This document shows, piece by piece, positions 1 through 64,000 of a DNA stretch of 64,000 nucleotides. The translations under genes were made by a program, and so were the position numbers. Positions within the stretch are counted from its first letter, which is position 1; each line of letters begins with the position of its first letter. Below the pieces are notes generated by a model. That model did not search any database. It worked only from the letters and a program-made list of their open reading frames with translations, and was not told where the DNA came from. The stretch comes from Deltaproteobacteria bacterium HGW-Deltaproteobacteria-4 (GTDB taxonomy: Bacteria; Desulfobacterota; Desulfuromonadia; Desulfuromonadales; UBA2197). Location of the stretch: assembly GCA_002841765.1 (NCBI GenBank), contig PHAV01000006.1, forward strand, positions 1,446 to 65,445. Reading direction: 5' to 3'.

Positions 1-1
1 C

Positions 2-163
2 CACCATGAAGTCTTGGATGACCTGATTGCCGAGCGACAAGTGCAACAGGAGGAAGGCGTTTCCTTGCATGTGATCCAAGCGACTGACAGACTACTGCTC
101 GCCGTCCAGTGGGTTATGCAACTGTGCGAGAAGGCCAAGGCAGAACAGTGCGAGGCGGTATAA
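2..163 (+). CDS. C-terminal end of an upstream gene, probably a site-specific integrase (partial, runs off left edge)
   Basis: Frame from nt 2 is open (HHEVLDDLIAERQVQQEEGVSLHVIQATDRLLLAVQWVMQLCEKAK...) to TAA 161-163, directly abutting the next ATG. Resembles the recalled C-terminus of integrases in tandem-integrase clusters. Confidence 0.6.
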   Translation, partial: HHEVLDDLIAERQVQQEEGVSLHVIQATDRLLLAVQWVMQLCEKAKAEQCEAV

Positions 164-2242
164 ATGGCTGAAATAATTACGTTTAGGCCTAAGTTCAAGA
201 CACCGGCAGACAATTTGGCCGAGTTGATTGCCCACTGCCGGGACAACATTGCACTCTATGAGGATCAAGGTGGCTTCGGGGTGGACGAATGGAAGACAAC
301 GCATAAGCGTCAACAGTCCATTCGGTTCAGCATTTATGACGGTGGTTTGACAGGCAAGCAGTTTACGCCCCTCCCAGACCCATATGCACTGATTGCGAAA
401 AGCTATGTTCGCTACAAGCAACACCTTAATGAAAGCAGCGCAATCTCAGTGGTGATCGTTGGCTTACAGGCTGTTTGTGAGGCATTGATCGCAGTGCACA
501 GAGACGCCGATATATTGAAAATCGATGGGCTTGTCCAAAGGAAGGTGGTGGAGATACTAGACACGCGCTATCCGGGATCAGACAGACTCGCCAAATACGG
601 CGGCGGGCTTGTGACATTTTACGAGTTCCTCCGTGAAAAAGGAGTTGCCCCTGCACTGCCCATGTGGAAGAGGCCTGGGCACTGGAAGAGGGGCAAGTCA
701 AAGGCAGAGAGAACAGACCCCGAGTCCCGAAAATGGCAGGAAAAACGGTGTCCAAGCATGCAAGAGATGCTGTGCTTGGCCGACTGCTTCTATCTGGCTG
801 AAAAACCTCAAGACCTCTACTGGTCGAGTGTTTGCACCCTTCTGATGTTCGCGCCAGCACGGGGTAGCGAGCCTTTTGTTTTGACGCTTAACTGCATCGG
901 GCAAGAAACGGATGGAAGTTACTATGTGAGCTGGCACAGCAGGAAGGGCTTTGGCGCGACCAAGAAATGGGTCCCCACCCCCATGGTTGAGCCTGTCAAA
1001 GAGGCCGTCAGAAGGCTTACTGAGATCAGCAAGCCAGCCAGAGACGCAGTCCAGTTTGCGTACCAGAATCCAGGAAAATTCATGCGGCACCCCGACTGTA
1101 CTACACCTGCGGGCTTCCCCGAGGACAAGCCCTTGAACTTCGACCAGTTCTGCGCTGCCATGAACATGCCCAAGACTGCGAAGGGTAAAATTAACAGGGG
1201 CCTTAAGGAGACGACAGCCTGGAATCAACTGGCCATCGCTACCAAGTGGGTGAAGAAGATTTTAGATGGCGGCCCAATCACCTATCGGCGGCTGGCCGCC
1301 CTCACTCTCGAAAAGTACAAGGGCAATGACGGTCGCCTCAAAAAGGATTGGCCTAATTTGCCAGACACGGATCGTCCCATATGGGAGTCGCTGTTGCTGA
1401 TTAGGGACAACGAGTTCCACGCTGATATTGCTACCAAACTGTTCAGTTGGGACTTGCCTGATGTAAACAGGCTGAACGACCAACTTGGGAAGCGGGTAGC
1501 ACCGACATTGTTTGAACGATTTGGCCTTAAGGATGAAAATGGGGGGGAGATCTATATGTCCTCCCACCAGCCCCGTGTTTGGCTGTCGACACAGGCCGAA
1601 CGAGGAGGTATGGATGACTGGCGGTTGGCACGCTGGGCGGGGCGTGTAAACCTTAAGGACAACCGGCACTACAACATGATGACCAGGGCTGAGTACATCG
1701 AAAAATCAAGAGCGGTGCTGGGCTTGGAAACTGCGCCGACAGCCCTAGAGGCAGCCAAGATGAAATTACCCGTGACATATGAATCTCTTGGCATAGATCG
1801 CATTGGGGTCGCCGTTCCCACCTTATGGGGGATGTGCGTCTTTAACTTTGCCGAGTCGCCTTGCCGGAAGGCTGGCGATTGCATGCTTTGCAAGGATCAC
1901 GTCTGCATCAAGGGGTTGCCAAACACGTTGGAGCGTCTGAAGCTCCTTGAGAACCATGTTGCCACATCGCTTACTAAGGCCAAAGATGCCGCCGGGTCAG
2001 GCATTTTCGGAGCTGATCGCTGGGTGACGCATTTGGGATGGAAACTGGCCCACATAAGCACGCAGATAAAGCGACTGGAAGATCCGAACGTCCCCGATGG
2101 AGCCGTTCTATTGATACCGCCAGCACATGATCCAAGCCCTGTAAAGAGGGCCTTGGAGGCGCGGGGACATAACACCGACATGGACACTGACTCACCCGAC
2201 AAAGTGGAACTCAGTGAACTCAGAAAGCTGATGGGGTTCTGA
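164..2242 (+). CDS. Large tyrosine recombinase/integrase (692 aa) with C-terminal Cys cluster
   Basis: Catalytic set R (APARGSE), K (SRKG), HxxR (SHQPR), W (RWAGR), Y (NRHY). C-terminal CVFNFAESPCRKAGDCMLC. Confidence 0.85.
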   Translation: MAEIITFRPKFKTPADNLAELIAHCRDNIALYEDQGGFGVDEWKTTHKRQQSIRFSIYDGGLTGKQFTPLPDPYALIAKSYVRYKQHLNESSAISVVIVGLQAVCEALIAVHRDADILKIDGLVQRKVVEILDTRYPGSDRLAKYGGGLVTFYEFLREKGVAPALPMWKRPGHWKRGKSKAERTDPESRKWQEKRCPSMQEMLCLADCFYLAEKPQDLYWSSVCTLLMFAPARGSEPFVLTLNCIGQETDGSYYVSWHSRKGFGATKKWVPTPMVEPVKEAVRRLTEISKPARDAVQFAYQNPGKFMRHPDCTTPAGFPEDKPLNFDQFCAAMNMPKTAKGKINRGLKETTAWNQLAIATKWVKKILDGGPITYRRLAALTLEKYKGNDGRLKKDWPNLPDTDRPIWESLLLIRDNEFHADIATKLFSWDLPDVNRLNDQLGKRVAPTLFERFGLKDENGGEIYMSSHQPRVWLSTQAERGGMDDWRLARWAGRVNLKDNRHYNMMTRAEYIEKSRAVLGLETAPTALEAAKMKLPVTYESLGIDRIGVAVPTLWGMCVFNFAESPCRKAGDCMLCKDHVCIKGLPNTLERLKLLENHVATSLTKAKDAAGSGIFGADRWVTHLGWKLAHISTQIKRLEDPNVPDGAVLLIPPAHDPSPVKRALEARGHNTDMDTDSPDKVELSELRKLMGF

Positions 2243-2260
2243 TCTAAATGGGAGGCTAAC

Positions 2261-2680
2261 ATGCCGAAAGTTGTAATCACACTAGACAAAATACCCAAGG
2301 TCTTGAGTATCCTCGATAAATGGCGGGGGAAGCTGACCTGGGATCTTTACTGCCAAGAGGTAGCTAAAGTTTTAGGGTTGGAGAGCGTTGATCGCGGTAC
2401 GCTGAATGCCTATGGAGATATAAAAGCAGCTTTCCAAAAGAAAAAGGAAAACTCTCGAAAAAGTTCCGAACACAATCACGCCAAAGACTCTACTATTGAT
2501 GTACTTCTTAAAGAGATTGCCGAGAAAGAATCGAAAATAATCAGGATTGAAGACAAGTTAAACAAGTACAAAGAGCAGTTTGTACGATGGCAAAACAATT
2601 TCTATATGATGCCAGGAGTTGATTTGGATAAGCTTAACAAGGAAATCGATGCACCATTGCCAACGATTAAAAGGAAATAA
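2261..2680 (+). CDS. Small integrase-cluster accessory protein (HTH-like N-terminus plus coiled coil)
   Basis: 139-aa ORF with GGAGG RBS. LDKWRGKLTW motif recalled from proteins downstream of tandem integrases. C-terminus looks coiled-coil. Confidence 0.65.
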   Translation: MPKVVITLDKIPKVLSILDKWRGKLTWDLYCQEVAKVLGLESVDRGTLNAYGDIKAAFQKKKENSRKSSEHNHAKDSTIDVLLKEIAEKESKIIRIEDKLNKYKEQFVRWQNNFYMMPGVDLDKLNKEIDAPLPTIKRK

Positions 2681-2682
2681 CC

Positions 2683-3126
2683 ATGCCCAATAAACGAAGC
2701 AATGGTGCAGATGACGGCAAGGAGAACCTTAAAAAGGTCGAAGTGTGGATTTCTGAAAGAAATCAACATAGAGACTGGGACGATTATCAGGAAAAAGGCA
2801 AGATTCATCGTGGAAGAGTGGCCGAAGAACTTGGCTTTGGTCGCTCTGTTTGCAATCAAAACCCTGGCGTTAAAGAGCTTCTGCTGAAGTACGACAAGAT
2901 TTGGTTTAACGCCGAACCTGTCACGAAAGACGCCCAGATAGCTGCGCAAGAAGCCAGCATAGAGCGCACCCGTAGCAAGTTGCAGACCGCAACGACTGAC
3001 AACAATAAGCATTTTGTAAAGATCGCCGAACTTGAAGCAGAAGTCCGCAGGCTCGAAAAGAAGCTTGATAAGTATGTGGCGCTGCACGGTCTGATAATGA
3101 CCGGAGGCCCCGGATGTCAAATATGA
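2683..3126 (+). CDS. VPA1267-like small protein (HTH plus coiled coil)
   Basis: GKIHRGRVAEELGFGRSVCNQNPGVKELL resembles the recalled VPA1267-family pattern. Coupled to flanking genes. Confidence 0.6.
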   Translation: MPNKRSNGADDGKENLKKVEVWISERNQHRDWDDYQEKGKIHRGRVAEELGFGRSVCNQNPGVKELLLKYDKIWFNAEPVTKDAQIAAQEASIERTRSKLQTATTDNNKHFVKIAELEAEVRRLEKKLDKYVALHGLIMTGGPGCQI

Positions 3127-5375
3127 GTAGCATCAGTCATCTAAACCAAATAGTCCAGGTTGTGAAGCCCCGGCGCGATGGATATGCCACGGTGAAGATG
3201 GTTGATAGCAACGGGTCTATCATCAGTCGCGACAAGACACTGGTTGTAAAATTTCCTAGTCATTCCCTAGAGGCCGTTCGCCTGGGGTCTTTGTGGCAAG
3301 TCTCCGGTACTGAAAAGGTGTCTCAGTACAAAATAAACGGCTACGACGTGTCCGAGTACACCATTACAGCGGCTGAGGTGAAGTACCTGAAGCCCGCCGG
3401 CAGGGTCTTATCTCGCTGGATAAGCACCAACGTGAAGGGCGTTGGTAAGACTATCGCTGATAGGCTTGTGAGAAAGCAGGGGATGTTGGAGGCTATACGC
3501 AAAAGAGACAGGGAGGTCTTGCGGTCAATAAAAGGCATGTCCGACGACCGCATTGATAGCCTCTTTAAGATCTGGCCGGACGACCACCTGTACGAAGTGA
3601 TTGAGTGGCTGGAAGAGCGGCACTTGCCCCTAGGGCTTGGGAACAAACTTATTGACGTTTTTGGCAGCGAAGCACTTGAGAAGGTCAAAAAGAACCCGTT
3701 CCTGCTGATGGCAATGGGCGCCCCTTTTGAAAAAGCAATGGAAGTTTCGAAGGCCTTAGGGCTAGACCTTGCTGACGAGGCTGTACTGGCCGGAGTTGCC
3801 CAGCATTTTACATCCATCCACTCCTTCGACACGGGCAGCACAATCATTGATGCTGAAACACTAATCGAGGGTTGCAAGCTAATAACAGGGCGCGAGGTTC
3901 CTGAGAACATAGGTGACATCGCTGTTTCTGCGGGCCTGCTCGCCAAGGTCGGCCTTGGTTATCAAGTCTATGGTACGGCGGTCCAAGAGGTCTCGGTTGC
4001 TTCTTTTCTGGTTGACTGCCTAACCCGCCCACCGGGACAGGGTGCTCTATTGGCCGTGTGGGAGAGGGATCTGACAGAGGCGGAGGTCAACAACGCCCTG
4101 TCAAAATATGAGAAGACCCTTGACTTCGCGTTAACAGACGAACAGAGACGAGCCATCAAGGGAGCTGTGATGTCGCCCCTGTGCGGCATATCTGGAGGGG
4201 CTGGTACTGGCAAGACAACCATTCTGAGAGGCGTTATTTCGGTCTATGAGGCACTGTCTCCCGCCATACATGTCCGGCAGGTGGCTTTGTCAGGTCGTGC
4301 GGCACAGAGGATGTCTGAGAGCACCAGAAAGCCTGCCCACTCTATCGCAAAGCTTATCTACGACCATATTGGCCAAGGCAAAAAGGAACTGCCCCCTCAT
4401 CTCCTGTTGGTTATCGATGAAGCAAGCATGGTTGACCTGCTGTCGATGTACCAATTGGTTGGCATTCTTCCACCCGCTACAAGGATTCTGTTTGTTGGGG
4501 ATACGGAACAGTTGCCGCCCGTTCGTGCTGGACTGATATTCCACGAACTCAAAGAATCGGGAATACCCTTTTTCAATCTATCTGAAGTAAAGCGACAGGG
4601 CGCAGAAAGTGGAATCCACCATTTCGCAATGTCTATAAGAAATGACTCTCCGGAACAGCCTGAGCAGATTGCGGAAACTGTAGATGAAAGCGCCGATTGC
4701 GTTATTGAAGAGGTCGCTACAGTCGAACGCCTTATAGAGCTGTGGGAGGAAATTCGCGATGAGGACTCCATTGTATTGTCGCCCGTCCGCAAGGGTGAGC
4801 TTGGGGTACTCAATATCAACAAGAAGCTACAGGCGCATGTTGGAGGAGATCGGCTGCCACTGTCTTACCTCGATGAGGTGCGCGGCTGGATACCCTGGTG
4901 CGGTGATGACGGAGAGTTTCTTCTTGAAGGCGACCGTGTCCTGATCACCAAGAACAACTATGACGAAGACGCTGACTTGAGGAATGGCGACCTCGGTGTC
5001 ATCGAAGAAGTATACGACGAGCCTGACGATGATAATGTCGTTGGCAAGTTGCTGGTCAACGGCCAGAGCATCGGGATTACGCGTAAACTGCTTGAGAAGA
5101 TAACACTCGGCTATGCTGTGACCATCCACAAGGCCCAAGGTTCGCAGTGGAATACTTGCATTGTGACAATACCAAAAGAAGGTTTGCCTATAACAGATAA
5201 GACACTTATCTATACTGCGGTCACAAGACCTACTAATAGGCTAATTATAATTGGTAATTTTAATTACATAAAGAGAGCAGTAGATAAAGGATCGGAAGCT
5301 CTTAAACGTAAAACATATATAAAAAAACGACTGGAACAATGTATTGCTCTTAAAAATAAAAATGAGACTGCTTAA
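3114..5375 (+). CDS. RecD2-like SF1B helicase
   Basis: Walker A GGAGTGKT, DEASMVD, GDTEQLPPV, YAVTIHKAQGSQW, YTAVTR. HhH-like N-terminal region. Confidence 0.9.
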   Translation: MSNMSSISHLNQIVQVVKPRRDGYATVKMVDSNGSIISRDKTLVVKFPSHSLEAVRLGSLWQVSGTEKVSQYKINGYDVSEYTITAAEVKYLKPAGRVLSRWISTNVKGVGKTIADRLVRKQGMLEAIRKRDREVLRSIKGMSDDRIDSLFKIWPDDHLYEVIEWLEERHLPLGLGNKLIDVFGSEALEKVKKNPFLLMAMGAPFEKAMEVSKALGLDLADEAVLAGVAQHFTSIHSFDTGSTIIDAETLIEGCKLITGREVPENIGDIAVSAGLLAKVGLGYQVYGTAVQEVSVASFLVDCLTRPPGQGALLAVWERDLTEAEVNNALSKYEKTLDFALTDEQRRAIKGAVMSPLCGISGGAGTGKTTILRGVISVYEALSPAIHVRQVALSGRAAQRMSESTRKPAHSIAKLIYDHIGQGKKELPPHLLLVIDEASMVDLLSMYQLVGILPPATRILFVGDTEQLPPVRAGLIFHELKESGIPFFNLSEVKRQGAESGIHHFAMSIRNDSPEQPEQIAETVDESADCVIEEVATVERLIELWEEIRDEDSIVLSPVRKGELGVLNINKKLQAHVGGDRLPLSYLDEVRGWIPWCGDDGEFLLEGDRVLITKNNYDEDADLRNGDLGVIEEVYDEPDDDNVVGKLLVNGQSIGITRKLLEKITLGYAVTIHKAQGSQWNTCIVTIPKEGLPITDKTLIYTAVTRPTNRLIIIGNFNYIKRAVDKGSEALKRKTYIKKRLEQCIALKNKNETA

Positions 5376-5525
5376 AATTATACTATATTATTGTTATTAT
5401 ATAGATTTTTGTTATAGGGTTAGTTGCGCTTCAGCGTAATACCTACTTAAAAGAAAGGCTTGAGCAAATTATTCGTTCTGCAACCTCAAATAAAGCGGCC
5501 TAACAGAACTGATTATATTTATTTT

Positions 5526-7139
5526 TCACTGGATCGGTGGCAGTCCCAACTCTTTCAGAAAAGTATTGTGAGCCTCAGCCGCTTTTGTGGCACGTTTTTC
5601 AATCTCCTTTAATTCAGCGCTCACAGCCTGTAAATCAATCTCTTCCTCTGCCGTGGCGGTGCTGATATAACGCGAGATATTCAGGTTGTAGTCGTTCTTC
5701 TCGATTTCCTCCATCGAGACGCGACGGGCGTAGCGGGCTTCTTCGTTGCGATACTGATAGGTATCGACAATCTTGTCAATGTGCTCCGGCAGCAGGCGAT
5801 TTTGCAGCTTACCTCTTTCGAAGTTCTCGCTGGCATTGATGAATAGAACGTCGTCCGGCTTTTTGCAGCGTTTCAGCACCAAAATACAGACTGGGATGCC
5901 GGTGGAGAAAAACAGGTTGGCGGGCAGGCCGATCACGGTGTCGATATGCCCGTCTTTTAGCAACTTGGTGCGGATGCGTTCCTCCACGCCGCCACGGAAC
6001 AGTACGCCGTGGGGCAGAATGATCGCCATCACGCCGTTGTCGCTCAGGAAGTGAAAACCGTGCAAGAGAAAGGCGAAGTCTGCTGCGGATTTCGGCGCAA
6101 GTCCGTAGTTCTTGAAACGAAAATCCTCGCCCAGTGCTTCGTTCGGCTCCCAGCGATAGCTGAAGGGCGGATTGGCGACCACGGCGTCGAATTGCATCTT
6201 CTTGGCCGGGTTCATCTCGTTGAGGATATCCCAGTCGTTGAGCAGCGAATCGCCGTGGTTGATCGCGAATTCGGTATCCTTCACGCCGTGCAGTAGCATG
6301 TTCATGCGCGCCAGGTTGTAAGTGGTAATGTTCTTTTCCTGCCCGTAGATTTTTCCAATTGTGCCGCCCTCTTCATGAAGCTGCTTGCGCACATTCAACA
6401 GCAGCGAGCCGGAACCGCAAGCGAAGTCCAGAACCTGCCTCAGTTTTTTCTTTTTGCCAGTGGCCGGTTCCTGACTATCAAGCGTGACAATTTCGGAGAG
6501 AATGGTGGATATCTGTTGCGGGGTGTAGAACTCACCCGCCTTCTTGCCGGAACCGGCGGCGAATTCGCCGATCAGGTACTCATAGGCATCGCCCAGGATA
6601 TCGGTGTCGGTACTGAATTTCGAAATGCCCTCGGCAATCTTCTGAATGATGGTGCAGAGTTTGGCATTGCGATCTGCCGGTTTCTTGCCCAGCTTTTCGG
6701 AGTGTAGGTTGATTTCGGAAAACAGCCCCTGAAACGTACTCTCGAATGATTTCTCTTCGATGTACTTGAAGCCCTTCCACAGGGTATCCAGCAGGTCGTC
6801 ATGGTGCGTGCGCGCCATTTCGGCAACGCTGCTCCAAAGGTGCTGCGGCTCGATCACATAATGCACCTTGAGTCGCATCTGCTTTTCAAAATCTTCGATA
6901 TCTTCGGCGTTCTCTTCGTACCAGATTGCAAGCGGTGAGCGCCGGTCTCCCACCTTGGGTGTGGGATAGTCTTTGCCTAACTCCTTCTTCGCCGCCATCT
7001 CGTAGTTGTCCGAGAGGTAACGCAAAAACAGGAACGACAACATATAGTCGCGAAAGTCATCGGCATTCATCGCGCCGCGCAACTGGTTGGCGATATCCCA
7101 GAGAGTTTTGCCGAGTTGGCTCATTTCTTCTTTAGTCAT
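5526..7139 (-). CDS. hsdM: Type I R-M methyltransferase subunit M
   Basis: GEFYTP, DFACGSGSLL (motif I), NPPF (motif IV), LPHGVLFRG. Start placed at ATG 7139. Confidence 0.95.
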   Translation of the reverse strand: MTKEEMSQLGKTLWDIANQLRGAMNADDFRDYMLSFLFLRYLSDNYEMAAKKELGKDYPTPKVGDRRSPLAIWYEENAEDIEDFEKQMRLKVHYVIEPQHLWSSVAEMARTHHDDLLDTLWKGFKYIEEKSFESTFQGLFSEINLHSEKLGKKPADRNAKLCTIIQKIAEGISKFSTDTDILGDAYEYLIGEFAAGSGKKAGEFYTPQQISTILSEIVTLDSQEPATGKKKKLRQVLDFACGSGSLLLNVRKQLHEEGGTIGKIYGQEKNITTYNLARMNMLLHGVKDTEFAINHGDSLLNDWDILNEMNPAKKMQFDAVVANPPFSYRWEPNEALGEDFRFKNYGLAPKSAADFAFLLHGFHFLSDNGVMAIILPHGVLFRGGVEERIRTKLLKDGHIDTVIGLPANLFFSTGIPVCILVLKRCKKPDDVLFINASENFERGKLQNRLLPEHIDKIVDTYQYRNEEARYARRVSMEEIEKNDYNLNISRYISTATAEEEIDLQAVSAELKEIEKRATKAAEAHNTFLKELGLPPIQ

Positions 7140-7163
7140 TTTTATAGACCCCAATTTATACCC

Positions 7164-8303
7164 TTATGGATGTAGCCCTGGTAAATCGAAAGAATAACGT
7201 TCCAGAAACCCATTTAAGATATTCCGAAATAGCTGCTTGTTGTCTTCCGTTAGCTCATTTGGCTCAAAAAGCGAATAACCACCATGACTCAAAAGATTTA
7301 AAGCACGGCTAAAGAGAACATCATCATCTACGCCATGAATACATCCAGAAAAATCACTAAACCCGAAAAACGAAGAAGTTTTCTCTAAGACACATCGCAG
7401 CACATTGAAGTGATTGGCATAGAGTCGGCCAGATTCACATGCTTTCTGTAATTCGCTGAGCATCGCCACATGGTGGAAAAAAGGAGTATCAGTTGTTGAC
7501 TGAAGGCTATAGCCGCCATCACCGTTTTCATGAATAAAGTACAACTTATGAGGTTCCTTTTTTAGCTCATTACACATCACATTAAAGAACAGACTGTGGT
7601 GTGACGATATGATTGTCCTAATATTTCTTCCAGAGCTACGCCGAAGCAGTTTGGCCAAATCAGAGGAAACTGCTATGGCGTTGTTATCATCCAGTGAAGA
7701 AATCGGGTCGTCTATGTAGAAATACCTGACCCAGTCATAGATATTTGTGTCGTCGTCCAACGCCACTTCACAAATAGCGAGATAAATACACCAAATGAAT
7801 ATATTCTCCTCGCCACGCGAAATCTTAATATTATTCTCAATTACCGTTTCCGGTTCGTCCGATTCTGGTCTAAATCTTGGATTTTTCACCTCCTTACTGA
7901 AAACAATATGCCAATTATCATAATCGATCATAAAATTAAACTTTGCATAACGCCCAAGATAGGTAAAAATCCTTTCCTCAAGCGCAAGTGTTTTGAATCC
8001 ATCAAAAAATCGAGAGGCATAATTAATTTTTAAGAATCTTTCTGCATCATTTTCCAAGTCATTGTTCCAACTGAACAAATCTTCTGTGTAGGCGTTGAAG
8101 TACAAGGTATCTCGATCAATACCTTTCTTCCGCTTGCCTACATCTTTGAATTCCATTGATAGGCGAGTTTTGCCCGTACCGTTAAATGCGTAAAGCAAAA
8201 CAAAATGAACGCCACCATTATCATGTTCACGCAGGTCATCTCTTAGTCGAGTGACTACCTTACGCAGGTTTTTATATTTATAGATTCTTGGTTTGCTGCT
8301 CAT
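7164..8303 (-). CDS. prrC: PrrC-like ABC-ATPase/HEPN tRNA anticodon nuclease
   Basis: YAFNGTGKT (Walker A), LYFNAYTEDLFSW (PrrC box), ISRGEE signature, YIDDPISSLD, SSHH, HEPN RALNLLSH. Lies inside the hsd operon. Confidence 0.85.
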   Translation of the reverse strand: MSSKPRIYKYKNLRKVVTRLRDDLREHDNGGVHFVLLYAFNGTGKTRLSMEFKDVGKRKKGIDRDTLYFNAYTEDLFSWNNDLENDAERFLKINYASRFFDGFKTLALEERIFTYLGRYAKFNFMIDYDNWHIVFSKEVKNPRFRPESDEPETVIENNIKISRGEENIFIWCIYLAICEVALDDDTNIYDWVRYFYIDDPISSLDDNNAIAVSSDLAKLLRRSSGRNIRTIISSHHSLFFNVMCNELKKEPHKLYFIHENGDGGYSLQSTTDTPFFHHVAMLSELQKACESGRLYANHFNVLRCVLEKTSSFFGFSDFSGCIHGVDDDVLFSRALNLLSHGGYSLFEPNELTEDNKQLFRNILNGFLERYSFDLPGLHP

Positions 8304-9571
8304 ACGTTTACTTCATCCATAACCGGGAAGAGCTGCTGCAACAGGCCTTTTTTATGCAACTTGAGGGTAGCAATTTTTTGGGTTTGGTTGGTAATCAGCT
8401 CGTCGATGGAGGTAAGGCAAGCGGCAATTTTTTGTTGCTCTTCTTTTTTCGGAATAGGTATTTTTCCGTTCAATACATCTGAATTATTTACCTTCATATC
8501 GTTCTTTGCACCTTTATTGACAATCGGCTGCAAATAACTATTCACATGAAAATCTCTTGAGAAATACTGGCCTAAATATTCTGGATGCGCTATATCCGTG
8601 ACGCGATAAACAGCGTATAGGGTCGAAACAATACCTGTTTTTCCTCTGTTTTCCTTGATGATTCCGAATGGATTATTTTTTAATGGGCTTTTTGTATATA
8701 CGATGTCTCCTGTCTCAACGACATGATAGTCCTTGACACTGACCCCGGCATACGAACGACCCTTAAATTCTATTTGGTTTACACACCCGTATTCACCGGA
8801 CACGGAAAGCACATTTTGTGGTCCATATTTTAAATCTCTGTTTCTATGCTTCGTCTCAAAAAGTAATTCACTCAATAATTTTTTTCCCCAATCTCCGGCC
8901 TCCTGAAACTCAGGAAAACGAAGTTTTGGCACAGTTTTGCCTTCGGCTGGGAAAAGTTGCTGAATCAGGCCTTTTTTATAGGCCTTGAGTGATTCGACAT
9001 TATTGACCTGGTTGACAATCAACTCGTCGATGGAGGTGAAGCAATCTGTTATTTTTTGTTGTTCTTCTGGTTCGGTCACAGGTACGGGCATAGACATGAA
9101 AACATCATTGGATATGCTCATGCGGTCATGTCTTGCACCGCTATTTGAAACTACTTGCAAGTAATGATGCCACCTGGTTGACTTGAAGTATTGTTCGTAA
9201 AAATCGTTAATTTTGTTGTTGAATCTAAAGACGGTATAAAGAGGCGACATTACCCCTTTTGCAATTTTATTCTTCGAGATTGGGCCAACAGACGCAATGA
9301 TTGATACTCGCGGGTTGTAAACGTAGTCTCCTTCTTCAACAATATAGTAGCCTCCAAGGTTGCTTTGGTTGGCTATATCCTTATCGAAGTAATCTCGCTG
9401 ATCAACAACGCCGTATTGTGCTGAGTTAGTCAGGACACGAGTCTCACCGCTATCTAAATTTCTCTGAGTGGTACGTTTTGCCAGATGTTTTAGCTTGCTT
9501 ATCTGCCAGTCCCCTTTATCACGAAACTCAGAAAAACGTCGCTCCGGCACCAAGCCCTTTTTCTTACTCAT
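8300..9571 (-). CDS. hsdS: Type I R-M specificity subunit S
   Basis: Two TRDs, each followed by a repeated EEQQKI..C.TSIDELI....KKGL.QQLFP helix. Confidence 0.95.
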   Translation of the reverse strand: MSKKKGLVPERRFSEFRDKGDWQISKLKHLAKRTTQRNLDSGETRVLTNSAQYGVVDQRDYFDKDIANQSNLGGYYIVEEGDYVYNPRVSIIASVGPISKNKIAKGVMSPLYTVFRFNNKINDFYEQYFKSTRWHHYLQVVSNSGARHDRMSISNDVFMSMPVPVTEPEEQQKITDCFTSIDELIVNQVNNVESLKAYKKGLIQQLFPAEGKTVPKLRFPEFQEAGDWGKKLLSELLFETKHRNRDLKYGPQNVLSVSGEYGCVNQIEFKGRSYAGVSVKDYHVVETGDIVYTKSPLKNNPFGIIKENRGKTGIVSTLYAVYRVTDIAHPEYLGQYFSRDFHVNSYLQPIVNKGAKNDMKVNNSDVLNGKIPIPKKEEQQKIAACLTSIDELITNQTQKIATLKLHKKGLLQQLFPVMDEVNV

Positions 9572-12563
9572 ACGCATTCACCCCCGATATCTCGCGCCCA
9601 CCCGCGAGCTTTTTTAGATAGGGCACTAGGTCTGCCATCAAGACCAGTTCGGCTTCTCGCCGCGCTTTCCAACCGAGCTCTAGAGGTGCAAGCAGGTCGG
9701 TGAGCTGTTCGCCGTCAAAGATCATGCGGCCCATGATGGTATCGACGAAGGCTTGTAGCGCCGTAGTTTGCAAGCCGTGCTTGTTGGCGATGTTGGCCAG
9801 GTCGGCGGCGGCCTTTTGCGCTTTGAAGACATGGAAACCTTCATATATTTCTTTTGTACTCAAGACTTCGCCTGTTGTCAGACTTTTGATGTAGTCGACG
9901 ATATCTTCTCGTTCACTCTCAAGATTTGAATAACTCCTAATCATTTCAATAATTTGTGCGCGTGTCATCTTCTGCTTGCCGGTTTTCTGGGTAGATTTGG
10001 CAATCAGCCCCATGATGTAGTCATAGTCGATGAGGCTGGAGGCGAATAGCACCAGGTCGAATTCCAGTTGTTGTAGTTCTAGCTCTAGCCCCTCCTCATC
10101 GCCTTTACCTTGCTTGCGCTTGAGTTCAAGCGCGGTGTCGAGATAGACGGCCCTGAAGCTGCGCAGGGTGTCGGTGGGCAGCTTCTGTTCGATGGTTTTT
10201 TTGCTCTGGTCGTCGAGGTCGGTGTATTGCTCCAGTTGGGTCTTGAGCTTCTGCACCTCTTTAAAGTGGTTGATGAATTCCGCCTTGGCGATGTCTCCCT
10301 TGAGGTTGAACACTTGCGAAGGCGCACAGGGCAGCCCTTTGGCGGCCATAAAGGTTTCCAACTTGTCCACTGCTGCTTGGTACTGTTCCACCACCTTGGG
10401 GGCGGGGTCGACCAGCCAGATTTCCCGCGCCCGGTCGATGTCCGCACCGGAAAAGAGTTTGATTGCGTCGTCTACTTCGCTCTCCTGATAGCGGAAGTCA
10501 AGGATGTTGCCCCAGGGCTTGCTGTCGTTGAGCACCCGATTGGTGCGCGACAAGGCCTGGATCAGGCCGTGGTGTTTGAGGATTTTATCCACGTACAGGG
10601 TGTTGAGATATTTGGAATCGAAGCCGGTAAGCAGCATGTCCACCACGATGGTGATATCAATCTTGTTTTTGCGCGAGTAGTCGGCGTTACAATATTTGTG
10701 GTCCTTGATGCGCTGCTGCACGTCCTGATAGTAGAGGTCGAATTCATTGATGGAGTGATTGGTACCATATTGCCGGTTGTAGTCGTCAATAATGGTTTTG
10801 AGCGCGGCCTTTTTTTTCTCCGGATCTTGCTTGTTGTCTTCCTTTTCCTGTGCCAGGTCTTCCTGTAGTTGCTGCACATCCTTGTTGCCTTCTGCCGGTG
10901 GAGAGAAGACGCAGGCGATGTGAAGTGGGTCGAAGGTTTCATCTTCGGCCTGTTTTTTTGCCTGCATGGTTTTGAATCGCTCGTAATATTCCATGGCGTT
11001 GTTAATGGAAGCAGTGGCCAGTATTGCGTTGAAGCGGCGATGGTCTGTGGCGCTGTCGTGCTTTTGCAGTATGGCGTTGATGACAGCATCCGCCGGCGGC
11101 GTTTGCCCTTTCTTTGGCTTTTTATCCCCCTCTTTGCCGAAATAATCGATGTGGAAACTCAGCACGTTTTTGTCATCGATAGCGTGGGTGATGGTGTAGG
11201 CGTGTAGCTCCTTTTCGAAGATGTCTTTGGTGGTTTTGAAGGAGCCGACATTGCCATCGATCTGCTGATAGGTGGCGTTTTCGTCAAAGATAGGCGTGCC
11301 GGTAAAACCGAACAGTTGCGCCTTGGGAAAGAACTTTTTGATGGCCTTGTGGTTCTCGCCAAACTGGGAGCGGTGGCATTCATCGAAGATAAAGACGACG
11401 CGCTTGTCGCACAGGGGTTCGAGGCGTTCCTTGTAGGTCTGTTTGCCCTCTTTTTGTTTTGCCTTGTTGCGCTTGCTGTTTTCGTCCAGCGCCAGGCCCA
11501 GCTTCTGGATGGTGGTGACAATCACCTTGTCGGCGTAGTCGTCCGACAACATACGGCGCACCATGGCTTCGGTGTTGGTGTTTTGCTCGACACAGCCCTC
11601 CTGAAATTTGTTGAATTCCTCGCGAGTCTGGCGATCAAGGTCTTTGCGGTCCACCACGAATAGGCATTTTTCGATGTCGGGGTTGTCCTTCAGTAAGGTG
11701 GAGGCCTTGAACGAGGTGAGCGTCTTACCGCTGCCGGTGGTGTGCCAGATATAGCCGTTGCCGCGATTCTGGTGGATACATTCAACAATAGCCTTGACCG
11801 CATAGATTTGGTAAGGCCGCATAATAAGAATTTTTTGCTCGCTCTGCACCAAAACCATGTAGCGGCCGATCAAGCGGCCTAGGCGGCACTTTTCGAGGAA
11901 GTCGTCAGCAAAGTCGTGCAGGTTTGCAATTTTGTTGTTTTTTTCGTCGGCGTGCTGGTAGATGGGCAAAAAGCGCTCTTCAGCGTTAAAGCTGAAGTGC
12001 TGGTTACAGTTGTTTGCAAAGTAGCGGGTATCGCTTTCGTTGCTGACGATGAACAACTGCATAAAACAGAGCAGAGAGTTAGTGTAGCCGTTGCCGGGAT
12101 CACTTTTGTAGTCGACGATCTGTTCCATGGCGCGGCGAGGGCTGATTTGCAGGGTTTTCAGCTCGATTTGCACCATCGGTAAGCCGTTGATCAGGAGGAT
12201 GACATCATAGCGGTGGTGGCTGTTGTCGGTATTGATGCGGAGTTGGTTGATGACCTCGAACTCGTTCTTGCACCAATCACGGAGATTGACCAGCATGTAT
12301 TCCAGCGGGGTACCGTCTTCGCGGGTGAATTTGCCCTTCTCGCGCAATGCCTGTGCGGCGGTGAAGACATCGGCGGTAATGATCTCGTCGCGCAGGCGGG
12401 CGAATTCGGCGTCTGTGAGGTGGACGCGATTTAAGGCTTCAAACTTCTGACGGAAGTTTTTCTCAAGCGTAGCCTTGTCGCGGATGTCGTCGCGGTAGGT
12501 GTATTTGAGATCGGTTAGCTTGGCGATCAGGCTTTGTTCTATCTGGTTTTCTTTTTGCGTCAT
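9564..12563 (-). CDS. hsdR: Type I R-M restriction subunit R
   Basis: QIELK nuclease motif, HTTGSGKT, DECH, FTGTP, DMLLTGFD, SRTNR. Confidence 0.95.
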   Translation of the reverse strand: MTQKENQIEQSLIAKLTDLKYTYRDDIRDKATLEKNFRQKFEALNRVHLTDAEFARLRDEIITADVFTAAQALREKGKFTREDGTPLEYMLVNLRDWCKNEFEVINQLRINTDNSHHRYDVILLINGLPMVQIELKTLQISPRRAMEQIVDYKSDPGNGYTNSLLCFMQLFIVSNESDTRYFANNCNQHFSFNAEERFLPIYQHADEKNNKIANLHDFADDFLEKCRLGRLIGRYMVLVQSEQKILIMRPYQIYAVKAIVECIHQNRGNGYIWHTTGSGKTLTSFKASTLLKDNPDIEKCLFVVDRKDLDRQTREEFNKFQEGCVEQNTNTEAMVRRMLSDDYADKVIVTTIQKLGLALDENSKRNKAKQKEGKQTYKERLEPLCDKRVVFIFDECHRSQFGENHKAIKKFFPKAQLFGFTGTPIFDENATYQQIDGNVGSFKTTKDIFEKELHAYTITHAIDDKNVLSFHIDYFGKEGDKKPKKGQTPPADAVINAILQKHDSATDHRRFNAILATASINNAMEYYERFKTMQAKKQAEDETFDPLHIACVFSPPAEGNKDVQQLQEDLAQEKEDNKQDPEKKKAALKTIIDDYNRQYGTNHSINEFDLYYQDVQQRIKDHKYCNADYSRKNKIDITIVVDMLLTGFDSKYLNTLYVDKILKHHGLIQALSRTNRVLNDSKPWGNILDFRYQESEVDDAIKLFSGADIDRAREIWLVDPAPKVVEQYQAAVDKLETFMAAKGLPCAPSQVFNLKGDIAKAEFINHFKEVQKLKTQLEQYTDLDDQSKKTIEQKLPTDTLRSFRAVYLDTALELKRKQGKGDEEGLELELQQLEFDLVLFASSLIDYDYIMGLIAKSTQKTGKQKMTRAQIIEMIRSYSNLESEREDIVDYIKSLTTGEVLSTKEIYEGFHVFKAQKAAADLANIANKHGLQTTALQAFVDTIMGRMIFDGEQLTDLLAPLELGWKARREAELVLMADLVPYLKKLAGGREISGVNAYE

Positions 12564-13914
12564 CTTGCCAACTCGATTCACACAATATTTAGATTATTGT
12601 GACCCACCAACCATCGCAACGGGAGTCATCTGGTCACATAGAGTTACTGCGGGGTGATTGCTGCACAACTTCAAGAAGAAGCTGACGACAATCAACCAAC
12701 TGAATTTAAACACCTTTCACTAAAAATAAAACCCGCTTGGCAGCACGAAGCCGACGGCAGAGGGAAGATCTTCCCTGGTTTTTAAATTTCGGACTTGGCA
12801 ATCATCCTTCTCTCCTGTAAATCCATTAAAATTAGATTGATCAATGTAGACCTGACGTGAACAACGGTCAAGTTTTTTGCCCGTCCGGTAAATCGTCTTG
12901 GATTTAGTTCAGGGGTTGTAATGGCTCTGCTGACCCCGTTCTCAGATTCCCTGATAAATCAGAAACCCCCGATCCACTGACCGAGGGTTTTGAGTGTCTG
13001 ATTGATGGTAAGTTTTGGGATAACCCTGCCGCTGTCAGGTTTTCAGGGTTTACTTTTCCCCTTGCCGGAATCCATTTTTGGCACCTCATCCCGATCAATG
13101 GTCAGAGCTTTCACCACACTCATTCTCCCTGTCTCCAAACGAGGAGAATCAGGAGACCTAAGAAAATTACCAATGATTGACCCTAGAGAGTCCTTTTTGC
13201 GAGACATAGTTAACCTCCAAGTTGTTTTTCAGTACGATAATATTGGTAGTTTGACCTTTAAAAGATATTCTCACGAAAAACGGCTAAAGTAAAATTATTT
13301 TTATATAACGGGTATTTAGTTAACATTTCTGCTAGATTTTATTGGTCTTATTTCTGAGCAATAAAAAATTTCAATTATTTTATTGCAACAAACTGTCGTC
13401 TTTGATATATTTATATATATACCTTCCACGTTATTCCTGACGACATTCTCGACCTTCCCCGAGCAAATCCAATCAATCTCCAATTGATCTGCGACATATT
13501 TATATGCGCCTATGTATCCTTGACTTCGCTGTTAAAGTGCAGTCGCAAACTATTCTTAGTCTAGCAAAAGGAGGTGTGTCTATGCTATATGTCGACATGT
13601 TTATCACGTAGGACTGCGCTCAGTCGCTGAAACGGACTGTCGTCGGGTTACCAGAACCCAAAATTGTGGTTATACTTTTGTTGATTTAAGGCCATTCGAG
13701 TTACGTTAAACTCTCAAAAAAACCTTTATATCAACAAAAATTACAGAAATGTTGAAAATGATTCATGGCCATTCTAAAAAAACCGTTTATTCAAAAGAGG
13801 TTACACGCTCACTCACTCACTCCATGAGTGAGAAAGGTGAATATAACCATTTTAATTCGGGGGAAGTGTTTGTTGCTGTTGCTGAGACGGGTTCTTGAAA
13901 ATTCGAGGGAAAAC

Positions 13915-14481
13915 GTGGTTGAAGACCGGAAGAAAAGATTAATAGAATTGTTGCGCGATCCCGACCCGGAAATTCGGAAGGCGGCTGCAGAGTCCCTGAA
14001 TATTGTGGAATCGTTCTCTTCCCTCGATAGAATTTTAGAGATTTTACGGGGGGGAGAGCGAGGCGCCAAGGTCAACGCCATTTTTGCCCTTGAACGGATC
14101 GACTCCGACAAAGTTTTTCCTCCCCTGCTGCAGCTCTTGCAGCAGGCCGATGCAGATTTACGTGCGACCGCCATTCAAGTGCTGGGGACAAAAAAGAATC
14201 CCCAAACTTTGGGGGCGCTCGTCAAACATCTTAAAGATCCTCATCCCGCTGTTCGCGTTCATGCTGCGACCGCCGTCGGCCACTTCTCTGATAAACGACT
14301 TATCCCCTACCTGGCAGCACTCATCAACGAAAAAGATGACACGTTAGCGGCTGCGGCGATAAAATCCCTCGGGCAAATCGGCACAGTCGAATGTGAACCA
14401 CGCATCCTCGCCGCTATGCTAGATCCCCGGCCAGCGGTACGCCTTGCGGCGGCCCGGGCAATCTCCGTTATCGCTATTTAG
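13915..14481 (+). CDS. HEAT repeat protein
   Basis: Repeated DPxxxVRxxAAxALG units. GTG 13915 after GAGGGA preferred to the ORF start at 13828. Confidence 0.8.
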   Translation: MVEDRKKRLIELLRDPDPEIRKAAAESLNIVESFSSLDRILEILRGGERGAKVNAIFALERIDSDKVFPPLLQLLQQADADLRATAIQVLGTKKNPQTLGALVKHLKDPHPAVRVHAATAVGHFSDKRLIPYLAALINEKDDTLAAAAIKSLGQIGTVECEPRILAAMLDPRPAVRLAAARAISVIAI

Positions 14482-14499
14482 CCTTCCTGATCCGTCGCC

Positions 14500-15825
14500 C
14501 TAAAAATATTCGGTGACATCCACGCCCTTGGTCAAAGGATCAACTTCGCCAATAATCCTTGCTGTCTCGGTATTAACCAGTTCGATCAACGGCAGAGTGG
14601 TGAGTCTGGTGCCGCTGCTGTCAAAAAGAATCTTGAGCTTTACTGCTTCTCGTCCCTGTACCTCAACTTTGACGACAAGGCCGATTTCATTGGAATCAAG
14701 ACGGACCAGAGTCCCGACTGGATAGGTGCCGAGGGAGGTAATGAATTTTTCGACAAAGTCGGGATGTAGCGCTGTGCCCGACAACTTCCGCAACTGTTCC
14801 GTTGCATTCCTGGGTGTCCTGGGGCGCTGATAAGAGCGCAGAGTCGTCAAGGCATCATAGGTGTCGGCAATCGCCGTCATATCGATCATCGGACTCATGG
14901 TCTGACCCAGTGCCGAGGCCGGGTAGCCGCTGCGATCAAAGCGCAGGTGATGTCCAAGAACAATGTCTACCACTTCCGCTGTGATCCCCTCCATCTCCAC
15001 AACCAAGGCCGCGCCGTCGCCAGGATGTTTTTTGATCTCGACAAACTCTTCAAGGGTTAAACGGCCAGGCTTGGTGATAATATCTACATCGACTTTGAGT
15101 TTGCCAAGATCGTGCAGCAGGGCACCGAGGCCAAGCGTCCGCAACTGCTCTTCATTCAGGCCGCAGGCGCGGCCAACCGCCAGCGAGATGACGGAGACAT
15201 TGACTGAGTGCGTAAAGGTGTAGTTGTCATAATCTTTAAGCATTGACAGCGCAAAGAGCGTGTCGGGTTCGGAGATCATCAATTTGACCATATCCCCCAT
15301 GACACTGACTGCTTCAGTCGATGAAGGAATTTTTCCGAGGCGGACATCATGAAAAATATTATCCACCACTTTCAGCGCCCGTCCATAGACGGCCCGGGGC
15401 GCTTGATTTTCTTGTTCCGATTCCTGCACTAAAGGATGAATATGCGGGAAGTGTCTTGCCGAGAAAATGCTTTCCACGGACTGAGCGTTTATTGTCGGCG
15501 TCGTTAACAAAGTCAGCAGTCTGGAAAATTCATCTTCGTTTACACCTGACTCGAACTGCAATCCTGTTAACCCCGCGCGCTGCAAGAGCTTGACGAGGTC
15601 GTCTGCCGCAGGCATATCGGCTGAGAGCAGCAGGTCGTCGACGACCAGCGCCCCATCATGCAGCCCGATGCGGAGTGAAGAATGTTTTTGATGGCAGACC
15701 TGCAGGACCCCAAGAAAAGTCCGCATTTGACGGGCAAGCGCAGGATGCTGCAGCGGATAAAGTTTCAAACCCTTCAGGCTGCTGACAAAGGCTTGAACCA
15801 GCTGCCGGGCAATCTCCTCAGTCAT
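14500..15825 (-). CDS. HD-GYP domain cyclic-dinucleotide phosphodiesterase
   Basis: YTFTHSVNV, LHDLGK, HHLRFDRSGYP, RSYQRP. Confidence 0.9.
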   Translation of the reverse strand: MTEEIARQLVQAFVSSLKGLKLYPLQHPALARQMRTFLGVLQVCHQKHSSLRIGLHDGALVVDDLLLSADMPAADDLVKLLQRAGLTGLQFESGVNEDEFSRLLTLLTTPTINAQSVESIFSARHFPHIHPLVQESEQENQAPRAVYGRALKVVDNIFHDVRLGKIPSSTEAVSVMGDMVKLMISEPDTLFALSMLKDYDNYTFTHSVNVSVISLAVGRACGLNEEQLRTLGLGALLHDLGKLKVDVDIITKPGRLTLEEFVEIKKHPGDGAALVVEMEGITAEVVDIVLGHHLRFDRSGYPASALGQTMSPMIDMTAIADTYDALTTLRSYQRPRTPRNATEQLRKLSGTALHPDFVEKFITSLGTYPVGTLVRLDSNEIGLVVKVEVQGREAVKLKILFDSSGTRLTTLPLIELVNTETARIIGEVDPLTKGVDVTEYF

Positions 15826-17476
15826 TCGGCGATCCTTTCCTCGCTTGCTTTAATGCACTGATAGCGGCTTTCTGCACGATGGGATTAGACGCTTCCCCCA
15901 TTGTTTCGAGAAAGCTGATCGCTTCAAAGCCGCCGATCTCTCCTATTGTTAACAGGGCAGCAGCCCGCAGTACGTTATTGCGGCTGCGATAAAAGAGGCA
16001 GCGATGATTGACAATCGACATTAATTCCGGGAGGGCCTCAGCCGAGCCGATCTCACCAAGAGCTCTGATAGCATCAATTTTTTCCTCAAGCCGGAGAAAG
16101 CGCCAGTCCTTGACCTGGAGGAATTGGATAAGAAGCGGTATGGTCGCGGCCGGATTTTTTATTGCCCCGAGACAAAGCATCGCCTGACGGCGCAAGTCGC
16201 TATCCTCCCCCTGCAAAATTTTTGCAATGATGGCAATGACACTATTGCCGCCGATACGCGTTAGCGCCCGCAGTGCTTCGCGCCGTACCCGCAGATCACG
16301 ATGGTGCAAAAGATCGCGTAGTGGCTCAATCGCCGCCGCCGCGCGTATCTCGCCAAGGATCTGTGCGGCATTGCGCAGCACCACCCACCGATCGTCGTTT
16401 AATGTCGCGAAAATCGCCGCAAGAGCAGCCTCTCCCTGAGAAATTAAGGCTTCAGAGAGGACCTTTCTGATTGACTGGTCCTCCTCGGCAGCAAGACGGT
16501 TCAGTAAAAGCTTTGCGAGGGGGTCGCCAAAGGAGCGGGTGATCTTGTCCCAGACAATGCGATGATCATCAAATCGCCTCCGGGCACAAAGGAGATTGAT
16601 ATAGAAACTCAGCAGTGTTGACGTAGAGAGTTGCGTCATGGCCTGCCGGGCAGCTTTGCGCTTTTCCTCTTTTTGGGCAACGTCTTCAGTGCAATACGTC
16701 AGAAAAGAGAGGGCTTGTAAAATCAGATGGGCGGACTTCTCCGTTAAATTCCCTTGAACCACTGGAATCAAACGGTGTAAAAGTCTGGAAAATTCCTGTT
16801 CGTCAGAGGCCATCTCGACAGCTTTGAGAAGATCTTCAAAGGGGAGTTCTCCGGCAGAAGAATCGGCCTCCTCTACAGCCAGGGTCGATGTGCTCTCTAT
16901 GGGGGCGGGTTCACCAAGGGTTGCGAGGAACTTTTCATCGGTCAGATCGGTAGCACCGTAAAGAGTCAGCTTTTCAGCTTCAATTTTATTTTTTAACTCA
17001 AAAATGCCCTTAATGTCGACGGTATTGGTCCAGATAGTCGTCACTTGTGCTTGCTGTAACAGGGATTGGATCCCCCCTTTCTTCTGGATAACATCTGCAT
17101 CGAGAAGTAAAATTTTTGCTGTTTCCCAGAGATCTCGACACGAGAGATCCTGGAGAATCATTAATTGCTGAATTCTCCGGGCAAAGAGATTCGCCGCCAA
17201 TTTTTGCAAGATTGCATGGTTGCTGCCGACAGGCTCTTCTCCGTAAAAAAACCCGGATCGCCGTATGATGACCGCCACACTTTCACGGCCTTCAAACAAA
17301 GGCAAAAAAACGGACTTGGCATCGCTGGTAACGTCTTTAAGGGCAGGATGGCCCGTCGGGTAAAACTTGATAGAGACAAGGAGTTTGGCCAAGGACTTGA
17401 GTGCCGTCTCCAATTGGGCGGCCACCAAATTCTCAGTTGCAGTGGAACTCTTTGTGTTTTGCGTTCTTTCGCCCAT
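15818..17476 (-). CDS. HEAT repeat protein
   Basis: C-terminal HEAT repeats (DDRWVVLRNAAQILGEI, HRDLRVRREALRAL). Confidence 0.85.
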   Translation of the reverse strand: MGERTQNTKSSTATENLVAAQLETALKSLAKLLVSIKFYPTGHPALKDVTSDAKSVFLPLFEGRESVAVIIRRSGFFYGEEPVGSNHAILQKLAANLFARRIQQLMILQDLSCRDLWETAKILLLDADVIQKKGGIQSLLQQAQVTTIWTNTVDIKGIFELKNKIEAEKLTLYGATDLTDEKFLATLGEPAPIESTSTLAVEEADSSAGELPFEDLLKAVEMASDEQEFSRLLHRLIPVVQGNLTEKSAHLILQALSFLTYCTEDVAQKEEKRKAARQAMTQLSTSTLLSFYINLLCARRRFDDHRIVWDKITRSFGDPLAKLLLNRLAAEEDQSIRKVLSEALISQGEAALAAIFATLNDDRWVVLRNAAQILGEIRAAAAIEPLRDLLHHRDLRVRREALRALTRIGGNSVIAIIAKILQGEDSDLRRQAMLCLGAIKNPAATIPLLIQFLQVKDWRFLRLEEKIDAIRALGEIGSAEALPELMSIVNHRCLFYRSRNNVLRAAALLTIGEIGGFEAISFLETMGEASNPIVQKAAISALKQARKGSPND

Positions 17477-17552
17477 TCGTTTACACTTCTATAATGATTA
17501 AGTAATTCAGGATAGTCGCAGGATAATCTGCTATAAGCAGAGGATAAATTAC

Positions 17553-18251
17553 ATGGTTAAAAAATGCTTTAATCATAGCACAGTTCCCTCCCGGAGAAAA
17601 CTACCAGAAACGGTCAGTCCCATTGTCCTCGGGGTCACTGGTGGAATTGCCTGCGGAAAGAGTCTGGTTTGCCAATTCTTCAAAGAACTGGGGGCGGCCG
17701 TTCTGAGTGCAGATGAATTGGCCCGTGAAGCAGTCAGGCCGGGCGAGAAGGCTTATAATGAAATCGTCGCGTACTTTGGAAAAGAAATATTGACGACGGA
17801 AGGGAGCATTGACCGCGCCCGTCTGGCTGAAAAGGTTTTCCGCGTACCTGCAGCGCGTCATGAGCTTAACCAGGTCACTCATCCGGCAATTGGTCGCCTT
17901 GCTGAGCAACGTATCAGCGAACTGCGAAAGGACCCGGCCGTCCCCCTTATTATCTATGAGGCGCCTTTACTCTTTGAGGCCAAAGCAGAAGGGCGTGTCG
18001 ATCTGGTTTTGGTCGTAGCTGCCAGTCCTGAGCAACAGCTTGAACGACTGATACGCCGGGAAAACTTATCACGAGAAGAAGCTTACCGGCGAATTTCTGC
18101 ACAGATGCCACTTGCCGAAAAAGTTGCCCGCGCTGATATTCTTATCGAAAATAACGGATCCCCTGCAGAGGTGCAAAAACTGATTGGCGATATCTTTGTA
18201 AAACTGACGACACCCAATAAAAAAAATCCCCCGATTCCGGAGGATGTTTAG
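17553..18251 (+). CDS. coaE: Dephospho-CoA kinase
   Basis: LGVTGGIACGKS, SADELAR, IDRARL, EAPLLFE. True start may be slightly downstream. Confidence 0.92.
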   Translation: MVKKCFNHSTVPSRRKLPETVSPIVLGVTGGIACGKSLVCQFFKELGAAVLSADELAREAVRPGEKAYNEIVAYFGKEILTTEGSIDRARLAEKVFRVPAARHELNQVTHPAIGRLAEQRISELRKDPAVPLIIYEAPLLFEAKAEGRVDLVLVVAASPEQQLERLIRRENLSREEAYRRISAQMPLAEKVARADILIENNGSPAEVQKLIGDIFVKLTTPNKKNPPIPEDV

Positions 18252-18267
18252 TGTGTTAGCCGTTTTT

Positions 18268-19050
18268 CTATTTATTGTAACCGAGCCGGGTCGAGAGATC
18301 TTCAGCCGCCTGTCTGGCCAAAGGGATCAACTCTTTTTCGATGCGTTCATCGGAAAAACGCATTGTCGGGCCTGAGATGCTGATCGCCCCGACAATCCTC
18401 CGCGTATAATCTCGAATCGGGCAGGCAATACAACGCACACCGTTATCGAGTTCTTCATTGTCGATGGCATAGCCTTGTTCAAAAACCTTAAGTAATTCCT
18501 CACGTAATGCCGTCTTTGTTGCAAGGGTCGTCGGCGTATAGACTTTAAGATCATGCGCCGGATAAAGATGGTCAACATCTTCATCGGACATATAAGCAAG
18601 GTGCACCTTGCCGGTGGCGGTACAGTAACCGGGGAGTCTTGATCCCACCCGGGAGACAACGCGAACTGTCAGGTTCGTCTCGACAACGTCAAGATAGACA
18701 ACATAGCCTTCTTTGAAGATGGCAACATAGGACGTCTCGTTACACTCTTGGACAATGCGATCAAGGATGGGGCGCGCCTGCCTTAAAAGTCCCATCTGTT
18801 TGACAAAAGTTTGACCAAGTTCCAGAGATTTCAAGCCCAAGCGGTAATTTTCAGTCGCTCGATTCTGCTCTATATAGCCGCGCGACTCCAGTGTTGCCAG
18901 CAGTCGAAAGACGTTATTCTTGTGGAGTTTCAGCCGTTTGCTCAGCTCTGTGACGCCGAGTTCGTCGGTCTCGCCATGAAACTGCTCCAGCAAATCAAGC
19001 GCATGCGAAACGGCTTGAATGATATATTCTGACTTATCTTTTTTTGCCAT
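18268..19050 (-). CDS. IclR-family transcriptional regulator
   Basis: N-terminal HTH, YCTATGKV, DNEELDNGVRCIA. Start ATG 19050. Confidence 0.92.
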   Translation of the reverse strand: MAKKDKSEYIIQAVSHALDLLEQFHGETDELGVTELSKRLKLHKNNVFRLLATLESRGYIEQNRATENYRLGLKSLELGQTFVKQMGLLRQARPILDRIVQECNETSYVAIFKEGYVVYLDVVETNLTVRVVSRVGSRLPGYCTATGKVHLAYMSDEDVDHLYPAHDLKVYTPTTLATKTALREELLKVFEQGYAIDNEELDNGVRCIACPIRDYTRRIVGAISISGPTMRFSDERIEKELIPLARQAAEDLSTRLGYNK

Positions 19051-19258
19051 GGTCTTTCCCTCTTGGACTTCGCTTGAAATCATAAATAATCTACAAAGAG
19101 TTGACGTCTTGTCAAGAAATACTTCTTGATTCTTTTAGTGTTATTTTAGAATGCCGTTTGGATATTGTCAAGGCAGCATCTTAAGTTCTTTTATGATTGC
19201 GGATTGTTTCTTCATCGGGCTTATGCTATGAAAACGCCCCACTCTACCCCTTCTCTGT

Positions 19259-21304
19259 GTGAATGACCTAATGAATGTCTCGAAACTCAACCCGGAGCAA
19301 CGTAAAGCCGTCCTTCAGACCGATGGTCCCCTCCTCCTCCTTGCAGGTGCCGGCTCCGGCAAGACCCGGGTTATTACCATGCGCATTGCCTATTTGCTCC
19401 GCGAAAAAAAAATCGGTCCGGAACATATCCTGGCGGTGACCTTTACCAACAAAGCTTCTCGCGAGATGTTGCAACGGGTCATCGGTCTGGTCGGCCGAGA
19501 ACACTGCGGCGGCATCGCCATCTCCACTTTTCACGCACTCGGCATGCGAATTCTTCGCAGCGGCATCGAGCGACTCGGTTACAAAAAAAACTTTTCTATC
19601 TATACCGGCGCTGATCAGGAGCGTTTGCTACGCGATTTGATTCGCGCGACCGATAGCAAGGGGGCATCCTTGGTCAGCCAGGTTCTCTGGTGTATTTCCA
19701 GCGCTAAAAACCGACTCATCGCCCCCCGCAACTTCAAGCCCCGTCACCACGATCCGGCCAGCGCCCTGGCGGCGCGCATCTACCCCCTTTACCAAAGATC
19801 ATTGCGTGCCTGCAATGCTGTCGACTTTGATGATATCCTCATGCTCAGCGCCCAGCTTCTGGTGGAGCACACCGACCTGTTGAGTCTCTGGCGGAAGCAA
19901 TTTCTTTATGTCATGGTCGATGAATATCAAGATACCAATTTTGCCCAGTACCAACTCCTGCGCCTCCTTTGTGATGAACATCGCAACCTTTGTGTTGTCG
20001 GCGACGACGATCAGTCGATCTACGGCTGGCGAGGCGCTGCGCCGGAGAATATTCTTGACTTTGAACGGGATTATAAGGGTGCCCGGGTGATCAAGCTCGA
20101 GCAAAATTATCGTTCTACTTGCAATATTCTGGCCGCGGCAAATGCCGTAATCAGTCATAACCCTCGGCCCCACCCTAAAAAATTGTGGAGCGCAGCCGGC
20201 GCCGGCGTCGGCGTTGAACTGCTCAGCTGTCATGATGACGAAGAGGAAGCGAAATTAATTGTCCAACGGATCATGACCCGACGGGCTGAAAGTAAAGATC
20301 CTCTTTCCGCCTTTGCCATCCTTTATCGCACAAATGCCCAGTCGCGTCCTTTTGAAGAGCAATTGCGCTACGAAAATATTCCTTATGTTCTCATCGGAGG
20401 CCAGCAGTTTTTTGACCGCAAAGAAGTCAAGGATGCTCTCGCCTACCTGCGGGTTATTGCCAATCCGCAGGATGAAGTCAATCTCCTGAGAATTCTCAAT
20501 TACCCTAAACGGGGGATCGGCGAAAGCAGCGCGCATGCCCTGATCGAGACTTCGGCGCGTCTGCATAAGCCTATCTGGGAGATTTTACGCCATCCTCAGG
20601 CCCTGAGCGATCTGGGAGAGAAGCCTCTGGCGGCCATGCATAATTTTACGGCATTGATCGTCAACTTTCGCCACCGTTTTCGCTCGGCGGGAAATGCTGC
20701 CAACACTTTCCGTGAGCTGATTCGGACGATTGGCATGGAAGAGGATATCTGGCGGTCAGCTGAAAATGTTGAACAGGGGAAACGCCGCCTGGAAAATCTT
20801 GCCGAGGCTGTCAATGCCTTTGCTGCCTATGAAAGCCGTGAGAGCCAGCCAACGCTTGCAGGCTTCCTAGAAAAGGTCTCTCTCCTCGACGCCGACGAAC
20901 CGAACCGGGAGGAGAAGGAAAATAAGCTTCGTCGTGACGCTGTGGTCTTAATGAGTTTGCATGCCAGCAAGGGGCTTGAGTTTCCTCATGTCTTTCTTGC
21001 CGGGCTTGAAGAGGAGACTATCCCGCATTGCACCGCAGACGGAGAAGCTGCCGATCTAGCCGAAGAGCGCCGCTTGCTATATGTCGGTATCACCCGCGCG
21101 CAAAAGACCCTGACATTACTGCATGCCCGTCACCGGAAAAAGTATGGAAAATTGCGCCCCAGGCAGCCGAGCCGTTTTCTGGCCGAAATTCCGGAGGAAC
21201 TGCTTCTCCGCTCTCCCGCTGCTGCGCCGCTGCAATCGGAAGCAGAGAAAGATCAAGTTGCAAACGTTTTCTTCTCTAAGCTCAAAGCGCTCCTTGATGA
21301 ATAA
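19259..21304 (+). CDS. UvrD/Rep/PcrA-family helicase
   Basis: AGAGSGKT, VDEYQDTN, VGDDDQSIY, LEQNYRS, HASKGLEF, EERRLLYVGITRA. Confidence 0.95.
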   Translation: MNDLMNVSKLNPEQRKAVLQTDGPLLLLAGAGSGKTRVITMRIAYLLREKKIGPEHILAVTFTNKASREMLQRVIGLVGREHCGGIAISTFHALGMRILRSGIERLGYKKNFSIYTGADQERLLRDLIRATDSKGASLVSQVLWCISSAKNRLIAPRNFKPRHHDPASALAARIYPLYQRSLRACNAVDFDDILMLSAQLLVEHTDLLSLWRKQFLYVMVDEYQDTNFAQYQLLRLLCDEHRNLCVVGDDDQSIYGWRGAAPENILDFERDYKGARVIKLEQNYRSTCNILAAANAVISHNPRPHPKKLWSAAGAGVGVELLSCHDDEEEAKLIVQRIMTRRAESKDPLSAFAILYRTNAQSRPFEEQLRYENIPYVLIGGQQFFDRKEVKDALAYLRVIANPQDEVNLLRILNYPKRGIGESSAHALIETSARLHKPIWEILRHPQALSDLGEKPLAAMHNFTALIVNFRHRFRSAGNAANTFRELIRTIGMEEDIWRSAENVEQGKRRLENLAEAVNAFAAYESRESQPTLAGFLEKVSLLDADEPNREEKENKLRRDAVVLMSLHASKGLEFPHVFLAGLEEETIPHCTADGEAADLAEERRLLYVGITRAQKTLTLLHARHRKKYGKLRPRQPSRFLAEIPEELLLRSPAAAPLQSEAEKDQVANVFFSKLKALLDE

Positions 21305-21428
21305 TTTTTTATTTCGTTTCAAGATGGTGCAAGAATTTTAACCAGCCCGGAAAATTATTTTTTCTTGACAGTTTTGTTCTCTCTGTCATATTTTGTGCCA
21401 GCTTTAATAAACTCATACGGAGGACATT

Positions 21429-21698
21429 ATGAAAAAAATGCTTACCATTGCTCTGCTGCTCGCCTTTACGGCGGGGACTGCCATTGCAGCAGACACCGTC
21501 GTCATGACAGCCAAAAACGGCAACGTAACCTTCAATCACAAAGCCCACTCGGAGTCGATGGATTGCAAGATTTGCCACGGCGATGCTAAACCCGGAAAGA
21601 TTGAGTTGGATAAAGATGCCGCTCATGCTTTGTGTAAAGATTGTCACACCAAAAAAGCCGCCGGGCCCACCAAGTGCGGCGAATGCCACAAAAAGTAA
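21429..21698 (+). CDS. ppcA: Triheme cytochrome c7 (PpcA family)
   Basis: Signal peptide, three CxxCH motifs (CKICH, CKDCH, CGECH), KNGNVTFNHKAH, GPTKCGECHKK. Confidence 0.85.
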   Translation: MKKMLTIALLLAFTAGTAIAADTVVMTAKNGNVTFNHKAHSESMDCKICHGDAKPGKIELDKDAAHALCKDCHTKKAAGPTKCGECHKK

Positions 21699-21715
21699 AA
21701 AACAAAGATATAACG

Positions 21716-21798
21716 AAAAGGAAAGGCCCCTGTTTCGGCAGGGGCCTTTCCTTTTCTTAAATAAAGAGCCGCCCCTTAAGAGGCGGCTCTTTATTTAA
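21716..21798. terminator. Two adjacent intrinsic/bidirectional terminator hairpins
   Basis: Inverted repeats at 21716-21755 and 21757-21798 between convergent genes. Confidence 0.85.
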
Positions 21799-21826
21799 GC
21801 GGTTGTGTCATAGGTTGAAGTAAATA

Positions 21827-22528
21827 CTATTTCACGTTGAGCAGTTCGACATCAAAGATCAGCGTCGAATTCGGACCGATCTGAGCTCCGGCCCCCCGTT
21901 CGCCATAGGCAAGATTTGCCGGGATAAAGAGCTGCCACTTCGCACCCTCTTCCATTAATTGCAGAGCTTCCGTCCAACCGGGGATCACGCCGCCCACCGG
22001 GAAGCTCACTGGTTCACCGCGCTTGTAGGAACTGTCAAATTCGGTCCCATCAATCAAGGTGCCTTGGTAGTGCACTGTAACACTGTCATTTGGGCCAGGT
22101 TTCTTCCCTGTCCCCTTCTTCTCGACTTTGTACTGCAAGCCGCTCGGCAGGGTGATAACCCCCTCTTTTTTGCTGTTTTCCGCAAGGAAGGCTTCGCCGT
22201 CTTTCAAATTCTTGATGGCGCCCTCTTTGGCTTTGGCTTCCTGCTTTGCAACGAGTTCCTGCTGGAAATCTGTAATCACCTTCCGGACTTCTTCTTCTGT
22301 CATCAGCGTCTTGCCGCCAGCAGTGACATCCTTGATCGCCCGTGCCATGACGTCCGGATCGATTTCAATCCCTTGAGCTTTAAAGTCTGTGCCGAGGGAC
22401 ATACCGATCCCATAGCTGACCTTTGCTTTTTGATCGTTGAGCTCAATCTTTTTTTCTCCCGCACCGCACCCTGCCGCCATCAATACGATACCGGCAGCCA
22501 GTGACACTCCTGAAATAAGCCCCTTCAT
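21827..22528 (-). CDS. FKBP-type peptidyl-prolyl isomerase (FkpA/FklB-like lipoprotein)
   Basis: KVSYGIG, LPSGLQY, VHYQGTLIDGTEFDSS, VIPGWTEAL. Confidence 0.95.
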   Translation of the reverse strand: MKGLISGVSLAAGIVLMAAGCGAGEKKIELNDQKAKVSYGIGMSLGTDFKAQGIEIDPDVMARAIKDVTAGGKTLMTEEEVRKVITDFQQELVAKQEAKAKEGAIKNLKDGEAFLAENSKKEGVITLPSGLQYKVEKKGTGKKPGPNDSVTVHYQGTLIDGTEFDSSYKRGEPVSFPVGGVIPGWTEALQLMEEGAKWQLFIPANLAYGERGAGAQIGPNSTLIFDVELLNVK

Positions 22529-22715
22529 ATTGCCTCCTGTTAAATATTTTTACGAAAACATTTATACGCTATTTCCATAGCTGTCAACCGATTTTCCAGA
22601 CTGGATCTGGCATTCTTCAGGATCACTTTTTTTGAAGGAGGTTAAAGTGTGTCCAGGCAGAGTTGCAGTTGTAATAAAAAGAGGGCGATTATGGGAAAGG
22701 AGAAGCGATGAACGG

Positions 22716-23483
22716 TTAGCGTTTCAGTCGCTGCACCAGATTTTCGGCGAGTTGGCGGTTCGCGCCAGTGAGAAAGCGATTCTGAAAGATGGCATCATCA
22801 CCAAAGATTACGAAATTCCCTTTCCCTACTTCGCCAAGAGCGATTATTCCGAAGGCTTGCCTGGCGTCCTGCGCAGAGTAGTTGCGATCCTTATTAAGGT
22901 CGATCCAGGATTTTTCGCCACTGCTGGCAACGATCCGTGCGAATTTCCCTTCGGTCAACAGGGCCCAGCAGCCGTAGACGGCAAAGTGATCGATTCCGGT
23001 AAAGATCGGTTCATGGTCCAAACGTGTGACATGGAAATTGAGCGCTTCGCCATCGATCTGTGCTTGCTCCTCTTCACGAATGACTCCGTTCGAATGGACA
23101 ACATCAAAGCGGGCCAGTAGCCTGGAGTTGATAGGCGCTACGTGGAGCATGATGGACAGACGCCCGCCCTTTTCGACAAAGGTAAAAAGAGCATCAATCT
23201 CCTCCGGGGAAAAAGGGGCAAAGGGGCCGGAGATAACCACGGCATCGACTTCGGCAAGTAGGGCCGGAGTCAGGAGTTCTTTGGCGCTGCGAATTGTGAA
23301 ACCCTGACCGGCGAAGATTTTGCCGAGCTCAGTCAGGGCAAGCGGACCCTCCTGCAGAGGGAGAAATTTCTCGCCATGCGCTTCATCGAAGAGAACAACA
23401 GGTCTTTTGTCCGCGGCAGCGGCGGAGCAGGTGATAGCGATCAAGAGAAGGGTGGCCAGGAAAAGCCGCTGAAAAACAGTCAT
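22716..23483 (-). CDS. Exported protein with a GATase1-like/DUF4350-like fold
   Basis: Signal peptide, VLFDEAH, ISGPFAPFSPEE, GDDAIFQN. Confidence 0.6.
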   Translation of the reverse strand: MTVFQRLFLATLLLIAITCSAAAADKRPVVLFDEAHGEKFLPLQEGPLALTELGKIFAGQGFTIRSAKELLTPALLAEVDAVVISGPFAPFSPEEIDALFTFVEKGGRLSIMLHVAPINSRLLARFDVVHSNGVIREEEQAQIDGEALNFHVTRLDHEPIFTGIDHFAVYGCWALLTEGKFARIVASSGEKSWIDLNKDRNYSAQDARQAFGIIALGEVGKGNFVIFGDDAIFQNRFLTGANRQLAENLVQRLKR

Positions 23484-23676
23484 GAGTAGCTCCTTATTTA
23501 TTACTTATTAAGTCTTTTATCATGCGCTTCTTCAACAGTCTAGAGAAATCTTTATTATGCCCCGTTCGATTTTTTTTGGTGAAACAAAGCTTTTTCTGCT
23601 TTGAGCAGGATTTATTCTTGACTTGAATTGTGTGTTTATTTGATATTGAGTTTTACTCCACTTAGAGGTATTTCCC

Positions 23677-24159
23677 ATGAAGCTGACAACTAAAACCCGT
23701 TACGGCGTTCGCGCCCTCTTTGATATGGCCTTTCACGCCGGCACCCTGCCGGTGCAGGTCAAGGATATCTCCCGGCGCCAGGATATCTCCCCCCGTTACC
23801 TTGAACAGATATTTCAAGTGCTTAAAAAAGCAGGACTTCTCCACAGCAAGCGCGGGCCGCAAGGGGGGTATTCTCTGGCGCGCCTGCCGGCCGAGATCTC
23901 CCTTCTCGATATTATTATTGCGACCGAAGGGAGAATCGCTCTCCTCGATTGCTCCGAGGAGGGGGAGGGGAGGAAGAAGAAGGGAGAGTCGACTCCCTGT
24001 GAGCGGATGGAACATTGTGTCACGCAGTCTCTTTGGGCCGAGGCCGGCCAACATCTGGAGACTTACTTTGCGTCGGTCACGCTCAAGGATCTCTGTGACA
24101 AAGCGCGAGCCCTTGGTATTGAGCGGGAGCTTGATCACCGCTTCATGTATTTTATCTAG
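23677..24159 (+). CDS. Rrf2-family regulator (IscR/CymR-like, three Cys)
   Basis: MKLTTKTRYGVRAL, YLEQIF, SKRGPQGGY, three Cys in the C-terminal half. Confidence 0.92.
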   Translation: MKLTTKTRYGVRALFDMAFHAGTLPVQVKDISRRQDISPRYLEQIFQVLKKAGLLHSKRGPQGGYSLARLPAEISLLDIIIATEGRIALLDCSEEGEGRKKKGESTPCERMEHCVTQSLWAEAGQHLETYFASVTLKDLCDKARALGIERELDHRFMYFI

Positions 24160-24197
24160 GCCATAAAAGAAGTTGATTTTGACAATCCCGCTTGCCC

Positions 24198-24313
24198 GGA
24201 GCTAACATCTTTGCTGCCCGGCAGGTGGCAAAACGCCTCGGCCCCGGCAAAAATGTCGTGACGGTCCTCTGTAATACGGTGAGCATTATCTTTCCACCGG
24301 CATCTACGATTGA
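24198..24313 (+). pseudogene. cysK: Relic of the 3' end of cysteine synthase with a frameshift
   Basis: GANIFAARQVAKRLGPGKNVVTVLCN, then after a 1-nt shift GEHYLSTGIYD*. Matches the CysK C-terminus. No upstream part present. Confidence 0.75.
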
Positions 24314-24369
24314 AAAGCGCTACTACCCTTCCGCCCGAAAATGTACTGTCCCCATAACGAGACGCCTTC

Positions 24370-24873
24370 ATGCCCGACTTTCGCTGGCAAACCTTTGTCC
24401 TGATCATCAGTCTCCTCCTCTGCTCCGTTCTCGGCGCTGCCGCGGCTGAGGTCCGCGGCCGGGTCAGCTGGATCTATGATGGTGATACGATCAAGGTCGA
24501 CGGGGTCGGCAAGGTACGCTTGCTCGGCATCGATACCCCGGAAAGGAAGGCCTCGGAGCGCGACAAAAGCTTCCGGCGCGCCGGAATTGCTCCCAAACAA
24601 CTGAGGCGCGGGGCGAAACAAGCAACAGACTTTCTGATCCGCACCGCCAAGGGACAGGTCGTTACTCTGACTTTTGACCGGGAGAGGAGGGATCACTATG
24701 GTCGTACTCTTGCTTATGTCACGCTCACTGACGGTCGACTGCTCAACCGCGAACTTCTCCGCGAAGGCTTGGCCTGTGTTTATCGTCGTTTCGATTTTCG
24801 CATGAAAGACGATTTTATCCGGGTGGAAGCTGCAGCACGGGCCGGCGGTCATGGCCTTTGGTCTCAAGAATAA
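24370..24873 (+). CDS. Thermonuclease (SNase-like), exported
   Basis: YDGDTI, VRLLGIDTPE, DHYGRTLAYV, NRELLREGLA, GLWS. Confidence 0.92.
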   Translation: MPDFRWQTFVLIISLLLCSVLGAAAAEVRGRVSWIYDGDTIKVDGVGKVRLLGIDTPERKASERDKSFRRAGIAPKQLRRGAKQATDFLIRTAKGQVVTLTFDRERRDHYGRTLAYVTLTDGRLLNRELLREGLACVYRRFDFRMKDDFIRVEAAARAGGHGLWSQE

Positions 24874-24919
24874 AATGTTTCTTTATGGGTCATGAACAGG
24901 TCAGCAGGGAGGCAAAGGG

Positions 24920-26863
24920 ATGGAAGGGATACGTTACCGCATCGTCTATCGCGGCGAGGTCGGGCTTGGATTTGATTATGAAGAGATCAGGGAAAGCCTC
25001 GTTCGTCTTACCAGGTGGGACGCCAGAAAGGTAGAGCAGCTCCTCGCCAGCAGCGACTGTATCATCAAAAGCGATCTCGATGCCGCCACCGCCGAGCGTA
25101 TGCTCAAGGCCCTGAATAACAGCGGAATTATCTGTCATAAAGAGCTGATTACTGTGACCTCTCCGGCGGGCGCTTTCGCCGCTGCCATGGCACCGATCGC
25201 GATTGTCGGTCAAGAGGCCAGCAGCGCTGCTAAAGAGTCGGACAGCAAGTGCCCCAAATGTGGTTTTCTCCGTGAGGGAAACTTAAGCTGCCCAACGTGC
25301 GGTCTTGTCTTTGCCAAGTACGCGCAACTACGCACGGCAGCAGAACAGCCGCCGGTTGTTGCCCCCCGGGCTGTCACCTCGCAGGCGGCGGCGTTGCAGC
25401 GCCGTTCCATGCGTCGTGACGACCCTCTTGCGCGCCTCGAACAAAGTCACTCCCTCGGCTATTATCTGGGCAAGCTCCTTCTGGTCTTTGTCGGTGCGCA
25501 GTTACTGCGCACCCTCTACGCTGCTGATCTTACCCTCCTCATCGTGTTTCTTCTGCCTCTTGGCTTTGTCCTTTATCTTGGCGTTTTAGGGGCAGTGACA
25601 GAACGACCCCTTGGCGAGGTTTTTTCTGAACACCTTTCGCTGCTGCCTCTTCCATCCTTTGACCATGAACGCAGCACTGCGGCGTTGCCCTTTGCCACCT
25701 ACGGACTACTTTTCCTTCATGCCCTTCTTTATCTGGTCTGGCAACTACGCACCCCCGTAGAAATTCTGGAGAAATACTGGTTCTTCCCGCCCCTTGACGG
25801 CAGCGGTTTCAACCTTTTTCTCAGCGCCTTTGCCTCCCTCTTTTTGCATAGCAGCGGCTTTGCTTTTCTCATTGGGCTCTTTTTTTTGTGGATCATCGGT
25901 GCCACTCTGGAAATGCGTATCGGCAGCGGCCTTTTGGTCGGGACCTATCTCCTTGCCGGCCTCCTCGTCGCCGGGATCGGCGTTGCCGTGCAGCAGCTCC
26001 TTCCCGGCACGACTCTGCCAATTCTCGGGGTCGGCGGTGCGCTTGCCGGGCTCCTTGGCGTCTTTGCCCTTTGCAGCCGTCGGCGCACGATGACTTTTCC
26101 ACTGCCCTTCTTCGGCCTCGAGGCACTTATTGCCGGAAACTCCTGTCAAGTGCGCTGGAGCTCCCTTCTTATCGCCGGTCTCTTCGTCCTTGCCGATGTG
26201 GGTGCTCCGGTCGCCGCAATCAGTACCGGTCGCGGCACTCTTGGTCCGGTGATTCTTTTCAGTGGTTTTCTCGTCGGTTTGCTGGGTGCTAATGTGCTTG
26301 GACTTGGTGATAAAGCCGGGGATGAGGAGGACGAACCGGTCCCGGGAAGCCAGCTCTTTACGGCCAACGCAACGACATTGCGACAGCGTCTCGCCGCCAA
26401 TCCCGATAATCCAGATATTCTGCTTCAGTTAGCGCGGGTTGTTACCGCGGAGAAGCTCACGGATGAAGGCCGAGAGCTCTACCGTCGTGCCATTATCGGC
26501 CGACTTTCCAGTAAACCGAGAGAGGCCGCGGAGGTCTATCGCGAATTCAATCTGCGTCATCAGGAAGTCTTTGAAGCGAAATTGACCCTGCGTCTGGCCA
26601 ACATCTATCTCCGCCAAGGGGACACAGCGATGGCGGCGAGCGTCTTCTCCTCGGTGTGTGATGATGAGCGGGCAACAGCTCAGGAGCTGGAAAAAGCTCT
26701 TTATCAATATTGCGTGACGATTGCCAAGCTTGGTCAACTCGACGAAGCGCAGATGACACTGCAGCGGCTCGCTGAAACCTTCCCCGCATCGTCCCTGCTG
26801 CCGAAGTTGCGGGAGGTGGTTTACGACGCGGCGCAACCGGAGCCGGAGGGAGCTGGAAGTTAG
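24920..26863 (+). CDS. Rhomboid-like membrane protein with N-terminal Zn ribbon and C-terminal TPR
   Basis: CPKC...CPTC, multiple TM segments, FASLFLH...GATLE, TPR-like tail. Confidence 0.7.
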   Translation: MEGIRYRIVYRGEVGLGFDYEEIRESLVRLTRWDARKVEQLLASSDCIIKSDLDAATAERMLKALNNSGIICHKELITVTSPAGAFAAAMAPIAIVGQEASSAAKESDSKCPKCGFLREGNLSCPTCGLVFAKYAQLRTAAEQPPVVAPRAVTSQAAALQRRSMRRDDPLARLEQSHSLGYYLGKLLLVFVGAQLLRTLYAADLTLLIVFLLPLGFVLYLGVLGAVTERPLGEVFSEHLSLLPLPSFDHERSTAALPFATYGLLFLHALLYLVWQLRTPVEILEKYWFFPPLDGSGFNLFLSAFASLFLHSSGFAFLIGLFFLWIIGATLEMRIGSGLLVGTYLLAGLLVAGIGVAVQQLLPGTTLPILGVGGALAGLLGVFALCSRRRTMTFPLPFFGLEALIAGNSCQVRWSSLLIAGLFVLADVGAPVAAISTGRGTLGPVILFSGFLVGLLGANVLGLGDKAGDEEDEPVPGSQLFTANATTLRQRLAANPDNPDILLQLARVVTAEKLTDEGRELYRRAIIGRLSSKPREAAEVYREFNLRHQEVFEAKLTLRLANIYLRQGDTAMAASVFSSVCDDERATAQELEKALYQYCVTIAKLGQLDEAQMTLQRLAETFPASSLLPKLREVVYDAAQPEPEGAGS

Positions 26864-26973
26864 CTCGAAGCTGCGCAGGCGCCTGCGTCTTTTCAGTTTT
26901 TGCCCATTGAGATGCCTTCCCCTCTAAAATTTTTTAGGTTAAACTGCTTTCATCGTGTAGGCATGGAGGATCT

Positions 26974-27933
26974 ATGGTGTGGAAGAAGTGGGGCATGAGC
27001 AGGATTGGCTCTGGCTTGATCCTGGGCTTGGCATTGGTCTGTATCTGTGGTTGTCAGCGTGAAGAGCCATTAAAAGTCAAATTGAGCGAGCGTACCGTGG
27101 TCACTGACAGCAGTCCCGGGACAGAGACGCAGAAGCCCTTGACCGTCAGTGTCGGTTCGATGATCACCCCCCAGGCCGGCTACGGCTACTATCGTCAGTT
27201 GATCGACTACCTGTCCGGTTGTCTGGGGCGAAAGATCGATTCGATCGATCCTGGCAACTACGCCGAGACCAACCGCCTCCTGCAAACCGGCGAAGCCGAT
27301 TTTGCCTTTGTCTGCGGCGGCCCCTATGTCAGTGGTCACGAGCGCTTCGGACTTGAACTTTTGGTCGCGCCGGTCGTTAACGGGAAAACGGTCTACTACT
27401 CCTACCTGATCGTGCCGGCGGAGAGCACGACCCGTCATCTCTCCGATTTGCGCGGCAAAAGCTTCGTCTTTACCGATCCCCAGTCGAACTCCGGCAAGCT
27501 GGTGCCGACTGCGATGCTGGCCCGTCTCGGCCAGACCCCGGAGCAATTTTTCAGTTCGATCACCTATACCTACGGACACGACCGATCCATTCAAGCGGTG
27601 GCGGATAACATTGTCGACGGTGCTGCCGTCGATAGTCTGATCTGGGAATATATTGCCGTCACCCAGCCCGCCTTGACCGCCAAGACCCGGATTATCGAAC
27701 GGAGCGAGCCCTTCGGCATTCCGCCGGTGGTGACTTCGCCGCACCTCTCCCCGGAATTGCGCAAGGTGTTGCAGCAAGCCTTGCTGACTATTCACGAAGA
27801 TCCGCACGGGCTCAAGATTCTCAAAGGGATGAATATTGAACGCTTCGTCCTGATCGACGACAGCGCCTACGACGGTATCCGGCGACTGGAAGGCGAATCC
27901 GGTCCTCTCCCGACTCCGACGGCAACCAAATGA
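26974..27933 (+). CDS. PhnD-like (phosphate/phosphite/phosphonate) substrate-binding lipoprotein
   Basis: Lipobox-like CGC, YYSYLIV, FTDPQSNSG, GHDRSIQAV, DGAAVDS. Confidence 0.8.
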   Translation: MVWKKWGMSRIGSGLILGLALVCICGCQREEPLKVKLSERTVVTDSSPGTETQKPLTVSVGSMITPQAGYGYYRQLIDYLSGCLGRKIDSIDPGNYAETNRLLQTGEADFAFVCGGPYVSGHERFGLELLVAPVVNGKTVYYSYLIVPAESTTRHLSDLRGKSFVFTDPQSNSGKLVPTAMLARLGQTPEQFFSSITYTYGHDRSIQAVADNIVDGAAVDSLIWEYIAVTQPALTAKTRIIERSEPFGIPPVVTSPHLSPELRKVLQQALLTIHEDPHGLKILKGMNIERFVLIDDSAYDGIRRLEGESGPLPTPTATK

Positions 27934-29762
27934 GGCTGCAACTCAAAATTATTCTCGCCCTTGGCGTCCTCCTGACGCTCGCCGCTACGGCCAGCATTCT
28001 GTACATTAAGCTGCACTTTGCCGATCAGTTGCGCGGTGAACTGGAAAAGCGAGGAGTCTCCATCGCGCGCAATCTTGCGCAACATTCTACCGCCAATCTC
28101 CTGGCTCGCGATCGGCTCGCTCTGAAGATGATGGCCGTGGCCCAATCTAAGAGCGAAGCCGATATCGTCTACATTTTTTTTGTCGATTCACGCGGATCGA
28201 CGGTGCTTGCCCATACCTTCGGCGATAGTTTTCCTGATTCACTGCTGGCAGTTAACCCGATTCCCCTCGGGCAGGAATACAGCATCCGTTATCTGGAAGC
28301 GGAGGAGGGACCGCTTTACGATATCGCTATGCAGGTTGAAATGGGAGGTTTGGGACAAGTCCGGGTGGGCCTTTCAGTTGCACCGATCAGCGCTTCCGTG
28401 AATCAGCTCAGCGGTGGAATTCTCCTGGTGATCGTACTCTTTGGCATGGTCGCATTGCTGTTGAGTTTGCCAATGACGGCAGGGATTACGCGTCCGGTTA
28501 AAAGTTTGATGATTGCAGCCGAGGCGGTGGCAAGAGGAGACTTTGAGCGGCAGGTGCCGATAGCTTCCCGTGATGAAATCGGTCAATTGGGAGAATCCTT
28601 TAACCGCATGGTCGATCGTCTCAAGGCGTCACATCACGAATTGCGGGAGCGCAATAGCGAATTGGCCGGGGAGGTCTCGCGCCGCCGGGACGCCGAGTCG
28701 AAGCTTGCGGAGCAATTGAGTCTGCTCTCCATCCTGCTGGATGAAATTCCCCTTCCGGTCTTCTTCAAGGACGCTGGCGGTATCTACCGCGGATGTAATC
28801 GGGCCTTCGAAACATTTGTCGGTATCACCCGCAATGAACTATGTGGTCAGACCGCCGCGACCTTGTTTTCTCCCGAAGAGGCCGCCGTTCACAATAAAGC
28901 GGATCGGAATCTTTTTGATCACCCCGGCAGTTGCCGCTACGAATATACTTTCACCAACCGCCAGGGAGTGCGTCGCGAGGTCATCTTTCAGAAGGCCACT
29001 TACAATATGACTTCCGGGAAACTGTCAGGAATGGTCGGCATCCTGGTCGACGTGAGCAGTGAGAGGGAGGTCGACCGTCTGCGCAACGACTTTGTTTCGA
29101 CGATGGCGCACGAATTTCAGACCCCCTTGACCGCCATTCTCGGCTTTTGCGAATTGTTGCTAGGGAGCGAGGATCTTCCCATTGACGATCAGCAAAACTA
29201 TCTCAATATCATCAGCGAACGGGCCGAGTACCTCTCGCGTCTGGTTGACCGTTCTCTCGATGTCAACCGCATTGACAGAGGCAGCCCCATACCCCTCAAT
29301 CCCCAACTCTGCTATTCGGATCAATTGCTGCGCCAGATTTTGCAGAGCTATACGGGCAAAGGCAGCGACTATCGCTTTGAACTCCATCTGCCACCGCAGC
29401 CACCGCCAATACTGGCAGACGAGGTAAGATTGACCCAGGTTATAGAAAACTTGCTCAGTAATGCCCTCAAGTATTCACCCCGGGGGACACTGATTCGTAT
29501 GGCGGGGAGCGTTAAGGGCGGGTACTTCATTGTGACGGTCACAGACCAGGGACCGGGATTGACGGATCACCAACGTGCGCAAATCTTCGACAAATTCTAC
29601 CGGGTTGACAGTTCCAACCATGCGCCATCTGGCACCGGGCTAGGATTGTACATCTCGCGGGCGATTGTCGAAGCCCATGGTGGGAAGCTCGAAGTCGAAG
29701 CCGCCCCTGAAGGGGGGAGTTGTTTCATTGTGTCCCTCCCTCTTGCCCCTGCCCGGCATTGA
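27930..29762 (+). CDS. Sensor histidine kinase (HAMP-PAS-HisKA-HATPase)
   Basis: DEIGQLGESFNRM, AHEFQTPL, NLLSNALKYS, DQGPG, GTGLGL. Confidence 0.95.
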   Translation: MRLQLKIILALGVLLTLAATASILYIKLHFADQLRGELEKRGVSIARNLAQHSTANLLARDRLALKMMAVAQSKSEADIVYIFFVDSRGSTVLAHTFGDSFPDSLLAVNPIPLGQEYSIRYLEAEEGPLYDIAMQVEMGGLGQVRVGLSVAPISASVNQLSGGILLVIVLFGMVALLLSLPMTAGITRPVKSLMIAAEAVARGDFERQVPIASRDEIGQLGESFNRMVDRLKASHHELRERNSELAGEVSRRRDAESKLAEQLSLLSILLDEIPLPVFFKDAGGIYRGCNRAFETFVGITRNELCGQTAATLFSPEEAAVHNKADRNLFDHPGSCRYEYTFTNRQGVRREVIFQKATYNMTSGKLSGMVGILVDVSSEREVDRLRNDFVSTMAHEFQTPLTAILGFCELLLGSEDLPIDDQQNYLNIISERAEYLSRLVDRSLDVNRIDRGSPIPLNPQLCYSDQLLRQILQSYTGKGSDYRFELHLPPQPPPILADEVRLTQVIENLLSNALKYSPRGTLIRMAGSVKGGYFIVTVTDQGPGLTDHQRAQIFDKFYRVDSSNHAPSGTGLGLYISRAIVEAHGGKLEVEAAPEGGSCFIVSLPLAPARH

Positions 29763-29856
29763 AATTTGCCACATATCGACGTGGTGATCTGACAGATGAA
29801 AATATTACAGCAGGCGCGACCGCCAGCCGCCGTCACTTTTTAGTCACTTGAACAAA

Positions 29857-29886
29857 AATAGGTTAGCGAAAAATCGCTAACCTATT
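29857..29886. terminator. Hairpin downstream of the displaced tRNA 3' fragment
   Basis: AATAGGTTAGCGA-aaaa-TCGCTAACCTATT perfect inverted repeat. Confidence 0.75.
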
Positions 29887-29890
29887 GAAA

Positions 29891-29937
29891 TTTGGTGGAG
29901 CTGAGCGGGATCGAACCGCTGGCCTATGCATTGCGAA
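29891..29937 (-). repeat. att direct repeat (displaced 3' half of tRNA-Ala), copy 1
   Basis: 47 bp identical to 42020-42066, ending exactly at the anticodon loop. Confidence 0.95.
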
Positions 29938-30092
29938 TTCTTAAATCTGTCCATTTCATATCGTTTCATCTCGCACCAACCCCCCTGTAAGTTTTAAATA
30001 AAAATGGTTACATTTCAATGCTTTTGCCTTATTATGTGAGGAATAGAAGTTCATCTCTTTCCATCTGTTTTCATCTTAAACCGGCATAGCAG

Positions 30093-30116
30093 AGCATATA
30101 CTTCAGCATATACTTC
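30093..30116 (+). repeat. Tandem 12-bp arm-type repeats (AGCATATACTTC x2)
   Basis: Exact tandem duplication, with a matching pair at 41945-41968. Confidence 0.75.
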
Positions 30117-30138
30117 GGCAGAAAAAGGAGTTAGGTGT

Positions 30139-31401
30139 ATGGCCTTCACCGATCCATATGTAAGAACCCTCAAGACGACAAAGCGGATTGAAGACTTTCG
30201 AGAGAAAACGGGCGACGGTTTTGGAATCCGCTGCTATGCCACCGGCACAAAGGTCTTTTTCTTTGCCTATCACTTCGACAGCAAGCCACGATATTTGAAC
30301 TTAGGGAAATATCCCGCATGTTCGCTTGCCGATGCTCGAAAAAAGCATAGGGAGGCGCAGGGGAAACTGGATAAAGGGATTGATCCTCTGGCTGAAAAGG
30401 AACAGGCGGAAGCTGACCGTAAAAAGACCCCGACCGTTGCTGAGTTAATCGAAGAATACATGACCAAGCACGCTAAGCCCCATAAGAAGGACTGGAAAAA
30501 AGACGAATGCTGCCTCAAAAATGATGTCCTGCCCGCTTGGGGGAATCGTAAGGCTTCAGACATCAAGAAACGGGATGTCATCCTTCTTTTGGAAAGTATT
30601 TTAGAGCGGGGCGCGCCCATCCAGTCGAACAGCGTGCTGGCTGTCACTCGCAAGATGTTTAACTTTGCCATAGAAAGAGATATTTTGGAGTACAGCCCTT
30701 TTGTTGGGGTCAAACCTCTCGGCCCCAAGGTAGTTCGTAAGCGCTATCTTGCAGAAGACGAGATAAAAACATTATGGGGAAATCTTGCTGTAGCTGGTAT
30801 GACCGATGAGCTTAGGCGGGCATTGAAATTGATATTGGTAACGGCGCAGAGGCCGGGAGAAGTCATAGGGATGCATCGGCGTGAGGTTAACGGGCACTGG
30901 TGGTCGATCCCAGCGGAGCGCGCCAAGAATAATCGTGAGCATCTTGTTTACCTCACGGACAGGGCTATCGAATTAATTGGTGACAAAGACGGCTTTATTT
31001 TTGAGTCTCCTCGCGGGGGTAAGCCGATTGATGTTAATGCGCTTGCTAATGCGGTAAGACAGAACTGCCCGACAGATTGTTGCTTTGATCTCAGTTGTTG
31101 CCAGAATGAAGAGTGCAAGAAGGTCGGTCGCGAGTGTGCTGAGAAGAATAGGCTGGGAATTGTTTTCTTCCGACCGCATGATCTGCGGCGCACGGCGAAT
31201 ACCCACATGGCTCGGATGAAGGTTCCCCTGGAACACCGCGAGGCGATTTTGAATCATGCGATGGGGACGCTGGATGGGACCTACAATCTTCATGATTATC
31301 AGGATGAGAAGAGGCGAGGTCTTGAAAGATTAGGGCGGGAACTTGGAAAAATAATCAGCGGCAAGGAGTCGGGGGAAGTGTTTTCCACCGCGGCCAGTTA
31401 A
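30139..31401 (+). CDS. int: Tyrosine integrase with N-terminal arm-binding domain (P4-like)
   Basis: GFGIRC...KVFFFAY...YLNLGKYP..SLADAR, AQRPGEV, HDLRRT, ILNH, GTYN. Confidence 0.95.
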   Translation: MAFTDPYVRTLKTTKRIEDFREKTGDGFGIRCYATGTKVFFFAYHFDSKPRYLNLGKYPACSLADARKKHREAQGKLDKGIDPLAEKEQAEADRKKTPTVAELIEEYMTKHAKPHKKDWKKDECCLKNDVLPAWGNRKASDIKKRDVILLLESILERGAPIQSNSVLAVTRKMFNFAIERDILEYSPFVGVKPLGPKVVRKRYLAEDEIKTLWGNLAVAGMTDELRRALKLILVTAQRPGEVIGMHRREVNGHWWSIPAERAKNNREHLVYLTDRAIELIGDKDGFIFESPRGGKPIDVNALANAVRQNCPTDCCFDLSCCQNEECKKVGRECAEKNRLGIVFFRPHDLRRTANTHMARMKVPLEHREAILNHAMGTLDGTYNLHDYQDEKRRGLERLGRELGKIISGKESGEVFSTAAS

Positions 31402-31709
31402 ACCTCGCGACACATGTCGGTCAGTTTATAAATTATTTATTGTTTTGTCAAAAAATTCTTGATTTTTATTTTCCTATTAGTTATTGTTGCTCAACTTCGT
31501 TTCATAGTGCGCCAAGACTCGGCGGCGGACAGGACTTGAGCGGTTCAAGACCTCATCCAAAGAAGTAGCCGGTCATTCTCTCAAAAAACTGAATACCACG
31601 TGAAAGCGGTTCGTCCTTGGCAGGGCGATTTGGGATCATGCAAATAGAACTGGCTACCCTGAGAAATCGGGGTAGCCTTTTTGCGTTTCAGGCCGCAAAG
31701 GAGATTATG

Positions 31710-31943
31710 ATGAGTGAGAAAAAGAAAAAGGATGTGGAGATTGTATTGGTGAGTGGAGAGCAATTTTTCACAAAGCGTCAGGTAATTGCAATCACGTCAC
31801 GGAGTGCTACTAGCCTGCACAGAGACGTAAAAGCACAACGATTTCCTGCGCCTAAGAGCCTGGGCCCACTTCGTATTGGCTGGTTGAAAAGCGATATTAA
31901 CGAATGGTTAAACAGCCGTCCTTTGGTTTCAACTAAAAAATAA
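31710..31943 (+). CDS. alpA: AlpA-family regulator/excisionase
   Basis: QVIAITSRSATSLHRDVKAQRFPAPKSLGPLRIGWLKSDINEW. AAGGAG RBS, start 31707 or 31710. Confidence 0.85.
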   Translation: MSEKKKKDVEIVLVSGEQFFTKRQVIAITSRSATSLHRDVKAQRFPAPKSLGPLRIGWLKSDINEWLNSRPLVSTKK

Positions 31944-32121
31944 TTAAACGGCTATAGATGAGAGATTGCAGGGGGTGCCAGTGAAATGATTATTTGATAT
32001 AATCATTTCACAATCGATTAAAACATAGCCATATAACATGGCTCAGAACTTTAGGACTTGGTATTACGCGAACCATCGCGGCCAAGTCCTATTTTTTTTT
32101 GTCCAGAAAGAAAGGTGAGCA

Positions 32122-32538
32122 ATGAAGAAAATCCTTGAAGAGTGGGAAGAGATTAAAGCCGAGACGGTTGCTGACCTGACCACCAGACTCAAGCCGAACA
32201 TATCGGAACTCTGCCCGCCAGTGATCCTCGCCCTCGATACTCTCCGCCTCCCACAGGCAGGAATAGCTGCCGTCCTTAAAACGAAGCAGCCGAGGATTTC
32301 ATTGTTCAGGCAGGGAAAACGGCAAATGACAATAACCGAACAAGAGCGTCTTTGTGACCTTGTTGATGCAATGATTGAAAAAAACGAGCTGGATTTTTCT
32401 GCTGCGTTGAAAGCAATTGTGGAACCGGTCGAGTCGGGGGAGATCGCAGGTTGGAAAGAGTGTGTGCGGATCCAAATTGATTATGCCCGTGTTATGAACA
32501 CCATACAAAGAGCTATCATAAAAAAAAGGAAAGGGTGA
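32122..32538 (+). CDS. XRE-like HTH protein
   Basis: LRLPQAGIAAVLKTKQPRISLFRQGKR fits an HTH_3 pattern. Confidence 0.55.
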   Translation: MKKILEEWEEIKAETVADLTTRLKPNISELCPPVILALDTLRLPQAGIAAVLKTKQPRISLFRQGKRQMTITEQERLCDLVDAMIEKNELDFSAALKAIVEPVESGEIAGWKECVRIQIDYARVMNTIQRAIIKKRKG

Positions 32539-32542
32539 AATT

Positions 32543-34105
32543 ATGATGAACATGAATGAGGCTAGCGTGCAGGCTAGCCAGATTCAGGAAGATGAATTTT
32601 TCGACGAGACTGTTCCCCACGAGTTCCTAAACTATAAAAAATATATCACAAACCACCCTGAAACTCACGAGATATTGGCTTCTTTCCCTGATCGAAAAGA
32701 AGCAGAGAACGAAATTTATGGAAGAATTGAAGAAGAAACTTATAACCCACTTTTGGCGTGTAGCCTTACCACTCAGATTGGCAAGCGACACCCCAGCTGT
32801 AAGCCGGCCCGAGATAAATATGCTGTGATCAGGTGGGAAGAGCGGAGTCAAATCAAAGAACAGCGCAAGATTAACCGTGTGAGCGGGGGCAAGGTGGACA
32901 TACTTGATGACCGTTTGGAAGATGCATATGAAGATTGTCGTCAAGCATTAATATCAGGAAATCGCAACGCCCTTAACTCTTCATTGGTAAAGCTCCAAAG
33001 TTCGATTCGACAATACTGGAGCGATTACACCAAGCTTGCCAGAAAATATATTTCTGCTGACTGGAGTCCACCAGAAAATAAAATAACTTTAACCGATTTG
33101 CAGAATCGGCCTTTATTGGATTTCGTACTCTCGATTGATGAACTTGTAAATTTGGATTTGCCGGAGCGCGAAAGCATCATTGCCCCTTTTCTCCCAGCAC
33201 AGTCCTTATCAATGGTATTTGCGCCCCGTGGTCTTGGTAAAAGTTGGTTTTGTATGCAACTCGCTCTAGCCGTGGCTGATGGCCGTAAGTTCTTTGCGTG
33301 GGATGTCCCAGCGGCTCGTCGCGTCCTATACATTGACGGAGAGATGCCGCAAAAAACACTCGTGGATCGATTCAGGTCGTTGAGCCATGGCTTGCCAAGC
33401 ATCCTTGACGTCTTGTCTTCTGAACGTTTGTGGATAGATGATCGGGGACTGAATTTGAATCTGGTCGAAGATCAAGCCCGAGTAAGCGAGCTTTTGGAAC
33501 AGATGGACTCTGTAGGTCGCCAGCCTGAGTTGATAATTATTGATAACCTGTCCAGTATGACTTCGGGCGGCGATGAAAATAGTAATAGTGAACTAGACAA
33601 TCTTTTGCAGTTTTTGGTTCGTTTGCGCCATAAAGGATTTGCGATTTTACTTGTTCATCATTCAGGTAAAGGCGGAGATCAGCGCGGAGCATCACGGCGA
33701 GAGGATTTACTTGACACCTCGATCAAGTTGAATGCGGTTAAGAACGGAGAGGTATTGAAGGGGGCAAAATTTGAAGTCGAGTTCGTCAAGGTGCGGGGTG
33801 AGCGACCGAATCCCGATAAATTAGAGGCTGAGCTAATTACTGGTGAACATGGTTGTCTTGAATGGTCTATCGGCAAAAAAGTCACCCTGTCGCCGCAAGC
33901 AAATTTATTGATAGCAATTAGGGATATTTTACCAAAGAATCAAGGAGATCTGGCCATTCATCTTGCCGTTAGCCAAGCTGCCGTTAGCCAGCAAATTAAA
34001 AGGGGTCGTGAAAATGGACACATCACGTACGACAAAAAACCTACCTTGACGGATCAGGGTATGGCCTATTGTGAGAAGATTTCTCCGGCAGGGGATCAGT
34101 TTTAG
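32543..34105 (+). CDS. AAA_25/RepA-like SF4 helicase with C-terminal wHTH (replication protein)
   Basis: APRGLGKS, LYIDGEM, LIIIDNL, LVHHSGK, RGASRRED, HTH-like tail QGDLAIHLAVSQAAVSQ. Confidence 0.85.
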   Translation: MMNMNEASVQASQIQEDEFFDETVPHEFLNYKKYITNHPETHEILASFPDRKEAENEIYGRIEEETYNPLLACSLTTQIGKRHPSCKPARDKYAVIRWEERSQIKEQRKINRVSGGKVDILDDRLEDAYEDCRQALISGNRNALNSSLVKLQSSIRQYWSDYTKLARKYISADWSPPENKITLTDLQNRPLLDFVLSIDELVNLDLPERESIIAPFLPAQSLSMVFAPRGLGKSWFCMQLALAVADGRKFFAWDVPAARRVLYIDGEMPQKTLVDRFRSLSHGLPSILDVLSSERLWIDDRGLNLNLVEDQARVSELLEQMDSVGRQPELIIIDNLSSMTSGGDENSNSELDNLLQFLVRLRHKGFAILLVHHSGKGGDQRGASRREDLLDTSIKLNAVKNGEVLKGAKFEVEFVKVRGERPNPDKLEAELITGEHGCLEWSIGKKVTLSPQANLLIAIRDILPKNQGDLAIHLAVSQAAVSQQIKRGRENGHITYDKKPTLTDQGMAYCEKISPAGDQF

Positions 34106-34264
34106 CCTTATAATTTACTTTTTATAAGCCCTGATAGTCAGACTTATAAAATAACAAAAATATTATATAAATCGAATGGTTAAAACTATATAAGCCTTAT
34201 ATTTTACCTTGATAGAAAATATTATAAGGCTCGCAATCCTTAGGATTGCGATGCCTTATATTTG
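34105..34264. promoter_or_regulatory. Putative iteron-type replication origin
   Basis: AT-rich. GCCTTATA at 34105, 34194 and 34253, inverted at 34223. Palindrome CGCAATCC-tta-GGATTGCG 34232-34250. Confidence 0.55.
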
Positions 34265-34367
34265 AGAACAAAAACCGAATAGCATCACCCAGAACTTTAG
34301 AATAGCAGTGCCCGATATTTTTATCAGGTGCTGCTTTTCTATTGATTCAGCAAGGAGGAAACAACCC

Positions 34368-34775
34368 ATGGCGTTTGTGAAAGGAAAGTCAGGCAATCCC
34401 TCAGGAAGACCGGCCGGAGCCGGCAGAGTCGCCAAACTTCGAGCAATGCTCGAACCAGAAGCACCCGCGTTGATTCAGGCGGCGATCACGGCGGCCAAGG
34501 GTGGCGATATGATCGCGATGCGCCTATGTCTTGATCGCTGCGTACCGGTACTGAAGGCCGTCACTGAGGCTGCACCATTGTCGGTGGACTTAAGCGGAAC
34601 CGCCGTCCAACAAAGTCAGGCAATATTGACGGCTGTTTCTGATGGAGTGTTGTCCATAGAGGAGGCCACCCAACTTCTCGCGGGAATCGCTTCAAGCATG
34701 AAAATTCTCGAAATTTCGGAAATGGAAAAACGACTTGAGGCGCTGGAAGAGGCCGCCGGTCAAGGAGGCAGGTAA
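34368..34775 (+). CDS. DUF5681-type, terminase-small-subunit-like protein
   Basis: MAFVKGKSGNPSGRP N-terminal motif, AGGAGG RBS, coiled-coil tail. Confidence 0.7.
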   Translation: MAFVKGKSGNPSGRPAGAGRVAKLRAMLEPEAPALIQAAITAAKGGDMIAMRLCLDRCVPVLKAVTEAAPLSVDLSGTAVQQSQAILTAVSDGVLSIEEATQLLAGIASSMKILEISEMEKRLEALEEAAGQGGR

Positions 34776-34978
34776 TGAATCGCTCAAGGTTGACTCGTCT
34801 GGAAGAGAAGATGACGCCCATCCCGCCTCGTCACTATCTTGACCCTACCACCGGCTGGCACGTCATCGGCGGAGGAAAAGGATCGGTCGGAGTGCTTTAT
34901 GCGCCGCCGATTCTCAGTAAAGAGGAGTGGCTGGCCGCAGGAAATAAGATCGCGGAGGCTTCGGAGGATCAATTCTGA
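34775..34978 (+). CDS. Hypothetical protein (67 aa)
   Basis: Coupled TAATG overlap with the upstream gene. Confidence 0.6.
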   Translation: MNRSRLTRLEEKMTPIPPRHYLDPTTGWHVIGGGKGSVGVLYAPPILSKEEWLAAGNKIAEASEDQF

Positions 34979-35031
34979 CGCCTTTAATCACTCGCGGAGA
35001 TAGAAACCCTAACCCCCAAAGGAGCTTGATC

Positions 35032-35214
35032 ATGAAAAAGAATGTTTTATCAACAAACGGAGCGCAAAGCATGACGCCGAGTAACCAGCCCGACAAGGCC
35101 AACGATCTGACCGGAGCGCGGAAGGAGATCGAGAAGCGCAAGAAGGACAACGTCGCCAGCCTTGGAAATTCCAACGGCTCAACCGGTGGCAACATCACGA
35201 AAGGAGGAAACTGA
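35032..35214 (+). CDS. Hypothetical low-complexity protein (60 aa)
   Basis: AAGGAG RBS. Stop overlaps the next start (TGATG). Confidence 0.55.
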   Translation: MKKNVLSTNGAQSMTPSNQPDKANDLTGARKEIEKRKKDNVASLGNSNGSTGGNITKGGN

Positions 35215-35972
35215 TGATTACCGCCGCCCTCAAAAAATATCATCCGTCTCTTGTATCAATGAATCATGACATTAATGCAGATCTTGCCGACTTTCATTCT
35301 GCCGTCCTCCTCGCCGTAAAGCAGTACGAGAAAGTCATCGAGGAAGCCGGAAAAGTATCTGACGACCTAAAGCCAGAGGTGAGAAGGAAGCGTCAACAAG
35401 AGATCGTCGCCAAAGCCTCTGATCAACTCCAATCAGAAGTTGATAAGGCTGCACAGCCGTACAAGGTTGCAACCGGCGAAATCCGGCAAGAGATCGAAAA
35501 CGCTAGTCGCCCAGGTATTCATAAAACCGAGACAAGCGAACTGATCGCCCTTATGAAGGCACAAGAGATCCGGCGCGTGATGTCCAGCATGAGCACCGCT
35601 GAAGCGGGGCAGCTCTTACGAGCTTCCGTGGCTGTAGGTGATCCGACCATACTTCACGCTCTGGAAGGTTTCATTGTACCGCTCGTATCGGCTCCGGTTA
35701 TGGAATTGGCGCAACAGACTTATAAGGAAACGGCCATGCCGGATCGGCTTCAAGCTCTGGCGTTGTCCGAGGAGTACGCCGGAAGCGTTGGCACAACGCA
35801 ACGATTCGTTGAATCAGCTGCGCGGGCGATTGCTGAAAAAGCTGGTCTTGGTGAGGTCTACGCTGGGCGAGGAGAAGGGAAGAGAAGCGAAGTGTTAAAT
35901 CTGAGTGATGCCGAAAAGGCCGAGTTTATTGGAGAGAACGGCCTTTCTCTCTTTAAAGAATTGATCAAATAG
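35214..35972 (+). CDS. Helical hypothetical protein with a scaffold-like C-terminal motif
   Basis: AGGAGG RBS. C-terminus KRSEVLNLSDAEKAEFIGENGLSLFKELIK. Confidence 0.7.
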   Translation: MITAALKKYHPSLVSMNHDINADLADFHSAVLLAVKQYEKVIEEAGKVSDDLKPEVRRKRQQEIVAKASDQLQSEVDKAAQPYKVATGEIRQEIENASRPGIHKTETSELIALMKAQEIRRVMSSMSTAEAGQLLRASVAVGDPTILHALEGFIVPLVSAPVMELAQQTYKETAMPDRLQALALSEEYAGSVGTTQRFVESAARAIAEKAGLGEVYAGRGEGKRSEVLNLSDAEKAEFIGENGLSLFKELIK

Positions 35973-36051
35973 CGATGCTCGCCAGTGTGGCGGCCCTCCG
36001 ATCACGGCGTTTATGAGTGAAGGACGTTCGTGATCGGAGTTTATTGTTTCA

Positions 36052-36453
36052 CTATTTAATCAATCGGGAAATCAAGGCTGCATGTCGAGAGGGTTGGCTA
36101 ACACCCTCTATCCAATCTACCAGAAATGCAGTGTCAGCACCCACCTTACGATAGGCTAACACCCCCCGCTCAATGGCCTCGTCACTGAGGTAAGTGGGGA
36201 GGAGCCCGTCATCCTCGATCATTTCGATATCTTTTCTAATGGCTCGATCTTCCAGTCCCATTTTATCAAAATCCGGCGAATCCCAAAATTTATTTGGCCC
36301 TTTCACTCCTATCATGGTGGCTTCACGCGTTTCATCATGGTGCCAAACACATAGACCATCATAAATTTCGTCACCAACTAAAACCACCACTTCGGTATCA
36401 CCCCACTGAGCCAGATGGTTTACTAGGTCTCTGATCAATTCAGAAGTATTCAT
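36052..36453 (-). CDS. Hypothetical acidic protein
   Basis: 133-aa ORF with AGGAG upstream. No family recognised. Confidence 0.6.
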   Translation of the reverse strand: MNTSELIRDLVNHLAQWGDTEVVVLVGDEIYDGLCVWHHDETREATMIGVKGPNKFWDSPDFDKMGLEDRAIRKDIEMIEDDGLLPTYLSDEAIERGVLAYRKVGADTAFLVDWIEGVSQPSRHAALISRLIK

Positions 36454-36550
36454 TTTCTTCCTCCTGTTCTATCTATCTTTTCAAATTATAAGGCATTTTA
36501 TCAAAACAGGAACGCAATAACTGGTATATCCCCCAGAAGAGAAAAGCATT

Positions 36551-37114
36551 CTATACAATTACTTGCATCCAATATCGTCCGTTATTTTCGCAGCTCTCCC
36601 AATTGACATGATAACTACCTTTTAATTTGGCAACTTGATCCTTGCGACCGGTCGGCTTAAAGATTTCCCCTTCGATGGGGCGACCATCGCGGAAATGAGC
36701 ATAGATCCCGTCAATTGAACCGCTTTGGTAAAAAAGGGGATGATTCACATGAATGACAAATATGCCACCGTCGAAACCGTTCTGTGTCAGTTGCTCCAAA
36801 AATTGCAAATCTTGGCAGGCCTTAAACATCTGCTCTGGGTGTTGCCCCTGACGAGGACATTTCAGTTCGATAGCGTAGTTTTTATCGGACTCAGGGTAAC
36901 TGACAACAATATCGATTTCTTTTTTTACCAGACCACGAGCTTTCTTGAAAAAGTGGCAGGCGGGGCGTTCAAATTGAACTTTTGCACCGCATGGCAGATG
37001 TGATCTAAGCCAATATCCTAACTCATGCTGCAAAGCAGCTTCATTGTATGTTTTATGTTCCAGTTCCGGTGACTCTCGGAAGAAGGACTCAATACAAGTT
37101 ATTATGTGTTCCAA
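36551..37114 (-). CDS. Putative PD-(D/E)XK nuclease
   Basis: NEAALQHELG...QFER...EIDIV...AIELK arrangement. Confidence 0.6.
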   Translation of the reverse strand: MEHIITCIESFFRESPELEHKTYNEAALQHELGYWLRSHLPCGAKVQFERPACHFFKKARGLVKKEIDIVVSYPESDKNYAIELKCPRQGQHPEQMFKACQDLQFLEQLTQNGFDGGIFVIHVNHPLFYQSGSIDGIYAHFRDGRPIEGEIFKPTGRKDQVAKLKGSYHVNWESCENNGRYWMQVIV

Positions 37115-37256
37115 AGCCGCCTCTTAATAGAGAAATTGGATAACTACGGCTTTGGATACCACTCTGATTTTGTATTGTCAATCAACGATAATTCAATTTT
37201 GGTTACATAGAGATATGCAACCCATAGTTGTAATCTTCCGGCAAGGATGGTGCGCT

Positions 37257-37601
37257 ATGGCTGACATGTTAACCTCTTTTGAACTTGGTCTGAAAATCAA
37301 GCAACGGCGTCACCTTGCGGGACTTTCTCAGGAGAAATTGGCCGAGATAGTGGGAGTCACTTTCCAGCAGATTCAAAAATATGAGAACGGGCAGACAACG
37401 CTCAATGTTCTTAAGCTCCAGCGGATAGCTCGCGCCCTCAATTATCCTGTCAAAGATTTTTTCGAGGATCATCCTGACGATAGCCCTCGGCTTACTGTTC
37501 AAGAAAGTGAGTTGTTGCAGGCGTTCAGAAAAATCAAAAATATGGAGTTGCGAGGGGCAGTTCTTTCTGTTGTCAGCAACATCAACAGAAAAGTTAGATA
37601 A
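37257..37601 (+). CDS. XRE/Cro-family HTH regulator
   Basis: LSQEKLAEIVGVTFQQIQKYENG. Confidence 0.9.
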   Translation: MADMLTSFELGLKIKQRRHLAGLSQEKLAEIVGVTFQQIQKYENGQTTLNVLKLQRIARALNYPVKDFFEDHPDDSPRLTVQESELLQAFRKIKNMELRGAVLSVVSNINRKVR

Positions 37602-37751
37602 TTAATTCGATCGTCAAAAGTTCAGGATATAGGTGGCTTACGGTTTTTTCCGTGGGCCATTTTTTATAGCTTCTGGCGTTTACCTGGGTTCCTTCTGTTT
37701 CATTCGGATTTATAATTCCCTTGAAGTTTAAGTCTACGCAAAAGGACGGAT

Positions 37752-38432
37752 ATGAACGTGGAGAAATTTATCAGCTATTGCAGGGTGTCGACAACGCGGC
37801 AGGGCGCAAGTGGTCTTGGGCTGGAGGCGCAGCAGAAGGCAATCTCTGACTACCTTCAAGCCGGAGAAAGGGAGTTGTTGGCGGAGTTTGTTGAGGTGGA
37901 GAGTGGCAAGAAAAATGATCGCCCCAAACTTTTAGAGGCTTTGTCTCGTTGCCGAAGCACTGGTGCGACCTTGATCATCGCCAAACTGGATCGCCTCGCC
38001 CGTAATGTTGCTTTCATCTCGCGATTAATGGATTCCGGTGTTAATTTTGTTGCCGTAGATTTCCCGCAGGCGAATCGTCTGACAGTACATATTTTAGCAG
38101 CCGTGGCCGAGTATGAAGGTAAGATGATCAGCGAACGGGTCAAGGTTGCTCTTGCTGCAGCAAAGGCGCGAGGCGTTAGGTTGGGAACGCCAGAGAATTT
38201 GACGCGAGCGGCACAGGTGAAAGGTGCAAAAGCGGGAACTCTTGCTAAGGTAATGCGGGCGGATGCTTTCGCTTTGGAATTGATTCCGATGATTGAAGGG
38301 TATCTACAGCAGGGATTGAATCTCTCTCAAATCGCCGCAAGCCTAAATTCTGCACATATCCTTAGCGCTAGAGGGCAGGCTGGTAAGTGGACTGCTCAGG
38401 CAATAAAAAATACCCTTGGGAGGACAGCATGA
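37752..38432 (+). CDS. Serine recombinase (resolvase family)
   Basis: YCRVST, VEVESG, AKLDRLAR, EYEGKMISER. Confidence 0.93.
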   Translation: MNVEKFISYCRVSTTRQGASGLGLEAQQKAISDYLQAGERELLAEFVEVESGKKNDRPKLLEALSRCRSTGATLIIAKLDRLARNVAFISRLMDSGVNFVAVDFPQANRLTVHILAAVAEYEGKMISERVKVALAAAKARGVRLGTPENLTRAAQVKGAKAGTLAKVMRADAFALELIPMIEGYLQQGLNLSQIAASLNSAHILSARGQAGKWTAQAIKNTLGRTA

Positions 38433-38602
38433 ATAAAATATCAATAAAGAAGCACAGGATTGTCGCCGCACCGCTGACTGGTATCGGCTGGGTTGCCGTT
38501 CAGGTGTGGCATGATGACGCCGGCGAGTATAGGCATGTCGCTACATATAGAAGCAAGGATGAGGCGGTGTCTTTCATAGGCAGCAAAGACACATTAGAGT
38601 GA
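38429..38602 (+). CDS. Small hypothetical protein (57 aa)
   Basis: ATGA overlap with the resolvase stop, GGAGG upstream. Confidence 0.5.
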   Translation: MNKISIKKHRIVAAPLTGIGWVAVQVWHDDAGEYRHVATYRSKDEAVSFIGSKDTLE

Positions 38603-38672
38603 CCCACCCACGATAAAATGGTATATTTTATTGTATCGTGAAACCCCTTAAAGTTAAAGGAAGTTTATTAAT

Positions 38673-39896
38673 ATGATTTTTAGCATTGAAAAAGCGATTG
38701 AACTTATAAAAAATAGCGGGGGCAAACAGACTGAGCATCCAGAATTCATGGCTATCGCTTCACATTGGCTTCAATCGCCGGAGTGTGTCCCTACTTGGGG
38801 GAATCATGAATTGAAAAACAAATGGTTAAATGTTTTATTGGCAGGGTTTTCCCTTCGGACCCAAGATGAGCTTATAAAATTAATATCCAATTCATATAGT
38901 TTTCCGTTCCCTCCATGTGAAAACCCCAAGTTTAGATTTATTGATTTATTTGCTGGAATTGGGGGGTTTCGAATATCTTTACAGGATTTGGGGGGAAAAT
39001 GCGTTTTTACAAGTGAGTGGGACAAAAACGCAAAACAGACATATTTTTCTAATTATGGTGAGATGCCATTTGGTGACATTCGTCAATTTACAGACCCAAT
39101 AACTATTACTGATGAAACATTAGACCAACTTATTCCCGATTTTGATATTTTAGCCGCTGGATTTCCTTGTCAGCCATTTAGTCTTGCGGGTGTATCAGCA
39201 AGGCAGTCGCTTGGAATTAACCATGGTTTTTCGTGTGAAACACAAGGGACCTTGTTTTTTGATATTGTCAGAATCGCAAAAGTGAAACAGCCCAAGATAT
39301 TACTGTTGGAAAATGTCAAAAACCTGAAAAGTCATGACGGAGGGAATACATTTCAAACAATCAAAAAAACTATTGAGGATGATCTCGGTTACTCATTTTC
39401 GCATAAAATTATAAATGCTAATACGGTAGTACCTCAAAATCGACAACGCTGTTTCATGGTTTGTCTTAAAAATAGGGATACGGATTTTGTTTTTCCAACA
39501 TTTGAGGGGGATCCATTACCCCTTGAGTCGATATTAGAAGAATCTCCCCCTGAAATTTATACAATTTCAGACAAACTCTGGGCAGGTCATATTTCTCGCA
39601 CTAAACGCAATATGGATAGAGGCACAGGTTTTTCGGCCTTTGAGGCAGATTTGAAGAAGCCGTCAAATACAATTGTTGCGAGATATGGCAAGGATGGTAA
39701 GGAATGTTTAATCCCTCAGGATGGAAGAAATCCTCGTATGTTGACACCGAGGGAGTGTGCGCGCCTCCAAGGGTTTCCTGAAGAATTTCTAATCCCTCAA
39801 GGAAAAACAATGGCGTACAAGCAATTCGGTAACTCCGTACCTGTACCAGTAGTCAGAAAAATAGCTAAAGAAATACGCGACCGTTATCTTTCATAG
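38673..39896 (+). CDS. dcm: C5-cytosine DNA methyltransferase (Dcm/EcoRII/SsoII-like)
   Basis: FIDLFAGIGG, GFPCQPFS, ENVKNL, QNRQR, TIVARYGKDG, LTPRECARLQGFP, YKQFGNSV. Confidence 0.93.
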   Translation: MIFSIEKAIELIKNSGGKQTEHPEFMAIASHWLQSPECVPTWGNHELKNKWLNVLLAGFSLRTQDELIKLISNSYSFPFPPCENPKFRFIDLFAGIGGFRISLQDLGGKCVFTSEWDKNAKQTYFSNYGEMPFGDIRQFTDPITITDETLDQLIPDFDILAAGFPCQPFSLAGVSARQSLGINHGFSCETQGTLFFDIVRIAKVKQPKILLLENVKNLKSHDGGNTFQTIKKTIEDDLGYSFSHKIINANTVVPQNRQRCFMVCLKNRDTDFVFPTFEGDPLPLESILEESPPEIYTISDKLWAGHISRTKRNMDRGTGFSAFEADLKKPSNTIVARYGKDGKECLIPQDGRNPRMLTPRECARLQGFPEEFLIPQGKTMAYKQFGNSVPVPVVRKIAKEIRDRYLS

Positions 39897-39921
39897 CTAC
39901 AATATATAGATTGTAAAAGTT

Positions 39922-40344
39922 ATGACCGATGTTATGACACCCACACAACGCAGTAATTGCATGTCAAAAATTAAAAACAAAAATACAAAACCTGAATTGA
40001 AGTTAAGAAAAGCTCTCTGGAATGAGGGAATTAGATACAGAATCAACACGAAATTGACCGGCAAGCCGGATATAGTATTTACTTCAAAGAAGATTGCGAT
40101 TTTTGTGGACGGTTGTTTTTGGCATTGTTGCCCAATTCACGGCACATCACCAAAATCAAATGTTCCCTTTTGGGGTTCAAAACTTCAAAAAAATATTGAA
40201 CGTGACGCGAAAGTTAATCAGCTACTAAAAGAATCAGGTTGGAATGTTTATAGAATTTGGGAACACAAAATTGATTCGGATATTGTTGGTGTTATTTCCA
40301 GTATCAAGACACTTTTGGCGTCAAGTGGCAATCACCTCTCATGA
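39922..40344 (+). CDS. vsr: Very short patch repair endonuclease
   Basis: TDVMTPTQRSNCMS, TKPE, GKPDIV, FVDGCFWH, GWNVYRIWE. Confidence 0.95.
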   Translation: MTDVMTPTQRSNCMSKIKNKNTKPELKLRKALWNEGIRYRINTKLTGKPDIVFTSKKIAIFVDGCFWHCCPIHGTSPKSNVPFWGSKLQKNIERDAKVNQLLKESGWNVYRIWEHKIDSDIVGVISSIKTLLASSGNHLS

Positions 40345-40788
40345 TTTTGTAGAGCGAAATTGGTAGAGCCAGTCTTTCATTTGTTCTGGCGTGCGTTCTA
40401 GCCACCCCTTTTTTTTTGTTAGGTTGTATAGCCAGAACTCAGTACAGTCTTCTCTGTATAGAACAACACGAGCCTCAACACCGAGTATTTTTGCTATTGA
40501 TGTAATAACTTTATATTGAGCATCTCTGTTAAACCTATCAACTATCGCATTGAGGTAATTTGTGGTTACGGCAATCCCACTTTCAACCATAGTGATCTCA
40601 TTCACAGATAACGGTACAACCTCACCATTAATAAATTTGTATTCTATGCAGTCTATATCTTGCATATATAGTTCTCTTCCTTGTTCACGATGCCACTTCA
40701 AATAATTTTCGGACCTATCTACATGGCCCTTGTCTGAACGCTGTACAGATTTGCTTCCCTGATCGTTTATAATCTTTTCCAGTGGCAT
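40339..40788 (-). CDS. Small putative PD-(D/E)XK-like protein
   Basis: WHR...QDIDCIEYK...NEIT pattern. Same strand as, and just downstream of, the HNH gene. Confidence 0.5.
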   Translation of the reverse strand: MPLEKIINDQGSKSVQRSDKGHVDRSENYLKWHREQGRELYMQDIDCIEYKFINGEVVPLSVNEITMVESGIAVTTNYLNAIVDRFNRDAQYKVITSIAKILGVEARVVLYREDCTEFWLYNLTKKKGWLERTPEQMKDWLYQFRSTKS

Positions 40789-40813
40789 AATATATCTCCT
40801 TTCCAGTAGTTAA

Positions 40814-41701
40814 CTACGCACCATAAATTCTGAGAATATCCGTAAAAGAAATTTCCAATCCCCTCAATGCTAAACGCTCATGACGTGCTTCAAAGAGGTG
40901 GCGCAGAAGCACAGCTTTTGCCGTTGGTTGTCCATGGTGAAGTGTCCTATGGCAAACTGGGCATAAAGCTACAATGTTATCCGCAACATCTAATCCGTTA
41001 ACAAACTCATTTTGCGAGGAAATGGGGATAAGGTGATGCCCTTCTACAAATGGGTTGCCTGTGGCTGCACTTATAAAGGTCCGATGAGAGTTGTCTATTT
41101 CACAGCAATAGTGAGCCGCCCTTGCAGCTGATAGCCCTAATCTTGGGTCGCGTGGGTATGTCATTCCTGTCCTGCTTACAGGAATGCTGGCCGCGACTGC
41201 TCCTATCTGGTTTTGATAAAAATCATCTTCATCATCAATATTGACCCCAGCACGGAAATTTAGAGCCGATGCTGACATTGCCGTTGAAAATAGATTGTTC
41301 CAATCTGCCGTTGACATAAATCCAACATGCGGACAAGCCTCTCCCCGACGTGAAAAAATAAACCAAATATCGGTAGCTGTGGGGTAGAACTGGCTAGAGC
41401 GAGAGAAATAAAGCCGTAATTCATTCCCCTGGCGCTTTGGGTATACTACGACAATCTGATTTGTGGAGGTGTGCCCCGAAGGTGCGTGAACTACCATAGT
41501 CCAGTCTTCTGGTTTACCGTCTGGCGCGGCCCCACCTCGACGGGTAAATCCACTTAACGGGTAACGGCCTTCCAGGACAGCTTTTTCATCAGAGTCTACG
41601 GTTACACTCTTATCTCCCGTAGCCTCGCGATCGGTTACTACCGAATATGCTCCTCGCTCAGCACCAAAATATCCACACATGTACCTGTCAAACATTGGCA
41701 T
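40814..41701 (-). CDS. HNH endonuclease with uncharacterised N-terminal domain
   Basis: CEIDNSH...FVEGHHLIP...NIVALCPVCHRTLH. Start placed at ATG 41701. Confidence 0.88.
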   Translation of the reverse strand: MPMFDRYMCGYFGAERGAYSVVTDREATGDKSVTVDSDEKAVLEGRYPLSGFTRRGGAAPDGKPEDWTMVVHAPSGHTSTNQIVVVYPKRQGNELRLYFSRSSQFYPTATDIWFIFSRRGEACPHVGFMSTADWNNLFSTAMSASALNFRAGVNIDDEDDFYQNQIGAVAASIPVSRTGMTYPRDPRLGLSAARAAHYCCEIDNSHRTFISAATGNPFVEGHHLIPISSQNEFVNGLDVADNIVALCPVCHRTLHHGQPTAKAVLLRHLFEARHERLALRGLEISFTDILRIYGA

Positions 41702-41944
41702 AAAGCACCTCTCCCAGAAAGAATTATTGTCCCGAATCAACCGGTGTATAGCGGGACAGTGACACATGTATGGTTAGCTGTCAACCCGAAAAAACATATA
41801 TATTTACCCCGTAAGTGACGGGGTAGAAAATTTTGACGTTAATTCGGGATTTTAAATCTTGTGCTCAAACTTCTCGGGAATCTTGGTGAGCCTTTGGATT
41901 GTGGCAGTGGAATAGTATTTGTTTCAGAGATGAGAAATGGCGAG

Positions 41945-41968
41945 AGTATATATTTTAGCATATACTTT
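41945..41968 (+). repeat. Tandem 12-bp arm-type repeats (AGTATATATTTT, AGCATATACTTT)
   Basis: Match the pair at 30093-30116. Confidence 0.7.
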
Positions 41969-41981
41969 TTTAAAAAAAGAA

Positions 41982-42013
41982 AATGGGTTAACCGAATAAT
42001 CGGCTAACCCATT
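41982..42013. terminator. Element-supplied hairpin downstream of the tRNA
   Basis: AATGGGTTAACCGA-ataa-TCGGCTAACCCATT, one mismatch. Confidence 0.75.
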
Positions 42014-42019
42014 GGTTTC

Positions 42020-42066
42020 TTTGGTGGAGCTGAGCGGGATCGAACCGCTGGCCTATGCATTGCGAA
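42020..42066 (-). repeat. att direct repeat, copy 2 (within the intact tRNA)
   Basis: Identical to 29891-29937. Confidence 0.95.
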
Positions 42067-42097
42067 CGCATCGCTCTCCCAACTGAGCTACAGCCCC
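42022..42097 (-). tRNA. tRNA-Ala(CGC)
   Basis: 76-nt cloverleaf GGGGCTGTAGCTCAGTTGG...TTCGCAA...GGTTCGATCC...CCACCA, with G3:U70 and encoded CCA. Confidence 0.97.
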
Positions 42098-42194
42098 AAA
42101 CGGGAGTTAAGCTACACAAAGTGCTTTCCCCTGTCAACCGAAAGAGAAGGATGATTGACTCTTTTCTCACCATCTGCTACAAATTTTTCACTTA

Positions 42195-42362
42195 AAATCG
42201 TACGGTGCCCGTTCGCTCGGGAGAATAGGGAAGAGGGTGCAACCCCCTCGCTGCCCCGCAACTGTAAGCGGTGACGAAAGCCGAAGTTAAGCCACTGTTC
42301 GCAAGGACGGGAAGGCGCGGCAATTAGGACGATCCGCAAGTCAGGAGACCTGCCGTAACGAC
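42195..42362 (+). ncRNA. Cobalamin riboswitch
   Basis: GGTGC...AATAGGGAA...CTGCCCCCGCAACTGT...GCCACTG...GGGAAGG...AAGTCAGGAGACCTGCC upstream of the cob genes. Confidence 0.93.
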
Positions 42363-42410
42363 GCTTTTACGAACCCTGCTCGGGATGGGGTGCGCCGCTT
42401 TCTTGACGCC

Positions 42411-42440
42411 CCCCGACCGTGCCTCGTGTCGGGGTTTTTT
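42411..42440 (+). terminator. Riboswitch expression-platform terminator
   Basis: CCCCGAC...GTCGGGG followed by T6, before cobO. Confidence 0.75.
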
Positions 42441-42480
42441 GTTGCAGCAGAGCGGCGTGGTGCCAGGAAGAGATGGTCGG

Positions 42481-43002
42481 ATGCAACAGAGACGACTGCA
42501 GGTTTATACCGGGGCGGGGAAGGGGAAGACGACGGCTGCGGCCGGTCTCGCCGCCCGCGCCCTCGGTCATGGTTGGCGCGTCCTTTGGGTGCGACTGCTC
42601 AAGCCCGCCGCCCTGCAGGCCGGTGAAGTGACCAGTCTCAGCCGCTTTCCCGGTTTTGAACTCCTTGATGCCGGGATCGGGGTAATCGCCGGCTCAGCTT
42701 CTGTCGAGGAAGTGGCGGCCAGTGTGCAGCGGGTCTTTGCCGCCGCCAGGGTGCGGATTGCGAGTGGCGATCTCGATCTGGTGGTCTTTGATGAAATCAA
42801 TGGGGCGGTACGGCGTAACGCCTTGCCCCTTGCCGAACTCCTTGACCTCCTCGATCAGCGGCCGCCGGCCTTGGAGATCGTCCTCACCGGGCGCGATGCG
42901 CATCCGCAAGTTCTCCTTCGCGCCGATCTGGTGACAGAGATGATGGCGATCAAACATCCATTGGCGCAGGGGATTGCAGCCCGGCAAGGAATCGAATACT
43001 GA
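42481..43002 (+). CDS. cobO: Cob(I)alamin adenosyltransferase
   Basis: VYTGAGKGKTTAAAG, FDEI, LTGRDA, ADLVTEM, KHP...GIEY. Confidence 0.92.
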   Translation: MQQRRLQVYTGAGKGKTTAAAGLAARALGHGWRVLWVRLLKPAALQAGEVTSLSRFPGFELLDAGIGVIAGSASVEEVAASVQRVFAAARVRIASGDLDLVVFDEINGAVRRNALPLAELLDLLDQRPPALEIVLTGRDAHPQVLLRADLVTEMMAIKHPLAQGIAARQGIEY

Positions 43003-43004
43003 CG

Positions 43005-43526
43005 ATGGCGGAACTGATTCTGATCACCGGCGGCACCCGCTCCGGCAAGAGTGCCTTTGCCCAGCGCTGCGCCGAAGCCCATGCCGGCCCCCTCCTCTAC
43101 GTCGCTACGGCGATGATCGCCGATAGCGAGATGGCTGACCGCATTGCCCTCCATCAACAGGCGCGGGGGGGGCGCTGGAATCTCCTCGAAGAGCCGTGTG
43201 ATCTCTGTGGCCGTTTACCGATGGCTGCGACAGGGCAGGGGGCAATTCTCCTCGATTGCGTGACTTTGTGGATCACCAACCTCCTCTTTGCCCATAATGA
43301 AGAACCGTCCGCTGTCCTCGCTGAAGTCCGGCGCTTTATCGCTTGTCTTGCCACCATCGACGGCCCGGTTTATCTCGTCAGCAATGAAGTCGGCGGCGGC
43401 ATCGTCCCGGAGAATCGCCTTGCCCGGCTCTTCCGTGATCTCGCCGGTGAAGTTAATCAAGAGCTGGCAGTTGCGGCAAGCAGCGCCTGGTTGGTCGTGG
43501 CCGGCCTGCCGCTGCGTCTGAAGTAA
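43005..43526 (+). CDS. cobU: Adenosylcobinamide kinase/guanylyltransferase
   Basis: GGTRSGKS, LDCVTLW, VSNEVGGG, FRDLAG. Confidence 0.95.
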   Translation: MAELILITGGTRSGKSAFAQRCAEAHAGPLLYVATAMIADSEMADRIALHQQARGGRWNLLEEPCDLCGRLPMAATGQGAILLDCVTLWITNLLFAHNEEPSAVLAEVRRFIACLATIDGPVYLVSNEVGGGIVPENRLARLFRDLAGEVNQELAVAASSAWLVVAGLPLRLK

Positions 43527-43552
43527 TTATTCCCCTTTTAAGGATCTGATCG

Positions 43553-44611
43553 ATGAATCCCCATTCCCTGCAAGCTGTCCTCAATACCATCAAGCCGGTC
43601 GATAAAACAATGATCGCCGAAGTGCAGGCCCGCCTCAACAGTCAGGCCAAACCGAAAGGTTCTCTTGGCCGCCTCGAAGAGTTTGCCCGCCGTTTTGTTG
43701 CCATCACCGGGCGGGAAGATATCCGCAAGAAAGTCGTCTTTACCTTTGCCGGCGATCACGGCATTACCGAAGAGGGGGTCAGTGCCTTCCCCAAAGAGGT
43801 GACGCCGCAGATGGTTCTCAACTTTGTCAGTGGCGGCGCAGCGATTAACGCTTTGGCCAACCATGCCGGCGCCGAGGTGATCGTTGTCGATATGGGGGTT
43901 GACTACGACTTCGCGCCGATTGCCGGACTCCTCAACAAGAAGATCGCTAAAGGGACAGCCAACTTTTCCAAAGGGCCCGCGATGAGTCGCAAGGAGGCGA
44001 TTGCGGCCCTGGAGGCGGGGATTGAACTCGCTTTTTCCAGCCGTGATGCCGGTATTGATCTCCTCGGTACCGGAGACATGGGGATCGGTAATACCACCCC
44101 GTCGGCGGCGATTGCCGCGCTCTTCACCGGGCGCTCGGTGGAGCAGGTGACCTTTCGCGGTACCGGCATCGACGACCCGACCCTTGCCCACAAGATCGCG
44201 GTGATCAAGGCGGGGATCGCCCTTAATCAACCGGACAAAGACGATCCTGTCGATGTTCTCGCCAAGGTTGGCGGTTTTGAAATTGGCGGTATCGCCGGCC
44301 TGATCCTCGGTGCCGCCGCGACCGGGATTCCGATCGTGGTCGATGGTTTCATCTCCACCGCCGGCGCCATCATCGCTTCAGAACTCCATCCCCACGTCAA
44401 GGATTACATCTTCTGCGCCCATCAGTCGGTGGAGATCGGCCATCGTCACATGCTGGAGATGCTCGGACAGAAGCCGATGCTCGATCTGGAGATGCGTCTC
44501 GGCGAAGGGACCGGTGCGGTCCTGGCGATGACCTTGATCGAAGCGTCGCTGCGCGGACTGCGGGAAATTCGCACCTTTGAAGAGGTCGGCGTGAGCAAGG
44601 CCAGCAAATAA
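43553..44611 (+). CDS. cobT: Nicotinate-nucleotide-dimethylbenzimidazole phosphoribosyltransferase
   Basis: [36 protein letters not shown]. Confidence 0.95.
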
Positions 44612-45366
44612 TGAAGGGAATACTCGGCGAGCTGCGCCAAGCCCTGCTCTTTCTCACTGTCCTGCCGCTGCCGGCGTCAGCGGGGAGTGCGCAGCAACTC
44701 GGGAGGTCGATGGCTTACTTCCCCCTGGTAGGACTCGGGCTTGGTCTCCTCCTGGCGGGCGCTCACCAAGTGTTGCTGATCTTCTTCCCGCCCTCCGTCG
44801 GCGCCCTCCTTGTTCTGCTGTTGCTGATCTATGCCACCGGCGCTCTTCATCTTGACGGCGTCGCCGATACTGCCGACGGGATGTACGGCATCCGTGACCG
44901 CGCCAGCCGGCTGCGGATCATGAAGGACAGCCGGGTCGGGGCGATGGGGGTGGTGGCCCTGCTTTGCCTCTTCCTGCTGAAGGTCATGACCCTGAGCGTT
45001 ATTCCGTCCGCAATGCGCTGGCAGGTGCTGATCGCGCTGCCGGTTGTCGGCCGCTGGATGATGGTGGCGCTGGCGGTCCTCGCCCCTTATGCCCGCAGCG
45101 AAGGCGGAACCGGCAGCGTCTTTGTCGAAGGGGTGGGTCGCCGCGAACTCGTGCTCGCAACGCTGATCCTCGCCGCCGTCCTGCTTGGTTTCTTCCGGCT
45201 CTGGGGGTTGACTCTTCTCGCCGCCCTTTGTCTAGCGGTCTTCCTTCTGGAGCGCTACTTCAAGGCGCGCTTGGGGGGAGTGACCGGCGATATTCTCGGA
45301 GCGGTCTGCGAATGGAGTGAGGCGGTCTTTCTCCTCCTGTGTTCGTCCGCATATTTTCACCGCTAA
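44611..45366 (+). CDS. cobS: Cobalamin synthase
   Basis: GALHLDGVADTADG, IMKDSRVG, GGVTGDILGA. Confidence 0.95.
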   Translation: MKGILGELRQALLFLTVLPLPASAGSAQQLGRSMAYFPLVGLGLGLLLAGAHQVLLIFFPPSVGALLVLLLLIYATGALHLDGVADTADGMYGIRDRASRLRIMKDSRVGAMGVVALLCLFLLKVMTLSVIPSAMRWQVLIALPVVGRWMMVALAVLAPYARSEGGTGSVFVEGVGRRELVLATLILAAVLLGFFRLWGLTLLAALCLAVFLLERYFKARLGGVTGDILGAVCEWSEAVFLLLCSSAYFHR

Positions 45367-45380
45367 CAGGAGGAGATTGC

Positions 45381-45980
45381 ATGCAAAGGACCCGTATCTA
45401 TCTGATTCGCCATGGGCAGGTGGCCGGTTATGAAGAGAAGCGTTACAACGGCCATGCCGATGTCCCCTTGACACCGGAAGGAGAGGCGCAATTCGGCTTG
45501 CTGCAGTTGCGCTTGAAGAAGAAGGAGATCAGTGCGGTCTACAGCAGCGATCTGAGTCGCTGTCTGAACGGCGCCCGCCTTCTCGCCGCCAGTCATGATC
45601 TGGAGGTGCAGAGCGATGCGCAGCTGCGTGAGCTCGATATCGGTAACTGGGAAGGGAAGACCTGGGCGGAGCTGCAGGCGCTCTATCCTCAAGAGTGGCA
45701 GGCGCGCCTTGATGATATTGTCAACTATCGGGTACCGCAGGGGGAGAGTCTTAATGATCTGGCGGATCGTGTCCGGCCGATGATGGCCCGTATTGCCGCC
45801 GCTCATCGTGGCGAAGAGGTGCTGGTTGTCGCTCATGGCGGCACCAATCGGGTTATTATTCTCGACGCCATCGGCGCCCCGCTGTCCTGTCTCTTTGCCA
45901 TCGAGCAGAGCTATGGCTGTCTCAATATCATTGATTACTACGCAGATGGTAATGCTGTCGTACATCTGTTGAACGGCTGA
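45381..45980 (+). CDS. cobC: Alpha-ribazole phosphatase
   Basis: RHG, SSDLSRC, LRELDIG, GES, AHGG. Confidence 0.85.
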   Translation: MQRTRIYLIRHGQVAGYEEKRYNGHADVPLTPEGEAQFGLLQLRLKKKEISAVYSSDLSRCLNGARLLAASHDLEVQSDAQLRELDIGNWEGKTWAELQALYPQEWQARLDDIVNYRVPQGESLNDLADRVRPMMARIAAAHRGEEVLVVAHGGTNRVIILDAIGAPLSCLFAIEQSYGCLNIIDYYADGNAVVHLLNG

Positions 45981-45983
45981 GCC

Positions 45984-47381
45984 ATGCAGACTTTCGTCAT
46001 CGCCGCCCCGGCTTCGGGGAGTGGCAAGACCACCATCACCCTTGCTCTCCTTGCGGCGTTGCGTCGGCGCGGTCTGGAGGTAGCGCCCTTCAAGGTCGGG
46101 CCGGACTTCATCGACCCCGGCCATCATGCTGCCGCCAATGGCCGGGTTTCCCGTAATCTTGATTCCTGGATGTGCGGCGAAGACGGAGTGCAGCGCAGCT
46201 TTGCCCTGGGATGTGCCGACGCTGAGGTGGCGGTGGTTGAAGGGGTGATGGGGCTCTTTGATGGTGCTGATGGAGGAAGTGAGGCCGGGAGTACTGCTGC
46301 CGTTGCCAAGCTCCTCAGCGCTCCGGTCATTCTGGTAATCGATGCCAAGGGACAGGCGCGCAGTGTGGCCGCTCTGATCAAAGGGTTTGCGGAGTTCGAT
46401 CCCGCTTTGACTGTCGCCGGCATCATTCTCAATCGGGTCGCCAGCCCGCGCCACGCTGAACTCCTTCGTGCGGCCCATGCCTCGGTTGCCGGCCTGCCCC
46501 CGCTGCTGGGGGTGTTGCCGCGTGAGCCGCAGATCGCCCTTCCGGAACGCTATCTCGGTCTGGTGACGGCGGAAGCAGCGCCGGAGAATGTCGTCTTTTA
46601 TGAGCGTCTGGCCGAATGGTTTGAGGCAGGCGTCGATGTTGACGGGCTGCTTGCACTCCCCCCTTTGGCAAAGAGGGGAAGGGGGAGATTTAATCTGAAC
46701 GAAATCCCCCTCGCTCCCCCTTTGCCAAAGGGGGAAGACAGAGTACGCATTGCCGTGGCGCGCGATGAAGCCTTCTCTTTCTGCTATCCGGAAAATCTTG
46801 AACTGCTGGAGGCAGCCGGTGCCGAGATCGAATTTTTCTCGCCGCTGCGCAATCATCATCTGCCGGTCGGGATCAGCGGTCTCTATCTCCCCGGCGGTTA
46901 CCCGGAACTTTATGCCCCCCAACTCGCCGCCAATCTTTCCCTCCTCCAGGCGATTCGCGCCGCTGCCAGCGCCGGTATGCCGATTTATGCTGAGTGCGGC
47001 GGCCTGATCTATCTTAGCGGCGGGGTGGCTGGCGCCGCTTCCGACCACTTCCAGCCCTTTGTCGCTCTCTTCCCGGCCTGGGCGCGGATGTTGCCGCAAC
47101 GCAAAGCCCTCGGTTATCGACAGGTCACCTTCCGTTTCGATACCATTCTTGGACCGACGGGGACGGTCGTCCGCGGTCATGAGTTCCATTACTCGGAGGT
47201 AGTGATCGCTGCAGAAGTGCCGCGCTCCTACGCGCTCAGCCGCGCCGATGGACAGATTCTGGAGGACGATGGCTATGTCCTCAATAACGTTCTGGCCTCT
47301 TATGTCCACCTCCACTTCGCCAGTCATCCAACGCTCGCCGGTAACCTGGTTGAGAGCTGCCGGCGCTGGAACGGCCCTTGA
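45984..47381 (+). CDS. cbiA: Cobyrinate a,c-diamide synthase
   Basis: SGSGKT, FKVGPDFIDP, VEGVMGLFDG, GGYPE, AECGG, HEFHYS, YVHLHF. Confidence 0.95.
   Translation: MQTFVIAAPASGSGKTTITLALLAALRRRGLEVAPFKVGPDFIDPGHHAAANGRVSRNLDSWMCGEDGVQRSFALGCADAEVAVVEGVMGLFDGADGGSEAGSTAAVAKLLSAPVILVIDAKGQARSVAALIKGFAEFDPALTVAGIILNRVASPRHAELLRAAHASVAGLPPLLGVLPREPQIALPERYLGLVTAEAAPENVVFYERLAEWFEAGVDVDGLLALPPLAKRGRGRFNLNEIPLAPPLPKGEDRVRIAVARDEAFSFCYPENLELLEAAGAEIEFFSPLRNHHLPVGISGLYLPGGYPELYAPQLAANLSLLQAIRAAASAGMPIYAECGGLIYLSGGVAGAASDHFQPFVALFPAWARMLPQRKALGYRQVTFRFDTILGPTGTVVRGHEFHYSEVVIAAEVPRSYALSRADGQILEDDGYVLNNVLASYVHLHFASHPTLAGNLVESCRRWNGP
46657..46735. repeat. Imperfect 79-bp palindrome (REP/MITE-like) inserted in frame in cbiA
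   Basis: TCCCCCCTTTGGCAAAGAGGGGAAGGGGGAGATTT...AAATCCCCCTCGCTCCCCCTTTGCCAAAGGGGGA. Confidence 0.8.
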
Positions 47382-49129
47382 GACCGGTTACGGCCCGGTT
47401 CGCAGCGCCAGGAGGAGGCCGGTTCGGCCGTTCCTTTGTCTTTGCCGGACTGATCAAAGTTCTACGTGCCGACGCTCTGGCTGAGGTTGCTCCGGCCTTT
47501 GCCGAACTGGAGGCGGCCGTCGCTGCCGGCTGTCATGCGGCCGGTTTTGTTGCCTATGAAGCGGCGCACGCTTTCAATCCCGATCTCCCGATCGGCGCCC
47601 CTCCGCAAACTCCCCTCCTGTGGTTTGCCATCTTTGCAGAGCGCCGGGAAGAGCTGGGGACGTCCCCCGTCTCCCCGCTCCGATTGCCTTTGGTGCCGCG
47701 CACAACAATCCCTGATGCCGCCGGCTATGAAGCGGCGATCACAGCAATCCACGCCGCCATTGTTCGCGGCGAGACTTATCAGGTCAACTACACCCTGCGC
47801 CAGCGCTTTCCTGTCCCGAACGATAGTGCGGCTCTCTTCTCTGCCCTTTGTCAGACCCAGCAAGCGCCCTTTTGTGCCCACATCGAGACCGGCGAACTAA
47901 CTGTCGTTTCGGCTTCGCCCGAACTTTTCTTTGCCCGTCAGAAGGAGAAGATCGTCATGCGGCCGATGAAGGGGACGGCCCGCCGCGCTGCCGAGAGCTC
48001 GGCTGATTGCGCGGTCCGGAGCGCGTTAGCCGCCAGTCCCAAGGAACGCGCCGAGAATCTGATGATTGTCGATCTGGTGCGCAACGATTTGTCGCGTCTC
48101 GCCATCATCGGTTCGGTGCAGGTCGAGAGTCTCTTCGATGTCGAGACCTATCCGACCGTTCATCAGCTCACCTCGACTGTGAGTGCGCAGCTGGCGCCAT
48201 CGACCACGACCTTTCAGATCTTTTCCGCCCTCTTCCCCTGCGGTTCAGTGACCGGCGCGCCGAAGCGTCGCACAATGGAGATCATCCGCGACCTGGAAGT
48301 CGCACCGCGTGGTCTTTATTGCGGTGCCATCGGTTTTGTCTCCCCCGGAGAAAGTGTCTTCAGTGTCGCCATTCGCACGGTGGTGATTGATCATGCGACC
48401 GGGGAGGCGGAACTCGGTATCGGCAGCGGCGTCACCTCGGATTCGTCGTGCGCCGCCGAATACGCCGAATCCTTTGCCAAGAGCCGATTTCTCGACATGG
48501 ACCCCACCCCCTTTGCATTGATCGAGGGCCTGCGCCGCCAGGAGAAGGGGGGCTATTTTTTGCTGGAGCGCCACCTACAGCGCCTCGCTGCTTCGGCGGA
48601 ATATTTCGCTTTTCCCTGGAATCGTGCCGCCATTCTGACGGAGTTGCAGCAGTGTGATGCCGAGCTCAAGGGGGCACACAAAGTCCGACTCCTCCTCGAC
48701 AAAGACGGGACAGTGACGCTGCGCGCCGAGCCCCTCCTTCCTGCGTCCCGTCGCTTCCCCCTGACGATGCTCCTGTCGCCACAGCGGGTGCAGCGCGATG
48801 ATCCCTTTCTTTTTCATAAGACGACCCGCCGCGATCTCTACAACGTCGAGCGGGCCCGTTTTCCCGGCGTGGATGAAGTTCTCTTCTGCAATGAGGCCGG
48901 GGAGGTGACAGAAGGGAGCATTCACAACCTTGTTCTGCGCCGCGGCGGGCGACTGCTGACGCCGGCGCTGGTTTGCGGTCTGCTGCCGGGGACGTTGCGG
49001 GGGGAACTGCTGGAACGGGGGATTTTGAGCGAAGCGGTGATCACGGTCGGGGATTTGCGGGCGGCAGAAGGACTGTGGCTGATCAATGCCGTGCGCGGCT
49101 GGCGGCGGGCCGTGCTGGTCGAAGAGTAA
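47378..49129 (+). CDS. pabB: Aminodeoxychorismate synthase component I fused to a class-IV aminotransferase/ADC lyase domain
   Basis: YQVN, SASPELF, PMKGT, KERAENLMIVDLVRND, FPCGSVTGAPK, then HKTTRR, EGSIHN, GLLPGT. Confidence 0.9.
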   Translation: MRPVTARFAAPGGGRFGRSFVFAGLIKVLRADALAEVAPAFAELEAAVAAGCHAAGFVAYEAAHAFNPDLPIGAPPQTPLLWFAIFAERREELGTSPVSPLRLPLVPRTTIPDAAGYEAAITAIHAAIVRGETYQVNYTLRQRFPVPNDSAALFSALCQTQQAPFCAHIETGELTVVSASPELFFARQKEKIVMRPMKGTARRAAESSADCAVRSALAASPKERAENLMIVDLVRNDLSRLAIIGSVQVESLFDVETYPTVHQLTSTVSAQLAPSTTTFQIFSALFPCGSVTGAPKRRTMEIIRDLEVAPRGLYCGAIGFVSPGESVFSVAIRTVVIDHATGEAELGIGSGVTSDSSCAAEYAESFAKSRFLDMDPTPFALIEGLRRQEKGGYFLLERHLQRLAASAEYFAFPWNRAAILTELQQCDAELKGAHKVRLLLDKDGTVTLRAEPLLPASRRFPLTMLLSPQRVQRDDPFLFHKTTRRDLYNVERARFPGVDEVLFCNEAGEVTEGSIHNLVLRRGGRLLTPALVCGLLPGTLRGELLERGILSEAVITVGDLRAAEGLWLINAVRGWRRAVLVEE

Positions 49130-49206
49130 AGAAAACGGGCGCCTCCTGAGGGAAACACCCGCTTCTTGTTTGTTGGGTTGTGCCGGAGCCCGCTCCTGCA
49201 GAATAA

Positions 49207-49674
49207 TCAGCGGGATTGGCCGAAGAGGGCTTTGAGATCTTCAGTGACGATCTGAGCGTGTCCATGTGTCGACGATGCATTGGCCAGATAGATATCCCGG
49301 ATCTTCGGATCGCTTATTTGGGCAGCGGTTTCGCGCAACGACTTTTCCAACGCTTCTTCCTGATCGATCGCCAGTTCGAGAGCGCGTTGCTCGTCGAAGT
49401 TGCCGAGGATGATCTTCTGCAGGGCCTTCCACCAATCCGATTCGGTATCCGGAGGGGCTGCCATCAGTTCGTCAAAGGGGGGGAGGTCCTTTCCGGAATA
49501 GACGTCGTAAAACATCCGCGCATGGTGCAATTCATCTTTGGCGAGGATTTCAAAGGTACGGCAGGCGCTTTCATCACTCATCTTGGTGGCGCCGTACTTG
49601 TAAAAGTCCATCGCTGCCTTTTCGGTCATGATCGCTGCCTTCAAGGCCTCTAATTCGTTGTAAATTTCCGACAT
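49207..49674 (-). CDS. Ferritin-like/rubrerythrin-family protein
   Basis: AIMTEKAAMDFY, LAKDELHH, LAIDQEE. GAGGAGG RBS. Confidence 0.8.
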   Translation of the reverse strand: MSEIYNELEALKAAIMTEKAAMDFYKYGATKMSDESACRTFEILAKDELHHARMFYDVYSGKDLPPFDELMAAPPDTESDWWKALQKIILGNFDEQRALELAIDQEEALEKSLRETAAQISDPKIRDIYLANASSTHGHAQIVTEDLKALFGQSR

Positions 49675-49795
49675 TACATTAACCTCCTCAAACGGATGAC
49701 TCATTGCGGCGGAATTTTAGCACAGCGCCGGAAATTTTCATCTCTTTTTTCACAGAAAGCGTTCTTTTTCTCCGGAAGTTCAGGAGATTTTCGTC

Positions 49796-51052
49796 TTAAC
49801 TGCGAATCTGCCCGTTGCCAAAGACAATAAACTTACGGGTCGTCAGGTCTTCCAGCCCCATCGGCCCAAAGGAGTGGAGCTTGGTGGTGGAGATGCCGAT
49901 CTCGGCGCCGAGACCGAGTTGATTGCCATCGGCAAAGCGGGTCGAGGCGTTGATCATGACCGTACTGGAGTTGACTTCGCGGATAAAACGCTGCGAGTTG
50001 CTGTAGTCACTGGTGATAATCGCTTCAGTATGCAGCGACGTGTAGATACTGATGTGGTCGAGGGCCGCGTCAAGATCCTTGACGACTTTGATTGCCAGAA
50101 TCAAATCAAGGTACTCCGCCGCCCAATCTTCCGCCGTCGCGGTTTTGGCTTCGGGAACCAGGGAGCAGACGAGCGGGCAGCCGCGGATTTCGACGCCGGC
50201 CGTGCCTAAGGCCGCGGCGATGCGCGGGATAAAATCCTGAGCAATATCCTGATGCACGAGGAGGGTCTCCATCGAGTTGCAGACGCCGGGACGCTGGACT
50301 TTGGCGTTTAAAGCAATCTCCTCGGCCATGGCAAAGTCTGCGCTGGCATCGACAAAGACGTGGCAGACTCCCTTGTAATGTTTGATGACGGGGATACGGG
50401 AATGCTCGGCGACAAAGCGGATCAGGCTCTCGCCGCCGCGCGGGATGATCAGGTCAATCTCTTCATCGCGCTTGAGCAGTTCGAGGATGGCTTCCCGGTC
50501 GGTGGTCGTCACCACTTGCAATGCTGCCGCCGGCAGATGTAACTCAGCCAGCACCCCCTGTAGCAGGGCGCCGATGGCGCGATTGGAATGGATCGCTTCC
50601 GAACCGCCGCGCAGGATGACGGCATTGCCGCTCTTCAGGCAGAGGGCGGCGGCATCGGCGGTGACGTTGGGCCGGGATTCGTAGACGATGCCGATAACGC
50701 CCAAGGGGATGCGCATCCGCCCGACCTGCAGTCCGTTCGGGCGCCGCCACATGCCGGTGACTTCGCCGACCGGATCGGGGAGGGCGGCGACTTCGCGCAG
50801 GCCGTCAGCCATGGCACGCACTCGCTTTTCGTCGAGGGCAAGACGGTCAAGCATCGCCGCCGAGAGACCCTTGTCCCGTCCGGCGTTCAGGTCGAGTTCG
50901 TTGGCGGCAAGGAGGGAGGGGATATTCTTCTCCAGCGCCGCAGCCATCTGGCCCAGCATTTCATCTTTAACCGCACTCGACAGTGTTGCCAGGACGCGGC
51001 CAGCTGTCTTGGCATCAGCGGCAATCCGCTGCATTTCTTCACGAATCGTCAT
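49796..51052 (-). CDS. proA: Gamma-glutamyl phosphate reductase
   Basis: [38 protein letters not shown]. Confidence 0.96.
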
Positions 51053-51077
51053 GAATTTCTCCTTGTGCACGGGGCAA

Positions 51078-52202
51078 TCAGGGGGTCTTGAGGACCAGAT
51101 TGTCACGATGCACGACTTCATCGGCATATTTGTAGCCGAGGATCGTTTCGATCTCGCTCGATTTATGCCCCATGATCCGCAACAGCTCGGTCAGGGAATA
51201 GTTGATAACGCCGGTGGCGATTTCGCTGCCGTCGGCACTGCTAAGACGGACGGCGTCACCGCGGTCAAAGCCACCTTCGACACCGATGATCCCGGAAGGG
51301 AGGAGGCTCTTGCCGCGTTCGACCATGGCGCAGCGGGCGCCTTCATCGACGATCAGCTTCCCCCGCGTCTTCTTGGAGAAGGCGATCCAGTGCTTTTTGG
51401 CCGTCAGGCGGTCGCGGGCGGGAAGGAAGAGGGTGCCGATCTCATCACCGGCAAAGAAGGCGAGGAGGGAATCCTTGACACGGCCATTGATAATCGCCGT
51501 GCCGATGCCGGAGAGGCTGGCACGTTTGGCGGCCTTGATCTTGGTCGCCATACCGCCGGTGCCGAGGTCGGTCCCGGAGCTGCCGGCCATGGCGATAATC
51601 TCGTCGTTGATCCGTTCTACGCAGGGGATCAGCTCGGCGGCGGCATCAGTGCGGGGATCGCGGTCGTAAAGGCCGGAGACGTCGGAAAGGATAACAAGGA
51701 GATTTGCTTCGACGAGGGAGGAGACCAGAGCCGAGAGGTTGTCATTGTCGCCGAAGCGGATTTCATCAATGACGACGGTGTCATTCTCGTTGATGATCGG
51801 GATAATGCGATGGTCGAGGAGAGTCATCAGGGTGTTGCGGGAGTTGAGGTAGCGGCGCCGATTGGCGAGGTCGTCGCGGGTGAGGAGGACCTGTGCCACT
51901 TTCAGTCCGTATTGGTGAAAAGCTTCCCCCCAGGTCCGCATCAGCAAGGTTTGGCCGATCGCGGCAGCCGCCTGTTTGAGGGGGATAGTCGCAGGACGAC
52001 CGGCGATACCGAGGTAGCCTTTACCGGCAGAGACAGCGCCGGAAGAGACGATAATGACCTCGTAGCCTTTTTGCCGCAACAGCGCGACCTGGTCGGCAAT
52101 CACGGCAATCTGGGCCGGTTCAATCCCCTGCGGATCGGAAAGGACGCCGCTGCCGATCTTGATGACGACCCGGCGCACATGGGCAAGAAGGTTGGAGCGC
52201 AT
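51078..52202 (-). CDS. proB: Glutamate 5-kinase
   Basis: KIGSG, SSGAV, AAAAIGQ, NENDTV, GDND, GTGGM, PUA domain. Confidence 0.96.
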
Positions 52203-52252
52203 GGATGAAACTCCCAGATTCGTGGCGAAAATTGGAGATGAGGAGTCTGGAT

Positions 52253-53299
52253 CTAAAGAAGCGGATCCGTCGCTGCCGGAGCGTTCCGTTCCGCGCGGCG
52301 GGCTTCGATCTCGACTGCAATAGCATTGATCAGGTCTTGTACCCCTTCGCCGGTCGCCGCCGAGATCGGGAAGACCCGGTGGCCGCGCTCGGCAAAGAAG
52401 GCGAGGGCATCGGGGAGTCGCTCCCGAACGTCGGGGAGATCGAGCTTAGTCAGAACGACAAGTTGCGTCTTCGCGGCCAGTTCGACGCTGTGGCTGGCGA
52501 GTTCGCGATTGATCATGTCGAAATTTTCCAAAGGATCGCCTGGTTGCAGATCGGAAAGATCGACAAGGTGCAAAAAGAGATCGGTCCGCTCAACATGTTT
52601 GAGGAAGCGGGTACCGAGGCCCTGGCCGATACTTGCCCCTTCGATCAGGCCGGGAATGTCGGCCATGACAAAGCTGTTATAACCACCGCCGTAACTGACG
52701 ACGCCGAGGTTGGGGACGAGGGTGGTAAAGGGGTAGTCGGCAATCTTCGGCTTGGCGGCAGAGACCGTCGCAATCAAAGTCGATTTCCCGGCGTTCGGCA
52801 TGCCGACCAGGCCGACATCCGCCAAAAGTTTCAACGACAGGCGCAGAGTGCGTTCTTCACCGGGGATGCCGGGCTGGGTATGGCGTGGAGCCCGGTTGGT
52901 GCTGGTCAAGAAACGGGCATTCCCCCGACCGCCCATGCCGCCGTGCAACAGCAGGACGCGCTGGTCGGCCGAGACCATGTCGGCGAGGAGTTCATCGGTC
53001 TCGACATCGTAGATCAGGGTGCCGAGGGGGACGACGATCTCCAGGGCCTCCCCGGATTTGCCGTGCATATCCTTGCCCATCCCCGGCAAGCCGTTTTTGG
53101 CTTTGTGGTGGACTTTATAGCGGAAGTCAAGGAGGGTGCCGAGGCCGGGATCGACAACGACCCAGACATCGCCGCCATTGCCGCCGTCGCCGCCGTCGGG
53201 GCCGCCGCGGGGGATAAATTTCTCGCGGCGAAAAGAGAGGCAACCGCGACCGCCATCGCCGGCCTTGGCGTAGATTTTGACTTCATCAACAAATTGCAT
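52253..53299 (-). CDS. obgE: GTPase Obg
   Basis: FVDEV...[30 protein letters not shown]. Confidence 0.97.
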
Positions 53300-53371
53300 G
53301 GGGCTTCCTAATAGAAAAGCCCGGAGTCGCAGGGACTCCAGGCCTCTTCTGTGTGCATGGTGCCGAGTCGA

Positions 53372-53626
53372 TCAGGCCGGATAGACGCTGATCTTCTGGC
53401 GGGTCTTGTCTTTGCGCTCGAACTTCACAACCCCTTCAATCAGCGCAAACAAGGTGTAATCCTTGCCGCAGCCGACGTTGTTGCCGGGATGGAAGGTGGT
53501 ACCGCGCTGGCGGACCAGAATTGAGCCGGCGGTTACGGCTTCGCCACCAAAGCGTTTGACGCCGAGGCGTTTACCACCACTGTCGCGACCGTTGCGGGAG
53601 CTGCCAACCCCTTTTTTGTGTGCCAT
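53372..53626 (-). CDS. rpmA: 50S ribosomal protein L27
   Basis: [16 protein letters not shown]. Confidence 0.98.
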
Positions 53627-53638
53627 GAGAAATTCTCC

Positions 53639-53947
53639 TTACGCCTCAATGCCTGTAATTTTCAGGCGAGTGATCGGCTGACGGTGTCCGTACAGTTTGC
53701 GAGTGCCCTTGCGTCGCTTCGAATGGAAGACGAGGACTTTTTTGTCCTTGTCCTGTTCGACGATGCGTGCCGTGACTTTCGCCCCGGTGAGTAAAGGTGT
53801 TCCGATTTTAACCTCCGCTCCACCGACCATGAGGACCTCGACCAGCTCGATAGTATCACCTACCATGCCTTCGATCTTCTCGATCTTTAAAAGATCGCCT
53901 TCGGAAACTTTGTACTGTTTGCCTCCGGTCTTAATTACCGCGTACAT
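53639..53947 (-). CDS. rplU: 50S ribosomal protein L21
   Basis: MYAVIKTGGKQYKV...GHRQ. Confidence 0.98.
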   Translation of the reverse strand: MYAVIKTGGKQYKVSEGDLLKIEKIEGMVGDTIELVEVLMVGGAEVKIGTPLLTGAKVTARIVEQDKDKKVLVFHSKRRKGTRKLYGHRQPITRLKITGIEA

Positions 53948-54162
53948 AACTCTTCACCTCACTCTCACTTTTTTGTAGCGGGTTACTATAGGTAGGGCGG
54001 GTTTTGCTGTCAAGGAAAAATATGGCATTATCTCTTGTCATTGCTTTTTTTGTTTTGTGAGGGGATAAGTTGAAAACTCCGGTCTAGGATTTTTTCTGCC
54101 GATATGTTAGGGTCTTGACTCTGTTGCTGCCTATTTAATGTTGAATTGAGAGAGAAAATTAT

Positions 54163-54891
54163 ATGGCCTATCCCCACCTTCCCGAGGTTGATCTGCACAC
54201 CCATACCATTGCTTCGGGGCATGCTTTCAGTACCATTTCCGAGATTGCTGCCGCTGCTGCGGCAAAGGGTTTTCGTGGCGTCGGCATGACCGACCACGGC
54301 CCGGCCCTGCCCGGCGGGCCGCACGCCTACCATTTTCATGCCCTGCGCTTTATCCCCCCCACTCTGCACGGGGTGCGCATCCTGCGCGGCGTCGAGGCCA
54401 ATATTATCGGTCCCGGTGAACTCGATCTCCCTGAGCATAGTCTCAAGCGCCTTGATTTAGTCATGGCCGGGTTTCACGAAGATTGCGGTTTTCGCGGTCA
54501 CGATCAAGCGGAGAATACTGAGGCGCTGCTGCATCTGATGGCAAAACATCGCGTGCATGTGCTCACTCACCTTGGCAATCCGGTCTTCCCCATCGACGCC
54601 CTCGCTGTTGCCCGGCGGGCTGCTGAACTTGGTGTCGCCATCGAAATTAATAATGCCTCTTTCTCCATTAGTCGCAAGGGGAGTGCTGATAACTGTCGGC
54701 AGATGGCGCGCTATTGTGCCCAGTTTGGGACGTCGGTGGCGATCAGCAGCGATGCCCATATTGCCGAAACCGTCGGATTCATCGACCACGCTTTGCAGGC
54801 AGCCGAGGAGGGTGGCGTGCGTTGGGAGCAGATTGTCAACCGGACGCTGGAGAGCACCTTGGATTTTCTCGACCTTGATTCCGGGGGTTAA
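54163..54891 (+). CDS. PHP-domain phosphatase (YcdX-like)
   Basis: DLHTHTIASGHA, TDHGP, GVEAN, THLGNP, EINN, SSDAH. Confidence 0.9.
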   Translation: MAYPHLPEVDLHTHTIASGHAFSTISEIAAAAAAKGFRGVGMTDHGPALPGGPHAYHFHALRFIPPTLHGVRILRGVEANIIGPGELDLPEHSLKRLDLVMAGFHEDCGFRGHDQAENTEALLHLMAKHRVHVLTHLGNPVFPIDALAVARRAAELGVAIEINNASFSISRKGSADNCRQMARYCAQFGTSVAISSDAHIAETVGFIDHALQAAEEGGVRWEQIVNRTLESTLDFLDLDSGG

Positions 54892-54959
54892 ACGTGTAAC
54901 AATTGTACCATTCACGCTGCTACGGATGAATTTTATCTAACTGGAGGTCTGTTAAAACC

Positions 54960-55538
54960 ATGAGATTTAAAATGATTGTTGCTGGTGTTGCTGCCCTTTG
55001 TCTTTGTGCCGTCAGTGCTGGCGCTGCGTCTCTCGATCTGAGCCTTAACGATGACAGTGTTCAAGCCCAGTTCTTTTTGCCGGTGACGCAAGATGCCTAT
55101 GGTACCACTCAGGTCGGCGTCCGCGGTCTTTACAATGATGATCACGACACCAAGCTGGTTTCCGGCGAGATCGATTTCATCGGCAAGCCCGGTGATATTC
55201 CCGGATTGACCGCCGGCGTCGGGATGATCGTCTGGGGAGGTGAGGCAGGACGAGTGGTGGATGTTGATATCTTTTCGGTCGGGATCGGCGCCAAAGTCGG
55301 TTTTGCTCCGCCGCAACTGATGGGGATTGGCATCGACGGCAAGTTCTTTTACGGTCCGAAGATCCTTTCAGGCGGCGATTCAGAGCGCGTCTTTGAAAGC
55401 GGCCTACGGCTTTCTTACGCGATTATCCCCAAGGCCCGCCTTTTTGTCGAATATCAGAAGATCCATGTTGATCTTGATGGCGGTGGCGACGGCGATATTG
55501 ATGACGATTTACGCATCGGTTTTGAAGCAAAGTTCTAG
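54960..55538 (+). CDS. YfaZ-like outer-membrane beta-barrel protein
   Basis: Signal peptide, SLNDDSV, amphipathic strands, terminal Phe. Confidence 0.75.
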   Translation: MRFKMIVAGVAALCLCAVSAGAASLDLSLNDDSVQAQFFLPVTQDAYGTTQVGVRGLYNDDHDTKLVSGEIDFIGKPGDIPGLTAGVGMIVWGGEAGRVVDVDIFSVGIGAKVGFAPPQLMGIGIDGKFFYGPKILSGGDSERVFESGLRLSYAIIPKARLFVEYQKIHVDLDGGGDGDIDDDLRIGFEAKF

Positions 55539-56623
55539 GAAATCTTCACAATCTTTGGATCTATTGCACCCGCCGGATCCCCCGGCGGGTGTTTTAGTAT
55601 CCGGGTGATCGCTGCTTTCAGGGGGGTGAGGTCGGGTTCTTCGTCGGCAATCGTCACGGTGATGCGCTGCTCGGGGCAGGTGTGGCGGTATAGGGGGTCG
55701 TAATACAGGAGCATCAACTCTCTCGCCAGATCGTCCCAGCGGCCGGCTTCGAGGTAACCGAGGAGACGGTCATAATTCTCCCCTCCCAGCCGCGGCCGGA
55801 TCAGTGCCAAGGGACGGAGGAAGTCACGTTTGAGCTCGTCGCGGGCGGGATAATCGTCAAGGGTAATGCGGACGCGAGTTGCGATGGGGGCCTCGATCCA
55901 CAGGCTGGTCTCCACCTGCAGGGCGGCGTAGACTCGGGGAGGGAGGATGAGCCGGCCGATATGTTTACTCTCCCCTTCGGCCAGGGCATAACCGCCCTTG
56001 GGGATGCGGCGCATTTCATTCCAGAGGAGGGATTCAAAGGCGATCTGGGATGGTTGCGCTTCCAGTCCGAGATTGCCAAAAGCGCTGCCGCGGTGATTGG
56101 CGAGTCCTTCAAGATCGACCACCGGATAGCCCTCTGTCTGCAACATCTTGAGGAGTCGGGTCTTGCCGACGCCGGTCAGACCTCGTAATACTAGCAAACG
56201 TCCCCACTCGCCCTGTGCAAAAAAATCCCGAACGACAGCACGAAAAGCTTTATGCCCCCCCTCAATCTGCATGGTCGGAATGCCGGCAAGATCGAAGAAG
56301 GTGCCCAAGGCAAAACTGCGCATTCCGCCGCGCCAGCAAAAGACCAGAACCGGTGACTTATTGCCTGCCATCGCCGCTTCGACCTGATCGATCAGCCCCG
56401 GTATCTTCGGTGCCACCAGCTTGACCCCCAGGCGCTTGGCCCTCGTTTTTCCTTCGACCTTGTAAAGTGTTCCGACCCGGGCGCGTTCGTCGTCATCAAA
56501 GAGGGGGATATTGATCGCCCCGGGAATCGTCCCTTCGGCATATTCCGCCGGGGAGCGGGCATCGACGAGAAGGGCGCCTCGTTCGCGCAGGGCCAGAGCC
56601 TGTTCGATGGTAATTATCTGCAC
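55535..56623 (-). CDS. mnmH: tRNA 2-selenouridine synthase
   Basis: DARSPAEY, FCWRGGMRS, GLTGVGKT, DLEGLANHRGSAFG, YYDPLY. Confidence 0.93.
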   Translation of the reverse strand: MQIITIEQALALRERGALLVDARSPAEYAEGTIPGAINIPLFDDDERARVGTLYKVEGKTRAKRLGVKLVAPKIPGLIDQVEAAMAGNKSPVLVFCWRGGMRSFALGTFFDLAGIPTMQIEGGHKAFRAVVRDFFAQGEWGRLLVLRGLTGVGKTRLLKMLQTEGYPVVDLEGLANHRGSAFGNLGLEAQPSQIAFESLLWNEMRRIPKGGYALAEGESKHIGRLILPPRVYAALQVETSLWIEAPIATRVRITLDDYPARDELKRDFLRPLALIRPRLGGENYDRLLGYLEAGRWDDLARELMLLYYDPLYRHTCPEQRITVTIADEEPDLTPLKAAITRILKHPPGDPAGAIDPKIVKIS

Positions 56624-56686
56624 CGTTGCAAGTATCCTTGGGAAGAGATGGCGTAAAGTGGCGCTGAATCTATCCCGCTATTCGGA

Positions 56687-58144
56687 TTAATGCAATGAAT
56701 CTTCAAAGACTTCATGGAAACCATGGGTGCCGAGTTCGTGCACTTTCATCAGATTCGTTGATCCGCGCGTTTCGATCGGGATCCCCATCGTCACTACGAT
56801 CAGATCGCCATGACGAAAGCCGACGGCCAGGAGTTTTTTCTCCACTGCCGAGATCTGCTGATCAGTATTCTCCATGATCCCGACTTCTGTACAGTGGACG
56901 CCCCAATAGAGCGAGAGGCGGCGACGGATCTCGGCCGATGCAGTAAAGGCGATGATCGGTGTGGTCGGACGAAAGGCCGAGATCAGGGCGGCGGTGCCGC
57001 CGGAGCGGGTGAAGACGGCAATCGCTTTGGCCTTGAGGATGGCGGCGGCATGACAGGACGATTCGGCGACGGCATGGGCGATGCTCGAACCGGAGCAGGC
57101 CGGCTTCCCCTCTTTGAGGATAAAGGTCGTATTCTCGACATCATGCGCTATCCGCACCATCGTTTCCACCGCTTCCAGCGGGTAATCGCCCGAGGCGGTC
57201 TCGGCCGAGAGCATGATGGCATCAGTGCCGTCGATAATGGCGTTGGCGACATCCGAGGTCTCTGCCCGGGTCGGCCGCGGATGGCGAATCATCGAGTCGA
57301 GCATCTGGGTGGCGGTGATAACCGGTTTACCGGCCTGATTGCAGGCATGGATGATCTTTTTCTGGTAAATCGGTACCTTCTCCGCTTCGATCTCGACCCC
57401 GAGATCGCCGCGTGCCACCATGACGGCATCGGTCGCCTGGAGAATCGATTTGAAGTTGCGCAGCGCTTCCGGCTTCTCGATCTTGGCGACGACCGGGGTA
57501 TCCATCCCTTTGGCGGTGATGATCTCTTTAAGTTCCTCAATATCGGCAGCAGTGCGGACAAAGGAGAGAGCGATAAAGTCGACCCCGGCCATCAGCGCAA
57601 AGTCGAGGTCGATCAGATCCTTTTCCGTCAGGCAGGGGGCCGACACTTTCACCCCCGGCAGATTGATCCCTTTGTTATTTTTTAACAGGCCGCCATTCAC
57701 CACCAAACAGCGCACCTGCTCCCCTTGCAGCGCCGTGACCCTCAGCTCCATCAAACCATCATCGAGGAGAATGCGTGAGCCGATCTGCACGTCGTGCGGC
57801 AACGAGCGGTAGATGGTCGGAATAACACCCTTCTCGCCGAGGACGTCGGCGGTGGTGATGACGACCTCTTGCCCTTTGGAAAGGAGCATCCCGTCTCCGG
57901 CCATCTTGCCGGTGCGGATTTTCGGGCCTTGCAGATCGGCGAGGATACCGACTTGTCGGCCGATTTTATCGGAAATCTGGCGGATGAGATGAATCAATTC
58001 GAGCTTTTGGGCATTCTCGCCATGGGAGAAGTTGAGGCGGAAGATATCGACACCGCTCTGGATGAGCTTTTTGACCATCTCGGGGGAGGAACTGACCGGG
58101 CCGAGAGTGGCCACGATCTTGGTTTTGCGGGTTGTTCTGGGCAT
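56687..58144 (-). CDS. pyk: Pyruvate kinase
   Basis: KTKIVATLGP, RLNFSHG, DLQGPKIR, VARGDLGVE, ATQMLDSM. Confidence 0.97.
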   Translation of the reverse strand: MPRTTRKTKIVATLGPVSSSPEMVKKLIQSGVDIFRLNFSHGENAQKLELIHLIRQISDKIGRQVGILADLQGPKIRTGKMAGDGMLLSKGQEVVITTADVLGEKGVIPTIYRSLPHDVQIGSRILLDDGLMELRVTALQGEQVRCLVVNGGLLKNNKGINLPGVKVSAPCLTEKDLIDLDFALMAGVDFIALSFVRTAADIEELKEIITAKGMDTPVVAKIEKPEALRNFKSILQATDAVMVARGDLGVEIEAEKVPIYQKKIIHACNQAGKPVITATQMLDSMIRHPRPTRAETSDVANAIIDGTDAIMLSAETASGDYPLEAVETMVRIAHDVENTTFILKEGKPACSGSSIAHAVAESSCHAAAILKAKAIAVFTRSGGTAALISAFRPTTPIIAFTASAEIRRRLSLYWGVHCTEVGIMENTDQQISAVEKKLLAVGFRHGDLIVVTMGIPIETRGSTNLMKVHELGTHGFHEVFEDSLH

Positions 58145-58356
58145 TTTGACTCCTTGTAGATAAAGTAGGTCAGGTTGAGAAATGAGATTTTTGTCATGGG
58201 AACTTGAGTGAGAGTCTGGCAGAGGAAATTACCAATGTCAAACGCGGCTTGCGTCTATTGATCGGGAAGGGGTAACGCGGCCACAAGATTAAAGTTAGTT
58301 ATTTGCATCCTGCCGCACCCCTGATATACTTCATCAAAAAAGGAGGTACTAACTTT

Positions 58357-58764
58357 ATGCAACTATCCATTCTCTTCCGGAAAACAGCACTGTTATTGAT
58401 TCTGCTCATGTCCTTTCATACCATCGTCGCTCCCCTCGCCGGTGCGGCCCTGATCGAGACTGAAACGTTGGTCAGCACACAAGCGGCGGACGCCAGTCGT
58501 GACCGTATCGTTGCGCTTCTGGCTCGCGAAGATGTCGGTGTCGCGCTACAGGAGCACGGTGTCAGCTCTCAGGAGGTGTTGCTCCGGGTCAACAGCCTCA
58601 CTGATCAGGAAGTGATGCGATTGGCGCAACAGATCGATGTTCTGCCGGTTGGCGCGGATAGCGGGGTCGGCAGTGTGATCGGCGCCCTCCTCTTTGTCTT
58701 TCTTGTCCTGCTCTTTACCGATCTCATGGGTTTGACTGATGTCTACCCCTTTGTGAGAAAATGA
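58357..58764 (+). CDS. PA2779-like exported protein
   Basis: LAREDV...L...GVS...RVNSLTDQE, C-terminal TM LFTDLMGLTDVYPFV. Confidence 0.8.
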   Translation: MQLSILFRKTALLLILLMSFHTIVAPLAGAALIETETLVSTQAADASRDRIVALLAREDVGVALQEHGVSSQEVLLRVNSLTDQEVMRLAQQIDVLPVGADSGVGSVIGALLFVFLVLLFTDLMGLTDVYPFVRK

Positions 58765-59699
58765 CCTGTCGAAAAGTTGTGAGCGCGGCCCTGATCGGGG
58801 CCGCGCTTCTTTTTTCCGGCGGTTGTACGTCGTTAGCACCGATCACCTATCCTGTTCCTTCTTCCCCGCGCCTGGCCGTCCCTTATTTCCCCCAGGATGA
58901 TTTCCAGTGTGGTCCTGCGGCCGTGGCCATGGTTATGGACTTTAACGGCGACGGCGTCCCTCTGCAGACCTTGACGGCTGAAATCTACTCTCCGGCTCTG
59001 CGCGGCAGTCTGCAACCGGCATTGGTCGCCGCCGGCCGCCGGCACGGCTGGCTTGCCTGGGAAATTTTCGACTTCGCCGCGATTCTGCAGGAAGTCGCCG
59101 TCGGTCGACCGGTGATCATCCTGCAAAACCGGGGGCTCTCCTGGAAACCGGTCTGGCACTACGCGGTGGTGGTCGGTTTTGACGCAACCAAGGGGCTGAC
59201 CTATCTCACCTCCGGTCGCGAGGAGCAGCGGCCGGTGGCGACGCGGACGGTACTGCATACCTGGGAACGGGGAGGGCGCTGGGGCCTCCTCCTTCTCCCC
59301 CCCGGTGCCTTGCCGGTCGTCGCCGATCCCGACAGCCTCCTTGCCGCTTTGATCGGACTGGAGCGCAGTGATGCTGTTGCGGTGCGTCCGAGTTATGCTG
59401 CTGCGGTGGCGCGATGGCCCGCCCATGCCGGCCTCTCTGTCGCCTACGGCAACCTGCTGCGCAAAGCCGGCGAGCCCGTGGCGGCAGAAGCCGCCTACCG
59501 CGCCGTGCTGGCAAAGGAGCCACGGCATGTGCCGGCCCTCAACAACCTCGCCGATCTTCTTCTGCAACTTGGCCGTCTCGACGAGGCATACGCCGCTGCG
59601 GTCGCAGCCGTTGATATTGATGGCCCCTATCGTGCCACCGTCATCGCGACCCTTCGAGAGATTGAACGCGCCGGAGGAGGTTCCACTGCGGGACGGTAG
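58761..59699 (+). CDS. PA2778-like C39-family cysteine peptidase with TPR
   Basis: VPYFPQDDFQCGPAA, WHYAVVVG, TPR tail. Confidence 0.85.
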   Translation: MTCRKVVSAALIGAALLFSGGCTSLAPITYPVPSSPRLAVPYFPQDDFQCGPAAVAMVMDFNGDGVPLQTLTAEIYSPALRGSLQPALVAAGRRHGWLAWEIFDFAAILQEVAVGRPVIILQNRGLSWKPVWHYAVVVGFDATKGLTYLTSGREEQRPVATRTVLHTWERGGRWGLLLLPPGALPVVADPDSLLAALIGLERSDAVAVRPSYAAAVARWPAHAGLSVAYGNLLRKAGEPVAAEAAYRAVLAKEPRHVPALNNLADLLLQLGRLDEAYAAAVAAVDIDGPYRATVIATLREIERAGGGSTAGR

Positions 59700-59838
59700 G
59701 GTTGAGGTCTGTCGTTGGCAGGATTTGTTGTCCAGGGGATTGTTAAAAAATCAGTCAACCTGATGTTGCTAAAAGTTTAAAGTTGGGTCAAGCGCCCTTG
59801 CCGCGCTGTTTTAATTGAATGAAAGGCAAGAGTCTTAA

Positions 59839-59880
59839 AACAAAACGCCGTCAGTCAGTGCTGGCTGGCGGCGTTTTGTT
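59839..59880. terminator. Bidirectional terminator
   Basis: AACAAAACGCCG...CGGCGTTTTGTT inverted repeat between convergent genes. Confidence 0.75.
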
Positions 59881-59979
59881 TTCGGCGGGACATCACACGA
59901 ATGACCGAATGTTCGACCGGAATTTTAAGCCTTTCCTATGAGACGATTTTGAGGGTGTTATTCCTGCGACCCTAGTCAG

Positions 59980-60966
59980 TTAATGTGCCCGCAGATCCGC
60001 TGCCACCCTAAATAGAGGGGATTCAACGTCAAGTTGTGAGAAGATCTCCTCGAAAACGTTCACCACGTCAGGACAGAAATGGGAGCCGGAATTTGTAGTG
60101 ATTTCACTTCTCGCCTGCGACGGGGTCAGGGCCTTACGGTAAGCGCGATCCGAAACCAGGGCATCATAGACATCAGCCACGGCTATGATGCGGGCTCCCA
60201 AGGAAATCTCCTTCCCTTGCAGGCCGTGATAGCCGGTTCCATCGAAGTGTTCATGATGCTGGAGGATGAAGGGGAGGAGCTCGAGGATTCGCCCTCCAAC
60301 CGGTTCAATGAATTTGGCTCCATGTTTTGGGTGTTTTTGGATCTGGGAGAATTCTTCACTTGTCAGTTGTCCCGCCTTGCCCAGTACTTCACTGGTCACA
60401 CCGATTTTGCCGATATCATGCAGCAGTGCTCCGATTCGAATGTTTTCCACTTCGTGCCGGGGACAGTCCATGGCCATGGCGAGTTTTTCTGCAATAAGCG
60501 AAACCCGGTAGGAGTGGTTGTGTGTTTCTTTGTCAACGGAGTCAATGACATGAGAGAGCATCTCGATAACACCGAGATAGGTCTTCTGGATTTCTTTGGA
60601 GAGTTTTTCTTTCCGCTCGTAAAGCAGGCCCATAGCGTAACCGGTGATGAGGAGAAACCCCCCCCACGTGACCAGGTCGAGCCAGCGCATGAGGGTTTCG
60701 TCCGCATTGAAACTGAAGGTTGCGGGGTAAACATAGGCCACGCTAAAGATTAGAATAACGGAGAAAAACGCGGCCAGGGTTGCGTAGCGTTTGCCGTAGA
60801 AGTAGGCCCCGAGAACTACGGGAAGATAGAAAAAGTTTAGAAACGCTCGTTGGTTTGCCACGTAGAAAAAGATGAAGCCGGTGATTGCGACAAGGAGGAA
60901 GATGATGATGAGTTCTTTGTCGACTTTCCAGTAACTGATAAAATCACGGTTAGCTTCCGTGTCCAT
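59980..60966 (-). CDS. Membrane-anchored HD-GYP protein
   Basis: N-terminal TMs, HSYRV, LHDIGK, HHEHFDGTGY, RAYR. Confidence 0.88.
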   Translation of the reverse strand: MDTEANRDFISYWKVDKELIIIFLLVAITGFIFFYVANQRAFLNFFYLPVVLGAYFYGKRYATLAAFFSVILIFSVAYVYPATFSFNADETLMRWLDLVTWGGFLLITGYAMGLLYERKEKLSKEIQKTYLGVIEMLSHVIDSVDKETHNHSYRVSLIAEKLAMAMDCPRHEVENIRIGALLHDIGKIGVTSEVLGKAGQLTSEEFSQIQKHPKHGAKFIEPVGGRILELLPFILQHHEHFDGTGYHGLQGKEISLGARIIAVADVYDALVSDRAYRKALTPSQARSEITTNSGSHFCPDVVNVFEEIFSQLDVESPLFRVAADLRAH

Positions 60967-61185
60967 GGTCGATGTCCCCTTGTCTCATTTGGTCGGCAAC
61001 AGAGGAGACGTTACCGCAAATCAGGAAGGTTATTTTAATATAAAGTTGGTGTCAAGGTTGATGATATCGTAGTTCGCTCCGATCCTTGCACCCTGCCTAG
61101 ATCATGCTAAGCTTTGAGAAAAGCAGTGGCGCCGCAGTAGCCGGAGAGACCGGATGCCCCGTTGCCACTCAACCTAGGAGGTTCT

Positions 61186-61404
61186 ATGGCCAAAACGCAT
61201 ATTCTTCCCACTAGTGCAGAGTCAGAGGAACTCAAGGAGAGTCTCACTCGCGGCGAAAAAAATCTCGATATTCTTGAAGTCCATGAGGCGGAACTCACCG
61301 CTGTCGAGCACAACATTCAGCAGGATATGAAACGCAAAGACCGCGAGTACAAAGATTCCCACTTCCACAGTATTCCCAAACCGATCAAGCACACCAGACC
61401 CTGA
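61186..61404 (+). CDS. Small hypothetical protein (72 aa)
   Basis: AGGAGG RBS, followed by a terminator. Confidence 0.65.
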   Translation: MAKTHILPTSAESEELKESLTRGEKNLDILEVHEAELTAVEHNIQQDMKRKDREYKDSHFHSIPKPIKHTRP

Positions 61405-61446
61405 TCTGTGAGCCCATTCCTGCCACGCACCGTGGTTCTCCCTATG

Positions 61447-61488
61447 ACAAAAGCGCCTCCGGTCGATAGAAACCGGAGGCGCTTTTGT
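61447..61488. terminator. Bidirectional terminator
   Basis: ACAAAAGCGCCTCCGGT...ACCGGAGGCGCTTTTGT. Confidence 0.85.
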
Positions 61489-61508
61489 GTGAGGCGTGGA
61501 GAGTCCGA

Positions 61509-63770
61509 TCAGGAATCGTTCTTCTTTGTTTCCTCGATCTTGCCGAAGGCGAGGTCGAAGATCTCCAGTAACTCTAGATTCTGCTTCGAGAGCATCATCG
61601 CATTGCCGACGATGGCGTAGTAAAGGATGCTAAGGCGGGTCTTGGACGTATTATCGGCAATCCGGGCAACCTGCCGGTTGTTCAGCTCGGCAGCGAGAGT
61701 CCGCAACTGAGCATCTTTTTCCTGTAGACGTTGCAGATTCGCGGTCTGTTTACGGCTGAAGGTCTCTTCCACCTCAAGGAGGATTTCGCGTAACAGTTGG
61801 CGAACCTGCTCCAACTCTGCGATCTGCACCGGCAGGAGACCCTTGTGATGGTTGCCGACGTGGGTGTAGGCGCGCAGGACAATATCTCGGTGGCCATCAG
61901 TAATTTTCTGCAAACGGCGGATCGTCTGGGCATACTTGTGTGAAACTGCCAGTCCTTTCTGGTCGAGAAGACGCATCGCTTTGAATACGTTGGCGATGAT
62001 GATATTCGACCACTGCTGCGCCTTATTCAGCTTTTTGCGCTCTACTCCCAGGCGATCCTGGTCCAGCCGGAAGAGGGCGTTAAGGGTCGTGTCGAGCGAT
62101 TCCCGGGTCTCCTTCAGCAACAGGCTCATGTGCTCGAAGGTCGTTTCGACACTTTCCCGGGGATTGTCGACCGACTTGAGGTTGAAGACCTTTTCCTGCT
62201 GCGCCTCTTTCTCCATGCTCTGATGCTTGCGGTGGGCATTCCAGATCAATGCTCCGGCAAGGAGGAGGAGGAAGATCACCCCGAAAGCCTGGCCATAGAA
62301 GATGACCGCGGCAAAGAGGCCGGCGGAGGTGAAGGCGATGACTGCGGTCAGAAACCAGCCGCCGATGACGGTGAGGACGCCGGTGATGCGGTAGACCGCA
62401 CTTTCGCGGCCCCAGGCCTGATCGGCGAAGGAACTCCCCATGGCGACCATGAAGGTAACGTAGGTGGTGGAAAGGGGAAGTTTGTAGGAGGTCGCGTAGG
62501 AGACGACGGCGCTGGCCACCATCAGGTTGACAGAAGCCCGCAGCAGATCGAAGGATGGCTTCTTCTCCCCGGTAATTTCTCCTTGGCCGGCCGCGGGATT
62601 GAGCCGGCGGCTGACAAAAATGCGGAGCCCTTTCGGAATAATGAGTTTAGCGGTTTCAAAGAGGTGTAGCACCAGGCGGACGATCGCCCGGGATAAAAAG
62701 ATCGATTCAAAACGTTCATTTCCTTCATCCTGCTGGCTGAGGCTGAGCTCGGTCTCAGTGACCGTTTTCGCCTTCTTTGACAGCCACAGAGTGACGACCA
62801 TGATGACCCCGGCGAGGAGGAGATAGAGGGTCTCGGTCTGCACTTTTTGTCCCAGCGCCCCCATGCTAACGGTCAGGGGATCAGCCGTCGCCATCGCTGT
62901 TTTGAAGGCTTCGATGCCGGCGAGGGGGACGCCGATGAAGTTGACCAGGTCATTGGCGGCAAAGGCCATTGCCAGGGCGAAGGTGCCGATCAAAACAATC
63001 GGTTTGAGGATGTTGAACTTGAGCAGCTGCAGGCTCTGCAGGAGGACGACAGAGGCCGCAAAGATCAAAAACAGGAGGAGGGCGGTATTGGCATTAATCC
63101 AGACAATGTTCTCTTTGGTGATGAAAGAGGCGCCCTTGGCCCCTTTGACCAGAATAAAATAGGTGATCGAGGTCAGGGCCATACCGCCCCAGAGTGCCCC
63201 GTACCGTCTGATTCTTTTCTGGTAATCGAAGGTAAAGAGGAGGCGGGTAAGGAACTGGACGAGGGCGCCGCAGACAAAGGAGATCGCCACCGAGAGTAAG
63301 ATCCCCATGATAATGGTGATCGCACTCGACGAGTTGATATAGCGGGCAATAGTCGTCAGGCTGTCGCCGGACTGCATGATCTTGAGGAAGGAGACGGCCA
63401 CCGCCGCTCCGAGGAGTTCGAAGACGACCGAAACGGTGGTGGAGGTGGGGAGACCGTAGGTGTTGAAGAGATCAAGAAGGATGATGTCAGTGATCATGAC
63501 CGCCAGAAAGATGGTCAAGAGCTCCGGCATGGTGAAGAATTCGGGATGAAAGATTCCTTTGCGGGCCACCTCCATCATTCCGCTGGAGAAGGTGACCCCG
63601 GCCATAATCCCGAGACTGGCGATGGCCATGATCGTCGCCCGTGGTGCCACGCGTGAACCGATGGACGAATTGAGGAAGTTGACGGCGTCGTTGCTGACTC
63701 CGACCATGATGTCGAAGACGGCAATGGTGACAAGGATTGCAACCCCGATCAGGAGAATTTCTGTGCTCAT
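61509..63770 (-). CDS. PiT-family inorganic phosphate transporter with C-terminal PhoU-like domain
   Basis: GVSNDAVN, GLPTSTT, AFAANDLVN, LPLSTT, helical soluble tail. Confidence 0.88.
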   Translation of the reverse strand: MSTEILLIGVAILVTIAVFDIMVGVSNDAVNFLNSSIGSRVAPRATIMAIASLGIMAGVTFSSGMMEVARKGIFHPEFFTMPELLTIFLAVMITDIILLDLFNTYGLPTSTTVSVVFELLGAAVAVSFLKIMQSGDSLTTIARYINSSSAITIIMGILLSVAISFVCGALVQFLTRLLFTFDYQKRIRRYGALWGGMALTSITYFILVKGAKGASFITKENIVWINANTALLLFLIFAASVVLLQSLQLLKFNILKPIVLIGTFALAMAFAANDLVNFIGVPLAGIEAFKTAMATADPLTVSMGALGQKVQTETLYLLLAGVIMVVTLWLSKKAKTVTETELSLSQQDEGNERFESIFLSRAIVRLVLHLFETAKLIIPKGLRIFVSRRLNPAAGQGEITGEKKPSFDLLRASVNLMVASAVVSYATSYKLPLSTTYVTFMVAMGSSFADQAWGRESAVYRITGVLTVIGGWFLTAVIAFTSAGLFAAVIFYGQAFGVIFLLLLAGALIWNAHRKHQSMEKEAQQEKVFNLKSVDNPRESVETTFEHMSLLLKETRESLDTTLNALFRLDQDRLGVERKKLNKAQQWSNIIIANVFKAMRLLDQKGLAVSHKYAQTIRRLQKITDGHRDIVLRAYTHVGNHHKGLLPVQIAELEQVRQLLREILLEVEETFSRKQTANLQRLQEKDAQLRTLAAELNNRQVARIADNTSKTRLSILYYAIVGNAMMLSKQNLELLEIFDLAFGKIEETKKNDS

Positions 63771-63822
63771 GTTGTCCGGTCCTTTCAGATTTTGTGGCGC
63801 ACTCTTTTTGACCTGTCAAAGC

Positions 63823-63999
63823 TCATGTCGTGGTGGCCGTCGGGTTACGCTGCACTAACCCGACCTGCTGTGAGGGAGCGGTGGGTACTTCAGTTTCGCT
63901 GTCTCCCTCTACCTGCTGCAATCGCCAAAGGCGGGCGTAGAGGCCGCCAGCGGCGAGGAGGTCGGTGTGGCTGCCGGATTCGCGGATGCGGCCGCGGCG
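63823..63999 (-). CDS. C-terminal end of an ABC transporter ATP-binding protein (partial, runs off right edge)
   Basis: RGRIRESGSHTDLLAAGGLYARLWRLQ matches the tail of MsbA-like exporters. Confidence 0.75.
   Translation of the reverse strand, partial: RRGRIRESGSHTDLLAAGGLYARLWRLQQVEGDSETEVPTAPSQQVGLVQRNPTATTT
63839..63868 (-). repeat. REP-like palindrome
   Basis: GCAG-GTCGGGTTA-GTGCAGCG-TAACCCGAC, resembling GTAG-family REPs. Confidence 0.55.
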
Positions 64000-64000
64000 A

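Follow-up and report, generated by a model that had tools for sequence, protein, structure and literature searches.

The 64-kb window studied here, which is the whole stretch of 64,000 nucleotides that was analysed, contains an island bounded by two 47-bp direct repeats (29891-29937 and 42020-42066) that are 100% identical and lie 12,129 bp apart from start to start. The coordinates and identity of this unit are those given in the original prediction, and matches to Pfam and PHROG families, together with a motif count, bore out the integrase, alpA, AAA_25 helicase, iteron cluster and defence cargo that it described. The features are listed below with their strand where one applies; L001, L002 and L009 are metagenomic relatives of the island.

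29891-29937: left att copy, duplicating part of the tRNA-Ala 3' end; perfect 47-bp repeat
30093-30120, plus strand: tandem AGCATATACTTC repeats upstream of int (period 12, 2.3 copies), candidate arm-type integrase sites with a related copy at the right end
30139-31401, plus strand: P4-type tyrosine integrase whose N-terminus is Arm-DNA-binding (Arm-DNA-bind_3, Phage_int_M and Phage_integrase, PF13356/PF22022/PF00589; phrog_1, 2.7e-59)
31707-31943, plus strand: AlpA-family excisionase/regulator (PF05930; phrog_66/2790), with an 80-aa ortholog in L001
32122-32538, plus strand: 138-aa weak-HTH protein, coupled to rep (HTH_37, E 0.0027, sub-threshold)
32543-34105, plus strand: Rep, an AAA_25 (RecA/DnaB-like) helicase-type initiator (PF13481; phage primase/helicase PHROGs)
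34105-34261: AT-rich spacer that holds the iteron cluster, putative replication origin
34368-34775, plus strand: DUF5681 protein, TerS-like (PF18932, 30.6 bits, above cut-off)
34775-34978, plus strand: 67-aa ORF whose translation is coupled to that of the TerS-like gene; ortholog in L001 (dN/dS 0.23), no family match
35026-35214, plus strand: 62-aa ORF that stops where p252 begins; L001, L009 and L019 likewise have small ORFs here
35214-35972, plus strand: p252 (252 aa, all-helical, dN/dS 0.16), from an uncharacterised family that is found in association with terminase genes
36052-36453, minus strand: 133-aa ORF conserved in L001 (dN/dS 0.16), without a family match
36551-37114, minus strand: 187-aa ORF without a family match; D...ELK motif seen by eye only
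37257-37601, plus strand: Cro/C1-type HTH_3 regulator (PF01381, 1.5e-15), N-terminus like control proteins/RmrA in PADLOC; 114-aa ortholog in L001
37752-38432, plus strand: small serine recombinase (resolvase/invertase; PF00239, 7e-29; phrog_125), left edge of the cargo slot
38433-41942: variable cargo region, starting with a 71-aa ORF; L001, L002 and L009 have different defence genes here
38673-39896, plus strand: Dcm C5-methyltransferase (cargo)
39922-40344, plus strand: Vsr (cargo)
40339-40788, minus strand: 149-aa ORF (cargo)
40814-41767, minus strand: HNH nuclease (cargo)
41943-42019: conserved right end, with the arm-type repeat copy and a terminator hairpin
42020-42066: right att copy within an intact tRNA-Ala(cgc); perfect 47-bp repeat

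The 3'-terminal 45 nt of the tRNA-Ala(cgc) gene (42022-42097, minus strand) lie within the right att copy, and the 47-bp sequence occurs in two copies in the whole 3.02-Mb genome. GC content is 39-52% in the island versus 52-62% in the flanks. An empty site is present in two genomes of the same genus (G001 and G002), where the right flank with its intact tRNA-Ala is joined directly to the left flank and a single copy of the 47-bp core is found. Since the two 47-bp repeats are perfect copies and neither same-genus genome has the island, the insertion is judged to be recent. Near the ends of the element lies a further repeat pair, the left and right arm-type copies (30091-30136 and 41943-41988), and the conserved stretch at the right end has 87.8% identity to the end of L001. 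Behind the intact tRNA-Ala, the island supplies a terminator hairpin (41982-42013, minus strand). This hairpin mimics the native terminator at 29857-29886.

In the integration and regulation region, the AlpA match of 30.1 bits compares with a cut-off of 21 bits. The alpA reading frame is open from 31617, and a terminator hairpin (31652-31677) and a ribosome-binding site precede the ATG at about 31707, which is probably the start of a 78-aa product. Relative to L001 the integrase has a dN/dS of 0.06 and the 138-aa protein one of 0.16. The latter had been described as an HTH gene, and while its conservation as an ORF in L001 stands, the HTH assignment goes no further than the sub-threshold HTH_37 match. 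Rep matches AAA_25 with an E value of 1.6e-37 and its gene adjoins the iteron cluster, in which RSCTTATAW is found at six sites within 34105-34261 versus 1.84 expected across the whole window. A primase domain was not detected in Rep; its relatives have Zn-ribbon DnaG, PrimPol or DUF6371 N-termini, and also a MarR wHTH.

Analysis of the DUF5681 protein proved informative with regard to packaging. Its reading frame is open from a GTG at 34308, the start probably being the ATG at 34368, and its amino acid sequence is 100% identical in L001. Phage matches were obtained by tblastn against a 2.3-Gb phage database with E values of 5e-7 to 7e-4, and the protein could be aligned with its phage homologs over the full length. 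In Burkholderia phiE131/PE067-like and Vibrio 1.039.O-like phages the homolog lies directly upstream of TerL with the portal gene next, in Yersinia P400 it precedes TerL across the ends of the record, and several phage homologs are annotated as terminase small subunit. These alignments make the DUF5681 protein a homolog of genes that occupy the TerS position in three phage groups. This lends support to the satellite-like reading of the original prediction, as does the association of the p252 family with terminase in another island, L013. The protein had no match to any PHROG named TerS, and its AF2 model had no fold match to solved TerS, scaffold or other structures. In a literature search no published experiment on DUF5681 was found, and the sole paper naming it lists a virion-associated protein of unknown function. 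Small islands of other lineages and of the host order repeatedly have DUF5681 genes beside primase/helicase genes; the islands L035 and L050 also have an integrase, the other such islands being contig fragments. Within the host order all DUF5681 genes found are in islands beside primase/helicase genes, and none is in a prophage or beside TerL. The analysis points to DUF5681 as a candidate small-terminase family common to phages and satellites. In one virome scaffold it is tail genes, not TerL, that come after the DUF5681 gene.

The p252 protein had no match in Pfam, PHROG, NCBIfam, PADLOC or PDB, and its AF2 model (pLDDT 87, all helix) matched no solved TerS, scaffold or other fold. An HMM of p252 gathers 102 clusters, and the family is absent from 50,697 phage genomes. 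A distant homolog, P0130 (HMM E 1e-49), comes immediately after TerS (phrog_309) and TerL (Terminase_3) in L013, a separate 14.2-kb island with 46-bp repeats at tRNA-Arg which is also without structural genes, and the gene order of L013-type islands is int-xis-primase/helicase-SNF2-RuvC-TerS-TerL-p268. Gene neighbourhood thus ties the p252 family to terminase genes of a second family of islands. Since p252 accompanies terminase genes on two unrelated island backbones, it is a concrete candidate for a hijacking function of a new kind; it might serve as an adaptor coupling satellite terminase components to the helper portal/procapsid, or as a block on helper packaging. Tentatively, and with more doubt than conviction, the element and the L013-type islands could be seen as undescribed satellite families of environmental bacteria, having in common a new helical packaging-associated hijacking factor (the p252 family); the conserved serine resolvase would mark out a slot for exchange of defence cargo.

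No match to capsid, portal, tail, lysis or large-terminase families was found among island ORFs of at least 60 aa with Pfam and PHROGs, in agreement with the original prediction as to capsid, tail, portal and large terminase. The core components and canonical gene order of PICIs have been defined by de Sousa et al. 2023 (PMC10085698). What defines the strategy of PICIs/SaPIs is a TerS carried by the element itself while TerL is missing, with the genes ordered int-alpA-rep-ori-terS. The suggestion that the packaging module falls outside known types is, for this reason, not supported: the hijacking strategy is already known, and what is unusual is the gene families, a DUF5681-type TerS and p252. 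The element resembles PICIs (SaPIs and the Gram-negative alpA-type) in its size of about 12 kb, in a specific att site with direct repeats, and in the order int, alpA, replication gene, a putative iteron origin by rep, and putative packaging genes including one that is TerS-like. As in PICIs, int is at one end with att repeats, alpA lies beside int, no structural (tail, portal or head-tail connector), lysis (holin) or TerL gene is present, and accessory defence cargo occupies the far end. Counterparts appear to exist for four of five functional core components of PICIs, with a Rep that has no recognisable primase domain and a TerS-like protein assigned by homology. Unlike PICIs, the element has no capsid-morphogenesis (cpm/capsid-like) gene among its ORFs in Pfam and PHROGs, such genes being optional in SaPI-type variants, and no ppi or rpp homolog; its Rep is of the AAA_25 type, and a serine resolvase and p252 are conserved. 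To our knowledge, DUF5681 is not among the TerS families of described PICIs. The host also differs, as it is a groundwater bacterium from outside Proteobacteria and Firmicutes as defined in PMC10085698, the taxa that hold more than 99.9% of predicted PICIs.

Other satellites share parts of this architecture. P4-like satellites have a P4-type integrase, alpA, tRNA integration and a hotspot for defence cargo as well, and P4 uses cos packaging without a TerS of its own; this class was rejected, as no island ORF matched psu, sid, delta, Ash/epsilon or alpha in Pfam and PHROGs, int and alpA being the sole genes in common. Assignment to cfPICIs was rejected since the element has no capsid, portal, head-tail adaptors or TerL of its own. 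VEIMEs, marine elements described by Eppley et al. 2022 (PMC9618062), have a tyrosine integrase, AlpA, primase/helicase, sometimes a TerS homolog, and R-M/Abi cargo. They are defined by sequencing from virus particles, whereas our element is known from its genes and likened to them by description, and it comes from another habitat and host. PICMI (Barcia-Cruz et al. 2024, PMC10803314) have in common with the element a core of int, alpA and a replication gene, cargo for defence, and a helper that may be virulent (non-resident). They lie beside fis, have a DUF3987/DUF5906 primase, measure about 6 kb and have no terS, and PICMI was rejected on the grounds that the element is at tRNA-Ala, has an AAA_25 Rep only, is 12 kb long and has a TerS-like gene.

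It is suggested here, as the somewhat more probable reading, that the element is a candidate PICI-like phage satellite, helper-dependent, with a P4-type integrase, at the 3' end of tRNA-Ala(CGC), because integration, replication and TerS-like genes are present and capsid, tail and TerL genes are not. From the gene content we infer the following cycle. A non-resident helper phage, infecting or induced, would lead to de-repression through AlpA and the HTH regulators, and Int and AlpA would excise a 12.1-kb circle to give an attP with arm-type AGCATATACTTC sites on either side of the 47-bp core. Rep may bind the six iterons that directly follow its gene and replicate the circle. The DUF5681 TerS homolog could then recognise a pac site on the element and recruit the helper TerL, so that satellite DNA enters helper capsids, with the two small ORFs and p252 possibly aiding packaging or interfering with the helper. 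The particle would inject a new host, in which Int would reintegrate the element at tRNA-Ala. The slot between the conserved serine-resolvase gene and the right end holds exchangeable anti-phage systems, here Dcm/Vsr/HNH, that may pay for upkeep by the host.

The satellite reading of the original prediction gains from the TerS homology, the p252-terminase link, purifying selection and absence from congeners, and is weakened by the lack of a helper in the genome, the lack of IMG/VR relatives and a depth close to that of the chromosome. A self-replicating integrative island might instead move without phage capsids, either as an IME with a conjugative helper via an unrecognised oriT or by transformation or vesicles, the DUF5681 protein and p252 then having DNA-binding, regulatory or maintenance roles. 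The int-xis-rep...resolvase-cargo layout also describes SGI1-type IMEs, and this route would suit the confinement of host-order DUF5681 genes to primase/helicase neighbourhoods away from TerL as well as the missing fold support for the TerS assignment. It would also suit the results of the search for a helper prophage, which found no prophage or structural gene: PF05065, PF03354, PF03237 and PF04860 had no match in the genome, which is estimated to be 100% complete, and genome tblastn gave no match to the TerL and portal proteins accompanying DUF5681 in phages. Scans of IMG/VR gave no relatives of p252 or Rep, the Rep scan using single-protein patterns that detect close relatives only. However, relaxase, T4SS (T4CP, VirB4) and mobilisation-protein families are absent from the island in Pfam and PHROGs, and PF03432 and PF03135 (relaxase, VirB4) were not found genome-wide, which separates the element from SGI1/MGI-type IMEs unless a cryptic oriT is present. 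In addition, DUF5681 homologs occupy the TerS slot in three phage groups and the p252 homolog of L013 follows a genuine TerS-TerL pair. We regard movement without capsids as unlikely.

Far less probable is that the island is a remnant, whether immobile or in decay, of a one-time satellite or a prophage, kept only as a defence island and no longer excised or packaged. In favour of this are the failure to detect a helper and a read depth near that of the chromosome (island 121 versus flanks 107-114, with no over-replication); the Logan contigs have k=31, shorter than the 47-bp repeat, which places attP/attB junctions beyond their resolution. The family is rare (2 of 233 species representatives of the host order), and one relative, L016, is clearly degraded, having an int fragment and p253 without rep or TerS. 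Set against this are the recent insertion indicated by the perfect repeats and absence from same-genus genomes, the conservation of arm-type repeats and terminator mimic at the ends, and the existence of several variants whose cargo at this slot differs. The core ORFs are, moreover, all intact, with dN/dS of 0-0.49 versus a copy about 91% identical, by which measure the core is under purifying selection.

If the PICI-like satellite is real, PICI-type satellites would extend to groundwater metal-reducing-type bacteria, none having been characterised there in the literature searched. The finding is of limited value, as the architecture follows a paradigm already established and an uncultured environmental genome represents the host.

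Comparison with the metagenomic relatives helped to clarify how the cargo is exchanged. The core is kept in L001, L002 and L009 and the cargo is swapped after the resolvase gene, the alternatives across the three being a methyltransferase with a 510-aa protein, a Bub/Bil ubiquitin-like system and a type IIG R-M system. Nucleotide homology to L001 stops at 38412, near the end of the resolvase gene, and the resolvase is present in L001, L002 and L006-L009. The modular swap of defence systems (type II R-M, type IIG R-M, Bub/Bil) at one slot supports the notion of satellites as distributors of defence genes in natural communities. To the left of this slot, the D...ELK motif suggests a PD-(D/E)XK-like nuclease for the 187-aa ORF, and the reading frame of the HTH_3 regulator is open from a TTG at 37152.

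The 12.1-kb element inserted at tRNA-Ala (29891-42066) is probably a phage satellite of the PICI kind. It is enclosed by identical 47-bp direct repeats (29891-29937 and 42020-42066) that lie 12,129 bp apart from start to start, and no further copy of the repeat occurs across the 3.02-Mb, 30-contig genome. Because tRNA-Ala(cgc) spans 42022-42097 on the minus strand (ARAGORN and Rfam), the right repeat covers the 45 nt at the 3' end of this tRNA and the left repeat is a partial duplicate. GC content is 39-52% in the island as against 52-62% in its flanks. Two genomes of the same genus have an empty site, in which the cob-operon flank and an intact tRNA-Ala abut the left flank (flank identity about 87%) with one copy of the 47-bp core and the native tRNA terminator hairpin. 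Such a site with a single core points to an insertion of the island that is recent, precise and site-specific, and the two att repeats and 12,129-bp unit of the original prediction are borne out by the identical copies, the tRNA-Ala 3' end and the empty site in the congeners.

Near each end of the element stands a copy of a 12-nt repeat, AGCATATACTTC; these copies are candidate arm-type sites, and in a circular attP they would lie on either side of the core. At the right end the island has a terminator hairpin of its own that substitutes for the native hairpin behind the tRNA, and since it takes the place of the native terminator after integration, the tRNA-Ala gene still has a terminator. The island hairpin and its T-tract (41982-42013) mimic the native tRNA-Ala terminator (29857-29886), on the minus strand, in both sequence and position. 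Immediately to the right of tRNA-Ala, from 42186-42300 onward, a cobalamin riboswitch (63 bits) stands at the head of the cob/cbi operon, which includes CobT at 43553-44611.

The gene content of the element, in which ORFs of at least 60 aa were screened for structural and packaging families, reads from left to right:

leftmost gene: P4-type tyrosine integrase (Arm-DNA-bind_3, Phage_int_M, Phage_integrase)
between integrase and AlpA, roughly 300 bp: regulatory gap with a terminator hairpin
AlpA (PF05930), real start probably ATG 31707
after AlpA: 138-aa protein, HTH match below threshold only
Rep: 520-aa AAA_25 protein, no primase domain detected
after Rep, 157 bp: AT-rich iteron stretch, six RSCTTATAW in both orientations
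tight four-gene operon: DUF5681 protein (likely 34368-34775, plus strand), 67-aa protein, 62-aa protein, 252-aa protein (p252; 35214-35972, plus strand)
minus strand: two ORFs of 133 aa and 187 aa, no assigned function
after the minus-strand ORFs: HTH_3 regulator
after the HTH_3 regulator: small serine resolvase/invertase
cargo: Dcm methyltransferase, Vsr, 149-aa ORF, HNH nuclease (PADLOC: type II MTase, Vsr, type IV/II REase-like)

The six RSCTTATAW copies in 157 bp compare with 1.8 expected over the entire window. Family matches and this count confirm the predicted int, alpA, AAA_25 protein, iteron cluster, TerS-like operon and defence cargo; of the predicted HTH gene, the 138-aa protein is present and its HTH match is sub-threshold. 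Among island ORFs of at least 60 aa there was no match to capsid, portal, protease, tail, holin/lysin or large terminase families, and within that scope the claim that capsid, tail, portal and large terminase are lacking holds. A LexA box of the Geobacter type, which might have controlled the packaging operon, is absent from the island.

The assignment of the DUF5681 protein as TerS-like rests on homology and conserved position. A tblastn search of 50,697 phage genomes gave 15 matches (E 5e-7 to 7e-4). Burkholderia phiE131/PE067-like and Vibrio 1.039.O-like phages begin with the homolog, and TerL and portal come straight after it; several of these homologs carry the annotation terminase small subunit. 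In Yersinia phage P400 the homolog is the last gene and TerL the first, on the same strand, and the two are therefore adjacent on the circular map. The proteins align over their full length: the N-terminus is basic (GNPxGRP), helices follow, and the C-terminus is a coiled coil (ELExRLExLE). In the AF2 model (pLDDT 81) the basic N-terminus is disordered and short helices precede a long C-terminal one, an arrangement that would suit a subunit that oligomerises and binds DNA. Annotated PHROGs gave no match and a sequence-profile search of the PDB no relative; no solved structure matched the model, and a TerS fold has no PDB support by profile or by fold. The best match of all, in the 8.7-kb 'Bacteriophage sp.' MT836812, is followed by tail-chaperone and tape-measure genes and accompanied by a Mob_Pre gene, and these surroundings make it uninformative.

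PICI core components have been given as int, an alpA/merR/stl regulator, a primase-replicase, capsid morphogenesis and TerS (PMC10085698). The element resembles PICIs in having int and alpA and no forbidden structural genes. It has a Rep with a putative origin, although no primase domain is detected in the protein, and a gene that is TerS-like, and the order of these genes is the canonical one. It has no recognisable capsid-morphogenesis gene, as is likewise the case in SaPI-type variants, and would work in the manner of a pac-type PICI. Unlike PICMI it has neither a fis site nor a DUF3987/DUF5906 primase (PMC10803314), and unlike P4-like satellites it is without psu, sid, delta, epsilon and alpha. 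The element is not a cfPICI. It is presumably also distinct from PLE, judged by the usual PLE markers. Virion-encapsidated marine elements (VEIMEs) are environmental parallels (PMC9618062).

The last protein of the operon, p252, had no match in family libraries, the PDB or phage genomes. AF2 models it with confidence (pLDDT 87) as helical throughout; the best Foldseek matches, to long helical pore-forming toxins, are non-significant (E at least 0.056, TM 0.2-0.3), none came from BFVD, and this fold search neither supports nor excludes a putative scaffold or Sid-like protein. A p252 profile found 102 clusters among 1.84 billion representatives. In one of these (P0130, E 1e-49) the homolog stands immediately after TerS (phrog_309) and TerL (Terminase_3). 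The locus concerned, L013 (NCBI GCA_046482985.1, JAWOEB010000162.1), is bounded at 649-14858 by perfect 46-bp repeats at tRNA-Arg(cct), and its 14,164-bp unit reads int, HTH_17 excisionase, AAA_25 primase/helicase, SNF2 helicase, RuvC-like resolvase, TerS, TerL and the p252-family protein p268. No capsid, portal or tail genes occur in this 14.2-kb island, which is a candidate satellite that encodes a full terminase itself. The p252 operon and the L013 island thus place the family beside terminase genes in two different tRNA-integrated backbones, and in no phage. This link is the strongest new argument that the operon may be a packaging or hijacking module. Islands of the L013 type, L013 itself having an SNF2/DEAD helicase, occur also at L014 and L015.

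The p252 profile matched two of the 233 species representatives of the host order (this genome and one weak partial match) and a single one among GTDB representatives overall. A degraded relative (L016 9397-12657; ENA bin.30 NODE_1037) has a 94-aa integrase fragment, a 56-aa ORF and p253, which is 51% identical to p252; three ORFs on the minus strand and an HTH_3 gene come next, and rep and a TerS-like gene are missing there. Genes of about 220-250 aa in L002 and L006-L008, relatives at a greater distance, are positional analogues only, homology to p252 not being demonstrable.

Homologs of Rep led to metagenomic contigs that share the element's backbone. L001, whose Rep is 88% identical, runs collinear with the element between att and the point where the resolvase gene ends (38412), nucleotide identity being 90-92%; the cargo then differs (a 765-aa methyltransferase fusion and a 510-aa protein) and similarity returns in the last ~100 bp. 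L002 (Rep 52%) has a Bub/Bil ubiquitin-like system (Multi_ubiq-ThiF-BubE) as cargo and L009 a type IIG R-M. In L006-L008 the Rep is a Zn-ribbon primase and the cargo is radical-SAM, and L006 adjoins tRNA-Arg. Both ends of L001 and of L002 lie inside tRNA-like att repeats. Compared with L001, genes in the window give dN/dS values of 0.06 (int), 0.49 (rep), 0.16 (p252), 0.11 (resolvase) and 0 (the DUF5681 protein, with 100% amino acid identity). The exchange slot corresponds to 38412-41944, from the 3' end of the resolvase gene to the element's last ~80 bp, and differs among the window, L001, L002 and L009. These comparisons indicate a rare, living family whose core is conserved and whose cargo occupies a single slot, rather than a remnant in decay.

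Against a satellite of the PICI kind stands, as a rather unlikely reading, that the island is mobilised otherwise or that DUF5681 is not a TerS. The single paper found naming DUF5681 treats it as a virion-associated protein of unknown function, and two of the four IMG/VR contigs with DUF5681 have a primase or helicase nearby instead of a recognisable TerL. DUF5681 occurs in six of 233 species representatives of the host order, and in the three contexts long enough to read (L049, L050, L051) its neighbour is a primase or helicase gene and the surroundings are island-like; an Alphaproteobacteria MAG has the same pattern. On the other side are the phage homologs next to TerL and the terminase link of p252. 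A resident conjugative helper was also sought, and VirB4 and relaxase were not found in the genome. An immobile remnant is very improbable. In its favour, Logan-contig depth (island 121, flanks 107-114, 47-bp repeat unitig 216) is that expected of an integrated single copy, with no over-replication of the island, attP and attB being indistinguishable in these contigs because the repeat is longer than k; the constrained core and varied cargo of the family speak against it. A decayed prophage, the decay part of the remnant reading named in the original prediction, is rejected on account of intact core ORFs, dN/dS of 0-0.49, perfect repeats and the congeners' empty site.

For the favoured reading, a PICI-like satellite, the helper prophages that the original prediction would have looked for in the genome were searched for and none was found: HK97 capsid, TerL_ATPase, Terminase_6N and Phage_portal have no match in a genome estimated 100% complete, nor did tblastn match TerL and portal of the types that occur with DUF5681 in phages. 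In IMG/VR, neither the p252 profile nor Rep retrieved anything. The prediction of a packaging module unlike known types is not supported as worded: the hijacking logic is known already, and what is unusual and new is the DUF5681-type TerS and the terminase-associated p252 family, as well as the conserved cargo slot that the resolvase gene bounds and the setting in this host.

Two further islands may be recorded. In the same-order genome G112, L049 (G112:C1:3428000-3447999) is an island of primase, helicase and DUF5681 genes. A transposase interrupts its primase region, and the island directly adjoins the end of a Mu-like prophage (MuA phrog_310, MuB phrog_296). The second, in the host genome itself (C23:185.6-206 kb; L011, L012), lies at a contig end, is without DUF5681 and p252 homologs, and has a P4-type integrase 44.5% identical to that of the element. 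Its Type I R-M (HsdM, HsdS, HsdR) is interrupted by two proteins, one a NOV_C protein of 1439 aa and the other of the Schlafen/AlbA-HATPase kind; beyond it come a primase-helicase with CHC2-zinc-finger and AAA_25 and an HTH_3 gene that shares 47% identity with the element's.

Follow-up and report, generated by a model that had tools for sequence, protein, structure and literature searches.

Gene content of the island

The window, a stretch of 64,000 nucleotides from Deltaproteobacteria bacterium HGW-Deltaproteobacteria-4, carries an island of 12,129 bp bounded by perfect 47-nt direct repeats, which bears out the "12-kb genome" of an earlier sequence-only reading. The left copy of the repeat (attL) lies at 29891–29937 and the right copy (attR) at 42020–42066, where it forms the 3' part of a tRNA-Ala(cgc) gene on the minus strand (42022–42097). 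On the plus strand the island encodes a tyrosine integrase (30139–31401; phrog_1, E = 2.7e-59, with Pfam Arm-DNA-binding and Phage_integrase domains), an AlpA-type excisionase/regulator (31617–31943; PF05930, E = 4.6e-7) and an AAA_25 helicase/replication protein (32543–34105; PF13481, E = 1.6e-37), the last of which was also matched by PHROG DNA primase/helicase families. An HTH protein is encoded as well, and the cargo comprises an HTH_3 regulator, a resolvase, Dcm, Vsr, an HNH nuclease and four ORFs that matched no family. Pfam and PHROG scans of the island ORFs found no capsid, portal, protease or TerL genes.

The gene under study, P0001, is the last of a translationally coupled four-gene operon on the plus strand. 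The operon is headed by a TerS-like gene (34368–34775; DUF5681, PF18932, E = 5e-7), whose stop codon overlaps by 1 nt the start of a 67-aa ORF (34775–34978) that is weakly conserved in the related locus L005. A 62-aa ORF follows at 35026–35214, directly upstream of P0001, with the pattern NGAxxMTPSxxPDKANDLxxxRKxIxxRK...SLGNSNGSTGGNI. The P0001 ATG at 35214 overlaps the TGA of this ORF by one base and is preceded by a strong Shine-Dalgarno sequence, AAAGGAGGA, at 35200–35208 (the whole initiation region spans 35200–35216). The 62-aa ORF had no family match in Pfam or PHROG, and it is strongly conserved at the same position in L001, L003, L004 and L005. Because it is both conserved and translationally coupled, it may be an obligate, CpmA-like partner of P0001.

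In Burkholderia phages such as PE067, homologs of the DUF5681 protein are the product of the opening gene, immediately ahead of TerL, and are annotated as the terminase small subunit. From this resemblance and the gene content, the island resembles a satellite of the PICI type whose packaging gene is TerS-like. Its features are those by which PICI-like satellites are recognized, namely a size of about 10–15 kb, att sites, an integrase, AlpA, replication and packaging-redirection genes, and no virion structural genes.

The right part of the island (38673–41767) holds Dcm at 38673–39896 and Vsr at 39922–40344, followed on the minus strand by a 149-aa ORF that matched no family (40339–40788) and an HNH nuclease with a long N-terminal domain (40814–41767). 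This Dcm–Vsr–HNH cargo looks like a restriction-modification-like defence cassette. Just downstream of P0001 lies a 133-aa ORF that matched no family, on the minus strand (36052–36453); a homolog occupies the same position in L039 (13152–13556, minus strand), and the resolvase gene comes next in both elements.

The P0001 protein and its family

As the sequence-only reading had quoted it, the ORF at 35214–35972 (+) encodes an all-helical protein of 252 aa ending in GEGKRSEVLNLSDAEKAEFIGENGLSLFKELIK. It consists of a body (residues 1–219; 35214–35870, +), which was confidently modelled as a helical fold without a known relative, and a scaffold-type tail (residues 220–252; 35871–35969, +). AlphaFold2 gave a pLDDT of 83 with eight sequences, and a pLDDT of 95.1 and a pTM of 0.80 with a 52-sequence alignment. 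In the latter model the body helices span residues 25–46, 54–98, 106–124, 128–140, 160–174 and 176–209.

The family is rare and satellite-associated. Among 5.8 billion clusters, only eight close homologs were found, with 48–86% identity, and a profile search of 1.84 billion proteins returned 91 representative relatives at E ≤ 1e-3. Apart from a few fragments, these matches span much or all of the body and never the tail alone; at the level of HMMER, no other family sharing just the tail was detected. The family is present in nine of the 401 genomes of the host class and also in metagenomes. Whole-protein tblastn against 50,697 phage genomes yielded no informative match, and a search with the family over genome contigs and viral contigs found no relatives. 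No close members were found in IMG/VR either, and hence that collection supplied no evidence of encapsidation.

P0001 and 52 relatives had no match in Pfam, PHROG or PDB sequences, and none of the 52 scanned relatives fell into a known family. Foldseek searches with two P0001 models against PDB and one against BFVD returned no E-value below 0.05; the best structural neighbours had E-values of 0.08 in PDB (TM ≤ 0.29) and 0.17 in BFVD. ClyA and AhlC were among the top matches; they are generic long helical bundles with TM values below 0.3, and we did not regard them as meaningful.

We then looked at the genes surrounding the relatives. The order (integrase)–AlpA–primase–DUF5681–small ORF–small ORF–family member is kept in L003, L005, L039 and L168. 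In the L041 element (G143:C131, 1324–3997), which measures about 9 kb and further encodes an integrase and a DUF3987 primase, a tail-less member is followed by TerS and TerL with no capsid gene, and in L138 (3278–5664) TerL is followed directly by a tail-bearing member, again with no capsid gene. Indeed, no capsid gene was present in any of the contexts inspected (the window, L001, L003, L005, L038–L041, L138 and L168), which indicates that the P0001 family is satellite-associated and belongs to a packaging/late module. The short metagenome contigs that carry distant relatives had no informative gene context.

Some of these elements differ from the window in detail. The member in L039 (G131:C56, 12201–12818) has only 205 aa and no tail, and its surroundings are syntenic with the window, including homologs of the window cargo. 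Decayed copies of the element were seen in L029 (G123:C169, 958–2096) and L001 (9397–10762), where a truncated integrase or a fragment of the arm-binding domain adjoins the family protein, either in full or reduced to its final 45 aa. Because an integrase remnant adjoins the family protein in both, these copies appear to have arisen by internal deletion.

Occurrence of the tail in phage scaffolds

The sequence-only reading had stated that many phage scaffolding proteins end in a motif of the type KRSEM...EKA.YI.EHG..A...L. This was correct: the motif is present in phage scaffolds such as those ending in GGSQKRSEMSASEKADYIRKHGQQAFLKLPK and KKKRSEMSQAEKAAFIGKHGQDEFFKLPA. Tail-only tblastn against the 50,697 phage genomes was likewise uninformative, and a word-indexed search with the tail retrieved the query alone. 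Because the tail is too short for BLAST, we scanned for degenerate DNA patterns derived from the family consensus.

The stricter pattern, EKAA[FY]IxxHG, had eight matches in IMG/VR, all of them in frame and 19–25 aa from the C-terminus. All eight carrier genes lie immediately upstream of a phrog_247 major head gene; their products comprise phrog_206 head scaffolds, one C-terminally extended S49 head-maturation protease, and two coiled-coil proteins that remained unclassified. The wider pattern, M[ST]xxEKAx[FY]Ixx[HN]G, was found in IMG/VR at 54 loci (fewer than one expected), with the motif 22–29 aa from the end in 48 and a capsid ORF directly downstream in 44; the P0001 body occurred at none of the 54. 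Among 185,579 species genomes the wider pattern matched 10 loci, nine of them C-terminal and eight with a downstream capsid ORF, in hosts that span Pseudomonadota, Gemmatimonadota and Acidobacteriota. JGI metagenomes contributed 52 loci, about 31 of which are scaffolds with a downstream capsid ORF and three of which are members of the P0001 family; we read the remainder as chance-like or unclassified. In these scans, the wider pattern thus lay almost exclusively 22–29 residues from the end of proteins whose genes immediately precede a phrog_247 head gene.

The cultured relatives of the tail-bearing scaffolds include Escherichia phage PHB10, Klebsiella prophages, and Pseudomonas phages phiAH14a, Medea1 and PseuP_222, and the PseuP_222 relative is annotated as "scaffold protein". 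Phages with the EKAAFI-type tail have genomes of 40–58 kb. The scans also picked up a 512-aa phage protein with the motif NMSREEKAEYIRKNG 69 residues from its C-terminus (L064, L069, L083 and L086 in IMG/VR; L146 and L181), which has no capsid gene directly downstream.

Likeness of the P0001 tail to scaffold tails

P0001 itself matches neither scan pattern, having L for M, E for A and N for H. Because it lies outside both patterns, it is a fair test case for a tail HMM built from phage proteins. Such an HMM, made from 25 phage scaffold tails, scored P0001 at 28.7 bits (E = 1.2e-6). Among 29,673 six-frame ORFs of the host, P0001 was the sole match to this phage-only HMM, the next best ORF scoring 9.8 bits. 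In the reverse direction, a tail HMM derived from the P0001 family scored phage tails at 37 bits, compared with 33 bits for P0001.

Alignment of the P0001 family with the scaffold alignment by hhalign (95.6%, E = 1.3e-8) covered 33 columns, all in the tail, and left the bodies unaligned. The body of P0001 is thus not akin to those of phrog_206-type scaffolds, as the PHROG search, which returned no match, likewise indicated. K235, I239 and G243 are invariant in the close P0001 family, and in a gapless joint alignment with phage scaffold tails conservation is again highest at these K, I and G positions. G243 is, moreover, nearly invariant across the 52-sequence family alignment, a property that only two other columns share. 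Taken together, these comparisons support a P0001 tail that, as far as sequence can tell, is indistinguishable from one widespread type of phage scaffold C-terminus, with a likeness beyond chance. The architecture proposed by the sequence-only reading, an unknown helical body joined to a scaffold-like tail, is thereby supported: the body had no match among known families, and the tail is of a widespread phage scaffold type.

In the AlphaFold2 model (overall pTM 0.80), the tail has a pLDDT of 84–94 and forms a helix at residues 232–242, a turn at G243 and a second helix at 244–251. Phage scaffolds carry the tail after a Gly-rich flexible linker, whereas the linker in P0001 is short. Given this short linker and the high-confidence model of the tail, the P0001 tail may pack on the body.

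The tail as a module

The EKAAFI tail occurs on at least four unrelated kinds of body, namely phrog_206 scaffolds, the S49 protease, two unclassified bodies and the P0001 family. Conversely, ten phrog_206-like scaffolds that were picked solely by body homology have other tails (e.g., MNPKDLAAHI...), yet the capsids they go with are also phrog_247. Of 97 sequences in the P0001 family, about 40 have the tail and about half lack it, including more distant members of 200–230 aa. Three distant family members, P0014, P0034 and P0076, have two tandem copies of the tail, for example HLSDSEKAALVGKVGLEGFKSIL... followed by DADKEAFAAKHGGEAWEKFIAGEW. This distribution fits a scaffold tail that is a separate, swappable module, as would be expected of a transferable docking tag. 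Because about half of the wider family is without the tail, the body of the P0001 family probably has a role of its own.

Between the GenBank phages L014–L023 on the one hand and L007, L009 and L012 on the other, homologous phrog_206 bodies carried at least three unrelated tail types (EKAAFIxEHG, MNPKDLAAHI and others), all together with phrog_247 capsids.

Search for a helper phage

At 3.02 Mb, the host assembly has an estimated completeness of 100%. A phrog_247 capsid gene is absent from it, as is any further ORF ending in a P0001-type tail, and 233 genomes of the host order likewise lack such a capsid gene and any scaffold with this tail. A phrog_247 capsid gene is present in two of the 401 genomes of the class, in both cases in prophages, and the scaffolds encoded there end in other tails. 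Searches with the tail pattern and the tail HMM in the 401 class genomes and in the 233 order genomes recovered the P0001 family itself and no matching scaffold. Loose matches to the tail pattern in the class genomes were mostly the N-boxes of histidine kinases and were set aside. Thus, no helper phage for the island was found in the host genome, the 233 order genomes or the 401 class genomes.

Proposed role of P0001

Characterised scaffolds attach to the inner face of the capsid protein by such a C-terminal segment. We consider it an even prospect that P0001 is a satellite-encoded alternative internal scaffold that docks on the phrog_247-type capsid protein of a helper phage. P0001 would then be a late-operon protein of a PICI-like satellite, composed of a family-specific helical body of about 220 aa and a helix-turn-helix tail of 30 aa, with the tail being of the type found at the extreme C-terminus of scaffolds and protease–scaffold fusions in phages with a phrog_247 major head protein. 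On infection by a helper, P0001 would sit at the site where the helper capsid protein binds its scaffold, either competing with the helper scaffold or taking its place, along the lines of CpmB of SaPI1 and Rcm of SaPIpT1028. The outcome would be remodelled procapsids, probably smaller ones to suit the 12.1-kb element, together with interference with the helper. The 62-aa partner would perhaps act with the folded P0001 body in altering assembly, and the TerS-like neighbour would redirect DNA packaging to the satellite.

We infer capsid binding, competition with the scaffold and a change in capsid size by P0001, and these steps do not all carry the same weight. Redirection of capsid size is the less certain of them, at rather less than even chances. 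Accordingly, the capsid-scaffold mimic put forward by the sequence-only reading was sustained in two respects, since a scaffold tail does sit on a novel body and the gene does lie in a capsid-less satellite beside a TerS-like gene; its analogy with P4 Sid was not, since hhalign of the P0001 family with Sid and with Psu gave a probability of 0.2% and the analogy thus fails at the level of sequence. A broader proposal, which we offer tentatively, is that MTxxEKAAFIxEHGxxAFxxL is a portable, cross-phylum capsid-docking tag of the scaffolds of phrog_247 phages that a satellite lineage grafted onto a helical body of 220 aa, and that this body, the 60-aa partner and the TerS-like protein set a new, smaller capsid geometry.

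An alternative that we judge unlikely, though it shares the same tail evidence, is that P0001 is purely an interfering decoy, which blocks or derails assembly of the helper procapsid at the scaffold site and yields no functional small capsids. The satellite would in that case be packaged as multimers in heads of normal size, or not at all. The Dcm–Vsr and HNH nuclease cargo of the island would suit an element that acts against phages in this manner, and four copies of the 12.1-kb island would amount to about 48 kb, which is inside the 40–58 kb range of the tail-bearing phages. A precedent is also available in PICMI-type satellites, which are reported to be packaged as concatemers in a capsid that is not remodelled (PMC10803314). 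However, an operon that is conserved and includes a TerS-like gene points to productive packaging of the satellite, and interference accompanies size redirection in CpmB, Rcm, Sid and TcaP alike.

Less probable still is that P0001 is an adaptor linked to packaging, with a body that works with the terminase and a tail that tethers it to helper procapsids, or else that the tail loads P0001 into capsids as cargo. Family members always lie beside genes of terminase type (DUF5681 in the window and L005, TerS and TerL in L041, and TerL in L138), and the tail-less members imply a function of the body that is independent of the tail. On the other hand, scaffold tails bind the inner surface of the capsid, whereas the terminase acts outside the portal, and a terminase partner with a scaffold tail has no precedent known to us. 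The capsid-morphogenesis genes of SaPIs also adjoin terS.

Finally, it is improbable that the tail is an integral fold element or a generic protein–protein motif that resembles scaffolds by convergence and that P0001 has a non-capsid function such as regulation or replication, for although the motif is short, was modelled confidently together with the body and came without a helper, it recurs in four collections almost only in scaffold-position proteins and the P0001 family, its likeness extends beyond the searched residues to an upstream K/R-R-S-E-M, the same C-terminal distance and the conserved K, I and G, and its tandem copies in P0014, P0034 and P0076 behave like a modular tag.

If P0001 is indeed an alternative internal scaffold, internal-scaffold mimicry would reach into a distant lineage of bacteria and involve a new protein family and fold, and P0001 would be the first such mimic described outside the staphylococcal SaPIs. 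The relatives with no tail and with two tails would then show that the tag has been gained, lost and duplicated, and the body would represent a new fold for size determination. The short, searchable tail would mark both the phage scaffolds of one capsid type and the satellite proteins that probably target them, and it could thus serve as a practical handle for predicting satellite–helper pairs from sequence. A modular tag on a folded body would also provide a clean system for studying how scaffold geometry sets capsid size.

Comparison with known systems

To our knowledge, experimentally established cases of capsid remodelling by satellites are few (Sid, CpmAB, Ccm, TcaP and Rcm), and mimicry of an internal scaffold is known to us from staphylococcal SaPIs only. 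P4 Sid (244 aa) and PLE TcaP are helical, satellite-encoded proteins of similar length to P0001 that determine small capsids. They act outside the capsid and without mimicry of a scaffold tail.

The phage proteins comparable to P0001 are the phrog_206 scaffolds and the S49 protease–scaffolds of phages with phrog_247 capsids, whose C-terminal motif is of the same type, lies equally far from the end and agrees in its conserved K, I and G positions. P0001 differs from them in that its body is not homologous to theirs, its gene is not beside a capsid gene, and the Gly-rich linker is missing. Its body is also predicted to be a compact folded bundle, whereas the scaffolds consist of a coiled coil followed by a disordered linker.

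Among satellite proteins, SaPI1 CpmB, which has its counterpart in gp46 of phage 80alpha, resembles P0001 in being encoded near terS in a capsid-less satellite, in being all-helical and in sharing its C-terminus with a scaffold. The capsid contacts of CpmB and of the 80alpha scaffold are the same, being made by a C-terminal helix-and-hook common to both, and it is the N-terminal body that determines capsid size (PMC5644958). CpmB is a protein of 72 aa with an RIIK helix-and-hook motif from a Firmicute system, whereas P0001 has 252 aa, a confidently folded body and the helix-turn-helix MTxxEKAAFIxEHGxxAFxxL, and comes from another host lineage; the two are likened by architecture and not by sequence. 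Rcm of SaPIpT1028 is a larger, multi-helical scaffold mimic that is necessary and sufficient for the formation of small capsids, and it has been proposed to compete with the helper scaffold via shared motifs (PMC12409344). The motifs of Rcm run along the whole helper scaffold, and Rcm has experimental support, whereas the likeness of P0001 is confined to the last ~30 residues and is known from sequence. SaPI1 CpmB and SaPIpT1028 Rcm are the closest parallels of P0001, which would follow the same logic with a different motif, size, fold and host lineage.
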